Source of the DNA: Takakia lepidozioides
Lineage: Eukaryota; Plantae; Bryophyta
Direction: 5' to 3'
Assembly (NCBI GenBank): GCA_030704615.1
Contig: CM060731.1
Coordinates: forward strand, 27,776,001-27,840,000
Length of the DNA stretch: 64,000 nt
In this document: one piece after another, positions 1 through 64,000 of the stretch
Numbering within the stretch: the stretch's first letter is position 1
Layout: each line of letters begins with the position of its first letter
Translations under genes and position numbers: made by a program
The notes under the pieces: generated by a model
Databases searched by the model: none
Told to the model about the DNA's origin: nothing
Seen by the model: the letters and a program-made list of their open reading frames with translations, nothing else

Positions 1-169
1 TGCCCATGGGCACTTGTTCCATGCCAACGGGCCAGCTCAAATCTCCTCCAAGCTTACAGGCTCCTACCCTTCATTTCCATGCAAACCCCTAAAAATGCAC
101 CTATTTGTTGTACGTGGTGCTCCAAGGCTCAAGTTGGTAGAGTCACTAAGTCACTAGTGGTAAGCAAGA

Positions 170-334
170 ACTTATTTGATTTCAATAATGGTACGTGCTG
201 GTACAATCCTCTTGAAATAGTGGTAAGTTGCAAGCTCTCCCTTCGCTCTCACACTTTAGTGGAGTTCAATAATGATAGTGCTCAATAGTGCAGGTACGCT
301 AATACATGGCTCTTGAAATAGTGGTAAGCTGTAA
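170..334. repeat. Degenerate tandem repeat (ctctcacactttagtggagttcaataatgatagtgctc...) that is the Gypsy insertion target; continues at 9923-10130
   Basis: The same unit occurs on both sides of the element. Confidence 0.75.
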
Positions 335-522
335 TGTCGTGCGCATACATATCGCTACACAACTACATCGCTGTCCAAAACCACACAACACATGTGCACA
401 CCACACACTAGTATACCACTAGTCCACCACTAGTCCAGCCACTAGTCCAACCACTAGGCTACAACTAGTCAGTCACTAGGCTGCCACTATGCTGTCCACT
501 ATGGTAGTCACTAGTCCACACA
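335..522 (-). repeat. Terminal repeat B2 (188 bp, 3' terminus of element)
   Basis: Near-identical to 853-1040. Confidence 0.95.
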
Positions 523-523
523 A

Positions 524-850
524 TGATAAAGAAGAGGAATACAAGCACAAGCTCATGCGAGCTCACAAATCTGAAGCATAAACTCATGCATATATAACCT
601 CATCACTCAAATACAAGTCAAGCCAAGTGCACCCCACGCCATGGGGAATCCACACTACGGCGCCATAGCTAGGCGCGGCGAGGCTCAACTCGAGAAAGAT
701 GAGCCTCCCGCGCTTGCCGTGAAGATAACCACTCCACGGCCTAAATCTGCCTTGACCCCTGGATTGACACTTGGGCCAATCCCAAATGTCAATATGTAAA
801 AGTTAGCTATTTCCTAGCTAGTTTCACACTAGTGGTAAAATAACTTGACA
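524..850 (-). repeat. Terminal repeat A2 (327 bp)
   Basis: Near-identical to 9596-9922. Confidence 0.95.
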
Positions 851-852
851 GC

Positions 853-1040
853 TGTCGTGCGCATACATATCGCTACACAACTACATCGTTGTCCAAAACC
901 ACACAACACATGTGCACACCACACACTAGTATACCACTAGTCCACCACTAGTCCAACCACTAGTCCAACCACTAGGCTACAACTAGTCAGTCACTAGGCT
1001 GCCACTATGCTGCCCACTATGGCAGTCACTAGTCCACACA
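853..1040 (-). repeat. Terminal repeat B1 (188 bp, PPT-adjacent, U3-like; rich in CCACTAG motifs)
   Basis: Direct repeat of 335-522 with about 4 substitutions; begins TGTGTGG on minus strand right after the purine tract. Confidence 0.95.
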
Positions 1041-1052
1041 ATCGCCCCCATA
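1041..1052 (-). promoter_or_regulatory. Polypurine tract of the Gypsy element
   Basis: Minus strand TATGGGGGCGAT directly before TG of repeat B1. Confidence 0.7.
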
Positions 1053-1300
1053 GCTGGTGCTTAGGTTCCTCTAAGTCCAGGTAGCCACAAGATGTGATAG
1101 TGACCATAGCATCACTAAGTTTTCCACCACTATCCCTACTACACTCAAACTCGATAGATCAAGAGGCCGGGTGCAAGAGTTGCCCCATCATTAGTCGCCG
1201 TCTTGCAACCTGTGAACTTGAGCTTGGGATCTCATGTATTGACTTCTATGAGCTTGGCCTCCCATGTCTTATTAGCTGCCTCCAGTCATGTCCACTGCCA

Positions 1301-1445
1301 CTATCCCAAGCAGTGTGGACACAACCAATCTCCGTCAGGAACTTTATCAAGAGGTGGTGTCAAGCATCCCATATGTCAACCCCTTGAGCATCGATCACAC
1401 ACCAGCATGGTGGCTGCCCCTTTGGCAGACCCACAGAGCATGCAC
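1301..1445 (-). pseudogene. C-terminal PHD finger of the pol polyprotein
   Basis: CMLC...CDRCSRG*HMGC...WLCPHC = C4HC3; one TGG>TGA stop. Confidence 0.9.
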
Positions 1446-1459
1446 CTCAAACTTGCAGG

Positions 1460-2721
1460 TACCACTGCCAAGTTTGGGTCAACTCTGCCATCGACATTGG
1501 GAAGGTGACATGGCGCACAATTACGCACATAGTCCTTCCAAGTCATGCCATCCCGACCCTCCAAGATCAGGACCCCTGAGGGCAACACCTCTTGAACCCT
1601 CAGAATAACACGCCCTGCAGTAACATTCAGAGTCATAGGAGCAATCTGTTGAAATAAACATAGTCACCAGGGCTAAACCTCCAAACCCCAGGACGATATC
1701 CTCCACCACGTATAGTGACATACCTCAACGTATCATGGTGCTGCGCAATGGCAAGGTTCTCAAAAGCCTTGGGCATGACTTTCTTGAACAACTCTGCATG
1801 CTGATCACATGCACGTACCCATACGTCCGGATCAACAAGGTTAAGGACTTGAGCAGTGTCCCTACGAATGGCTGCAGGCAAATCCGGCTCTCGGCCAAAG
1901 AGAAGGAAATATGGTGAGAAGGAGGCAAGTGATGCTTGTTTGCTGAACCTGTAGCCCATGGCTAACCAAGGAACCTGAAGATCCCAATCTCCTAGGTGTC
2001 CCTTCAAGCCATACTTGCGCAAACCCCTCTTCACCGTCTAAACAACTCTCTCTGCCAAGCCATCGGCCTCAGGATGATCCCGAGAAGTGGTGCGGTGGTC
2101 TATCAAGGCTTTATCACACAAAGCCTGAAACTCCCCCAAGAACTCTCTCCCTTGGTCCGTGAGTACCTCAGCTGGAGCACCAAATCGGCTAAGCACACGA
2201 TCCAAGAATGCATACGCAGACCCCTCACTAGCCTTGTCAGGCAATGGAACCAACTCAATCCACTTGGAGAAGTGCTCCACCATCACCAACACATATCTAT
2301 GGTGGCGCATAGTCAGTGGCAACGGTCCTGCGAAGTCAAGACTCCACCTGTAGCCCAATCCCATGATTGGTAACGGATGCAATTGTGGTGTAGGGGTGTT
2401 GAATGAAGCACGCACCCTGTCACACACCATGCACCTAGCCACGAACTGTTGCACCTCTGTATGCATACCACGCCACCAATACTGCCCCTGCAGTAAACTT
2501 TGAGTGCGTCGCACTCCAAAATGCCCCAACTCCTTATGGGCATGCCGCACTAACCGTGCACGCTGTGTGGGGTGAGGCACAATCCTCACCCGACCATCCT
2601 CCCACACTCGAAGTAGGTGTATCCCCTCCCACTTGAACCTCTTGGCTCGTTGCAAGATCCGATCCCTCTCCCTGGCAGTCACAGTGGCTGCCGTGTCTCC
2701 CGTGCGGAGGTAGTCCAACAC
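1460..2721 (-). pseudogene. DDE integrase (HHCC zinc domain and rve core)
   Basis: HAHKELGHFG...CMVC; SLDFAGP, TDQGREF, DGLAER. Confidence 0.95.
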
Positions 2722-2929
2722 AGCCGAATCTCTCTGGCACCACCTGGCTCATCACTAGCCTCAGGGTCTTCAGACACTTCATCTACAGTCATCCCTGTTG
2801 TAGGTCCAACCTGACCTCCCGATGCCAAGATACACAAAAATGCAGATGCGTGCCATCCCGGCACCATCTCCTCGTCCGTCTCACCATGCCACCGAGCTCC
2901 AATGTCATCCTCCTGGCTCATGCATGGAT

Positions 2930-3488
2930 TGCGACTCAATCCATCCGCATCTCAATTGACCAAACCCGATCGATGCACAACCTGAAAGTCATACTCCTGG
3001 AGTATGAGTGCCCACCGTGCAAGCTTCCCCGTAAGCTTGTCTGACTCCATCAACCACTTGAGTGGCTGGTGATCCGTGACAATGATGAAAAGATAGCCGT
3101 ATAGATAGCACCTGAAGTGTGCCATGGCCCACACTGCAGCTAAGCACTCTCCCTCATATGAGCTGTACTTAGCCTCTGCAGCGTTGTTCGAGCGGCTAGC
3201 ATAAGCCACTACGAACTCTCTTCCCTCATCATCCACCTATGTGAGCACCGCTCCAAGCCCCAGCATGCTCCAATCCGTATGCAGTTGAAAGGGACGCCCC
3301 CTGATAGGTCGTCTCAGGATAGGCGTCGAGGTCAACCTCGCCTTGAGCTCTTGAAAAGCTCGTTCCTGCTCATCTTCCCACTGCCACTCCTGGTCCACCT
3401 TGGTCAGCTTGGTTAGAGCCTTTGCAATGGTACTAAATCCCTTAACAAACCGTCTATAATAGTTTGCCAACCCAATGAAAGCTCGAAC
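2930..3488 (-). pseudogene. RT connection and RNase H
   Basis: FIGLANYYRRFV, LHTDWS, YSSYEGECLA, TDHQPLKWL. Confidence 0.95.
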
Positions 3489-4262
3489 TTGGCTCACATC
3501 CGTGGGGCGTGGAATTTGTGCAATGGCCTCTACCTTAGTCTATTGTACCCCCAATCCTCCAGGATATATCATGTGACCCAGATACTCAATCTGATTGTGG
3601 AAAAACTTGCACTTCCCCGGATGCAACTTCAATCCGTGCGCTCTCAAGTGCTCCAATACCACCTAAAGGTGTCTCTCATGCTCCTCCATCGTAACACTAA
3701 AGATGATGATGTCATCTATGTAGCACCGAGCAAAATCCACCCCTGCTAGAATCCTATCCATGACTCTCTGAAACTCTGCAGAAGCATTCTTAAGCCCAAA
3801 TGGTAAGAACCGCCACTGATATAGGCAATCCTTGCCGTGCTCATTGATCCCCCAAAATGCCGTCTTCTGCTTGTCCGCCTCCTTGATTGGCAACTGGTGA
3901 TATCCGGATCGTAAGTCCAAAGTACTTAAGACCTTAGCATGCCCGATGGCATCAAAGATCTCCTCTGGTGTTGGCATGGCATACTTATCGGACTTGGTCT
4001 GACGATTTATAGGCCGGTAATCACCGCACATACGTCTCTCCGTCCAATTGCCATAGACATCCTTCTTGGCTGGCATCAATGTGGCTGAAGCATACTCTCC
4101 ACCAGAGAGCTCCACCAAACCTGCCTCCCAAAGATCTTGAGTCCTCATCTGAATCAAAGACCTCTCCATGTCACTGTATCTATAGGGTCTCCGAAAGATT
4201 GGTGTGTCAGTGGCCAACTCAATACGGATCTCTTGACCCTTCAGTGCTCTCAAGTCCTTCAA
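3489..4262 (-). pseudogene. Gypsy reverse transcriptase
   Basis: RMCGDYRPIN, LDLRSGYHQ, LPFGLKNA and YIDD motifs. Confidence 0.97.
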
Positions 4263-4719
4263 ACTGAAGGCAAAGCAATTCCTGTAAGCCCTCAGGAACC
4301 GCCGTATATGTCGTCTCTCTCCTCCGGTGACAATGGGTCCAACATCAGGCTCCCAATTGTCCTCCGTAACTGCAACCTTAAGTCTAGTGGGCTTAGAGGT
4401 AGAGGACGCGTCCAGTGGTTGCTATGTTGCAACCTCTTGAGCAGTACTCCCTACCTGCTCAGTCAGTGACAAGGCCTCATCCTGCCCCATCATCTCATCC
4501 TCAAAGACTTCCTCCACCCGAGAAAAATCCCCAACCTCATCTTTCATCGCCACCTTGGCTGCCAACTCCCTCTTAACCTCGAGCACCTCCCACGTGTGCC
4601 ATGGATGCCTACACCCCGTGGTCCTCACATGCTCGCCCCCACTCACTACATGTATCGTCTCGGTAGGCAGAGAGACCATCAAGGGAAGTGTACTCCGCAC
4701 TCTGCGTTGCTCAGCCATA

Positions 4720-5690
4720 GCCAAGCTGATAATCCAGATCAAGCAATTGAGATCCATTGCTTGCCCCAACACTTGACGACGTGATGCCTCATAAAGAGAC
4801 GACACCGCCGTGGTACCAGTGGTAAAACCCATTGCCCGCTCACGCTCGTCAGCATTAGGCTCCACTAACTGCTGCAACTGAGCATCCCGCATGAGGCCAG
4901 GTCCACTATCCCGGAAAGCATGCGATCATGGGAAGCTGAGCAGTGTAGGTAATGCTGCTCGTGGTTGACCCACCTTGTTGACCACTACCAAAGGCGAATA
5001 ATCATCGTGTCTCACACGCTGAGACTGCCTCCCTGTGTCCAGAATGTTATCCACTGTGAGATGTGCTTGGTCGCTGCACCCCATCAAATGCACGCTTGAG
5101 CAGTGCGGATGGCATCAAGTTAGTCCACCATAGCCATGGACGATGAGCCCGTGACCCCACTGTAGCTGCATCTAGCAACACTGCTGACCCAAGCCACGAC
5201 CGGACTTGATGCACACTGGCCATCACCCTGGCCCGAGAATCGCCCATCAGTGGCACATTCTCCAAGATGTATGTTGGAGATACAGCTTGATGAAGCTGCA
5301 AGTGGCACAAAACCCGCACCATCTCCCAAAACAGACTCGACCTCGAGTCTCGCAATCCATTGTCATGCCCGGCTCATGAATGCCCTTGGCAGGGCCAACC
5401 TGCCACTACCAGATCAATGGAGCCAACCCGCTCCAAATCCTGCGCCCCCAACAACGAAATGTCTGCTGGCAAGGCCTGCTGATATCCACGAATTGCAGAC
5501 ACCAACAACAACTCAGGGTACCGCTGTACCAACTGAACAATATGGCGAAGTAAAACGCGTCGTGCAGTCTCATCCCTCTCCACATACAGGTAATGCCGAA
5601 CTCGTACACCTGCCTATAACACAACAGCCAATCCGGTGCTGATCCCGCCAAACAAGTCCAGAAGACAAATGCCTTCATCCGGATACTGCC
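4720..5690 (-). pseudogene. Retrotransposon-embedded cytosine-5 DNA methyltransferase domain (DNMT3-like, canonical motif order)
   Basis: Motif I LLDLFGGI (~5641-5673), II YVERDE, IV AGWPCQG (~5383-5400), SSLFWEM, VI LENV (~5255), VIII AHRPWLWWTN (~5120-5146), X LGQAMD (~4753-4770); no introns. Confidence 0.92.
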
Positions 5691-6032
5691 ACACAATAGG
5701 TGTGGTGTCCAATGGAGACAACTGAGGTGGTCCTGGTGCAATCCCCGCACTCTCCTCATCTCCTGACGGTACAAAAGCCTCCACCCAGGCTTGTTGCACC
5801 CGTCGATCAGCATCCCGCTGCAAATCCTTGCACGTGCCCCACAATGGAGTCTGAGCAACCATGGTAGGCAACTCCGTCATACCATACATGTCATCCTGCT
5901 CTCCCGGAGGTGGCACATCTTTTGAATGAGCGTTGCCCTCAAGCAACTCTCTAGGCCAACTCACTGCCGCTGTGAATGCTGCTAGTGTCGGCATCTTGCC
6001 TCGCTGGGCAACTGCAACTCCTCCTATGAACG

Positions 6033-7136
6033 TCACTGGGAGTTGCACACGCCGGCCCTCCCCTGACTGCCATGCAGGCCTATAGGAAGCTGACTCTTCC
6101 CAAAATCCAGGGTGAAGCCCATGGGGTACAACACTGCCCCACCAACCAAGACATCGTATGAGACCGCGTCTGTCACAATGGCCTTGGCTTGCATCACTGA
6201 GCCATCTGTAGCGTGATCCGGCCGTAGTCTGATAGCCAACTCACGTCGTGTCATGCCCCGAGCCTGCTCCAATCCTCCCAGAGACGTATGTATCTGGAAA
6301 CGACAAGGCTCCATATCTGCCTCCGTGAGGCCCAAGCCTGCAATAGCAGCTCTGCCCAGCATCAATGGCTGAGCTCCCGAGTCCAACAAGACCCGCAGTG
6401 GCCGGTACCTGTTGCCTGCCGGTCCACTCAAACAGAAAATGCCATCCTGGTTGTCTAACATGACAACTCCAGGTGTCATCATGGCGCGCTCAATGGCTGG
6501 CCTAGCTGGCAGCTCCATCAACCTGGCAGCTGCAGCTTGCCATGGCGCCGCCGTGGCAGTCTTGACCCTCAAATCCGAGGATCCCTCCGGCACTACACCT
6601 CCCACTATCTCCGCAGAAGATGAAGTAACATCCCCACTCTCACAGAGTGTAGCTGCTAGCCTGAACACCACAGCTGGTCTTACCCCCGGCGTCACAATCA
6701 TGGTAGCCGAGAACAATGGAGCCTGGCACACAGATGTGGCCGCTCCTAGCAGCACACTAGCTGCCGTAGCCTTGGCAACACTAGGGAGTGGTGCTACCCG
6801 TGTAGCTCTCCCCAATGGCATAGTAACCTCCGCCTCGGTAACAGTCGGGCGAGAACTAGGTGCCATGGATGGCGTCGACACTGTCTCCGCCAATGTGAAT
6901 GACTGAGGAAGCCTAGCCTGACGGCTTGCCTCCCCACGCTGTGGATCCAACTCCACCTCTGCACCTTGTGGCTCAGGAACTCGTGCTGCTCCTCGAGTCA
7001 CGGCTGCAGCAAACTCCACTTGCACTAGTGGTAGTGCTGCTCCACACATGAATCCCATACCTCCCACATCTCCTCCCTCAGGAGCAGGAGGTGGACCATC
7101 CGGCCTTAGAGCCGGTACCACCTGAGCTGTAGCCAT
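6033..7136 (-). pseudogene. Gag-pol linker and aspartic protease
   Basis: VLLDSGA active site and downstream DVLVG motif. Confidence 0.9.
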
Positions 7137-7139
7137 TGC

Positions 7140-8600
7140 AGCAAGCCTCTTCTAGCTGTTGAAGCCGGTTGGCCATGCCTTGGTCAACACCCCTGACCTC
7201 CGCGTCCTTGGCCATGTTGAGCTTGCCCTTGGCCTGCACCTCGTGGCTGGCCACCTTGTCCTCTCTGGGCTGCTCCACCTCGTCCTCGGCCACCATTATT
7301 CTCTTGGAACTGGCCTGGGCGCAACTCAGGATGCAAACCATAACACTAGGCCTCTCCATGCCCGTGCTTGCCACAATGCCCACACTGCAACTGTGTAGGC
7401 TGTGCATGTGCCGGCCCTTTGCCTCCCTCTGGGCAATCCTTCTTGACATGGGGTCCTCCACATGTCCAGCACACCACATCCGCCCGTTGTTGGCTAGCAA
7501 ATGAAAGGAGAGACCCCTGCATCTGAGGTCATCTCTGCCCTTCCCTGAGCTTCACCTGAGCCCCTTTGTTGCTCTATCCACTCTGCCAGCAAAAACACAT
7601 TTGCTAAGGTGGGTTGGGCCGCTTGTATGAGAGTTGCATCCCGCACCCTTCTCCTCAGCTCCTTGTCCAATATCCCATACCAAAATTGGACTGCCTGAGC
7701 TTCCGTAACCTCTTGAGTTACATTTATCAAGTGCCTCATGCGAGTGAAAGCCTCCCTCAAGCTCTCGGTCGGCTTCCGTTGGAACTCTTGCAAGCTCCGC
7801 AACTTCTCTGTCCTCACCCCTTGGTAGTTCCCTCTCAACTCTTCGAAGAACTCCACAACGGGGTTGAAGGCAAGCACGGGTACTAATGCTGGTGCGGTAG
7901 TGGCTTGGTTGGATGTCGTAGCTATTGTACCACCAGTCCCACTAGTCCCACTGCTACTTGCTGAAGCTGTCGGTGCAGCGGCAGGTGTAGCCACTGCCCT
8001 CGTGGCTCTAGTGCCCCTAGTGATGGAGACATAGTCGGGGGACCAGTACATCCTCCACTCCTCGATCTCAACCTCATGCCCCCACCTGAACTCATGGTAA
8101 TCATCCATAGGCGGCCCCTCAAGGTGTTGAAACAGCCCTTTCCATGCCATGAAAGGCGTAAATAGTTGTGGATTGCGCATTTGCTGCAAATCACACCAAC
8201 TATCAAACTCTTGGATAAAATCATCCAACCCGATGGTGCCCACCGCCCCAGAGTACCTTCGTGGCCCCTTGGTAGCTCCATACATCTCCTCCATTGTGTC
8301 CCACAACAATGGCAAAGAAACAACTTGCACCGCCGGTATGAGTCATCCTGATTCACAATCCGAATCAGAACCTTCCGTAGAAGACACAAGAGGTGAAGGT
8401 GGCCTAAACCACACACCTCGTCTCGTGTACCCACTAGTATCGCTAGTGCTCGAACCGGCACTGTCCCCAGCAACTAGTGGTACCTCCGTGTTGACACTCA
8501 ACCGGTCATGAACATGTCCCTAATCCCCTCTCCACAAGGTAACCGGGTAGAGAACCTGTTGCGGCTTATGGTTTGGAATACTAAGTTTCTAACATAGCCT
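7140..8600 (-). pseudogene. Gypsy gag with two CCHC zinc knuckles (frameshifted)
   Basis: ORF 7494-8330 resembles a retrotransposon gag (FQRKPTESLREAFTRM); alternative frame gives CWTCGGPHVKKDC and CGHCGKHGHGEA*C; 5' boundary approximate. Confidence 0.8.
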
Positions 8601-9579
8601 ACACCTGTACCTACATCCACCGCAAGCACTCCTACGGTTGGCTGGTCATCACCTCCAACCTCACCACAGGAGAAACAATGATGGTCTGGCTGGTCATCAC
8701 CCCAGCCTCACCATCGACAGCATGCTCTTGGACTAGCCGGTAATCAAATCCGGACCAATCACCTATAAAAACAAGCGCCCACACAAAACTAGCATGGCGC
8801 ACAGTCAAGCATGCAGGTATGGAGGGGATCCAAACACAAGAAATCAAAACGACAACTCCCCCACACCAAAAACAACTCCACGGTGTTGCTCCTGCAAGGG
8901 CACCCCAGCCCAAACCCGGACTGACTCTTGCCTCCACCTATGGAAAGGTCTTGGCCTAATGAGAGGGTGAAAACTACGAGGAAGAGAAGCTAAAGCAATG
9001 CCTAACCCCAGCATGCCCTCATCCCAACACTCTTCATCTCCTCTCTTCCCTCACTTACATGACCATGGGAATATCATGAAGATACTCCTCAAACCGTCCT
9101 CCACGAGCTTGAAAATTCGGCCTTCAAGACCATATGCCAGTCCTTATGAAGTCCACCAGTGCCTCCACGAGTCAGCACAGGCCGTCCACAGGTCAACACG
9201 GGCCACCACAGACCAGCACAGGCCCACACAGCTCACTGGTCACAGCCGTCACAGCCCCACACAGGCCACAGGTGGCAAATCTGAGAACCAAATCTCAGGT
9301 TAATCTACTCTTGACTGGTCCTCTTCCCAATCGTGCTTGCTCATGCATGTACACAATCTGAAACCATTAAGGTGCTCTGGAATTACCTGTTATATGGTGC
9401 TTTCATCTCTGAAGCTGAAGATCGAATGCCAAGGTCTACCACCTCGTAACCCACATCGCCTCCGCTTCTAACAACCAAGAGCTCCATGGTTCTCCTTGCA
9501 TAACAACTTGGTTTCTCTCATTCTCAAGCAAAAACCACAAGTGCTATAACTAACTCGTATCTGGCACTCACAGATACGA

Positions 9580-9596
9580 GCTCATCTTTCTCGAGT
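9580..9596 (-). promoter_or_regulatory. Self-priming primer-binding site (complementary to 9760-9776 inside repeat A1)
   Basis: gctcatctttctcgagt is the exact 17-nt reverse complement of actcgagaaagatgagc; no TGG tRNA-type PBS; perfect 10-bp stem-loop immediately adjacent (9554-9580). Confidence 0.8.
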
Positions 9597-9922
9597 GATA
9601 AAGAAGAGGAATACAAGCATAAGCTCATGCGAGCTCACAAATCTGAGGCATAAACTCATGCATACATAACCTCATCACTCAAATACAAGTCAAGCCAAGT
9701 GCACCCCACGCCATAGGGAATCCACACTACGGCGCCATAGCTAGGCGCGGTGAGGCTCAACTCGAGAAAGATGAGCCTCCCGCGCTTGCCGTGAAGATAA
9801 CCACTCCAAGGCCTAAATCTGCCTTGACCCCTGGATTGACACTTGGGCCAATCCCAAATGTCAATATGTAAAAGCTAGCTATTTCCTAGCTAGTTTCACA
9901 CTAGTGGTAAAATAACTTGACA
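9596..9922 (-). repeat. Terminal repeat A1 (327 bp, 5' end of element; TG...CA on minus strand)
   Basis: Direct repeat of 524-850 with about 7 substitutions counted by eye. Confidence 0.95.
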
Positions 9923-10919
9923 GTAAGCTCTCCCTTCGCTGTCACACTTTAGTGGAGTTCAATATTGATAGCTCTCCCTCCGCTCTCACACTTTAGTGGA
10001 GTTCAATATTGATAGTGCTCAATAGTGCAGGTACGCTAGTACATGGCTCTTGAAATAGACTTGGTAAGGTGCATTGAAGCTCTTCTTTTGCTCTCACACC
10101 TTAATGGAGTTCAATAATGATAGTGCTCATAGATTCGGATTTGTAGGAAGTTATTTCTGCCACATATATTTGTATTGATTTTTGTTCAATGAAATTTTCA
10201 TCTTATTACAAGCAACATGAGAAAAGGCTTGAAAGTTTTTTTGCTGGAATTTTTAGGCATTAGGCACTTTGGTCCCATAATTCCATACAATTAGGCCAAA
10301 ATTTGAATTCCCAAAACGCGTTAGGCACTTTCAATTTGAACTACAAGCCGTCATCTCTCCCTCTCATTGACACACCCTAGTGAACCCATCACAAAAGTAG
10401 TGACTGTTCTGCCCAAACTGTGTCTATGGCCACAAGGCTATGGCAAAAAAACGTCTTATGAGTAAGCCCTCTACTTCAAGGTAATTACCGTGGAGACAAA
10501 CAAAGGCCAACCTAGTGGACACTTTGCGCTGAGAAAAAGGGTTTTAATTTTTTTCCCTTGAATAATCTTAATAAAGTTCTCAAGAGGCGCTACCTCCCTT
10601 TTCGTTTTGTTTTTCAAAAAAAGTAAAAGAATGTTGGTCCATGGCCAAGAGTTTCAGAAGCTGAAATAGTTGAGCGCTAGGCTGGCGCGGGCTGGTCCGT
10701 CACCTAAGTGTCCCCAATATACAAAGGGAAAAGTCGCTGGTTGTCATAAACAAATACAAAATATCTTTGTGAGAACAACCCAACTGCGCACAGATTACCT
10801 CGATAGCCGTGGATCTCTAATCATGCGATACCAGCCACAAGCCAAGGTTATAGTAAAGAAACCAAAAGTTTTCAGATCAAAATTGTCAGTTTTCTAAGTC
10901 GGTTAACTGCTTGTAAACA

Positions 10920-13900
10920 GATTGTCGCTATCGCAGAAGGAGAAGGAGCACATCTTGGTGTTTTGTTTTAGAGAACTAGCAAATCTCCGTATTGGTTTTG
11001 GAAAAGGAGAAGATCTTGGTGTTAGCATGGACACGAGAAGTACGATGAGCGGCGTCGCCGCCAGACCTCGGCAAGGCCTGCAGCGCCGACAACTTAGTGG
11101 AGGTGTTGGCAGTAGCGACAGCGATAGCAGCGCTAAGCGAGCAAGCGGCCGCTGTGCAACAGTGGGCCCCACGCCGGTCAGGCTCGATCGGCTCGTCCCC
11201 CAACTCGTTCAGCCCCGACGCCGTACAGGCAGCCAACTCCAGCCCTCACCACAACCCCTTTACTGCCTACTCCACCATCCCTGGCAGTTCGCTCCCCAGA
11301 GCAACGAGAGGTGCTGAACACAGCCGCAACTGCTCCTACTGGAAGACTTGCTCCTCTTGGAAGACCCCAACGCCATCGTACCCCTACCCCTAGCTCACAT
11401 GTTCCTGATGCGCACCAGAGTCCAAGCTCCAGACACCAAGTTCAAGAAGAGTCGTCATCTTCACAACGGTCTTCTCCGCTGCTGATTCCAGGTTCTTCCA
11501 TTGGCACCCCACCGACCGAAGAACTCCCACAGTGTCTGTTGAGCCCTCCCCCGCTGCGCCTCTCAAGTAGGATTCGAGGTCCCACGCCAGTCACTTCTCC
11601 TCCAGGTTCTCCATCCCATTCTCGGCAGCGGCTTCAAGGCAGCCCAACTCCTCTTGGTCATGAGCCTCTCCACGTGCCTTCTTCTCCAGTTGTGCAGCCT
11701 GCATTGCCAACCCCATCACTCTTACCCCAATAGCAGGCGCCTCTCCCATCAGACCGTACTCCATGCCCAACTTGCGGTCGTCTTTTTGCGCGCATCAGAG
11801 GGCTTACGCGATACTAGCGCACGTGTGCGGCTCTTCATCAGTCCCACACAAATAGTACTTCTCCATTTCAGCCCAGTGTCTTGCACGCGCCACCTCCTGC
11901 CTCTGCTTGGCATTGGCTTTCAGCGCTAGATGTTCTGGGCGCATTTCAGCTAGGACTATCAAGGCCTCGTCTTTATACAAGAATTCCGGTGGCACTATGT
12001 CATGAGGTCCAACTGGCACTCCGTCTACCCTTAGACAGGTTGGCTCGTGATCTTGATGATATACCAGCATGGTATCTTTTCTTGTTATTTCCTCAGTGGT
12101 GTTTGGTTTTGCCCCCTCGTGACGGTCAGTCAGGGCACAGAGAGACGCGCATCCGTCTTCGCCGTTTTTGATCTGGAGATTGGGAGAGTCTGCAAGATGA
12201 GCATCAATTACGGGCACTAGCCCTTGCGGCACGTACCCCTCCCGCTTCCTCCACGCAGCCACCCTCATTGACCCACAGGCGACTTCGTCATAGTCTCATG
12301 TTAGGCCGCGTTGGCGAGTACTCACGCACGACCAAGGCTTTAGCACCTTCCTCACCAGCGCCTCCATCACCGGATACTGTCACTGCCCTCGAAGCCCTTC
12401 ACCCCATTAGCTCAGGATATTCTACCGCTTTTTGTTGAGGACTTCGAGCCAACTAGGATCTCAAGCTAGATCGGGAGGTCTTCACTCAGGCCTTCACGCG
12501 CAGTCCCCATCTTGCAGCGGCGGGTCCTTCCGGTCTCCTGTATGAGCACTTACGCGACTGTTTCTCTCCACAGGACTCTGTTAGTGGCTTCTCTCAGCTA
12601 TTTCAGATTTGCTCCTTTATTGCTGCTGGCCGTATCCCTGCCCCAGTGGCCCGTCTCTTTGGGGCCTCCAGATTGTTGGCTATGAGCAAACCCTCAGGTA
12701 CTGGCATCCGCCCTATCGCAGTTGGAGAGGTTCTTTACCGCCTTGTCAGCCGCTCACTTTGTCTTCAGTTTCGAGATGCCTTCTCCGGACACCTCTTTCC
12801 GCACCAGTTCGGGGTCGCCACTCCAGGCGGTTGCGAGGCGGTGGTTTAGGGGATTCGTGCAGCTCTTGATCTCCATCCGGATTAGGTGGTTCTCCAGGTC
12901 GACGTCACCAACGCTTTCAACACTGTGTCACGAGCGGCTATCTTTCAGGAGCTCTGTTCAGCCGGAGGAGATTTCCACCAGCTCATTCCGTTTGTTCGAT
13001 TATTCTATGCATCTACCACTCCCCTATACTACAGTCATCATTCTCGCCTAGGTGAGTGCTCCATCATTCAGTCCGAGGTTGGGACCCGCCAAGGCGACCC
13101 TTTAGGAGGACCTTTGTTTGCCATGGCTCATGTCCGCGCCCTCACGACTTCTGCACAAGTTCACTCATCTTGTTTTTTTCCGTCGGTGGCAGACGACACG
13201 CACATTGTAGGCCCTGCCTCACAGGTACTTTCAGCTTACTATCATTTTGTCACCCAACTCTTTGTCGTGGGCCTTTCAGTGCAACCTCGCAAATGTGCGG
13301 TGTGGTCTCCATCCGGTCTCCCTACAGATTTTGTCTTCCCTGCTCACTTCATTGCTCCGCCCAATGGCATCAGAATCCTGGGAGTCCCTTTTGACACCAC
13401 CCAGTTCACAACGTTCTTCTTGGAAGATGCACTCCACCAGGATGTCACCCACGCCGATCTCCTTCCTAGGCTCGGAGATGTACAGGTAGCATATGGAATC
13501 TTGACCAAATGTTTCTTTCAGCGTCCCTCATATCTCTTGCGCACTGTTCCACCCAGCCCAGATTTCCTACACCTCTTATCTGGGTTTGATACTACCATGA
13601 TGACTATCTTCGGGAGATTGTTAGGACCAGGAGCTCTGGAGGGTGCTCAGGGACTGTTGCCACGACAACAAGCCACCTTGCCCATCTCTTCCGGTGGTGT
13701 GGGTCTTTTGTCCACTGTCACTACCGCCCCGTCAGCTTTCCTCGGCAGTTGGGCATTGCCAGCCCTCGCTTCACGATTCTCCGTGACCATCGTCCCATCC
13801 TTATGGACGCCGCTGCACATGTCGACAGTGGCATTTTACCGTTCCAGCAGCATCTCCGCTCTGCACGAGATCTTCTTCCGGCACCGGCACGAGCATGTCT

Positions 13901-15007
13901 ACCACCATTTGAGCAGTTGGTTGCTCAAGGCCTCGACCATCTTCAGGAGTCCATTTCCGAGCGCGTGCACCGTCATTCCTTTTCTGGCATGCTCTCAAGT
14001 GCTTCTTCTGAGTTGCATCAAGCCCGACTTCTATCATGCGGAGCAGGGGCATGGTTGACAGCACGACCCACTATCGCACATTTTCGCCTCTCATCCCCTA
14101 TTTTCACTACTGCGCTCCGCCTCTGACTCGGTTCGCCTCATCCTTCGGCATTGGGCCTTCAGCGCTGCGTTTGTCTTCAGCCCATCGATGACCTTGCCAT
14201 CCATCTCCTCCGCTGTCCATGTGGTGATGAGCGCACTGCGTCTCATGATATGGTTCGCGATGCGGTGGCATTTATTGCTCGGGAGGCAGGGTATCATGTA
14301 CTGTGTGAGCAACCACATCTACGACCCATGCTCACGTCTCACTCTACACGTCGCCGTGTTGACATCGTCCTATCTATAAATGGTTTGCGTACCTTAGCAG
14401 ATGTCGTTCTCGCCGATCCCACTCGAGCGGATCTGCTATCTCGCGCAGCTACCACACCAGGCACGGCAGCCACTGTAGCAATCCAAGCCAAGGAGCGCGA
14501 CTACAACGATCGTCATCCCACCGACACATTTCTTCCACTGGCGGTCGAAATATTTGGCTCATTGTACCGGCACTTCGACAATTTCCTGCGGACATATGCA
14601 CATCATGCAGCCAAGAGCGGGTCCACTGGCATCCCACATGCCTCCGTCCTTGTCGCCTACTATCGACAACGTGTTTCAGTTGCTTTGCCTCGGGCTGATG
14701 TGGCTAGCTCCGCGTCATCTCGTCTTCCGCCTCTGCATGACACTTTGTCTATCTCCTTGCCTGATCTCCTCCAGGCTGTTGGCTGGGAGGGTCGCTCTGC
14801 TTGAGTAGTTTACTATAGCTTCTGTTTTCGTCGCTGGTTAAGTAGCTTACTATAGCTTTTGTTTTTTTCTCTAGCTGAGTAGCTTATTATAGCTTTTTGT
14901 TTTCTTCTCTTGTTTCTTGTTCCTCCCCCCCCCTTTTTGGGAACTTCACATCATATGCACGTTCACCCATTGTACATGTTGTAAATAAAGTCTTACAGTC
15001 TTACAGG
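10920..15007 (+). mobile_element. Non-LTR retrotransposon of CRE-like type (RT plus C-terminal restriction-like endonuclease), degenerate
   Basis: N-terminal CPTC zinc finger (~11770); RT motifs IRPIAVGE, QFGV, DVTNAFN, RQGDPLG, VADD; C-terminal CxC...HxxxC, RTASHD, RRVDIV...ADV, KERDY; 3' AATAAA followed by (GTCTTACA)2; 5' end approximate. Confidence 0.85.
14803..14905 (+). repeat. Three ~37-bp repeats (gagtagcttactatagctt...) in LINE 3' UTR
   Basis: Visible at ~14803, ~14839 and ~14877. Confidence 0.7.
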
Positions 15008-16601
15008 GTTTCATCATCTTTGCATAGGGTACGTAAAAGACAAATCGAACAGAAGTGCATGAAAATGTAGGCCCACCTTCTGCTAAGCTGGTAGAGATTC
15101 CTTTGTGGGGGTGGTTTCAAATCAGCCATCACCTTAGCTAACAATTCGAAGACCTGGCCAGCTTGAATTTTGAGTTGGGATGTTTGCTGTAGAATTGAAG
15201 GTTGTGATTGCGTGGAAGCATGGTGGCTGCGGAGATAGCGACAGGTAGCTGAATGAGGGAGGGAGGGGGAGGGATTCCGTGGGTGCAGATCCTTCCTTCC
15301 TAGATGGCCAGATCTTCAAGCACAAGCGTAACAACGAGGCAAACGAGGCAATAAACCTGCTTCGGAGGAGGATGATCTGGAGTATCTATTGTCCTGAGAG
15401 TTGTCCCTACCTACTGTTCCACATTCACCCCCCCTGTCAACATGGGGATCGTCGCAAAAAGCAATTTCCTTGTTATCATGATTGAATCCTTGTAGGTCTG
15501 TTTGGACATGTCATTCATTGCTACTGAATTGCAGGAAAATGTCCAATAGTAAAAAATAGGCCTACCAGAGTTTGGAAGAATACTTTTCGCAGCCCACTCA
15601 ATTTGCAATCTCATTTGCAAAGATGTATTGTATCTGTATTGTATTCCTCAAGCTAGCTGTTAGATTGTCATGATTCAGAACACTGCTTTTGCAGAATCTC
15701 CTCCATTTTGATGCTCCTTAGGGATCTAACCCGGAAACTAGTGTTCTGAGGACATGGACATGACCGTCCACAAAACAGTCTATATTATCAGTATAAAGCA
15801 ACCTGCAGGTGCCAGATTCTTCACACAGGGCTGGTAGATGGTAACCTTACTTTCTTATCTCTGGAATGTCAACCACCACTATTAACTTTTAAATTCCACT
15901 TGGGTTTTCAAATATTGAAGAAGCCCCTTGCTTCTTGTCCCATATCTGGTAGCTTTAATTTGCATCACCAGTCCTAGCTACCTTGCCTTTTAACTGCCTC
16001 ATAAAATGATATCCAGATCACTTGTGCAAATGCATTGTCCTACCTTCTTCTGTTAGCACCACCATTAGGCATATCCCAGTCTGTTTATCACTAACAGCCC
16101 TGATATAACTTAAGCAGTACACAGCCCAGTAGCACCCTCTGGGAATCGGCAGGTCAATCCTATGTAGCAACCCCAATGCATTTGTAAATACAACTAATGA
16201 GGAAACAAACAGTCTCTCAACTTTCCAAGCAGAAGACTCTGAATCTGAACCATCTTTTACCATTTCACATTAAGTTTCCAGTTTCTGACACTTACATACC
16301 TTCACAGAAAATACTGAGTCTAAAATTATATTCACAATTTGTGGACAAATCATCCAGGAGTTTCCTCTGCAAAGTGAGGTGTCTTCTTCATTTCCTCCTT
16401 GCCCACCCTGCTGCTACTCCTTCTCCACCCCTTCTTTCCTCAGCATGCCCAGCTTAGCAAGTCATGCACAAATGCAAAATTGTCTTCTTCCCACATTGCA
16501 GGCCTCAGAAAACGACACATGTTTTGCTCCCCTCTGCACGAGAGCAGCTAAACCTTGACCAACACAAAACTTTGTCCTCCTCTGTACAATAATCCACCTC
16601 C

Positions 16602-18533
16602 TTATACGGGGATATCATACACCCTGCTACCATTTGGATAGAAAAGACCCCAGTTGCGCTCCGAGGTGGGGCCAGGTTTTAGATTCTCATTGAACAAGGC
16701 AAATATGTAGGTGTCAAAAGAAACCCACGGCCTCATGGGTGTTCCAACAGGGTGGCTTGGATCGCTGTGTTTCACAATGTTACTGACATATGTAGCAGCA
16801 TTTGAGATGCCAGCCCCCAACTCAGTAGGATCCCCTTTGGTTGGCCACCCAGTCTCACTAACAACAATAGGCACCTTACTGTGGTTAAGAGAGTTCATTG
16901 CAGATATTGCTGCATCCACCATTGCCTCAAACAAGTTGGAGTAGTGAAGGCCTGTGGTGGAATCATTAACTCCAGTGGCACCAGCTTCAGCAAGGGCATA
17001 GTTAAGGGGGATGTTTTTCCCTCCATCGGCCACGTAGGGAAAGAATGGGTAGACATTGAGCATGAAGAAGGACCCAGTTTCGGTAAGGAAATCCAACATA
17101 GGGTGCATGATAGAGCTGGCTATGGCACTGTTGAAGACTCCCGCTGAAGGTGGATATGAAACAGCCAGCACACCCATGGAGTTTGGTGTTGATATCTTAA
17201 TACTCTCGTCAAGCCCATAATGCACAAGTGCAGTGTGCAAGTTCCACATGGCTGGCACAAGTGCAGGCCACACACTTGCATCACCTGAGAGCACCTGAGG
17301 AGACATGGAAGAATGTCAGATCACACTCTCTCACGCAGACACAGACAACTGGCATAATGCCCATACGTCTAATTCTCAGCAAGATTGTGAAAAGCTTCTG
17401 CATATGGCACATCTTCAACAACAGATACTTCTTACCCTGGTTGTGATGCGAACCTAAAGTAAGGCGGTGACAAACCAAACCCTCCTCTGTAAAACTGATG
17501 AATTACCTCGTTCCCCACGGCTATGGTAGTGATGCGTGTCGCACGGACATGTCCTACGATATTTCTTCTCAGCCAGCGCCGAGCGGTTGGTTCACTTTGT
17601 GCAAGGGATATAATTGCGTCGTTTTGAACGCAGACGACCAGAGAGATGCCTGTGTTGGCAAACGCCCTAATCACAGCCCTGTCTGTATCGAATATCTTAA
17701 CCTTGTCGATGTTCAGCGACCGCACCAGCTCCAATACTGTCCTTGGCGGGGGCAGGTTGTTTGCCACACGCCCATAGTTGATTCCAATGGATCCTTCTGC
17801 AACAGACAGCCAGCCATTAAACAACAAGATAGGCAGAAGGAAGGTAGGCTTGACGTGATGAAGTACTACTATGCAGGTTCAGAAAGCAGGATAAAAAATA
17901 TCCGTCGGGGTGAGGTGATATCCTTGGTGTGCTTCCCAAGTATGCGCCACTGCAGGAGAACACAACGGGCTAAGCAATGATCTCTCGTCGTGCTCACAGG
18001 CGAGGCGATTCGAAATTTGAGCATTCTCCATGGCAAGCACATCTTGCAAGACAAGTTTTGCACTGATACCATCTACAAGTGCATGTAGCGATCTATACTG
18101 CACTTTGCAACTGACACAGACTGATAAAATTCAAACGAAAGGTGAGTGAAACCTCCCGTCCCCTCCTAAACATATTCCATGCATTCAAAACGTTGAGTGA
18201 AAACAGAGCCGAGATGAGCACCTAGTTTTGACATTAATGACACGGATTCATTCGAAGTAGGTTGAGCAGCTACACAAAGGGTAGAGAGCATAGGCACACA
18301 GGGTCAGAAACAAGGCAACACAGACTGATTCAACATCAATGGTTCCCATCCACGAGAGACACCCAATCTCCACCTCCGGCCACATTTCGAACAACAAGAA
18401 AAAGTCGAGTCCAGGAATCGGTCACAGGAGCTGAAAATCTCACTCGGTTCATGAGCATACCAGCAAGCGGAATCGACAGTGTGGGCCACAACATCAGCAA
18501 AAAGGAAACGCAAGCACGCCAGCAGTGAGCCAT
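16602..18533 (-). CDS. Glucan endo-1,3-beta-glucosidase (GH17), 3 coding exons 18533-18461, 17796-17507, 17294-16602 (~351 aa, signal peptide, no X8/GPI tail)
   Basis: IGINYGRVANNLP, IAVGNE, VSETGWP, YIFALFNENLKPG, ERNWGLF; GT-AG junctions keep the frame; hydrophobic MAHCWRACVSFLLMLW leader. Confidence 0.93.
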
Positions 18534-19530
18534 CTGAAAGACCTCGCACTGAACCGAGAAAAGAATTCCCCTCGGGCTCTGCTTCCAGAGTTGGTACAGT
18601 TAAGTCGTGTCCGGATCCTTCTCGCTGCAATCCGAGCACTACCGCACCAATTCTTCACCAGATTGTCTGAGAAAAACTCACTCTGAACTCAGACAAGAAT
18701 TGCGATGTGGATCTGCTGAGGTGGGAAGGGCGCAGGCTTTAATCACGACAATGTTCCCGTTGCAGCAGCGGGCAGCAGCATTAACACACTGACGGCTCCT
18801 CTCAACGGTCTCCCCACCTATTAAGTTTAGCGCGCGTTTACACCTTGACGGCCCGCCCCACGCTTCAAAGTTCACCCCCACATTCATCCATCCACATAAA
18901 ACTTCATCCTGTATAATCTCTATCTGTACCATAAGATAAATCTTTCATGATATTGTTTTGCCAAGACGTGTGATGAGTTGTGCGGGTTTCGAGATGCCAT
19001 CCGGGCTGTCCCCATCTGGGAAATATGAAACCCTAGAAAAAGTTTCATTGGCTGCTACCTGCCTCGAAATCCGAGCAGGGCTCGTTGCGCACATCGAGGC
19101 AAACCCAGATGTAAGTTAAGTGGGGCCATGGCACTTTGCTGCACTGCTTTCCATTCATAACTAGGGTTTACTTTTTCCCTGTCCTTATTTAATTTTGATC
19201 AACTGGGCCTCCATCCCCATTTAATTTAAGAAAAAGAACTTACATAATTTGTAAAGAGAGGAGAAAATATAAATAAACATAATCTGCTCCATAGTCCATA
19301 GCAATGAGTTACAATAAGGTTTTTAGGAAATGTAAATAAATCAAGAACATTCAGTAGAAAAAATTTAAATATATATATGTAAGTTAAACAATAATAAAAT
19401 GACCATCCATAAAGTTGAAATGACCAATTTCAATATTTAAAATAGACCCCTCAATAACTTATCAATAAATTAATCAGGGCAATAAACCCTGTTAACCAAT
19501 AAATAAATAAAAGACTTGGAAAACTGACTT

Positions 19531-19763
19531 TTTTTTTTTTTTAAAGGAAACCTGGGAGCGACTGCTCACAATTCAGGCTCTTGAGGAGGGGCAAAAAATA
19601 ACCCCCTTTTCATATAAGCTATTAGGCACGCAGGTGGGAAAAATCACCACCAGACCAACCGGTCAGGAACAATCCACACACCGCGTGGGGAAGCGGGTTT
19701 GAACCCTGAACCACCAGGGCGACACATTGTGCACTTACCAGCCCAGCTACCAACCGATGTGCG
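19531..19763 (-). mobile_element. tRNA-derived SINE
   Basis: Minus strand A-box-like TGGTAGCTGGGCTGG and B-box GGTTCAAACC, poly(A) tail, 8-bp TSD ACTGACTT (19523-19530, 19764-19771). Confidence 0.85.
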
Positions 19764-20959
19764 ACTGACTTGAATATTAAAAGGGGCCGACTGAATGGTA
19801 CTTCAAAAATTGATCTCTCCTGTTTTTTTCATTTTTTCATTTGTGTTTTTAAGGAAAGGGGACGGTGGCCCTTTTAATCAAAAAAGACCATTCCAATATT
19901 GAAATCTCCATTTAAGTAGTTAAAATGGTTCAAATAGCTCAACTTTATTATTGCTATTATTTATTTTAATAGTGTGGTCTCTTGTTTTTAGTGTAGAGAT
20001 GTCGGTTAAAGTCCAGGGGAGTTTGACTTTTATAAAAAGCGGAGTTGATATAAGTGAAACATCTGCAATTTGCTATAAGTTGAAACGAACGAGTTGGCTC
20101 CACTAAGATAGTGAGATAGGGATTCCACCTCTTTCAATATAATCTTACAAAACTCTCCACACAACAAGGTTTCTAAACATAGAAACCTATACAACATTGG
20201 TAGGAACCAAAAAGCATATGGTACAACACACAACTAGAGGACAACACTGCATTACACATGTAGCCTATAGCCTATAGGCTGCCAAAACATGCACTATGGC
20301 ATCTTTGCTTGTGTCAACCAACAATATTCTTTGGTTCCTCAGGTTATTCCACTTCCTCTACCAAGGATATAGTCAAAAGCTAGTCTTGCCAACTCTATGG
20401 AGTATCTAACTTGGCTCAAGACTTTAGGATGCCAACTCTATTAATACACCAAATGCACATGGACAACACGTCTAAAGTATATACTCCTGCACCAACTACG
20501 CTTGCTAACTCCCTCGCATCCTTTTCCAACAACAACCACCATATTCATCAATGAGGAATTATAAAATGCCAAGTACAAAAAATAGGAAAATGTGGATGCA
20601 TTGCCGAAGCAAACGTAAATCATGGTTTCTCTTGATCCCAAAGAGCTATTGCGTTCCAATGCAAAGTAATCACTTTCATGACATCCAACATGTGGTTTGA
20701 ACTCGCGACTATTATTGAAACAGTTAAATGTTGGTTGTCCAGGGCAAGTAGTATATATATGTGAAGCAGCCCCGTAAGCATGGAGATTAAACTCTAAACA
20801 AGTGAAACTGTATTGTCTATGGCATGCAAAGCAAAAAAGATGAAAAAAGCTATATAAGTTGACTAAAGGATAAAACTCCTTGAAGGAAAAATCCCAATTG
20901 TATGCAGGTCGATGTCAATCATAGCACATGCACAAATTAAAACAACCACCTCCATTAAT

Positions 20960-21460
20960 TGAGCAGAACTCAGTACCTTGGTCAAATAACTACTAGATCC
21001 AAAGGACTGTCCACCAGGACTACCCCAGGAAACACCATACTACGCTCAATGGCTGGTCTACCTGGCAACTCCTGCACCCAGCTTGCAGCTGCCACTTGCC
21101 ATGACACAGCTGTGGCTGTCTTCACCCTTGAATCCAGGGCATTTATGCACTGTACCTTATCCGCTATCCCTGTAGATAGTGCTGATGCATCACCATTCTC
21201 ATAGAGTGCAGCTGCCAGTCTAAACACTGTAGTTGGCTGAATCCCTGGCATTGCAATGGTCGTGGTAGAAAACAATGGAGCTTGGCAAACTGATGTAGCC
21301 GCCCCAACAATGTACTGGCTGCACCTTGCTTTGCAGCACCACCCAATGGCACTCGTGACTTTATCTCTGACACACTTGGGTGAGCGGGTGCCATCGAAGG
21401 CGTGGTTGGCACTGTCTCAGCCAATGTGAAAGACTGTGGAAGTCTTATCTATCGACTTGC
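20960..21460 (-). mobile_element. Diverged fragment of the same DNMT-Gypsy family (gag-PR linker)
   Basis: Translates to VFRLAAAL...RVKTATAVSWQ...ELPGRPAIERSM, matching 6410-6930. Confidence 0.85.
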
Positions 21461-23885
21461 TAAAAGGATGACCAGCTGACCCCCACTTTAAATCTGAAGG
21501 AAACACCCAGCTATACAAGATAATAATCTTCTTCGGATTTCCAAACAAGCTTTAATCCACCCTGGAGAAAAGATTGCAACAAGATTAAAGGTTCAGTCAA
21601 CCTCCCTCTCCCATCCCTGTGGCCCTTTCATTCAATAACAAGTTCAAAAGGCTCAGTGAAAGCAGTCCTGACTTGAGCATGGCTTGTTTTGGCGTTTTAA
21701 ACATAGTTGTGAATGCAACTCCCAGCACTCCTTTATCTTTAAATGTCCTGCAAACCAAGCATGTCGTCTTTCATTGGAACTCTGAAATCAAAGAAACTTC
21801 ACAAGCACAGAAGCATAGCTGGTGAGTGACATGGTTTCTAGGACCCACCAGCTTTTGGCACACTGAGGATTGAAGGAGGCCACTGAAAGTGCCCTAAACC
21901 AGCACTAGTTTTGGAGTGCAAAAGGCTTGTTATAATGTCATCTCATCAAGCATGCATATCAACATTGGACCCAAATACTACTAAATATGGTGTAATTTTA
22001 TCACCTACACACTTCTTATCGTTTATGGCATCACAAGATGTCTTGCCCTCAAACAAACCCCTCGTCCCCAAAACCTCCTCTACATCAATCTAATGTGAAA
22101 CTACATGCAATTTTTGCAGGTAAAAAAGGAGGGTAGACGAGAAACCGAGGGGAATATGCTTCAAAAAGGAGGAAATAATCCCTAGCAACTAGTGCTCTCA
22201 CATTCTCCATTCGAACCACCACCTGTAAGCGAGAATGACGTGAGAATGACCTGAATCCCAGTCATTGCCGTTGTTAGACTGGCTCCCTTTTGTTGCAATC
22301 TCTGCTTAAACCACTGTCACACCTGAAATGCATTGTGGGAACACATTTGTCTGAGGAGGAACTTCTAGGAGTGTCTCGTGTAGAACTCAAACAAACTACA
22401 ATACTCCTCTGTCAGGGAAGTAGAATTTTTTTGCGTCCATAGCAGACAAATGGGACACAATAGGCTATGGTAAAGAGATCACTGCACCTTGTCATTGCGG
22501 ACAGCAATGGTGGCTCTTTGTGGGACAAAAGAGTTGGCACTTGCTAACACATCAATATCCCGAGGGTGTATTCCCTGCCCACATCCCAAACTCAACACGT
22601 CATTATCAGCAGACCATTCAAAACACAAGCTATACTGAAAATCCACCTCACAAGTTTTCAAATACAGAGAGAATCGCGACTTTCAAGGAGAAATGTACAC
22701 GTCCACCGATTTGTCTGGAAATTTTGTGATACTTCTTCTTATAAAGCACTTGGGATTGCTTTGTCAGCCAGAGTTTCTGGCACGAAATCACATGGTAAAA
22801 CATACGGTGAAGATACATTACACATTCAGGCATTACATGAAAAGATTAGATAAGCATGTGTGGCATCCATACATATACCACAACTTCTTGATTCTAGGTG
22901 AAGAACAAAAATCTTATTAGGCTCGCTGAGCATTATCTCCAGAGGATGTGTGCATACAAACCTAAATATTGTGCCAGTATACATATCAAGGTGCCCTCAC
23001 CAATTCAGCTGAAGTGAGACACAGAGAGTGCCATGACCCATCTTTGTTGATTCGAACAACATTATATTTCACCCCTCCCTCTAGCGTTGTTATGTGTGAG
23101 CCCTTTTTCCTGATGTGTTGAAGAGTGAGATGAACCCTTGTCTTCCTCTCCTTTCTTACCCTGCACGAATTCCTCTGTGCTAAAACCTTTACATATTTGG
23201 GGATTGTACAGCTGAGACTTTTGTGGAGTCTTTAGTGGAATTGCACCCAGAGATGGTCTCATTCAGTTACTACCAAGAGAGATCCACCTCCACCTCCAAC
23301 AAAGAGAGGCAAAGGGTTGAGACGCAACATCTCCTTCGCATATAGCCAACGTGAAAGACAAGCGCCATAATGTCTTATGAACACAGTCGAATATGATGGT
23401 TCATGGACAGAGAAAGGTCCTGGAATTTGAAGGGATGCTAAGACTCTGCCCACCTCAGGAAGAGCTGCAGACCATTTATTGATACTACAGCTTTGTCTTA
23501 ATTTGAATGAAGAAGTGGGTATCTCAAGAAGACAGATCGCAATAGGTGAAGCTGTGTCTGTCCCACCGTATTTGGAAAGTGGTTTGTCAAGAATCTGACC
23601 TACTAGACACTCATTCTGACCTAAATTTTCACAGGAAATAACTGTAGTTTCTAAACCTAGAAAACATCTGTGGAATTCAATGCATCGGCAATCCCCCGAA
23701 CAGAGCCCTTGCCAGATGTTGTAAGTGCACTCCATCCATGTTTTCCCTGAGTGCCTACAGGCAGGGCAAGACTTCGAATTGCATGAAACGAAAGTTACCA
23801 AAAGAAATCCCCAAAGACTCCACTTGCAATAGGAACATTAGGCACTAGAGCAACTATCCCCGATCATGGACAAACTTGTGGGCAT

Positions 23886-25036
23886 ACTGGAGGTCTCAGG
23901 TTTCATATTGGGTTACCCATGCCGATAATACCACCATTGGTGACATCCATCCATCCATCCATCCATCCACCAATGTCACCAATGTCACCAATGTCGTCAA
24001 TGTCGGCCCGATTTTCCATCCATCCGTAGCATGCACGGATGAAGTCCGATGAACGAGCGGCTTGAACGAAAAATGTAGCACGGAACGAGCTGCACACATA
24101 GGTCTTTATGGCGCCCCCAACAGAGAAAAACTCCGCCCGTCAGGAATTTTTTGAAGTTTCGAAATTGCAGGATTTTGGGTGGAGGGGGCACGGCAGTTGA
24201 CCGTCGACGTGGCAAGTGGCAGTAGCCACATGGGTGGGATTTTGCGACGGGGGGCAATGCAGGGGTTGGAGTGGGGGGCTTGTGAGGCCCTCCCCAAAAC
24301 GCCGAGGAACAGGGGGCGGCTCGAATGAGCTGGCCCTGGCAAATAATGGGAAAGCTCAACGTGGCCCGGAAAACGTCGCCGGATTCAGGCGAAATTGATT
24401 CAGGCGAAATTCTGGCCACCGATTGCCTGACTTGGAGGAGGCCGGAAATTTCACAAAATCCCACATCCCAAATGCAATTTAGGGAATTTTTGGGAAATTC
24501 TTGGGCAGGCTTGTGTAGTTCTTGGCCTATGAGGGACTGACCGTTGGAATTCCCAAATAAAGGAGAATTTGGGGTCCCAATTGGGCCTATACCATTTTCT
24601 TTGTAAATTCTCTTTTTGGACCCCCATTCCAGTCACATACAAAGCACCCCCCCCTTCATTTTGGCAGATTGGGGTGAAATTTGGTGCTAGGGTTTGGGAT
24701 TGTGCACTTCACAGGAATATAGCACTTTTTCTCCCAGGAAAATAATTTGGGATCATGGATAATTTGCTTGGTCAAACATGAATTTTTTCTTTGTTTTTTC
24801 CATTTTCAAAAAAATGCACCGTCTTCAAATGTTATAATCTCCCAAACTACACGGTGGAATCTCCCTAAATTTGGGGGGCTTGTGCATCTTGTAGGTAGGA
24901 AGCAGTTTGTACGGTTCATCCACATGGATGAACGTTGGTGGGCAGGTAGCCGCTGACGTGTGAGGGTGGGTCCCGGAATTGTCCAAAAACCCAAAAACAC
25001 CTCTCGTCCTTTAGGGGTTAACATCCCTATCAACTT
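23886..25036. mobile_element. Probable non-autonomous repeat element with (ATCC)n and CCAATGTCA repeats near one end
   Basis: Non-coding, compositionally distinct block; microsatellite at 23945-23968; boundaries and class uncertain. Confidence 0.4.
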
Positions 25037-25551
25037 GAACGAAGCATTCCTTCTGTGCCAATGAGTTCAGATGATATCCCGATCGCCTGACCGCTATGGC
25101 GAAACAGGCTCTGCTTCATACCATTGTGAATGAGAGTTCAAGCTCGGACGAGAACGGCTCCAATAGGGTTCGCACATTCCCCGGAAGATGTGGCACATCG
25201 TCACGGGAAGCAGTTGGTCGCTCCCTCTATTCCAACAAATGGTATGGTGGACGGGAAGTCCAACTTCGACTCAAATTACAACAGTAAATCCACTGCTGCA
25301 AGCAAGGCCCAGTACTGGTCCCCCTTTTGCTGTTTCGTGCTGTCGTCTAACATCAACCCACAAATTTGACACTGACTTGTGATGCTCATGGCTTTGGTAG
25401 ATTCGTTCTGATGTGTTTGAGGCTGTGCTTAAAGCTGTTGTTGCTGGTGGTTGTAGCCTGGTCTATGCGAGGCTGTGGTTGAAGCTATGGCTGCTCAGCT
25501 ACCCACTCATGTTTTTCACAGAAAAATCCAAGATCAGCAGACTTCAGACAC

Positions 25552-28134
25552 ATGTGCTCAAACCAGGTCCTTTGGATTGAGAGTTCGTTGAACCTTACTT
25601 GGGTGAAAGCAGAGCTAGCTGACATGATGCAAGGTCGAGTACAATCTGGTGATGGCTCAAGTATCAATGTACAGCATGGAGAGCACAGCGCAGATTGCAA
25701 CAGGTAATGCTTTTATGAGAATTCAAGGGTGCCAATGCAAAGAGCCAAAGTTGGTGGAGTAGAATTTCCAAATAGATGACTCTGAGGTGTAGTGACCTAT
25801 TTTTGTAGCAAGAGGCCTCGCTATGGTGTTTGAGAATTATCGCGTGCCTGAGTTTGAAGGTTTTCAACTAACAGTTTGAAGTCATGCAGGAAGGCAGGCT
25901 GGAATCAGGCTCAGTTGTTTGTTGGAAATCATAGTGGCGGCAGGGGTAGGGGCCCCAACAGCACCACTACTCCTGAAAGAAGACCAAGAGAGGGACTCAA
26001 TCAGGCCTCTTATGGCATTCGTAGGTATGTGAGGTCACTATGTAAGGCAGGGCGACTGAAAGAAGCGCTGCACATTTTGAACCAACCAGGCATTCATGCA
26101 AACTCCAATACTTATGTCCACCTCTTACGGGAGTGTATCAACTTGAAAGACGTAGCCAACGGAAAGCAGGTGCATGCCCACATCATGCAAAGTGGATTCA
26201 AGCCAAATATCTTTCTACTCAATGCCCTTATCAACATGTATGCCAAGTGTGGGAGTGTTGTGGATGCCCGTCAAGTGTTTGACAAAATGCCTGAACGAGA
26301 TATGTTTACTTGGACTATGATGATAACAGGGTATGCTAAGCATGGGAATGCTGAGGAGGCTTTCAAAATATATGAACAAATGCAACGGGAAGAGGTGACT
26401 CCAGATAGAGTCACATTCATTTGCATTCTCAACGCATGTGCCAGCCTAGGACGCCTGGGAAAGGGCAAAGAGATTCATGAAGACATTATCAAAGCTGGAA
26501 TTGTGCCAGATATCATCCTGGAGAATACCCTTATCGATATGTATGCCAAATGCAGGAGTATGAAGGATGCAAGTCACGTGTTTGACAGGATGACTAAACG
26601 GGACGTGGTCTCATGGAGTGTGATGATTGCAGGATGTGCTCAGCATGGTTGTGGTAGGGAGGCTTTTGAGCTCTATGAGCAAATGCAACAGGAACGGGTA
26701 ACACCCAACAGGGTCACATTCATAAGTGTTCTCAATGCTTGTGCAAGCCTAGGAGCCCTGGAAAAGGGGAAAGAGGTCCATGCTGACATCATCAAAGCTG
26801 GGATTGCAGAATATATTAATCTGGAGACTGCACTTGTCGACATGTATGCCAAATGCGGGAGCATGAAGGATGCGAAAGAAGTGTTTGACGGTATGGTTAA
26901 CCGAGATGTGGTCTCATGGAGTGCAATGATTGCAGGATATTCTCAACATGGTCATGGTGAAGAGGCTCTGAAAGTCTATGAGCAAATGCAACAGGAAGGA
27001 GTAACACCCAACAGGGTCACATTCATCTCTGTTCTTGATGCATGTATTAACCTAGGGGCCCTGGAAAAAGGCAAGCAGGTCCATGCTGACATCATGGAAG
27101 CTAGAATTGCATCTTATATTAATCTGGACAATACCCTCATTAACATGTATGCCAAATGCGGGAGTGTAAACGAGGCTCGTCAGGTGTTCAACAAAATGGC
27201 TAATCGAGATGTGATCTCGTGGAATGCAATGATGGCAGGATATTCTCAGCATGGGTGTGGTAGAGAGGTCTTTCGCCTATTGGAACAAATGTTGGAGGAA
27301 GGCTTGAAACTGGACAGTATTACCTTTCTATCTGTTCTCTATGCCTGTAGCCATCTAGGCTTAGTGCATGAGGGCCAACACTACTTCGATTTCATGTGTC
27401 GAGATCATGGTCTCAAACCTACCATGGACCATTTTGGCTGCATGGTGGACCTTCTTGGCCGTGCAGGGCTATTCAATGAGGTGGAGGACTTCATGAACAA
27501 AATGCCAATAGAACCGGATACTTCAGTGTGGGGGGCCTTGCTTGGTGCCTGCAGAATTCATGGCAATGTGGAGCTCGGTGAAAATGCGGCAAAATGTGTG
27601 ATGAAGTGCAAACCACAGCACCCTGCAGCGTACGTGCTGCTATCAAACATCTATGCTGCGGCTGGTAGGTGGGACGATAAAGAAAAGGTGAGAAAAATGA
27701 TGGAGGATAGAGGTGTGAGAAAGGATCCAGGGCACAGCTGTGTGGAGGTCGACAACGAGGTGCATATATTTACAGTAGAAGACAAAGTACATCCACGGAT
27801 TGAGGAAATCCATGCTGAGCTGAAGAGATTATATGTGCAGATGAAGGATGCAGGGTATGTGCCTGACACACGCTTTGTATTGCGTGATTTGGAGGAGGAG
27901 GAAAGGGAACTTTCTCTTTGCCACCACAGTGAGAAGCTTGCTATTGCCTTTGCCCTCATCAGCACACCTCCCCAGACATCTATTCGTATTATCAAAAACT
28001 TGCGAGTGTGTGGTGACTGCCACACTGCTACCAAGTTCATCTCAAAGATTGTTGGGCGAACAGTTGTCCTACGGGATGTCAACCGCTTTCACCACTTCGA
28101 GGATGGGGTTTGTTCATGTGGAGATTACTGGTGA
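25552..28134 (+). CDS. PLS-class PPR protein with E/E+ and DYW deaminase domain (organellar C-to-U editing factor); probable exons 25552-25703 and 25875-28134
   Basis: Repeated P-L-S motifs, PG box, HHSEKLA, CGDCH, terminal CSCGDYW; GT-AG intron 25704-25874 in phase; true start may lie further upstream. Confidence 0.95.
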
Positions 28135-28957
28135 AACAAGCAACATTCATGATAGCATGGCTTTAAAACTTAGGATGGAATTGTAATTTGGCAGTAGTCT
28201 GATTACCATAGAGTAATCTTGAAAGAACCTTCATTGGATGTGACCATCAGCACGGCACATTCTGGGAGTTGCCCATGGTGATCATCACAATGCAAATATT
28301 GTTTTTATGGAGATAGAGGAACATGATATAGCTGGAGATATCCAGTAGCTTGACATCTGCTCCTTTTCATGGTACAAGAACCGAAGAGGCTTTCAAATCG
28401 TTACCCCGGATCTTGATCCACCACATGCAAGACTTGAGTGCCAGTTTTGGGATGATGAAACAACCATGGGTACTAGAAAGATTCTCACTAACCACAGCTT
28501 CATATATCAGCCCAGCACTTCCTGAGATGATATTTGATACAAAACTTTGAAAGACGTTTACCTTACAGGCAGAGTTCATGCTGCCTGCAACTCTATAGCT
28601 CTATAAACCCTTTCCTTCCCAGTGTGAATTGGCTTATGATCGTCCTCCATGTGGCAAGCAAAGAATTCCTGCTTCTGTTTATGGCTTGAAAGATGCCACA
28701 TGTCAACCAGTCCAGGATCAAACTACCTCACAGCAATTGAAGCTTTTACAAGGACTGAAATTAGCAAAAGGAAAGAACCGAAAAAAAAAAAAAAGAAGAA
28801 AGAGACAGACTTTTGACTCACCCCAAAGCAGGGGAGGGAAAGAGAGAGGCGTGGACTGTGAGTTGAGACTGACTGTGCAAGGCATGTCCAGAGAGTGAAA
28901 AAGAGTGTGGGGTTTCGGCTGACAACGGTGGGCTAGCTGAAGGAGGAGGACAGAGTA

Positions 28958-29179
28958 ATGGGTGCGGTAGAAACTTTGATCATACTGGGAGTAGCGATTT
29001 TGCTGGGGTGGGGTGCAGTTGAGTTGACGTGCAAGCCTTGCCTGCAAACTGGACGCTCCGCATTGAACAGATCGCTGGATCCTGATTATGACCCTGACGA
29101 TGACATTGCCACCCCCTATGTGGAAGCCCCTCGAAAAGACGAAGAGAGTTTCCTAGCAGCCCTAAGAAGCCACATATAG
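28958..29179 (+). CDS. Chloroplast outer envelope membrane protein 7-like (OEP7/OEP14 family)
   Basis: N-terminal TM, GWGAVELTCKPCL and acidic SLDPDYDPDD typical of the family. Confidence 0.8.
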   Translation: MGAVETLIILGVAILLGWGAVELTCKPCLQTGRSALNRSLDPDYDPDDDIATPYVEAPRKDEESFLAALRSHI

Positions 29180-32100
29180 GCCAAAGCAGTGTGTGACAGA
29201 CCGAGGTGACAGGTAGTAGGTGACAGGCAGGAGTTGTAGTAAGATTCCTGTAGCGGATGCTTCCATTTCAAAATGTGGATGCTTGTGGGAATATCTGCAA
29301 GAGCTTTGGACCGTTATATCTCATTCTACAGCGATGACTTTTGTTTTCATTGTTTTCTCCACCCTTGGTAAGTCATCTCACTCTCTATGATTAGTGGATC
29401 AAGAAATTTCAGAGTTTTTGAAAGGATGACCGAGTTAGGACACTGTGGGTCATAGCCAATGTACCATCATAGCCATGAGGATACGGGTACATTGTGCGTC
29501 ATCACGGGAAGAGTACACCTCCCGCTCGGCGAGACTGCCTGTTACTATGACAGTCAGTAGGTGGAGGCCGGGTTCTAACCTGCTCCATCCCCCTCCTTTG
29601 CAGAAGGCAAATGGAGCACAGGCCAGGCCCCTCTATCCTCTCTGCTTTTTTTTTTCCATCTGGCTCTTGGACGATGTAGATGCAGTCAGGCTTTGACGTC
29701 CCGGTTGCCCAAGACGTCCCGGTTCCACGGAACACAGCCATGACATTGACCCATCCTCCGAGCTCAGGCATCTATCTACCTCCCGGCTACTACCCTTTTA
29801 CATTTGTCTACTGATGTTTGGGACCTTTTACAACACATTTACAAAAAAAGTCATGAATGTTCGTCGGCATCTTTAAGAAAAATCGGCCTCTATCAAGTTC
29901 AAGAACCAGTGCGAGCAAGGAGCTGGTCCACCGCCATTTAATGGAGACAAACAAGGTACAGCTCCAAGCTCCTACGCCAGCATTTTGGTGTGCTTCAGTT
30001 CCTCACCCTGCCGTTTCTCCTGGTCGATCAACTGGAGACGTGTAACAACAACAGTCGAAATTAGCGATCAAATCAAGCTTGCCATCGAGATAGATTGATC
30101 ATAAAGTATCGAGGAGGTTACGTATGCACAAAAACTTTGTTCTGGCAGTGAACTGCAAGGTAAAGTTCTAGCGTGAATTAATCTACGTGATGTATCCGTG
30201 GATGAGAATGAACGTCATCGGCATCTGAGCAACCGAGGAGCAGCTTAAAGGCCTTACCATATAGCTTGGAAGGCCACCAAGTTGCGCTGATAAACATACA
30301 CTACTCCTGAAACAACACCTGTCCATAGCATGTGAGGGAGATGTGCCAGAAATGCTAGTATTCTTGTTTGATCTGCATTATATCGGGATCTCGAATAATT
30401 AGTAATTTACACACAGCATATCCCGTTTCTTGTTTCATGTAAGCAGACCTGCAAAATATGTACTTAAGGCCTCTGCAGAATATTTCTGCTGGTATGCATT
30501 ACTCCTTACAAATTGAGACAAACCTAATATTCATGATCTCGGTCTTAAGGACATTTCAGTTTTCATATGAATGAGAAGGATGCATAAACTCGAACTTGGA
30601 TGATCCATAATTTAATACCAGTGAGAATGCCTGAAAGTCGCAGTGCGAGAACGTGAGGGTGGATGATCTTCAGATTGCTGCAAGCATCCCACAAAATTTC
30701 GGTGCTTTCAAAGGCTTGAATGATATCTAGCTCGCTCGGGCTGCCGCTTACTTCAACTTGGAATTATCTTGCACAGAACAATTGAGCCCGGGTATTCTAC
30801 ATACTAAAGTTCGATTCAGCACTGTTAAAGATAGAGCGAGAACTTTCTAAACGACCGGGATATGATCCTTGATGATCATTAGACAAGAATGGTGAGGCTT
30901 ATGTACACAACAAATAATTTATTGGCTGACCGCACAATTCAAGAATAACCCGGTGTACATATTATTATTTGTTCTATAGTATATGTGGAGGACTTCCGCT
31001 CTCAGAAACTAACAGAGCTCTGAGCTCAGTGTAGATAGTGCATATCAGAGAGAAACAATGGTCGTTCAGGGCCGGTACTATCTAGAATGATGAGACTTCT
31101 TGAAAGTTTTCTTCCACGGTGGACTGGTCATAAAATTAATCTAGAAATATGAGGGCAACAGGCTTGCGCCTTGCAAGTGACGGTAGTACCATATGTTGTC
31201 GATGTCAATTGATGTCGGCTTCATCTGGTTCAGTTTTGCACGCATCGTGGCTGCTATCCTGAAGGGACCAGGGGAATGTTTACATAACAACATTACACTA
31301 CACATCGTTCAACTGGTGGTCTAGCTTAAAAGTAGATGCAAAGTCTAGATCTCCAGATCATATGATAAATCGGTCTCCAACCTCCAAGAATGCATCACAT
31401 CGACCTACTGAGAACTGCACTTACATAGACCTGTCTACTTTTTGGGACTCTTGTACAGAAATACTACTTTTGTAAGATCTCTGCTCAGCTTCTTTAAAAT
31501 ATCTGCCGACATTACCACTGATCTCAATGCGTCATCTGTTTGGAACTTACCAGATTTGTCCCAGGGGCTTCTTTTTGCCAGAGAATTGATCAAGAATGTA
31601 AATGGCAACAAAGGAAAGAAACAGAAACAAGAAACGGAAGGGGTGGCAAGAGAGGGCCAGGATGTCCATTGCGAGAAGGGACGCGAGGGATGTCCGATTG
31701 AGAAGAAGTTATGAGCGATCTCCAGCGTGGCGGGGCAAGAAAAGAGGACGCGCGACGCAGAAAGTAATTGGGAGGACCAAGTTATATGTCAACTTTGCCC
31801 AGTGCTTTCCATCCGTCCAATCATCGACTCCTTATCATCCAACCCACAATGAAAGTAAGGGTTCCAAGTCTTGGCGGGGGTTATTATGAAGGTCCACAGC
31901 AGAGAGTGTGTGGCAGCAGCCAATAGCGGGGCTTGCCATGGGGTGGGCCTTGGAGAAGCGGAGCAGCCTTCTGTTAGGGTCCACAATGCTAATAAGTAAT
32001 AACCAGTTCCTCCTCTCCTCAGCGACACCACAATGGACTCACTAAGGCCCGCTTAGAAGTTTAAGGGCCAGGAAGTAACAGCAAAATAAGCAACCTGTCC

Positions 32101-33299
32101 TCAAATAGAGTTATTATGTCTGTCGCCCTGAGATACTATTATTGATTAACTGTTATGGTTCAAGTACATGGGGGTGCCTTTCAGACTTGCTTGTCACTTC
32201 CCCAAATCATGGGGCTTCTACCAGTAGAAGGATAGAGCGCAAGCATTTGCCCACAGATGGACAAATATTGAAGCTGCTTATGACGACGACGACGGGAGAC
32301 CACTCGTGCTCCCGTCGTCGCATCCCTCGATGACATATGCCCCTTTGTTTCATTAGGGGGAATTGGAGATAATATTGGAGAGGTTGTTCTTCCCCTGAAC
32401 GTTTTTGGTTTGTGAGTCACGTCTATCAGCACTTTGTTGGTGTCTTCCACGTCATAGGGTTGTTATATGAAATCTACAGATGAATATTTGAAACGAAGAA
32501 AGCAGAGTCTGTATACTATGAAACCTTGAGACAACACATCTTTCTCAAAACCCAGCTCACCTTGGTCTTTTCTGGGACAAAATGGGATTCAGCCAAATTT
32601 GCAATATCTGGTCAGGACTCTCTTTCAGGAATCAGTCCTACGATATTAGTAGGGAACGTTAGAGCAAAGCAAGGCTATGACAAAATCTTGGCATCAATCC
32701 CTCCGCTTTGGCTTCATACCCTGTAAGTGGGACCTATCCAGCCCACACGCAACTTCTGGGCCCTCTGCATTTTAAACAATCAGCTTGAGCACCATCTTAT
32801 TCGTTCAACATGCTGACAGCCATCACCTAACAGCCTTCCCTTCCCTCATAGACACAATCGCCATGGTACTCAGCATTTGTTGTACTCAGCCCCAAACACT
32901 CTCTCCCCTCTCTCTCTCTCACCAGTTTGCATCTGCTGCTGGTCAACCCTCTCTAAAGAAATGGATCCCCAGCCACCTCCTAGCATGTCCACTATGACTT
33001 GGTCTCAACCATTTGTATCTATCTCTGGTAGACCCTTAGCTGAACTCCAGCTTGATCCCAATGAATGGTATGGTCGTGCAGATTCACAATAGGTTTGCAT
33101 AGGTCTTTGTCATATCAGCCACCCTCAGATTCATACTTTCCTTCCCCAGGGCATAGAGAAAAACCTAAGTAACTAGTACGTTACTGGTTCTTTGATGTAG
33201 CAGCAAGGGCTGCCAGAGAGGCAGGACTGCCACAAGGACAATAAAGCAAGAGAACATTTACTGCACGGTAAACAGAGAAGCAAGCCATCTTGAATCCTG

Positions 33300-33725
33300 A
33301 CCTGTCCGAGTATGACCACTTTCACAGCTTCGAAAGGACATATGGTGAATGCATTGAACACCATTGTGGATAAATGGGGAATTTTCCAGCTATCTCCTGG
33401 CCCATGAACTTGGCAAGCTTCTCCATGCATGGTCTATTAACTTCCCCTGGCAAGGCCTCCACCCAGCTCTGTTCCACTAGCAGCTTCCCCAACTCCGGGC
33501 ATGGCATCCCAGCTCGGGCTGCATCTCCAAACAAATTTCGACAAAATGGGTGTCGGACAGAATCAACCACCCTCGATGATTAGGAAAGGCTTCAACTTCG
33601 TTCATTGTACCCGCATCACTTATGAACAGAGACGGAAAGACATACCTCGCGACTCTTCCATGCCATCTGCGCACAGTCTCAAGTTTCTCTTGGCCCGCGC
33701 AGCTGCTTTATTTATCTCCATTCTC
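33300..33725 (-). pseudogene. Uracil-DNA glycosylase (UNG) 5' fragment with intron
   Basis: RMEINKAAARAKRNLRLC; LLVEQSWVEALPGE...IYP; frameshift; VFNAFTICPFEAVKVVILGQ then a GT donor; downstream DPYH exon not found. Confidence 0.8.
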
Positions 33726-33745
33726 CATTACGCGTGAGATGGAGA

Positions 33746-33853
33746 CCCCCCAACTCGTCGTCCCTGCCAAGCCAAACACGGCGCTCCTCCCCCAACACGT
33801 CGTCCCTGCCAAGCCAAACACGGCGCTCCTCCCCCAACTCGTCGTCCCTGCCT
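33746..33853. repeat. ~39-bp tandem repeat (about 2.7 copies) joining PPR and UNG fragments
   Basis: ccccaactcgtcgtccctgccaagccaaacacggcgctcct units. Confidence 0.9.
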
Positions 33854-33854
33854 G

Positions 33855-34240
33855 GGTCAGCTCCAAAGCATTCCTACCACACCGATGCTTGATAAAACCT
33901 GCCATCATTATATTCCACGTAATCAAACAACATTGAGGTATTATGTTGAACACTTGGTGAGCATCCACAATGCTCTCACACTTAACATACATGTTGACAA
34001 GGGTGTTGTGTAGAAAATCATTCCACTTTGGATTTTGTACTAATGAACTAATGAGAGACAGACATAAATATCTGAACCTGCTGCAATGCCTGCTTGGTGT
34101 AAAGTCTGTAGAGCCTCTTCTGTACCTTGCAAGAGACAGACACAAGTATCTGGATATGCTGAATGACTCTTGGTTTAAAGGCTGTAGAGCCGAGCCTCAT
34201 GTACCTTGCAAACTCCAGGGAGAAAACCTTGTGCATCTTA
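33855..34240 (-). pseudogene. PLS-PPR gene fragment
   Basis: FLHNTLVNMYVKCESIVDAHQVFN...ITWNIMMAGFIKH = S and P motifs. Confidence 0.75.
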
Positions 34241-34804
34241 CTTCCATGCCTGCTCAGGAAGAACAACCTGCCGCTGCTGCTTCTACTTCCAGTTGACCAT
34301 CTGCCCACGCAAGTTTATTATAGCTATGGATCCACATGGAATCAATTTTATGCTTGAAATCCAGCCCTCTCGGACAACTTCAGCTATCTCTGCCTCTGCA
34401 CCGATCATGTATAGATCCTTACTTGAACCTTAAACCCAGAAGAGGCATAAAAGACACCTTCTCTTCCTCCTCTTTTGGAAGCTCTGGTCATGGTCGAGGT
34501 GCCTGATTTTGTCAACTGTGTTGCTGCTATTGCTGATTCCAGTTGACCATCTACCCATATAGGCTTCTTCTAGCTTGAAATTCTCCCTCTTGGATGAATT
34601 TGGAACCACACTCTATCCCTAGTGCCACTGCACAAATCATGTGTACAAAGTGCTTGAAAATTCAAGCTCTAAACTACAAATATATGCAGCTCACACAAGA
34701 GGGCTTGTTGAGTGAGGGTTGGTTCAATACTCCTTGGGTGAAAGGAAAACTAATTGCCATCCCAAAAGATCCAGAACAGTCCAGTGATTGTGAAAGATAT
34801 CAGG

Positions 34805-36610
34805 CTACGGCCGGAAGCTCACATAATGTGAAGTCTGTTGGTGGGCATGCACACAATGTCCTTGGCAAAGGCCATGCCAAGTTAAGACTAAATGGTTCAA
34901 TAAAGAAAATATCTGACGTTCTTTACGTGCCTGGCATAAGCTCACATGGATGTCAAAACCTCGTTCTTGAATGGCGAATTGAAAGAGGAAGTCTTTATGA
35001 GACAACCAGAGGGATTTCAAAAGCCAGGTCATGAAACTAAGGTATGTAAATTGTTGAAGGCACTTTACGGCCTCAAGCAAGCGCCAGGTGCTTGGTATGC
35101 AAACATCGATTCCTTCCTTCAATCTCAAGGTCTTAACCGCTCCGGTGCAGATTACAATCTCTACTATTACAAAGAGAATGGCAAGGTTGTTTTGCTAATT
35201 CTCTATGTAGATGATTTACTGCTAACTGGCAGTCATTCAGAAAAGATAGCCTGGCTGCGCGAACAACTCAAGCTTGCTTACGATATGACTGATCTTGGCC
35301 TCATACAACTATATTTAGCAACTGAATTTCTTCATCTCAAAGAAGGCATTATGATCACTTAGAGGGGGTATGTTAAGAAATTGCTTGCAAAATTCGGATT
35401 CTCTCATTGCAATCCACATAAAGTGCCTATGATCGAGAATCTCAAATTGTCAATTGACATGGGCACTCCACTTTCAGATGCAACACTATATCGAAAAGTA
35501 GGGAAACTTGTTTATTTGACGAACACCATACCCAACTTGGTGTACTTGGTTGGAGCAGTGAGTCGTTACATGGAGGTGCCACAGAAGGCTCACATGGATG
35601 CGATCGATCACATCCTAAGATACGTAGCTGGTACAGCGGATTATGGGATCTTTTATTGAAGGGGATCATGTACTTTGCTAAATGGTCACACAGACGCAGA
35701 CTGGGCGGGTGAGAGTGATAATCGACACTCCATTTCAGGATGTCTTCAGAATGCGAGAAAGTGCAATCACTTGGAGCTCCAAAAAACAGCCAACTGTGGT
35801 GTTGTCGTCCACAGAAGCTGAATACCGCGCACTCATTGAAGGTGCCAAGGAGACCACTTGGTTGCGAAGATTGTACGAGGAATTGGGTATTATGAAGGAT
35901 GGACCAACTGTGATCAAATGTGACAATCAGAGCAGTGCAAAGATTGCTCGAAACCCGGTTTTCCATGCTCGCATGAAACATATTGAAGTACACTATCACT
36001 ATATCCACGAGAAGATAGAAAATGAAGAAGTAGATTTGATTCATGTGGCCACACAAGATCAGGTCGCTGATATTATGACTAAACCATTAGGAAGGCAAAC
36101 GTTTGAGAAATTTAGAGTGGTGTTGGGTGTTTGTAGTCTGTCTGAGATCAGCAACAAAGAAAAAGAATTTGGTTGACAGAATACCCTAGAGAAGATGCTA
36201 AGATTGAGAGGGGGTGTTAGAAAATTAGTGACTCTCTCAGCATAGGGCCCACTCGTGAGGTGGCCTCCCCTGTAGTATTTAGTTCAATTTAGTGTTAGTT
36301 AGTTGGCCATCCAGGTTTCTAGGCTTTCCCCACCCACCATTGTTTATTACTAGTTAATGCACTCCTTCAGATAAATAGGTTGCCTTCTAAGGGCTTTGTA
36401 TTCCGGCTGTAGTGTTCATGCTTAGTAACGCATTCAGGATGTTTTAACAAGTTCTGATTCTGGTGTATATGTTGGAGCTCATTCGAAGCTTGCAGATGAA
36501 AAAGAGTATGACTCAAAGTGATCTGACTAGTAATATTATAATACCAGAGTTCAGTGAAACTCCCTCACACTCCTCCACATCCTACATGAAGAAAGCTCAC
36601 CTTATCAACA
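34805..36610 (+). mobile_element. Ty1/Copia remnant (protease-region fragment fused to RT-RNase H, PPT and 3' LTR)
   Basis: SDVLYVPGI joined directly to [11 protein letters not shown]; LYVDD; WSSKKQPTVVLSSTEAEY; PPT GAGAGGGGG at ~36206-36214. Confidence 0.92.
36215..36610 (+). repeat. Copia 3' LTR (TGTT...AACA, 396 bp)
   Basis: Starts right after the PPT; end inferred from the inverted terminus. Confidence 0.7.
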
Positions 36611-37344
36611 CTGCAGTCCAACCATTGTGAAGGATCTTCAAAGAACTGTTGTCTGTGCTGTTCTATGCTGTGGGGCTGACGGTTGAAGATTATACGCAGC
36701 ATGGCCAGCATTTCTTCCTGAGTTCACCATTACTCTCTAGGTCTCCCATCACTCTCCTTCTCGTTCTTGGAGCCTTGGACTCATTTTTCAATCCTCATTG
36801 AGCCGAAAGGCTGTTGTTTGAGTGCCTTCACTCCTCCTTCCGGAGCAACCCAGCACAGTGTTGCACAGCCTCCCTTTGCCTCTCAGATCATACCAGGATT
36901 AGCCTCCTAACACGACGACATGAAACCACAAAAGAGAAGCTCACAGATTGAACCCACAACCGTCGTGCAGCCTTGCCCAACCCTCTATCAAACGACAAAC
37001 TAATAAGGCCCATAAGATAAATGAAGCTTGTGAACCACAAACGTGGAAATCACAGTAGAAGGAGACAAAATTAACCAACAAATGCTAATCAGTTTGTGCA
37101 CAATTTCACAATTTAAACCCAACTTGCACAGTCACCACAACAAACCTCCGTAGGGTACAAAAAAGAAAAACGAAGAGATTCCTAGTCATTGTGTTGAAAG
37201 CTCCTGCAGCTTCAGGGAAGCAAGCAAGCTGACGGGCACTGGGAAAACGCGTGATGGTCAGACCTCTGCTTGTCTTTATTACTCAGAACGCCTTTGTGGA
37301 CGTAGAGCGGCGGAGTACACAGCGGAAAGGAACCGCAAACTGGC

Positions 37345-37600
37345 AGTGCCTCCTCCATGTCCATCCGATGCATCCATATTAACCCGGTGCCTCCTCCATG
37401 TGTTTCATGTTAATCCGGTGCCTCCATGTCACCCGATACCTCCTATATGATGCATCCATGTTAACCCGGTGCCTGCTCCATGTCTCACATGAGTATCCCA
37501 TGCCACCATGTCAATCCGGTGTCTCCATGTCCTTCATGCTCTCTGTCAATCCAATGCTTCGATGTTAAACCAGTGTCTCCAATGTCTACTCGGTGCTTCT
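37345..37600. repeat. Degenerate minisatellite (atgttaacccggtgcctcctccatgt-like)
   Basis: About 6 recognisable copies. Confidence 0.7.
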
Positions 37601-37929
37601 ACCAGTTTTGTCGTTGTGGTTGCCGATGTCGTCGTCGTGTCATGCCAGCATGTCAAGAGCGACGGTTCGATCATGAAGTTAAACCTAATAATTAGTTGTT
37701 CTCTCATGCAAACTTCTCTGCATCGCAATTCACTTGATCAACCCCCCCCCCCAACTAAAAGTACGCAATTCAATTGAACTGCTAAAACTAGCTTGAAAAC
37801 AACCTTAATTTGCAACCTTAATTTGAATTATTAACTACAATTCAATTGAATTGTAAATTTGTAATTCAATTGAATTGTAATCTATAATTTTTAACTTATT
37901 TCTGTATATAATGTATATATGGACATACA

Positions 37930-38295
37930 CCATGTAGACACGAGCACCCTAGACAGGAACATCGTGTAGAAACGAGCACCTTGTGGAAACGAGCGCACTA
38001 CCTTAGAAACGAGCACCGTGTGGACACGAGCGCACCTTAGAAATGAGCAACGGCAGAAACGAGCACACCTTAGAAATGAGCGACGGTAGAAACGAGCGCA
38101 CCTTAGAAACGAGCATCGATAGAAACAAGCGCACCAGCTTAGAGACGAGCACCGTGTGGAAACGAGCGCCGTGTAGAAACGAGCGTACCTTAGAAAGAGC
38201 ACCGCGTGGAACGAACCCGTAGAGAACGAGCACATGTAAAAACGACCGGAGTAGAAAAACGAGCAGAAACGAGCACAGTGGAGAAACGCTCTCCA
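37930..38295. repeat. ~17-bp minisatellite AAACGAGCACCGTGTAG / AAACGAGCGCACCTTAG; more copies at 39070-39160
   Basis: About 20 tandem variants visible. Confidence 0.9.
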
Positions 38296-39329
38296 TCGTG
38301 AACCACGAAATGTACACCCCTGATAAGATTAGAAAAGTTTTCAATGAGGATTTATATCTTCAAGATTGCGAAATTTCATGAATGTCGATTTCATGAATGC
38401 GGAGAATCTGGATCATCTACTGGTTTGGATTTGTTTGGTTAGGGCAGCCATGGATGATCCAAGTGTGTGGGGATTTTTCCGCAGGCCCCTCTCTATATTC
38501 TGCGGGTGTTCATCCCATTATCAATACGTTGACTGTTTGGTGTAGGCTTACAGAACATGGGTATAGGCACCAGTGGAGGACACCCTTCCACCTACGGTCT
38601 TGAGACTGGATCCAGTGGACACTATCGAACCGTGTTCAGCCTTGTTTATTTGAGCGTTATGTTAGAGAGCAGTAGAAGTGCTATCCTTTGTAGCGGTGGC
38701 GGTAGTGTGAGACCATATGCGTGGTAATTCGATTATCTCAAGGACCTAGTTGCTTTATCAGTGATCTTGGAGTATTTTATTGAAAGTCCAGTGGAATTTT
38801 GTAATCTATCTCTCTATCGACTCTCCATTCTGGTTCTATTTGAACTTCGCGAAGTCATGTAGAAAGAAATCATGTTTCATGTTTATCCAATTTTTCTTCC
38901 GTGCATTCTTGTTAGGGATAAGCATATTCTAGAGGCTACTTGCTAGTCTGCAGCTCATTGCTCTTCTGAGTGTTACTTTATCTGAACACAAAATCTGCGA
39001 GTGGATAACAGAATGGTGAAATTCGTAGGACAAAGGATGCTAAGATGGATGGCTGGACAAATGCACACGTTACGAGCACCGTGTTGAGACCAGAGTACCA
39101 TAGAAACCAGCACCGTGTGGAAACAAGAGTACCGTAGAAACTAGCACCGTGTAGAAACAACGACGCAATGGCGTGAGCCTTGCAAGGGAAACGCCGAACG
39201 AGCTTCCGTAAGAGACCTATTAGGGGAGATGGTGATGAAGCATTGGAGAAACAATCTTGCATCAAGTCCGGTATTAAAAAATACATGGATTTTTGGAAAA
39301 ATGGACGCTCTTAGAAATATCATGAAACA

Positions 39330-39623
39330 ATATGATCAATATTAGACGAATATTCTTGAAGAACTTGACCTTCCGTTGGGGAGCCAAATGACGAACTTAT
39401 CGAAGGATTTTGGCCAGTAACAAAATGGGTCGAGCACCACAAGAGAGACGGTGTTCATAGAGAGTCTTAAGACGCATTGTCCGATAATGAAGATATTGTG
39501 GAACCGTATTGTGGGCCGAGATGTGACCGTCCAAAAATACCGTTAAATCCATTCAAGGATATTGAGAAAAGATTTTTTGACCTTGTTCGCCCAAATGATA
39601 CAGAGACTTTTCCTGTTTGGATG
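39330..39623 (+). pseudogene. 5' fragment of an unassigned, probably TE-associated ORF
   Basis: Reads ...EPYCGPRCDRPKIPLNPFKDIEKRFFDLVRPNDTETFPVWM and then stops abruptly at AT-rich DNA. Confidence 0.45.
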
Positions 39624-39879
39624 AAATATTTTATTTTGTAAAAAAAAAAGTATGTCGGTCTCGAATCCAAATTGACTCCTGTAAAGAATAACCACGGATA
39701 TAAATTTATGAACACTAACACATGAATACAAGGCCCGAAGGCGAACTAAAAGGTATTCAAAATCAAAACGGTACACGGGAAATTAAAAAACATCTTATTC
39801 ACATGAGAAATCCGAATCAACATTAATAAAATATGGAAAAATGTATGGAACATATGGAACTTCTAAACATTTTTAATCG

Positions 39880-42100
39880 GAATAATTTCTCCAAATCAAT
39901 GTATCAATATACTCCAAAGCTATGTACATTTATTTTTTCAATGACTCACTTCGGGATATGAGGTTTTGAGGTAGGGTTTAGGATAAGAAAAAAGTGTGAA
40001 AAGGGGGGGGGGGAAAAAAAAACAAATTGTGCATCGAACCTATAAGAACTTTCAATCAAATATCTCAACCTTGAATACATTGTACCCCAAAGTAAGAATG
40101 TGTTTTTTTAACGAGCTTCCAACATGGATATAAGGTTTTAGGAGCATAAAGTTTTTTATAAGTATGAATCACACAAAATATGTAGGAAAGTTTATGACCT
40201 GTAAAAACGTTCAATCAAGTAATATTTTAACGATAATTGTATTATACCCAAAGCTGGAAAAATGATTTGAATGTATTTCAAATATTTGAATGAGGTTTAG
40301 GGTATAGGGGGTTGGAGAAGTAAAAGTACTATCAAGTACAAAATAAAATTGGAAGAGTGTGTAGAACATAAGAATTTCCAAGTAAATATCCCGAGGACTC
40401 TATCATACATATAAGCTAGAATAAAATGAATCAATGAGCTTCAAATGTGGAAACTACATTTTAGAGTATACTAGGGTTTAGAACAAGCAAAAGTATGAAT
40501 GATACAAATAATGGGATACTGTTCAGGACTAATACAAAATTTTAATTCAATTTTCCAACAACTCTTAGTAGTATGCAACCCCAAAGTTAGAAAAGAAATT
40601 GATATTTTTGGGGTACTGGGCTTAGGCTATTAAACTAAAGTAAGTGTGAGAGAACCCCAGAAATTGCGTGCGTTAGGTAAGAAACTTAGGATCTACAAAA
40701 ATATCAATTAAAAATCCAGACCACTTTATCTTATTATAAAGTGAATCAATGGGGGGAAAAATAATAATGAGCTTTCAAACAATAAAAATATATAACTTAC
40801 TAGGATTTAGGGTAAGCAAATTTGGTACTATTCAATTGACAAACAAATTTACAAGAGTAATTAAGACATATAAAATCTCTCAATTAAATATCATAAAATT
40901 CTATAAACTTCCCCAAAGCTTAGTACTAGCCAAAAAAAATAAAAATCTATTCAATGTAAACAAAGGGTTGAAAAGTGCTTATAAGGAAGTTCCATACAAA
41001 ATTGCTATCAAGTAGTACTAAGCAATTGTTTTAATGAGCTAATTCAATCTTATATATGTTGGGATTAAAATTTGTTCCGACCAAGTCCCCTCTATTATAC
41101 CCCAAAGCTGAAAAATTTAGAAATGGGAGGAAAAACAAAAACAAAAACAAACACGGGACTTGGGCTTCAAACATGGATATGAGGTGGACAAAAATATCAA
41201 TGAGAAACTAATATGGAAGCGACAGTTTGTGTACGAGGTCCTATAAAAATTTTCAAAAAACAACAACAAAACTTTCAATCAAATATCCCAACCTTGAATG
41301 CATTGTATTCCAAAGTAGGAATTTGCTTTCTTAATAAGCTTCAAACATGGATATAAGGTTTCAGGGGAATAAAGTTTATAAGAAATAAAAGTATGAATCA
41401 CATAAAAGTATGCATGAATATTTAGGACCTATAATTTTTTTAAACATTCAACAATCAAGTCAATATAATATTCTAACCATTGTAATTTGTATTATACCCA
41501 AAGCTCAAAAATTGATTTGAATGAACTTCTTGAATGAGGTTTTGCGGTATAGGGTTTCGGATAAACAAAAGTACTTCAAGTAAAAGAAAACATATGGAAG
41601 AGTAAGAATTTCCAAGTAAATATCTCGATGACTCTGTCATATATGTAAGCTGAAAAACGTAATTAATTGAGCTTCAAATGTAGCAATTACGTTTTAGGCT
41701 ATAGGGTTAAGGCTATAGGGGTTAAGTCTCCGACAAAAGGATGAATGACAGGGGTGATGGGAGAGTGTTTAGGACCTATACAAATTTTTAATTAAATATT
41801 CCACCACTGTAGTATGCAACCTCAAAGTTAGAAAAACAATTAATTCCGAGTGTTAAGCTTCAAACATTACAAAGATATTTTTGTGGTACTCGACTTAGGC
41901 TAAGTTACAGTATATTAGATAAGAAACAAATATTATGAAAGAATAACATTAAGGACCTATAAAAATGTCATTCAAAAATCCAAACCAATCCCAAAAAAAA
42001 AATGAAAAAGTGTTTAGGAGGTTATATAAAAACTTGCAAGTATTACTAAGCAAAAGGTTTTTTTTTTAAATCCCAACCACTCTAACAAAATTTATTCATA
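39880..42100. repeat. AT-rich degenerate repeat block with a ~0.7-kb duplication (40049-40720 vs 41271-41990)
   Basis: Recurrent ccaaagct / gagcttcaaa / ggacctata motifs and a colinear duplicated segment. Confidence 0.7.
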
Positions 42101-42259
42101 CAAAATTTATTGAAAGTGATCCAAAATTTGCTAGAAGAATGAACAACGTTACAATTGAGTAGAACAACTATTTTTTATCCATCATTCAAAGTCATTGAGG
42201 TTTAAAACATTACAAGGAAACAAGAAAGTTGGAGAGTTGTCTGCATTCATACCATTTTA

Positions 42260-42558
42260 GTTTTCATTATCTTGACGATTTGCTGATTCCAAATTTGCTC
42301 TAGCATTGTCCGCCTCTCGACCAATTATCTTTTTTGTGCTTGTTTTTGTCGTATTTTTTCTCGACGGCATTGTCTACACTACATTGTCAACATGAATCCA
42401 TTGAGCGGGATCCGTTGGGTTGAACTCCCAATTTTTGGACCAACAATCTTTGTATCTATCTGCATCCGTAGGATTGCCCCCTTTCTTCGGTCTCCACCAC
42501 TCCACAAGAAGCTTTTTGTAATTGTGATCTTCTTTATCTCGTACAACATCCGATATTG
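42260..42558 (-). pseudogene. 3' fragment of an unassigned ORF (probably the continuation of 39330-39623)
   Basis: ISDVVRDKEDHNYKKLLVEWWRPKKG...CWSKNWEFNPTDPAQWIHVDNVV*TMPSRKNTT... Confidence 0.5.
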
Positions 42559-42771
42559 TCAAGTTATCATTCCTGACGTCACGTGGCGCTGACACGTCGG
42601 TCGTCACGTCCGATGTGCGTCACGACACGTCGAATCCGGACGTTTATCCACGTAATTTTTTTACATTTGACTTTTACGATTTACTTCTACTTTTTGTAAT
42701 GACATGGCAACCACGGTGTAAAACAGACGTGGCCAATTATTAATATTTATCAATTCTATTTAAAAAATGAG

Positions 42772-43275
42772 TCCGCATATATTGGCGGTCGCATATAATT
42801 TATTATTTTTAATAAAAGCGACCGCCCATATTGGCGGTCGCCGGTAATTTATTTATTTTTAAATGAAGCGATCGCCCATATTGGCGGTCGCCCGTAATTT
42901 ATTTATTTTTAAATGAAACGACCGCCGAAATTGGCGGTCGCCCGTAATTTATTTATTTTTAAATGAAGCGACCGCCGAAATTGGCGGTCGCCCGTAATTT
43001 ATTTATTTTTAAATGAAGCGACCTTCCATATTGGCGATCGCCCGTAATTTATTTATTTTTAAATGAAGCGACCGCCCATATTGGCGGTCGCCCGTAATTT
43101 ATTTATTCTTAAATGAAGGGACCGCCCATACTAGCGGTCGCCCGTAATTTATTTATTTTTAAATGAAGCAACTGCCCATATTGGCGGTCGCCCGTAATTT
43201 TTATTTTTTAAAATGAAACGACCGCCCATATTGGCGGTCGATTGTATTTTATTACATTTTAAAATAAGCGGTCGC
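42772..43275. repeat. Palindrome array 1: GCGACCGCC-N6-GGCGGTCGC at exact 50-bp period (9 copies plus partials)
   Basis: Units start at 42818, 42868, ... 43218. Confidence 0.95.
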
Positions 43276-43855
43276 GTGTTTTTTTTTTTTTAGAAATCCA
43301 GGGACCCGCCGTGTGGCGTTTTGTTTTTTATTTTTAATCATGAAGCGGCGCCTCGGCCAGCCACGTGGCGAGGTGCCACGGGTCAGGAAAAACGAAACAA
43401 ATGGGATGGGGGGAGGTGGTTTAGAACCCTTGACCTCTCCCATGTGAGTGCGCGTGGCGAGGTGCGACTGGCCAGTCGCGCCTTTTCAAGCATAATGCCA
43501 TTTTTTTGGGGGAGGGGGCTGGTGGGCGCCTATATAAACTATTCCCCCCTCCTTTTCTGATCACTTTTGCTCCTCTTGTGGTGTGGTTCATTGGCATCAT
43601 GTAGTCATTTCGAACTTCGTTGCTTGGCACTGCCAACGGAAGGTGCAAAGGTGATTATTTGGGGGGGAGGTTTTGTCGGTTTTATATTGGTCAGTCGCAC
43701 ACACTTGTTCACAGTACAATCATCGTATCACCATTTGCCGTTTCCGGATCTCCGACGGCCTGTTTATTTGCAGAAAACTACGAAGACACCATCCACACGA
43801 GTTCATTGCCATTTTTCTGAGGTTTTGGACCATGTAGTGGGCAAAGGTTTATACA

Positions 43856-45304
43856 ATGTCGGGGGTTGTGAATTCAAGTTCTGGGGCGGGATCGTCTGGG
43901 GGGCGGAGGAAGAGAAAACGTGCCCACGAGCGGGATAGTCAGGTCAACAAGTCAGACTACCCGGGACCGGATGCCTCGGATAGGGTGAAAGAAGTGGTAG
44001 CGGATTATTTCAAGGGTAGGGACATGATGAGGCTGGAGAGTGCTTATGTTAGGCATGGATGAGAGGGGTTTCAGATTTTCTAGCAAAATATGGAGAGGAA
44101 AATGACAAACGCTTTGGCGGGGGCTAAGTGGATGGCGGACAGGGACAAGCCAAAGTTCAATCGGTGGATCCAAAGCAGGGCGAAAGACGCCACGTGAAAT
44201 TTGAGGCAGCTAATGAAGACATGGAAGGGTAGAACAACCGAGGGTCGAGTGCCCTCCACCGAAGCCGAGTTAATGCGGCGTGTTGAGTATTGGGCTTGCT
44301 CGGCAAGTCAGAATTCACGTGCCGGATTAGGGTTGTCCCTTGGAAGGCGGGGTCATCGGGCGGGGGAGGCACAACTGGTCTTTATTACCTGAACTCTAGT
44401 GCGAAGGTGGTAGAGATTGGCCCTTACAAAGAAGGAGGGTATGTTAAGGTCCGTCACTGTAGGAATGTTGGCGATTCTAGAATACCGGAGCGTTGGGAAC
44501 TAGCGGGAAAAAATCCAGAAAAGACGTTGAGACAACATAACGACGAGTGTTTAGCAGTGAAGTTCCAGCATTCAGGTGTTATCTCGTATTTTGCTGTGAA
44601 TGCACGTGAGGTAGAGGGTTACACTCGCTGGTGGAATGGGGGGACAATACGCGACATGATAAACCTTGACAAAAAATGGGGCAACGATTCGGACAACAGG
44701 GTGATTTTGGAACAAAGGGGAACGGAAGCAGAGTTCCAGGAATGCGATCGCTTGCTTCGTTTCCGGAAAGTGCGCAGTAAACTTGCATGGGCACTGGTGT
44801 GCATCATGGATGTTGTCCACAAGAACGGTGTCCTGCACAACGACTTGTCCCCCAACAACATCTTGTTGCATTTTCCAGATGGCACCGAGGAGATCAAGAT
44901 TGGGGTGTGTGATTGGGGCTTAGCCACCTCATTGGGCATATGCAAAGCCTCGCCGTACCAATTTGAAAACCAAGACAAGCTGGACCGGGAACTCGCGAAA
45001 AGATGGGGGGTGGAAAAAGATATTGCATCGGTTTTCAATGCGAATGCCAACCCCCCCCCACCCCCAGGACATGACGTTGGAGGCCTTTGCCGTTGGGAAG
45101 ATAGCGGTACGAATAAATGGCGGCGTTCATTATGATCAAAGTATGTTCCAGGACCAATTTACGGGAGGTTGTTGGCATTCAATGTTACAAAGGTTGTACG
45201 ACAATAACAAGAATGAGAGAGTCACATTAGCCCATGTAGTACTTCGGTTCGTGGGCAAGCCATTCAATTGGCCTCAGCCGAAAGACGTATATAGGACGGA
45301 GTAG
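43856..45304 (+). pseudogene. Intronless atypical protein kinase (frameshifted)
   Basis: EGGY, VLHNDLSPNNILL catalytic loop, VCDWGLA; frameshift at the poly-C near 45050; TATATAAA at ~43531. Confidence 0.85.
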
Positions 45305-45509
45305 ACCATAATCTCGTAGATATGACATTTCTGGCGGTACAATGGTTCTTTTATGAAGACATAACTCAATTTTGATCGTGCATGTAATAAATAAAGTCTC
45401 ATTGTAAATACTACATTGCATATGCTCGACCCTGACACATGTTATCGCAACATAAATGGTTCGTGTACTGGTTCACTGTTTATATTTGTAATATTCTAAG
45501 GTTTCGGAT

Positions 45510-45797
45510 AGGGTTATGAGAAAACGATGTATTAGTTCCGTAGGAGTTAGACAACAAACGTCTCATCTCATTCAACTGTGCGACACTACCATGAGAGACA
45601 TGGATCGGAAAGTAATAGGTGCACATGCGACCTCCGAACGTTTGATACTAGGTCTCTACTTAAACGTGCGGAGGTTGCATGTACATCTATTATTTTTTTA
45701 TCCATGCCACTCATGGTAGTATCGCACAGTTGAATGAGATATGGAACGTTTGTTGTCCAACTTCTATGGATCCAATATATCATTTTCTCAATACCCT
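45510..45797. repeat. Long imperfect foldback (~135-bp arms, short loop)
   Basis: agggtt-atgagaaaacgatg... pairs with ...catttctcaataccct-like right end; arm similarity is visible even in the translations of both strands. Confidence 0.9.
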
Positions 45798-45949
45798 GTC
45801 AGAAACATTGAAATATTCGCAGTTACAAACAGTGCCACAATACACGGCCGGTTTTGTTGAAATGACATTTGTGAGGTTCGAGTATATGCAATTTATTATT
45901 TACAATGGAATTTTATTTACTCGGAGGACCGGTACTGCTGTTGGAGCGC

Positions 45950-46400
45950 AACTGATGGTGCGAGTTCTCTATTGATTGGAGCTGTCACAACCAATGTCAA
46001 CAATCATATTTACGGTAAGGTATTTCATGCTATTGTTGTTCCTCTAGCTGAATTCTGTAGTACTCTTTTTGCTATTCTCATGCCAACGTCCTCTGAGACT
46101 GTCATGTTCAAACGGACGTATCAGCCACCCCGGCCAGCTTGCAGGCTGCAACCATGGCCCACCATAAATTGAATGAATTGGAGATTTTGTGCGAAGTTCC
46201 TGGTTTCATGTCCGTGGTGGCTGATACGAAATTCGGAATATGGCAGTCGCAGTGGACCTGATGTTGTTGGCATGGGAGTAGCAAAACGATTCCTAAATAA
46301 TTCTGCTACATGAACATCGGCAATATGAAACACCTTGCAGTACATATGATTATTGATATTGTTTGCACGGATTATTTGTGTTTGTGCTTTCAAGTGGCGA
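45950..46400. repeat. Second, more diverged inverted repeat
   Basis: Plus-strand NNHIYGKVFHAI...MPTSS mirrors minus-strand NNHMYCKVFHIA...MPTTS. Confidence 0.75.
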
Positions 46401-46664
46401 ACATTTCCGTCATGGTGCAGAAGACGTACATTGGCCACATTAAACGGTTGATGTGATACCATTTCACAAATGTATCACATCGCATTTGTGAAAATGTATC
46501 ACATGAACCGTTCCATGTGGCATATGGGAGTCTTCGATGGGTACGAGATCAATGTGGCCTACGAGATCTGCTTCCACCAACAAACATGAGATCATTTTAG
46601 AAGCGCTAGAACTTTGAAGCGACGATGGGCAAGGTTCTTCATCCAGATGTTCAACATGCTGAGG

Positions 46665-46955
46665 TCTTCTGTAATGTCTCTTGCTTCGTAATGAGGTGCT
46701 TCTCCAACTCTTATTTTTTCAATGTTAATATCTTCCATCTGGAACATATCCACACATGCGTATATAACTTAAAAAACCAAATGACCATCAAAACCGGAAG
46801 CTGGGGATGAGGCTTATAAAAGTTGAGATGACCATTTGTTTTTTAAGGATTTCTGCACATATATGTGGATCTGTTCCAGGTGGAGAATATTAACATATTG
46901 GATAAAGTGGACATGGAGAAGCATCGCATTACGAGGTAGGAGACACTACAAAAAG
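46665..46955. repeat. Third inverted repeat
   Basis: aatgttaatatcttccatctggaacatatccacacat vs atatgtggatctgttccaggtggagaatattaacat. Confidence 0.8.
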
Positions 46956-46999
46956 AGCATACCATGTAACAGGTTCCAGTATAATCGAAGACGAAACCC

Positions 47000-49392
47000 C
47001 ATTCATTCAATGGATAATTGAATGGTTGCCCATCCAAATGATTTTCGTTTGCTTTCAATCTTTGCCACTATGTTCAACATACCATGTATCAGGTCCCGGA
47101 CTAATATCAGATCAATCGAAATTCAGTCGATGGCTCAACGGATGGTTGGCCATCGAAATGATTTTGTTTCGCTTTGAGATTTGGCCACTATGTTCAATGT
47201 GCCATGTAAGAGGCCCCAGAGTAATATGAGATCAATCGAAATTCGTTCAATGGGCCAACGGATGGTTGTCCATCCAAATGATTTTCGTTCGCTTTGAAAC
47301 TTGGCCAGTGTGTTCAATGTACCCTCTGATACGTCCCAGTGTAATACAAGATCAATTGAAAATCGTTCGATTTGTCCAATGAGGCGTTCACTTGTCATCT
47401 GGTTTTTGTTCAATGCGAAAAAGAAATCCTACAATGCGTGCACGGCTATTGCACCCATTGAACGGATGTGGTTGAAGCCTCTCTTTTGCCCGCATGTGCT
47501 TGAACATGTGTGCGACACATATGCGGAGACACAACAGACGAATAAATCATTTGCCTCCCCATGGACGCGCTCCCCCCTCAAGCCATTCCACAATTTAATT
47601 GAATTTAAATTTATTTTAAGCCAATAAATAGGTTTGCACTACCTTTCAGTGGGGGTTTCGGGCACGTATCAATTTTGTTTTTGGCTCAATTTTGTTCTGC
47701 GGCTTCTAGCATCCCACGGCTACTCCCCTGCCAAAATTTGGACCAATAAAAAATGCCCCCAAAAAAAAGTGTTGTCTTCACTCACTATTGCAGAACTCTT
47801 TATAAAGATTGCACACAAATCAAGTTTGGAGTGCAAAACAGGGAAGAAACTGTGGTTTTGGGTCCAAATGAATTTTTATCGCTCCCAAATTTGGCACGCA
47901 CGTTGCATATGGCTACATTACACGCCCCATTCAAAAACGGAATGAAAAAAAAAATCGTGAGCACGCGAAACAGAGTCCAACAGGTCCCAAAGCAATAGCA
48001 GCTCCAACAGAATACATTCAACGGGTGAACGGATGGTTGCCCATCCAAATCATTTTTGTTAGCTTCCAAACTTTGCCAGCATGTTCCAGATACCCTCTCA
48101 CAGGTCCCGGACTAATATCAGATCAATCGAAATTCATTCGATGGCCCAACGGATGGTTGGCCATCGAAATGATTTTGGTTCGCTTTGAGACTTGGCCACT
48201 ATGTTCAATGTGCCATGTAAGAAGCCCCAGAATAATATGAGATCAATCGAAATTCGTTCAATGGGCCAACAGATGGTTGTCCATCCAAATGATTTTCGTT
48301 CGCTTTGAAACTTGGCCAGTGTGTTCAATGTACCTTCTGATACGTCCCAGTGTAATACGAGATCAATTGAAAATCGTTCGATTGTCCAATGAGGCGTTCA
48401 ATTGTCATCTGGTTTTTGTTCAATGCGAAAAAGAAATCCTACAATGCGTGCACGGCTATTGCACCCATTGAACGGTTGTGGTTGAAGCCCCTCTTTTGCC
48501 CGCATGTGCTTGAACATGTGAGCGACGCATGTGCGGAGACACAACAGACGAATAAATCATTTGCCTCCCCATGGACGCGCTCCCCCCTCAAGCCATTCCA
48601 CAATTTAATTGAATTTAAATTTATTTTAAGCCAATAAATAGGTTTGCACTGCCTTTCAGTGGGGGTTTCTGGCACGTATCGATTTTGTTTTTGGCTCAAT
48701 TTTGTTCTGCAGCTTCCAGCATCCCACGGCTACTCCCTCGCCAAAATTTGGACCAATAAAAAATGCCTCAAAAAAAAAGTGTTGTCTTTGCTCACTATTG
48801 CAGAACTCTCTATGAAGAATGCATGAAGTAGAACACAAATCAAATTTGGAGTATAAAATAGGGAAGAAACTGTGGTTTTGGGTCCAAATGAATTTTGATC
48901 GCTCCCAAATTTGGCACACACGTTGCATATGGCTACATTACACGCCCCATTCAAAAATAGAATGAAAAAAAAATCGTGAGCACACGAAACAGAGTCCAAC
49001 AGGTCCCAAAGCAATAGCAGCTCCAACAGAATACATTCAACGGGTGAACGGATGGTTGCCCATCCAAATCATTTTTGTTAGCTTCCAAATTTTGCCAGCA
49101 CGTTCCAGACACCCTCTCACAGGTCCCGGACTAATATCAGGTCAATCGAAATTCATTCGATGGCTCAACGGATGGTTGTCCATTGAAATGATTTTGGTTC
49201 GCTTGGAGACTTGGCCACTATGTTCAATGTGCCATGTAAGAGGCCCCAGAGTAATATGAGATCAATTGAAATTCGTTCAATGGGCCAACGGATGGTTGTC
49301 CATCCAAATGATTTTCGTTCGTTTTGAAACTTGGCCAGTGTGTTCAATGTACCTTCTGATACGTCCCAGTGTAATATGAGATCAATCGAAAT
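47000..49392. repeat. ~1.01-kb tandem duplication (about 2.4 copies) containing 120-bp subrepeats
   Basis: Near-identical ORF translations offset by 1010-1019 bp; atggttgNccatcNaaat recurs every 120 bp. Confidence 0.95.
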
Positions 49393-49840
49393 TATTTTGT
49401 GCTTTGAGAATTTTGTGGGTATGTTCGTAGAAAGATCATAGATTTTGCGAAATGATTATGAAATACGCAAGGACCAGGCAAAATTTGTTTGGAAGATGAC
49501 CGTTTGTAACTCGTTATAACTTATTTGTTAACATCAATTTTCTTTGTTCTCCAGTTTTCGGAGTTCATTGCAAATACCTATATACACGTCATGACCAAAT
49601 ATGACACCATTATAAATTTATTTACAGGGTGAACTACTTCTTCCCCATCACACGAGTGTAAATGTGAAGAAAACGCTGCTCATGCAATTGAAATTGGCAG
49701 GTGCCGCACATGTGCTTGTGTATTAACAAAATTGGTGATATACAAACTTGGCGGAATGTCATCACTGTGTTTTCCAACAATATTCAAGGTACAACAAAAA
49801 TGCATATTGTATATGTACTATGTTGCCAGTCATTCAAAGC

Positions 49841-52165
49841 CTAGTCGTCACTGTCCGAGGATGTGGAATTTGATGTTGTGGCCTGATTTGCACTGCCAAT
49901 TGCTAGAGCTTGCGACCGTGATCTCATGGTCAATGAAGGGCCCAATGGCATGTGATCAATTTTACTTCGCGGCGAAAGTTGACTTTCTTCTTCACTCTCA
50001 CGACGTGGCGGAGGTGGATCGAGAACAAGTACTCGGGCTGCATGCAAACCAGCAACGAGGCCGTCCACATCCGGCAATAGAGCCCCCGAAACACGATGAT
50101 AACGGTCTGTCCATAATCGCCTCCATTTCTCTACAACTGCCTTGATGGTACTTTTGAAACTTTCCAACTGCCTCTCGCGGGCCCTGTCCCTAATTATTGT
50201 GTCGTTTCGACGATAAGCCGTCTCGTACGCATCATTCATTCAGCGTTGACATATTATAGCATCTTCCAGTTCGAACAGCAACAAATGTCTCCCAATCGGT
50301 TGTCGGTCATACAATTCGTTATCCTCCGATACCCATGGAACCTGTGGGAGCCGGATAAACCTGGACCTTCTTTGACTCCAATGCCCTCCCAGATTGCGGC
50401 AAAACTGCTCTCTCCCCCACCAATCTCGAATACCTTCCGCACGTATGGTTATCTCTCAATCAGATGTAACCTAGAAATATTGGGGATCTTTGATGTATGC
50501 TGGGTTTCCGGCATGTATGCGATGCATCTCTCTGTCTGCATCCCATACCAAGTTCTTGCCCTTATGCACACAATTCAGAAATGTGTATGGTAGCCCATCC
50601 AATGGGAGGTTGTGTCGATTGTATTCAAAACCTATGGGCATCCGATCCTCCAAGCCCACCAGCTCATAGAAACGGCGATGGATTGGTGTACGACATTCTG
50701 GGCAAGCGCTCGTCCGCAAGGCTTGCGGGATAAGACATGTGAGATGGAACATATGTCCACATGATCCAAGCACATGACATCCCTATGGGCCGTATGGATT
50801 TCTACACATCGAACAAACTGTGCCATCTGATATCCATGACGGCAAAACGCCTTGCGGTATCTCCCCCCTCTGGGCCGGTTTGATGTGGCTGGTCATCCTT
50901 CTTGTGGTATCCCACTCTTCTTCTATCTCGAATTCCCAGTTAATGCTTCTGTTCGACCTCGAAATTCTGTGCTCACATCGATCGAACATAGAATCCACAT
51001 CTGCCCAATTGGTATACCCGGCGAACACGCTTGATGCGATGCGGAGATCGTTATACCTTTGCATGTTGGCATAAATGCTATCCACGCTACGGTTCGACAT
51101 GCGTGCGACACGTTGCAAGCTTGACAGTGCCCGCTCTACCCGTGCTTCTCTGGAGGCCAAATGGGTTGCCCATTGTATCCAATTCTCCCAATCGCCATTC
51201 AATGGGACCCATGCCTGAATCTCCAGCGTTTTGGACAAGCGCCATGCACTTGCCATGACAATGTCCCGTTCCTTTGTAACGCGGTCGACATCTAATATCG
51301 GGTTTATCTCCGATTGAATGGCGACCCTCGAGCATTCCCCGGTTTCCAGTATTGGTTCTTTTCATTTCCTCCTTTTCTCATCCGCAATTCGTTGTTCCTC
51401 AACCATGGTTTCATCGGCCACAGGGTCAAGGACGTCCGTAACTTCCTGAATGATGAGGTCAATACTGCGATCGGGCATCGCAAACTCCGCATCCATGTCC
51501 ACGACGTTTGTTCGATCCTCATTGTGGATAACAGTGCCTTCATTGTTTAGAGGCATGTCTTGCAATGTAGCTTCCAACTCGGATATGCGCAGTGTTTGCC
51601 AGTCTAGTCGGTCCTGCAGGGTCCTGATTCATTGGTCTCTTTCCGCCAGTTGTTCCTCTAACGTTGCAGCCGGTTGTATTCCGAACGTGTCCGAGATGTA
51701 CTCCAAATCGTATAGCAACCTTGCGTTCCTCCTACTAGCAGTTTGCCAATTCACTGGACGCAAGAGTATGACCTTCACGTACAACATGGCTACCAAGGTG
51801 TACGAGATTTGACCCTTTAAGAGAGGTTGACCCCACAATGTGCAATGCACCTCATTCGCCCTATGCTGGAAATGCAAGTTCGTGCAAGACCTGGACTCTG
51901 CATAATTGTTTCGGGTTTGCATGTCATGCCTATCCAAATGCCACAATTGATTGATGTGGTACCATTTAACGATTTTTTTGCATCTCGCCATCGGCCACCG
52001 GAACTCTTCCGGAACATCCTCCCAGCCCTCTTCTGCTAGTATGCTAGGGTCACCAAATACTTCCCAATTCAAGTCTTGCCTTGACCCTTTGATTTTCTTA
52101 GGGGGCGGTCCATGTTCATTGGGGTCATCTCTTCCATGACGGTCATCGTCCTGACCTTCTGCCAT
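49841..52165 (-). pseudogene. Intronless RING-H2 (E3-ligase-like) protein, disrupted
   Basis: CSMC...*...CGHMFHLTC...CPEC = C3H2C3; consecutive same-strand ORFs separated by single stops or frameshifts. Confidence 0.75.
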
Positions 52166-52549
52166 TCTACAACAATCGGAGCACCACTAAACGAGGTTTT
52201 CTAAAAAGACGTAACTCTAAACCCTTCCCCCGTTAAGTAGGTTTGAGTAGGTGTCAAAATACTTCTTAAAAGCTAATTTTGTAGAATAAAATGATCCTGG
52301 AAGCCAGAGGAGGGCCTATGGGAGCATTCTGCAATGACCTCACAGAAATCGCGGCAAAAAATACCCCCACCCAACCAATGGCCTTCTTCTCCACGTGACT
52401 ACGTGTCGTGGAATAATGAAATGTCACGCACACAGAAGTTGTGTGGAGAGGAAGTGAGGGGAGAATAAGCCTCCCTTAGCTTATATCCCTCCCCCCCCCC
52501 CCCCCCCCGCCCTCATTTCTCGGGCCACGTGCAGGGCGTCTCTTCTAGA

Positions 52550-53740
52550 AGTGACCGCCAACTTGACGGTCGCTTGATTTTTCGGAAAATAAAAAAATAA
52601 GCGACCGCCAGAATTGGGGGTCGCTCCATTTTCGGGAAAAAAAAAAAAAACGACCGCCAGAACATGCGGTCGCTCCATTTTTCGGAAATAAAAAAAATAA
52701 GCGACTGCCAATTTAGGCGGTTGGTTCATTTAAGAAAAAATTTAAAATAAATAAGCGACCGCCAACATAGGCGGTCGCTTCATTTTTAAAAAATTAAAAT
52801 AAATAAGCGACTGCCAGCATTGGCGGTTGCTTCATTTTCAAAACATTTCGAATAAATAAGCGACCGCCAACATAGGCAGTCGCTTCATTTTCAAAACTTT
52901 AAAAAACATAAGCGACCGCCAACATAGGCGGTCGCTTCATTTAATAAAATAAAATAAAAATAAGCGACCGCCAGCATAGGCGGTCGCTTCATTTTCAAAA
53001 CATTTAAAATATATAAGCGACCGCCAACATAGGCGGTCGCTTCATTTTAAAAAAATAAAAAAAATAAGTTATCGCTAGCATAGGCGGTCGCTTCATTTTC
53101 AAAACATTTAAATAAGCGACCGCCAACATAGGCAGTCGCTTCATTTTCAAAAACTTAAAAAAAAAATAAGCGACCGCCAACATAGGCGGTCGCTTCATTT
53201 CCAAAATAATTAAAATAAAAGCGACCGTTAGTAATGGCAGTCGCCCCATTTCTAAAAATAAAAAAATAAAAATAAAAACGACTGCTAATAATGGCGGTCG
53301 CTGCATCTTAAAAAATAACCATCAGAGCGACCGCCAGAAATGGCGGTCGCTGCATTTTGTAAAAACAAAAACTGTCAGTAATGGAAGTGAGGGGAGAATG
53401 ACTAGGGGCTTATATGCCCTCCCCCCCCCGCCTCATTCCTCGCTCCACGCGCAGGGCAGACCTCGTAGAAGCGACCGCCACCATGGCGGTCGCTCCATTT
53501 AAAAACGAAAAAAAACGACCGCCACAAATGGCGTCGCTCCATTTCGCCAAAAAAAAGAAAAAAAACGACCGCCAGTAATGGCGGTCGCTGCATTTATAAA
53601 AACAAAAAAAAACTTCAAGCGAAGTGAGGGGAGAATGTCCCGGAGCTTATATGCCCCTCTCCCCCCCGCCTCACTCCTCGCTCCATGCGCAGGTCACACT
53701 TAGTAGAAGCGACCGCCACCTTGGCGGTCGCTCCATTTAA
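52550..53740. repeat. Palindrome array 2 (inverted relative to array 1) interleaved with a triplicated TATA-containing motif
   Basis: About 20 GCGACCGCC/GGCGGTCGC units; gaagtgaggggagaat...cttatat(g)ccc...c-run at ~52451, ~53384 and ~53620. Confidence 0.9.
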
Positions 53741-54187
53741 ATAAAAATGAATGCACAGTTGGAAGCATGACACAATTGTTCTCCATTCCACAAGCAAATC
53801 ACCGAACACAAACATGAGCAAGTGACGGTGCCTTTGGCCGACATTTTGGCTGGTATACACATGGGCAACATCTTTTATTTTCCAACACATACACAACAAC
53901 AATACAAATACTCATAGTGACAATGATCACATTGGTATTACTTCAGTGCAGAAATATAAACATGTCCACTAAAAAGTGCTGATGCATGCCTACAGCTGTT
54001 TTGCTTCAATTCCTTCTACTGCTTCGACGGCGGGACGAAAAAGATCATAATCCTAATGCTCCGATGGATTGAGAATCCGGGTCACCCTCGACTTCACCAC
54101 CGTTGCCATGATCAGTGCTGGAATCGTCCTCCCTATCCGGCCTCATATGTCAAGGCCTTTGAATCTGCAAGCGACCTCGAACCACAT

Positions 54188-56990
54188 TTAGTTCTTCTGA
54201 GGTCGACTCCCGCTCCGATTTTGAATACCATCCACGGTATCTGGCCTGTTTGTGGGCCGATCGCCTACAAAAGGTTGGACTGTTCTCTGTCGTTTATGGA
54301 CTTGGGACGCAATCGAAAGTGGTATCGAAGGAGGTACCGGAGGGGGGACTGCCCGAGATGGACCGACATTAGATGGTCCGGCATGTAAGGAACCACGGGT
54401 CTGCTGCGCAATACGTCGGTTAAGGTGGAATTGTAGTGACAGGTTGTCATTATCCGAGGCTTCAACTTCCGCTCGGTCCAATGCAGCAGAATGATGCATG
54501 CGTGTGGAAAACAGATCAACCCTGTTGCTCCTTAATGCCCACTGTGTTGATGGGGAGCTGGATCGGTTTTGGCATTGTGGTGGAGCTGGTCGTATCGGTG
54601 AGGCATGATTCTGTCCCGTCGACTGTACAATGGGTTCGACACTATCATTTGTATGAACATGGTTGCGTACGTCGATCGGTCCTGGCAGTACATCACCCCT
54701 AAGCTCCATTGGGGCACTACCGGTGGCTTTAGCATGTAGTGGGGGGTGAGGGTTGACCCCAACTTCATTTTGAGGACCATGTTCTGGGGATGACACAATT
54801 GCAGCTTCACCTTCATCTGCGATATGCACTTCTTCAAGAAGGTCATCAAATGTCGGCTGGATATAAACATCATCTTCTGTGAATGTAAATGGGTCATACG
54901 CATTTTCGGGAGCATCATCGGATCCATCTTCACTATCGGAGGCAGATGATTTATTCTGAGATGATTCTCTCTAAGGCTCAGTATCGTCACTCATCGAATT
55001 AGCCTCAGAAGCAGAGTCTTCGGAATGCAAATTCCTCTCATACCATGTTGCAGCATCATCCGCTGCCCTCTCACGTAGCAGCCGACAATTGATATACACA
55101 TACACCAATTTGTCAGCCCTCGCGGGATTCAGCCTGTTGCGAATCTTGTTGTGAACAAATAAGTAACTGCTCCAATTGCGTTCGCAAGATGAGACAGAGC
55201 ACACTTGAGCAAGAATACGCTTCGCAATGGGAGCCAATGTTCTTGCTCCAGCTCCAATCAGATCCCACCATTCATGTGGCAGTATATTGAGCTCTTTTGG
55301 ATCTGGAATGTCCTCAAAAGGGTCGCGGCGATCTGAGAAGCATTGGTACTCGGATATAGCTCTCTCTGCATGGTTTGGTGGAGCCAGTCGCACGAGCATT
55401 CGCACGAGGCCGGCCTTGGCATCAGCGTCGTCTCGGAGCATGGTATTGTCGAATAAGAATGGATTGAGCAAAGCCCCCGCATAATGCAAGTCCGTTCGAA
55501 CCATCGAACGACGGTCGTAAAATGCATCCTCAGCACTGTCCGTAAGTTCATGTTCCAAGGAGAAGGGAGGATGCCTCAAGGATTGGACGTGCTTCTCAAG
55601 ATTTTGCATTAGTAACCATGCCTTGCCCATTACTGGTTGCTTTCTATCAAACTTCCGCAAGACGATTAACACCGGCTCAACCATATAAACAAAGTTTTCA
55701 CATTTCTTTCAGAAATCATCGCTGCGAATGCTATTTCGAACTTTTCGACTTTTGCCCAATGACTTGGCTTTTCTGGAGTCCCGCAATGTCCGTGTGTACG
55801 CATCCCATTGAGGATCGATGATAATGTGCTCCAGACTGCTCTTCACCGTCACCAACCGATCCATCATCAAGAAGTTAGTAGCAAAATGAGTTTCGACTGG
55901 ATTGCGGAGGCTGTATTTGGGTTCGTGCCTCCTATATATTGCCAAAGAGATGTGGTGTGTACGGATGAACGACATAACAGTCTTCGCTCGCTCGATAAGT
56001 TGTTTCACCCACTGTTCTTTTCCTCAATCTTCCAAAAAGAGGTCAAGGATATGAGCAGTACAACCTTGATAGTACATATGGGGATAACGTGCCAACAACA
56101 TGTCTGAAGTGTTTCTCATGTTAGCGGCATTGTCTGTGCATATTTGCACGATTCTATCACTTCCGACCTGTTCGATGAAGTCCGTCATTAGTTGGCATTG
56201 ATAACGTCCATCTTTATTCTCGCCGCTAGTGTCGACCGATCCCAAGAATTGTTCCCCAACTGGACATACGAGCATGACATTAAACAACGGTCTGTTTGTG
56301 ACAGAACTCCAACCATCGGCACATATAGTGCTTCCATATTTTCTGATACACTCGCCCGTCCTATCGTTGACCTTGTGGGTAAGCTCGGTTATGACGTCTT
56401 CTAGCAATCCTGTGCGGAGATTGTGATAAGTCGGAGGCGCGTACGTGATTCTGGACTCCGAGGTTGCTCTAACAGCAGAAACAAATGACGGAAGCCTTGC
56501 CACATTAAATGGTATGTTGGCCTTGAAGTAAAACTGCGCCCATTTTTTATCCAACTGTATTTTCGCAGACAAGTTAAGACCTTCTTGCATGGATTGCTGC
56601 CGTAATCCTCTACTCCGTTGAAGTGTAGGGGTATAAAGAGGTGCTGAAGCAGGTGTTGCTCCAACACAACCCACTTGTCCAAGGACACCCGAAGCCTCAC
56701 AAGAGTCGCCCTGGGTACTAATCGGGACATCCTGATGGGAAGATGGAGTGTTCTGCTCAGAGGTCATGTCCAGATCGAAAGACATTGGAATATTGCCTCT
56801 ACACTGGGCAAAATGGTTTTTTACCCACATAGATGCTTTCGGGCATAAACCCACCCCATCGTTCTTCATACCTTTATAGCCGAGGTGAGCGAGCCACCGA
56901 TCCTTACGATAAGAAAGTTTTAATCCACATAGGTTGCACTCAACACTACCAGTGGCATTGACAGTGTTCGGGATTGCCGTATACCAAGGG
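54188..56990 (-). pseudogene. hAT transposase (BED-like finger, DUF659-type core, C-terminal dimerisation domain, low-complexity tail)
   Basis: CNLC...LAHL; CADGWS, QICTDNAANM, CTAHILDLFLED, EWW...SCERNWS...RNRL. Confidence 0.92.
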
Positions 56991-57419
56991 CTCTATTCTT
57001 CCCTCATCTTCACCCAATATCCACTCCCCTGGGACCTAGCGATGCAAGCAACAAAAAACAGTCACCTATAAATGAACGTGTTATGAATGTAGAGTGCAAT
57101 GCGATAGCCCAACACTTCTACACCTGTCAGCAACCCAAGTGGGTCGATGTGGGTTATAATGTTGAGCTTATACACAATCTGCTGAAGTGGCTTTGGTGGA
57201 AGCCACAACGGCAAAAGGTGCGCACCCTCCTCTTGGGCTACACTCTCGTTCAATGGAAGAGTACATCCAAAGCAACCTCAAGTGTTTGCGCCAAAAAAAG
57301 TGAAAAGCTTGGTGACCCTCCTCCCTTATATATGATCCAAGAGAGATGAAAGTGAAATGAATAAATGACGAACTAATAGCGCCCACCAAAAAAAGGCTGT
57401 ACAATCATATTTGTTGTAA

Positions 57420-58550
57420 TTTTGAAATTAAGCGACCGCTAATACTACGGTCCGTATTTTTAGTTTTTATGAAAAACAAGCGACCGCCACTACTGCGGTC
57501 GCTTTATTTCTTTTCATTTTGTGCAATATTGTGGTCACTTCTATTTTGTATATTTTTAAATTTAAGTGACCGCCAAGATAGTGGTCGCTATTTCTTTTTT
57601 TAATTCGAAAAATAAAGCGACTGCCAGTGCCACCGCCAATCTTGCTTTTATGAAAAATAAATTTGAAGCGACCGCCAATACGGCGGTCGCTATTTCTTTT
57701 TTAATTTCGAAAAGCAAAGCGACTGCCATAATTGGCGGTCGCGTTTATTTTGTTAATTTTCAAAAATGTATTTGCCACTATGCGACCGCCAATACAGCAG
57801 TCGCTTGTTTTCTTTTTTAAATTAGGCGACCGCCAATACGACCGCCAATCTTGTTTTTTTAAAACAATAAATTGAAGCGACCGCCAGCATAGCGGTCGCT
57901 ATTTATTTTTTAAATTCAAAAAAGAATGCGACCGCCAGTGCGACTGCCAATCTTGCTTGAAAAAAAAAAACATTTGAAGCGACCGCCAATATGGCGGTCG
58001 TTTTTTCTTTTTCTATTTCGAAAAATAAGGCGACCGCCAATCTTGCTTTAAAAAAAATAAAAATTGAAGCGACCGCCAATACGGCGGTCGCTATTTATTT
58101 TTAATTTCGAAAAACAAAGCGACCGCCATAATTGGCGGTCGCGTTCATTTTGTTAATTTTCAAAAATGTATTTGCCACCGTGCGACCGCCAATACGGCAG
58201 TCGCTTGTTTTCTTTTTTAAATTAGGCGACCGCCAATACGACTGCCAATCTTGTTTTTTTAAGACAATAAATTGAAGCGACCGCCAGCATAGCGGTCGCT
58301 ATTTGTTTTTTTAATTCGAAAAATAAGGCGACCGCCAGTGCGACCGCCAATCTTGCTTTAAAAAAAAAGAAACATTTGAAGCGACCGCCAATATGGCGGT
58401 CGCTATTTTTTTTTCTATTTCAAAAAATAAGGCGACCGCTAATCTTGCTTTAAAAAAAATAAAAATTGAAGCGACCGCCAATACGGCGGTCGCTATTTCT
58501 TTCTTAATTTCGAAAAACAAAGCGAATTGGCGGTCGTGTTCATTTTGTTA
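57420..58550. repeat. Palindrome array 3 (higher-order tandem repeat, ~420-bp period)
   Basis: More than 20 full or half GCGACCGCC-N5/6-GGCGGTCGC units; lies upstream of the hAT gene and its TATA (~57325). Confidence 0.92.
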
Positions 58551-58901
58551 ATTTTCAAAATGTATTTGCCACCGCCACTGTGTCGACGACGTGGCTGCTT
58601 AAGTGGCAGTATTTTACCTGGTATTATTTTTACCAGAATATTCCCCGAACCTGACGTGACGGAGATCCTGTCAGCATCAGGTCTGACGTGACCTGACGCT
58701 GACTGACGGACGTGACGCTGATAACCGGGATGCACACCTAGTCTTCTAAATGTCAACCTTATGTGTAGATGTTCTAGTTTCAGGGCTAGGGTGTTTGTGG
58801 ACTATATATAGTACATTTGTATCGGGGATAACAGACTAATTGACAACATGTACTGGGTAATGATGTCTGATGGATACTCGTGCTAATTAGTATATATCCT
58901 T

Positions 58902-59053
58902 TGCATTGGCTAAATTTGTATATCATTCGACTTTGATGTCGACGTTTAATGAATTTGGAGTCATGCAAATTGTGTTATTAATATGTATCATTTGCATTGT
59001 CTAATGTATGTCATTCGACTTTGATGTCGACGTTTAAGAAATTTGGAGTCATA
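58902..59053. repeat. ~60-bp direct repeat (2 copies)
   Basis: tcattcgactttgatgtcgacgtttaa occurs twice. Confidence 0.8.
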
Positions 59054-59194
59054 CACATTCACTTGAAAACTAAATCTTGATTAATTGCTTCATAAATTGT
59101 ACTTATTTGTTTTAATTTAAATATAAAATTATAAGTTTTGTCCGGATTTATTCCAAAAGTCCAGAATTAGTTAAAATTGAGTTAATGTCTCTAT

Positions 59195-60070
59195 CAGTAG
59201 AGGCACAAGGGCAGTGGTGACATCGGCTGCTATACCAGCTGCTTCTGCAAGCAGCAGTGGGATAAGTGATACATGAGCTGGGATGTCCATCCAAGCTCCT
59301 GCTGCAACACCAACACCCGTGCCTGCCTTTAACCCAGTTGTAGAGTTCTTCGAGGATTTGAGGAGAAACTATCGGGGGATAACGACGGAGAAGTTGTGGA
59401 GCTTGCAAGAATTACAGCGCAAGCCTACTGAGAGTTTGAGGGAGGCTTACACGCGCATGAGGCAATTGATAAATGTGACCCAAGGGGTTACGGAAGCTTA
59501 GGCAGTCCAATTCTGCTATGGGATATTGGACAAAGAACTGAGGAGAATGGTGTGGGATGCAACTCTCCTACAAGTGGGCCAACCCACCTTAGCAAATGCG
59601 TTTTTGCTGGTAGAGCGGATAGAGCTCAATATGGTGGAGGAGCGAGTGGTCATGGTGAGGTTTGCTAATAAGACACAACGAAGTGAGGCTCCTAGCTAAC
59701 AACAACCACTGCCCCAACGTGCTCAAGGCAACAAGGAGGCTCAGGTGAAGCCCAGGGAAGGACAGAGAGACAGATGCAGAGGTCTCTTCCTTTATTCTCA
59801 GTCCAACAACAGTCGGGTGTGACTTGTTGGGATTGTGGAGGACCTCATGTTAAGAGATTGCCCGGAGAGAGACAAAGGGTCGGCACAGGCACAACCTACA
59901 CAACTAAAGTGTGGGCATTGTGGCAAGTATGGGCATGAGGAGGTCCATTGTTATGACTTGCATCCTGAGCTGCGGCCCGGCCAGTTCCAAGGGAACAATG
60001 GTGGCCGAGGCAATGTAATCCAGAGAGGTAGTGGAGGCAGAGGTTGTGGTGGAGGTCGTAACCATGTTAG
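59195..60070 (+). mobile_element. gag fragment of the DNMT-Gypsy family
   Basis: AFNPVVEFFEDLRRNY...QRKPTESLREAY and CGHCGKYGHEEVHCYDLHPELRP match 7270-8030. Confidence 0.9.
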
Positions 60071-61531
60071 GATATCAACTATAGTCTTCACAGTTGGAGT
60101 TCTCACTAGCTGTTTGAAAAGGGGCAGGAGGATCAGCCTTGGCATCGTCTTGTATGAGACGACCACCACTATCTTCCATTGTAGAATTGTAGCCAATGCG
60201 GATTTACCTCCCTCATGAACTTAAAAGTAATGAATGGTCATGAAACAGTGGATCTGGGTAGAGATCTTTGGCTTGTTTGCACAACAGTTGGTTCGATCCA
60301 GGACTGGGCACAGCTAGCCAGATTTGATGATCATTTTGAATCTCTCAGGTTTTGAACAGCGACAATGCACTGCAAGCTCTGTGTCTTGACAACAAAGTAT
60401 GCCTGGCCCATGGCTGGCAAATCCACTCGCACAGAGTATGTTTTCTCACCAGTTCAATAACATCTTAAATTATACAACTGGAATACAAAAATCTGAGGAG
60501 GCTTTTGATATGCAAGTGATTCATATCTTTAAGCGAGTGTGGTTATATGAGATGTTGTGCCACACAGCTTAGGTTTCTTGTTCTCTGCTTAACCAGCAAC
60601 TTGCTGAAGATGCCTCACAAGAGGTAGTGAAAATGAAATAAAAGAAAGAGAACAAGGAGAAAGATATTCATTGTGTCCGTGGGAGAGAGATTGAGTGTTT
60701 TGGATTCTCCTGACGGTGTAACAAACGAGTCAGAATCAACTGAACAAATATGCTGCAGAAGTGGGGAGGGAAATGCACACATTACGGCAGGCAGCTGCTG
60801 ACATGCTTCTCACCTATCAACGTGAGGTAATTCTCCCCTCTGCCTGCCTCCTTGTCCCTTTTCCTATTTCTGCTCAATCTGATACCTTCATGGTATTCGT
60901 GCTGGAGTCTATAATCATTGTGTGACTAACCCAAGAAGAGAGGATACTGACTGGGGTTTGGACAGGTTGATGATGCTGGGGGTGCTTTGGAGGAACTGCA
61001 AAAACACATGGTTGCAGCATCAGAGGTACTGCCACCTCACTTTATATTCCATTGTGATTAAAAATCTTGAAGGATTGTTGAATATGTTAAGTGTGGGTTC
61101 TGCTCTTAGAGCCAGTGCATTGACATAAGAGAAGCAAGAGACCAGACACAACATCCTTAATGAGGGCATCTCTTATCCCATGTGAAAAATTAATCTCGCC
61201 TAATGTATGTAGGTCCATAAAGGAAGTGTTGCCAAAAGCACCAGCCAGAAAAACCTGCTGTAGCTTTCTTTTTCGACTTCAAGTTAGCTGAATTTACCAC
61301 AAGGGCTTCCTCTTCCCTTACAAGATTGCCAGTATTGCCTCTTTTGTAAAACAAAAAAAAATCACTGGGCTGATCCCCACAATGGGCTCTCTCTGCTTTG
61401 GCAAAATAGAAGGGGAGGTGAGACTGGGGGCATGACTGAGCACAAGGCATCAATTGGAGCCTTGACAAACTCGGTAAGGTCCTTTGATTGCATTCTCTCC
61501 ATCGACTTCAACACTATGCATAGTCGCACTT

Positions 61532-61615
61532 GAGTAGGTAGCCTAGTGGTTGGGTATTTGTTCCTTGCCTCTGCATAACGCGGGTGATCTTGGGTTCAAT
61601 CCTTCAGCATGTGCC
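61532..61615 (+). mobile_element. Possible degenerate tRNA-SINE head
   Basis: A-box-like TAGCCTAGTGG and B-box GGTTCAATCC. Confidence 0.4.
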
Positions 61616-62944
61616 TTCAACTGTCCATTGATGTACTGTGTTTAGAGGCTCTGTAAATTCACTGGACGTTAAAGGAACTTTTTCTGTATCTTTTATCTTC
61701 TGCCCAAATTTTCTAAAAAATACAGAAGAGGAGAGGAAAAGACAAAAGGGTTTGAAGCGGGCGTCATTATGACTGGTGGGTGCCATTAACTTCAGGGCCT
61801 CAAGTACCCGCGTATGAAGGTGTTTGCAGGAGATTTTGGCGGTCGAGAAGCATCCGTGTGAACTGTGAAACGAAGGCGGGATACAAGAAATTGAAGTGGG
61901 GCCCCTCAACAGTCAACATGCGGCTCTTGCTCTACAGTATGTAAGTTACGAGCAGAGATTCGAAGCCTCATGTGCAGATCCCAAAAAGAAGAAGAGCTTG
62001 TGCAAAGATCTTTACTGCCACTTCTGATCCTCGTAATGAAAGCCTGGCGTCTATATTCCTAGCTAGAATATTGACAGTTATTAGTTAGCTGATAGTTAGA
62101 TGGAGTCAGGCACCCTGGACCAGCAGGCGACTGCAGAAAAGGGGGCTTCAGCCTTCAAAGTTCAGCCACCGCAGCCTGTACTGCAAGGGATTGTCCCCGG
62201 AAATTCTAATAGATAGAGAGAAACATACCCGTACTTCATAGTTATTTATGTAGTGAGAGAGAAGGATTACAGATCACCCACAAACTACAAAAGTCATAAT
62301 GTTCTTCCACTTCAACAGCTGTACACCGTGATCACGAGCAACGTTCAGGAAATAATTTGAGTTGAACTAGTATGTGACCCCTCATTGCGAGCACCAACCG
62401 GCCATAAGTGGGTTGGGGAGTCGATTGCTGCAAGGTCAATTTCGTAGGAAAATTTCGCAGGGTTTCAATTATCACTCTGAAATTCCTCGAGGGTAGCATG
62501 TAACTGGCTGCCGGTTCTCCCCCATTCACGAGACTGCATGCAGACTCCTTGCTGATCATACACACGTCCTAAGACAGGAACCACAGCTTGCAATAGTGTT
62601 TCAAATTTCCCGGGAGTTGGGATTTAAGAAACTGGGCATAATAGAATTTACCGGAAACTAGCTTGTTGGCTCTACATTGTATGACATATACTCCAAGGCC
62701 TTTAAATCTGTATTTGAAACGTGCGGGTTCGCCTCTAGGCTCTTACTTGCATTTCCGAGTTTCTAACCAGCTCATTTACTTGCTCAATTGCCGCCCACAC
62801 TATATGTAGCTTTCCTTGTGTTGTGCTGAGATTTGTGAAATGTGTTGATGCGAATATATCATTGCGATTGATCAGATTACTTTGTGACATAGGTGTATAT
62901 TAAAGAATGAGGATTTTATCACGGATGCATGAGTGAAACTGAAC

Positions 62945-64000
62945 CTAAATCCTTCACTTGTAGCCCTCATCTTGCAGCAGCCGGTCCGTCTGATTTGGTG
63001 TATGAACACCTCCGTGACTGTCTCAATCCACATGACTCTGCTAGTGGGTTTTCCCAGCTATTTCAAGTTTGCTATTTCATTGCAATGAGCTGCTGCTTTC
63101 TACTTAAAGCATCGGCCACCACATTGTCCCGTCCCGGTTTATACTGGATATCCACGTCGAACAGTGCCAAAGTGTCTTGCCACCTAATTTGTTTTGGGGA
63201 CAACTTAGGCTGCGTGGCAAAATACTTCATCGTGACATTGTCCGTGAACACCTTCACCGGGTTGGAACCAAAATAGTGGCGCCAAAGCTCAAGGCAATGT
63301 ATACCTACCCCAGTAGCACATTTGCTTGGAGCAGCACGGCTCTTGGCCATGTCCAAGAACACAGGTGGGACTCGTCTTATTGCAGTGGTGGAGGTTCTGT
63401 ATCGTTTGGTTAGCCGCTCTATCTGCATCCAATTTCGGGAGGTCTTTTCTTCTCACTTTTCTCCACATCAGTTTGGGGTCGCTACTCCGGGAGGTTGTGA
63501 AGCGGTGGTGCATGGGATTCGGGCTTCCCTTGACCTTCATCCAGATTGGGTCGTCCTTTAGGTGGATGTGACCAACGCCTTCAACGCGGTGTCCAGATCA
63601 GCAATATTTCAAGAACTGCGATCAGCCGGCAGCGCATGCCATCAACTCATTCCCTTTGTGAGATTGTTTTATGTTTCCTCCACCCCTTTGTTTTACAGTC
63701 ATCAGACCTGTACCGGAGATCTTACTATAATCCAGTCCGAAGTAGGAACCCGTCAGGACGATCCATTAGGGGGACCTCTTTTTGCTTTTGCCCACTTCCG
63801 AGCCATTCACTCATCTGCGCAAGCCTTCCAATCCTGTATATTTCCTTCTGTTGCTGATGATACCCACATCACTGGCCCTCCCATTGATATCATTTTGGCT
63901 TTCCATCACTTTGCTAACCAACTTCACTCTCTTGGGCTCACTGTTCAACCTCGCAAATCCACAGTTTGGTCACCCTCTTGTGCCTCCTGTCGACTTTCTA
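62945..64000 (+). mobile_element. Second CRE-like LINE copy (RT region), running off the window
   Basis: Colinear with 12490-13330 (HLAAAGPS, QFGVATPGGCEAVV, RQDDPLG, VADD). Confidence 0.9.
63088..63299 (-). mobile_element. Isolated Gypsy RNase H fragment inserted in the LINE
   Basis: HCLELWRHYF...VFTDN...YKPGRDNVVADALSR; GCAATG repeated at both junctions. Confidence 0.85.

Follow-up and report, generated by a model that had tools for sequence, protein, structure and literature searches.

A DNMT3-like cytosine methyltransferase in a split-repeat Gypsy element of the bryophyte Takakia lepidozioides, positioned at the end of ORF1

The element and its methyltransferase domain

The window (the whole stretch of DNA analysed, 64,000 nucleotides of Takakia lepidozioides contig CM060731.1, assembly GCA_030704615.1, positions 27,776,001 to 27,840,000) contains a Ty3/Gypsy element on the minus strand, running from 9922 to 335 (9,588 bp, starting TG and ending CA). 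It encodes, in order, Gag, zinc knuckles, protease, a cytosine methyltransferase (MTase), reverse transcriptase (RT), RNase H (RH), integrase (IN) and a PHD finger. Its features are listed below from 5' to 3' of the element.

9923..9926, no strand: right copy of the 4-bp target-site duplication (identical 4 bases at 331-334)
9596..9922, minus: repeat A1, element 5' end, starts TG (likely self-primer at 9761-9776)
9580..9595, minus: primer-binding site, likely self-priming (16-nt exact complement of a stretch in repeat A)
7494..8342, minus: Gag capsid region (PF03732, E = 0.0012, below cut-off)
7340..7480, minus: two CCHC-like zinc-knuckle remnants (from translation; full in relatives)
6100..6480, minus: aspartic protease, LLDSGA near 6385, approximate bounds (motif read directly)
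4723..5673, minus: DNMT3-like C5-cytosine methyltransferase, motifs I-X (three stops, one frameshift, motif VIII substitution)
5652-5650, minus: F of motif I, LDLFGG (translation, as for the motifs below)
5580-5578, minus: E of motif II, YVERD
5391-5389, minus: C of motif IV, GWPCQ
5262-5254, minus: motif VI, ILENV
5142-5134, minus: motif VIII, AHRxW
about 4844, minus: motif IX, ADERE
4766-4764, minus: G of motif X, LGQAM
4416..4424, minus: conserved in-frame TAG (4424-4422) then CAA CCA, ORF1 end and likely readthrough site (junction comparison)
3567..4037, minus: reverse transcriptase core, YIDD (PF00078, 1.2e-31)
2991..3296, minus: RNase H (PF17917, 1.1e-34)
1633..2748, minus: integrase, H2C2 zinc finger and rve core, broken (PF17921, 5.6e-16; PF00665, 4.1e-14)
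1310..1444, minus: PHD finger, integrase C-terminus (PF00628, E = 1.3e-11)
1042..1049, minus: purine tract adjoining B1, likely the PPT (G-rich tract in the same place in five peat loci)
853..1041, minus: repeat B1 (pairs with B2)
851..852, minus: 2-nt spacer at the palindromic B1/A2 junction CA-GC-TG (read by eye)
524..850, minus: repeat A2 (97.9% identical to 9596-9923)
335..523, minus: repeat B2, element 3' end, ends ...CA (97.9% identical to 853-1042)
331..334, no strand: left copy of the 4-bp target-site duplication (identical 4 bases at 9923-9926)

The MTase domain (5673-4723) is free of introns, carries its motifs in canonical order and lies between protease and RT; translation and the Pfam layout thus bear out the first-pass annotation, which had read a DNMT3-like cytosine MTase at 4720-5690. 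PF00145 matches its N-terminal part (E = 5e-13, 49.6 bits against a Pfam cut-off of 22), and its top PDB sequence match is DNMT3A (E = 1.9e-8). A profile built from the MTases of 16 relatives gave 1.1e-21 for DNMT3A, against 6e-8 for DRM2 and 3e-8 for M.HhaI. When the naturally occurring relative P0001 was modelled (mean pLDDT 74), the best Foldseek match was DNMT3A/B (E = 2.5e-15) and every row listed was a DNMT3; the ESM Atlas returned generic C5-MTase clusters only, the top cluster being from Streptophyta. On this ranking of similarity by sequence profile and fold, as distinct from a tree that includes host DNMTs, the window MTase appears nearer to DNMT3A/B than to DRM, DNMT2 or bacterial MTases.

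The domains downstream of the MTase (RT, RNase H, integrase and PHD) all exceed their Pfam cut-offs. The protease of the window copy had no Pfam match; it aligns to that of a Klebsormidium relative, P0465 (PF13650, 1.6e-4, below its cut-off). The Gag region is 53-65% identical to Marchantia ORF1 N-termini in most long matches. The window element is a dead copy. In-frame stops interrupt its MTase at 5613-5611, 5376-5374 and 4928-4926, frameshifts lie near 5067 (in the MTase) and near 6101, and more breaks occur in gag, RT and integrase. Motif VIII has Trp here in place of its second Arg, which 53/79 relatives keep.

The first-pass annotation had called this an LTR retrotransposon. It is a Ty3/Gypsy element, but its repeats are not ordinary LTRs: two full identical LTRs flanking an internal region are absent, and the repeats are instead split as A (327 bp) - coding - B (189 bp) - GC - A - B, with both pairs 97.9% identical. 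The A-coding-B-A-B layout was also seen in 5 of the 16 related loci examined, several others lacking one end. The CA-GC-TG junction is common to those five peat loci, either intact (L073) or decayed, and is one change off in L064, L068 and L070. By eye, an exact 4-bp duplication flanks the window element, L047, L068 and L073, with one mismatch in L070 and an unclear state in L064. A DIRS/Ngaro tyrosine-recombinase element was considered and rejected, as an rve DDE integrase and a 4-bp duplication are present. Troyka was likewise rejected on the TG..CA ends and 4-bp duplication, Troyka elements being described in the available text of PMC12440569 as having CG..CG ends and a 3-bp duplication and as confined to animals. 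Programs that search for LTRs may miss the family on account of its split repeats.

The 16 bases that follow A1 are exactly complementary to a stretch that lies 182 nt from the A end. In L073 a complement of 21 nt with one mismatch, different in sequence, lies 181 nt from the A end. In four of the five peat copies the complement is only 7-10 nt, inside the control range (300 random, best 11 nt). The complements of the window and L073 suggest Tf1-like self-priming, which Neumann 2019, in its available text, predicts for Tcn1 and TAR elements. No tRNA genes were found in the 64-kb window. The integrated form is equivalent, at the level of sequence and not as a demonstrated pathway, to a two-LTR circle (LTR = B-GC-A) opened at the palindrome in one LTR, and only this single permutation occurs in the six complete elements (6/6).

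The element is inserted in a short host tandem repeat (190-330 and 9925-10132), and excising it with one copy of the duplication regenerates a repeat unit like 221-240. Two fragments of the same Gypsy family lie elsewhere in the window, one at 59195-60010 (plus strand; gag and zinc-knuckle region, about 81%) and one at 21043-21302 (minus strand; pre-protease region, 72%). Other retroelement remains are a Copia RT fragment (34579-36176, plus; RVT_2, E = 6.7e-38), a Gypsy RNase H fragment (63072-63452, minus) and a non-LTR retrotransposon (11804-14808, plus; RVT_1, E = 1e-5, below cut-off). The last has a C-terminal Cys/His region, which we take to be a possible restriction-like endonuclease region and for which no Pfam match was found. 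A hAT transposase (54971-56992, minus; DUF659, E = 5.9e-31; hAT dimerisation, 2.6e-7) is flanked by arrays of palindromic units (about 52500-53750 and 57480-58530), likely subterminal repeats, and a 50-nt-period array of a similar unit (42753-43320) lies near a kinase-like ORF (44287-45135). The window also holds a GH17 gene and an uninterrupted gene for a PPR-E-DYW RNA-editing factor (25858-28134, plus; 758 aa), for which all named matches among the 120 listed are from land plants, at 48-63%, with no close relative. A tree of 66 rows drawn from these 120 gave the PPR gene no supported placement within land plants. A broken, inverted PPR-like fragment lies at about 33865-34016.

Relatives, selection and published elements

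Protein searches matched 174 of 1,052 candidates and 35 of 4,345 longer ones. The named matches are from Marchantia polymorpha, M. paleacea, Calypogeia fissa and three Sphagnum species, and the named relatives with the MTase span three genera of bryophytes and two of streptophyte algae. The earlier proposal that the system persisted into embryophytes is upheld by the relatives in Marchantia, Calypogeia and Sphagnum, to which the best MTase identity is 72-75%; the window family is distinct from the families of all three. The element family is very abundant in its host, 24,349 of the 3,038,600 contigs of one DNA run (X1) mapping to 4200-6400 with all 30 bins covered (contig counts, which are not copy numbers).

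At E<1e-30 a profile search gave 528 representatives. Two layouts predominate in 149 of the top 150, one with the MTase between RNase H and integrase and one with the MTase after the protease; the full RT-RH-MTase-IN-PHD order occurs in 34/149. The layouts fall on opposite sides of one branch, with support of 97 in a 141-row FastTree tree and 99/98 in a 41-row IQ-TREE tree. In the after-protease group are K. nitens GAQ93235.1, Closterium proteins and 11 rows that form a 100/100 group, which includes the window and every bryophyte sequence of the tree that has a name. The 41-row tree, rooted on the RH-MTase-IN group, made without host DNMT3s or an accompanying RT tree and leaving the branching within the after-protease group open, fits vertical descent in streptophytes, short of proof. 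The RH-MTase-IN group makes up 86 rows of the 141-row tree and consists of Gypsy polyproteins with a C-terminal PHD. Its sole named member is P0381 from a chlorophyte, Scenedesmus sp. PABB004, and no description of the group was found in the literature searched.

From 146 relatives in metagenomes, 80 loci were kept, and the gag-PR-MTase-RT-RH-IN-PHD order recurs in those long enough to show it. The first-pass annotation had raised the prospects that the domain is missing from the rest of the family, evolves neutrally or has lost its catalytic residues. The 80 loci and the protein relatives carry the MTase, with the catalytic Cys kept in 79/80 and the E, N and V of motif VI in 73/80, 78/80 and 76/80; in motif I, F is kept in 76/78 and G in 77/78. 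The two motif VIII Arg codons are kept in 58/80 and 53/79, a decay as CpG deamination predicts. Between the window and L003, L006 and L033, pN is 0.17-0.22 in the MTase at pS 0.70-0.78, 0.13-0.14 in RT and 0.36-0.48 in the flanking linkers. MTase omega, which is rough because synonymous sites are near saturation between families, is 0.095-0.11 for the window against L003 and L006 and 0.15-0.22 for L006 against L033 and L077; pairwise values inside the peat family are 0.3-0.8, as expected for dead copies. By these estimates the MTase appears to be under purifying selection between families (omega about 0.1 where computable), contrary to neutral evolution.

The closest published element is KnitGypsy-Dnmt3 of the alga Klebsormidium nitens (de Mendoza 2018, PMC5890265), which, as described in the available parts of that paper, has like the window element Gypsy domains, an intronless and unrearranged DNMT3-like MTase, DIRS-like A-coding-B-A-B repeats and purifying selection (Ka/Ks < 0.2). 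Its legends give the KnitGypsy-Dnmt3 repeats as DIRS-type (Fig. 4c) and define A-coding-B-A-B (Fig. 1e). The K. nitens relative in our trees, GAQ93235.1, may or may not be one of the paper's copies; it has the Gag-protease-MTase order of the window and lies on the same side of the 99/98 branch. PMC5890265 places the DNMT of KnitGypsy-Dnmt3 in the Pol ORF, whereas the window MTase ends ORF1 before a stop; GAQ93235.1, a partial sequence, ends just past the MTase, so the K. nitens layout may be alike. The window element further differs in having a land plant as host, in its very high copy number (K. nitens has fewer copies than Symbiodinium) and in its PHD finger, 4-bp duplication, self-priming site and readthrough context, none of which was found in the available text of PMC5890265. 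Since it groups with Klebsormidium KnitGypsy-Dnmt3 and shares the split repeats, the kind of element is already known, and the window element is a range extension of the published DNMT3-Gypsy kind into land plants. The 2018 survey table, as available, lists Physcomitrella and neither Marchantia nor Sphagnum (PMC5890265), and later mentions say only 'streptophytes', citing de Mendoza 2018. No description of land-plant DNMT3-Gypsy elements, their stop or their self-priming was found in the literature searched (Repbase being outside its scope), and neither 'methyltransferase' nor 'PHD' occurs in the text of Neumann 2019.

Other systems share part of this architecture. SymbioDIRS-Dnmt3 of Symbiodinium is likewise a retroelement-borne DNMT3 with A-coding-B-A-B repeats, but has a tyrosine recombinase instead of a DDE integrase and is described, in the parts of PMC5890265 available, as an independent acquisition. 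The EpiLTRs of Cymbomonas and Euglena (bioRxiv 10.64898/2026.05.21.726589, available in part) are also LTR elements that combine a cytosine MTase with a chromatin reader; the DNMT they carry, a sister of DNMT4, is accompanied by DAM and a chromodomain, whereas the window has a DNMT3-like MTase and a PHD finger, and no Pfam match to DAM or chromodomain in the window. The host proteins PpDNMT3a/b (Yaari et al, 2019, PMC6453930) have, as the window MTase does, a DNMT3-class catalytic domain in canonical motif order. According to the available text of that paper, plant DNMT3 is a cellular gene with an N-terminal domain of unknown function, and DRM is permuted.

The stop codon between methyltransferase and reverse transcriptase

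The relatives include uninterrupted Gag-protease-MTase proteins of 1278-1332 aa, four from Marchantia (P0125, P0171, P0178 and P0179) and others in the same size range (P0161, P0192 and P0196). All of these terminate in the linker past the MTase, short of RT, and the MTase is the C-terminal part of ORF1 (Gag-protease-MTase), outside the reading unit of RT. The earlier placement of the domain "inside pol" therefore holds for its position between protease and RT and fails for the RT reading unit, as the conserved stop makes the MTase end ORF1.

We compared 54 sequences (53 loci and the window) that have an RT match right after the MTase. A stop followed by CAACC(A/C) is present at 52 of the 54 junctions. 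All 46 rows with a full start have the in-frame stop (29 TAG, 17 TAA), in the context CAACCC in 44 and CAACCA in 2. The other eight show the stop and CAACC(A/C) in six cases; the junction of L077 reads TAG TAG CCA, and that of L038 is deleted, its match being spurious. Because most of the 54 junctions come from one peat family and some represent the same site from related metagenomes, the independent DNA evidence amounts to four families, L077 among them, in which 100-137 codons separate motif X from the stop and the stop is in frame with both sides. Within the element family of the host, no alternative letter reaches 2% at 4416-4424 among 571 contigs. The TAA variants were considered as a functional subfamily and rejected, as the 17 TAA rows, out of 49 that are non-redundant, are dispersed across the tree, a distribution expected from recurrent decay.

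The window junction, UAG CAA CCA, is a full match to UAG CAR YYA, the TMV (type I) readthrough context, for which about 10% readthrough in vivo is given in the available parts of PMC2754532 and PMC13517186; the CAR YYA context is effective with all three stops in plants (same sources). Here the stop divides Gag-PR-MTase from RT-IN. The peat family junction, CAA CCC, is one base (+6) off CAR YYA and has an AUG at +7. A similar basal stem folds after the stop in all four families, and a stimulatory stem had no statistical support (z-scores of -0.12 to -2.42 for eight sequences, covariation term -0.09). Closterium and other algal relatives (P0500, P0378 and P0499) have a single uninterrupted Gag-PR-MTase-RT frame, so not every member of the clade needs the stop. 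Given the conserved stop between MTase and RT, RT-RNase H-integrase-PHD likely needs readthrough, and the MTase, as the end of ORF1, would be made at Gag level.

Proposed role of the methyltransferase and alternatives

Why retrotransposons keep a transposon-silencing enzyme has been a question since 2018, and no Gypsy-borne DNMT has a shown activity. With little more than even confidence, we lean towards an account in which every Gag would be synthesized with an MTase attached, which would be packaged, cut free by the protease and active on new cDNA (probably at CG), RT-IN-PHD being a minor readthrough product. ORF1 encodes Gag, protease and the DNMT3-like MTase, which would place the enzyme at capsid level, and RT-RNase H-integrase-PHD would be reached by readthrough of UAG CAA CC(A/C), near 10% by analogy with TMV. 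Within the particle the protease would free the MTase, reverse transcription would be self-primed, and the enzyme would methylate the element's own new cDNA, CG, by analogy with SymbioDIRS-Dnmt3 and DNMT3A, being its likely target. Integration would start from a form in which the internal CA-GC-TG palindrome had been opened. The likely benefit is that new copies arrive pre-marked, as camouflage or with less harm to the host. Methylation of cDNA was already hypothesized in de Mendoza 2018, mainly for DIRS elements, and SymbioDIRS-Dnmt3 methylates CG de novo in yeast (PMC5890265, available parts). The lack of yeast methylation by KnitGypsy-Dnmt3, the one Gypsy enzyme assayed, counts against the account. 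The ORF1 position predicts an abundant, packaged enzyme, which is sharper than 'somewhere in Pol'.

It is conceivable, though we consider it unlikely, that the enzyme is active on chromatin at or after integration instead of on particle cDNA, with the PHD finger reading histone H3 tails and the MTase marking the insertion site or older copies. In host DNMT3s a histone reader accompanies the catalytic domain, the integrase of the element closes with a PHD finger, and in the 34/149 representatives of RT-RH-MTase-IN-PHD order the MTase stands directly before the integrase; the land-plant MTase, however, lies before the stop with Gag, separated from integrase and PHD, which suits a role in the particle better. 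We think it more improbable that the MTase has been retained for binding DNA or RNA in the particle, with no catalytic role. In favour of this, the Klebsormidium KnitGypsy-Dnmt3 enzyme gave no de novo methylation in yeast, a result its authors regard as inconclusive as DNMT3B failed too (PMC5890265, available parts); against it, the SAM-binding motif I, the catalytic PC and ENV are all conserved and persist from Klebsormidium and Scenedesmus to bryophytes. The intronless domain and the broken state of the window copy would suit a neutrally evolving host DNMT3 cDNA captured by this copy alone, a reading to which we give practically no credence and which is refuted by the family-wide presence of the domain, its occurrence in several genera and its purifying selection.

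The same layout might also be expressed with the stop bypassed by splicing, the TAG serving as a 3' acceptor, or by reinitiation, and not by readthrough; this we rate as somewhat less likely still than action on chromatin. TAG is also a canonical splice acceptor, and in Ogre elements an intron joins the Gag-protease and RT ORFs. The peat family has a U-rich run before the TAG as well as its AUG at +7, and gene models from Marchantia and Sphagnum omit the stop (P0131, P0132, P0140 and P0145). These four models skip it at four different places, so the skipping looks like an artefact of prediction. Separate Gag-protease and RT ORFs are described for Ogre in the available text of Neumann 2019. The window junction, on the other hand, lacks a U-rich run, and the position of the peat AUG is CTG, GTG or TTA in the window, L033 and L020. 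The first Met past the stop in the window is about 85 codons in, inside RT, and the frame and CAA CC are conserved across families, which again counts against both bypasses.

A broader reading, which we offer tentatively and think possible although doubtful as a whole, joins readthrough and cDNA methylation with the trees. It would have an ancient green-lineage clade of PHD-integrase Gypsy elements in which an active DNMT3 moved between a Pol slot (RH-MTase-IN, in Scenedesmus and many relatives) and the Gag-protease slot (in streptophytes). In land plants a readthrough stop would later have turned it into a capsid-level enzyme, and each particle would methylate its self-primed cDNA, which would then integrate via the internal palindrome. 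If this reading were true, the family's insertions would be silent from the outset with no need of host RdDM, and its mass amplification could influence the methylomes of bryophytes.

The question of 2018 can now be addressed by experiment in a genetic model, Marchantia polymorpha, where uninterrupted ORF1s such as Mp4g09160 and Mp5g06330 occur. Several Marchantia and Sphagnum gene models are transposon ORFs, which can inflate host DNMT counts. The Marchantia polymorpha models of the P0125 cluster (18 members, four of them listed on the male sex chromosome) and P0126 are transposon ORF1s annotated as host genes, and UniRef labels some of the relatives DNA (cytosine-5)-methyltransferase.
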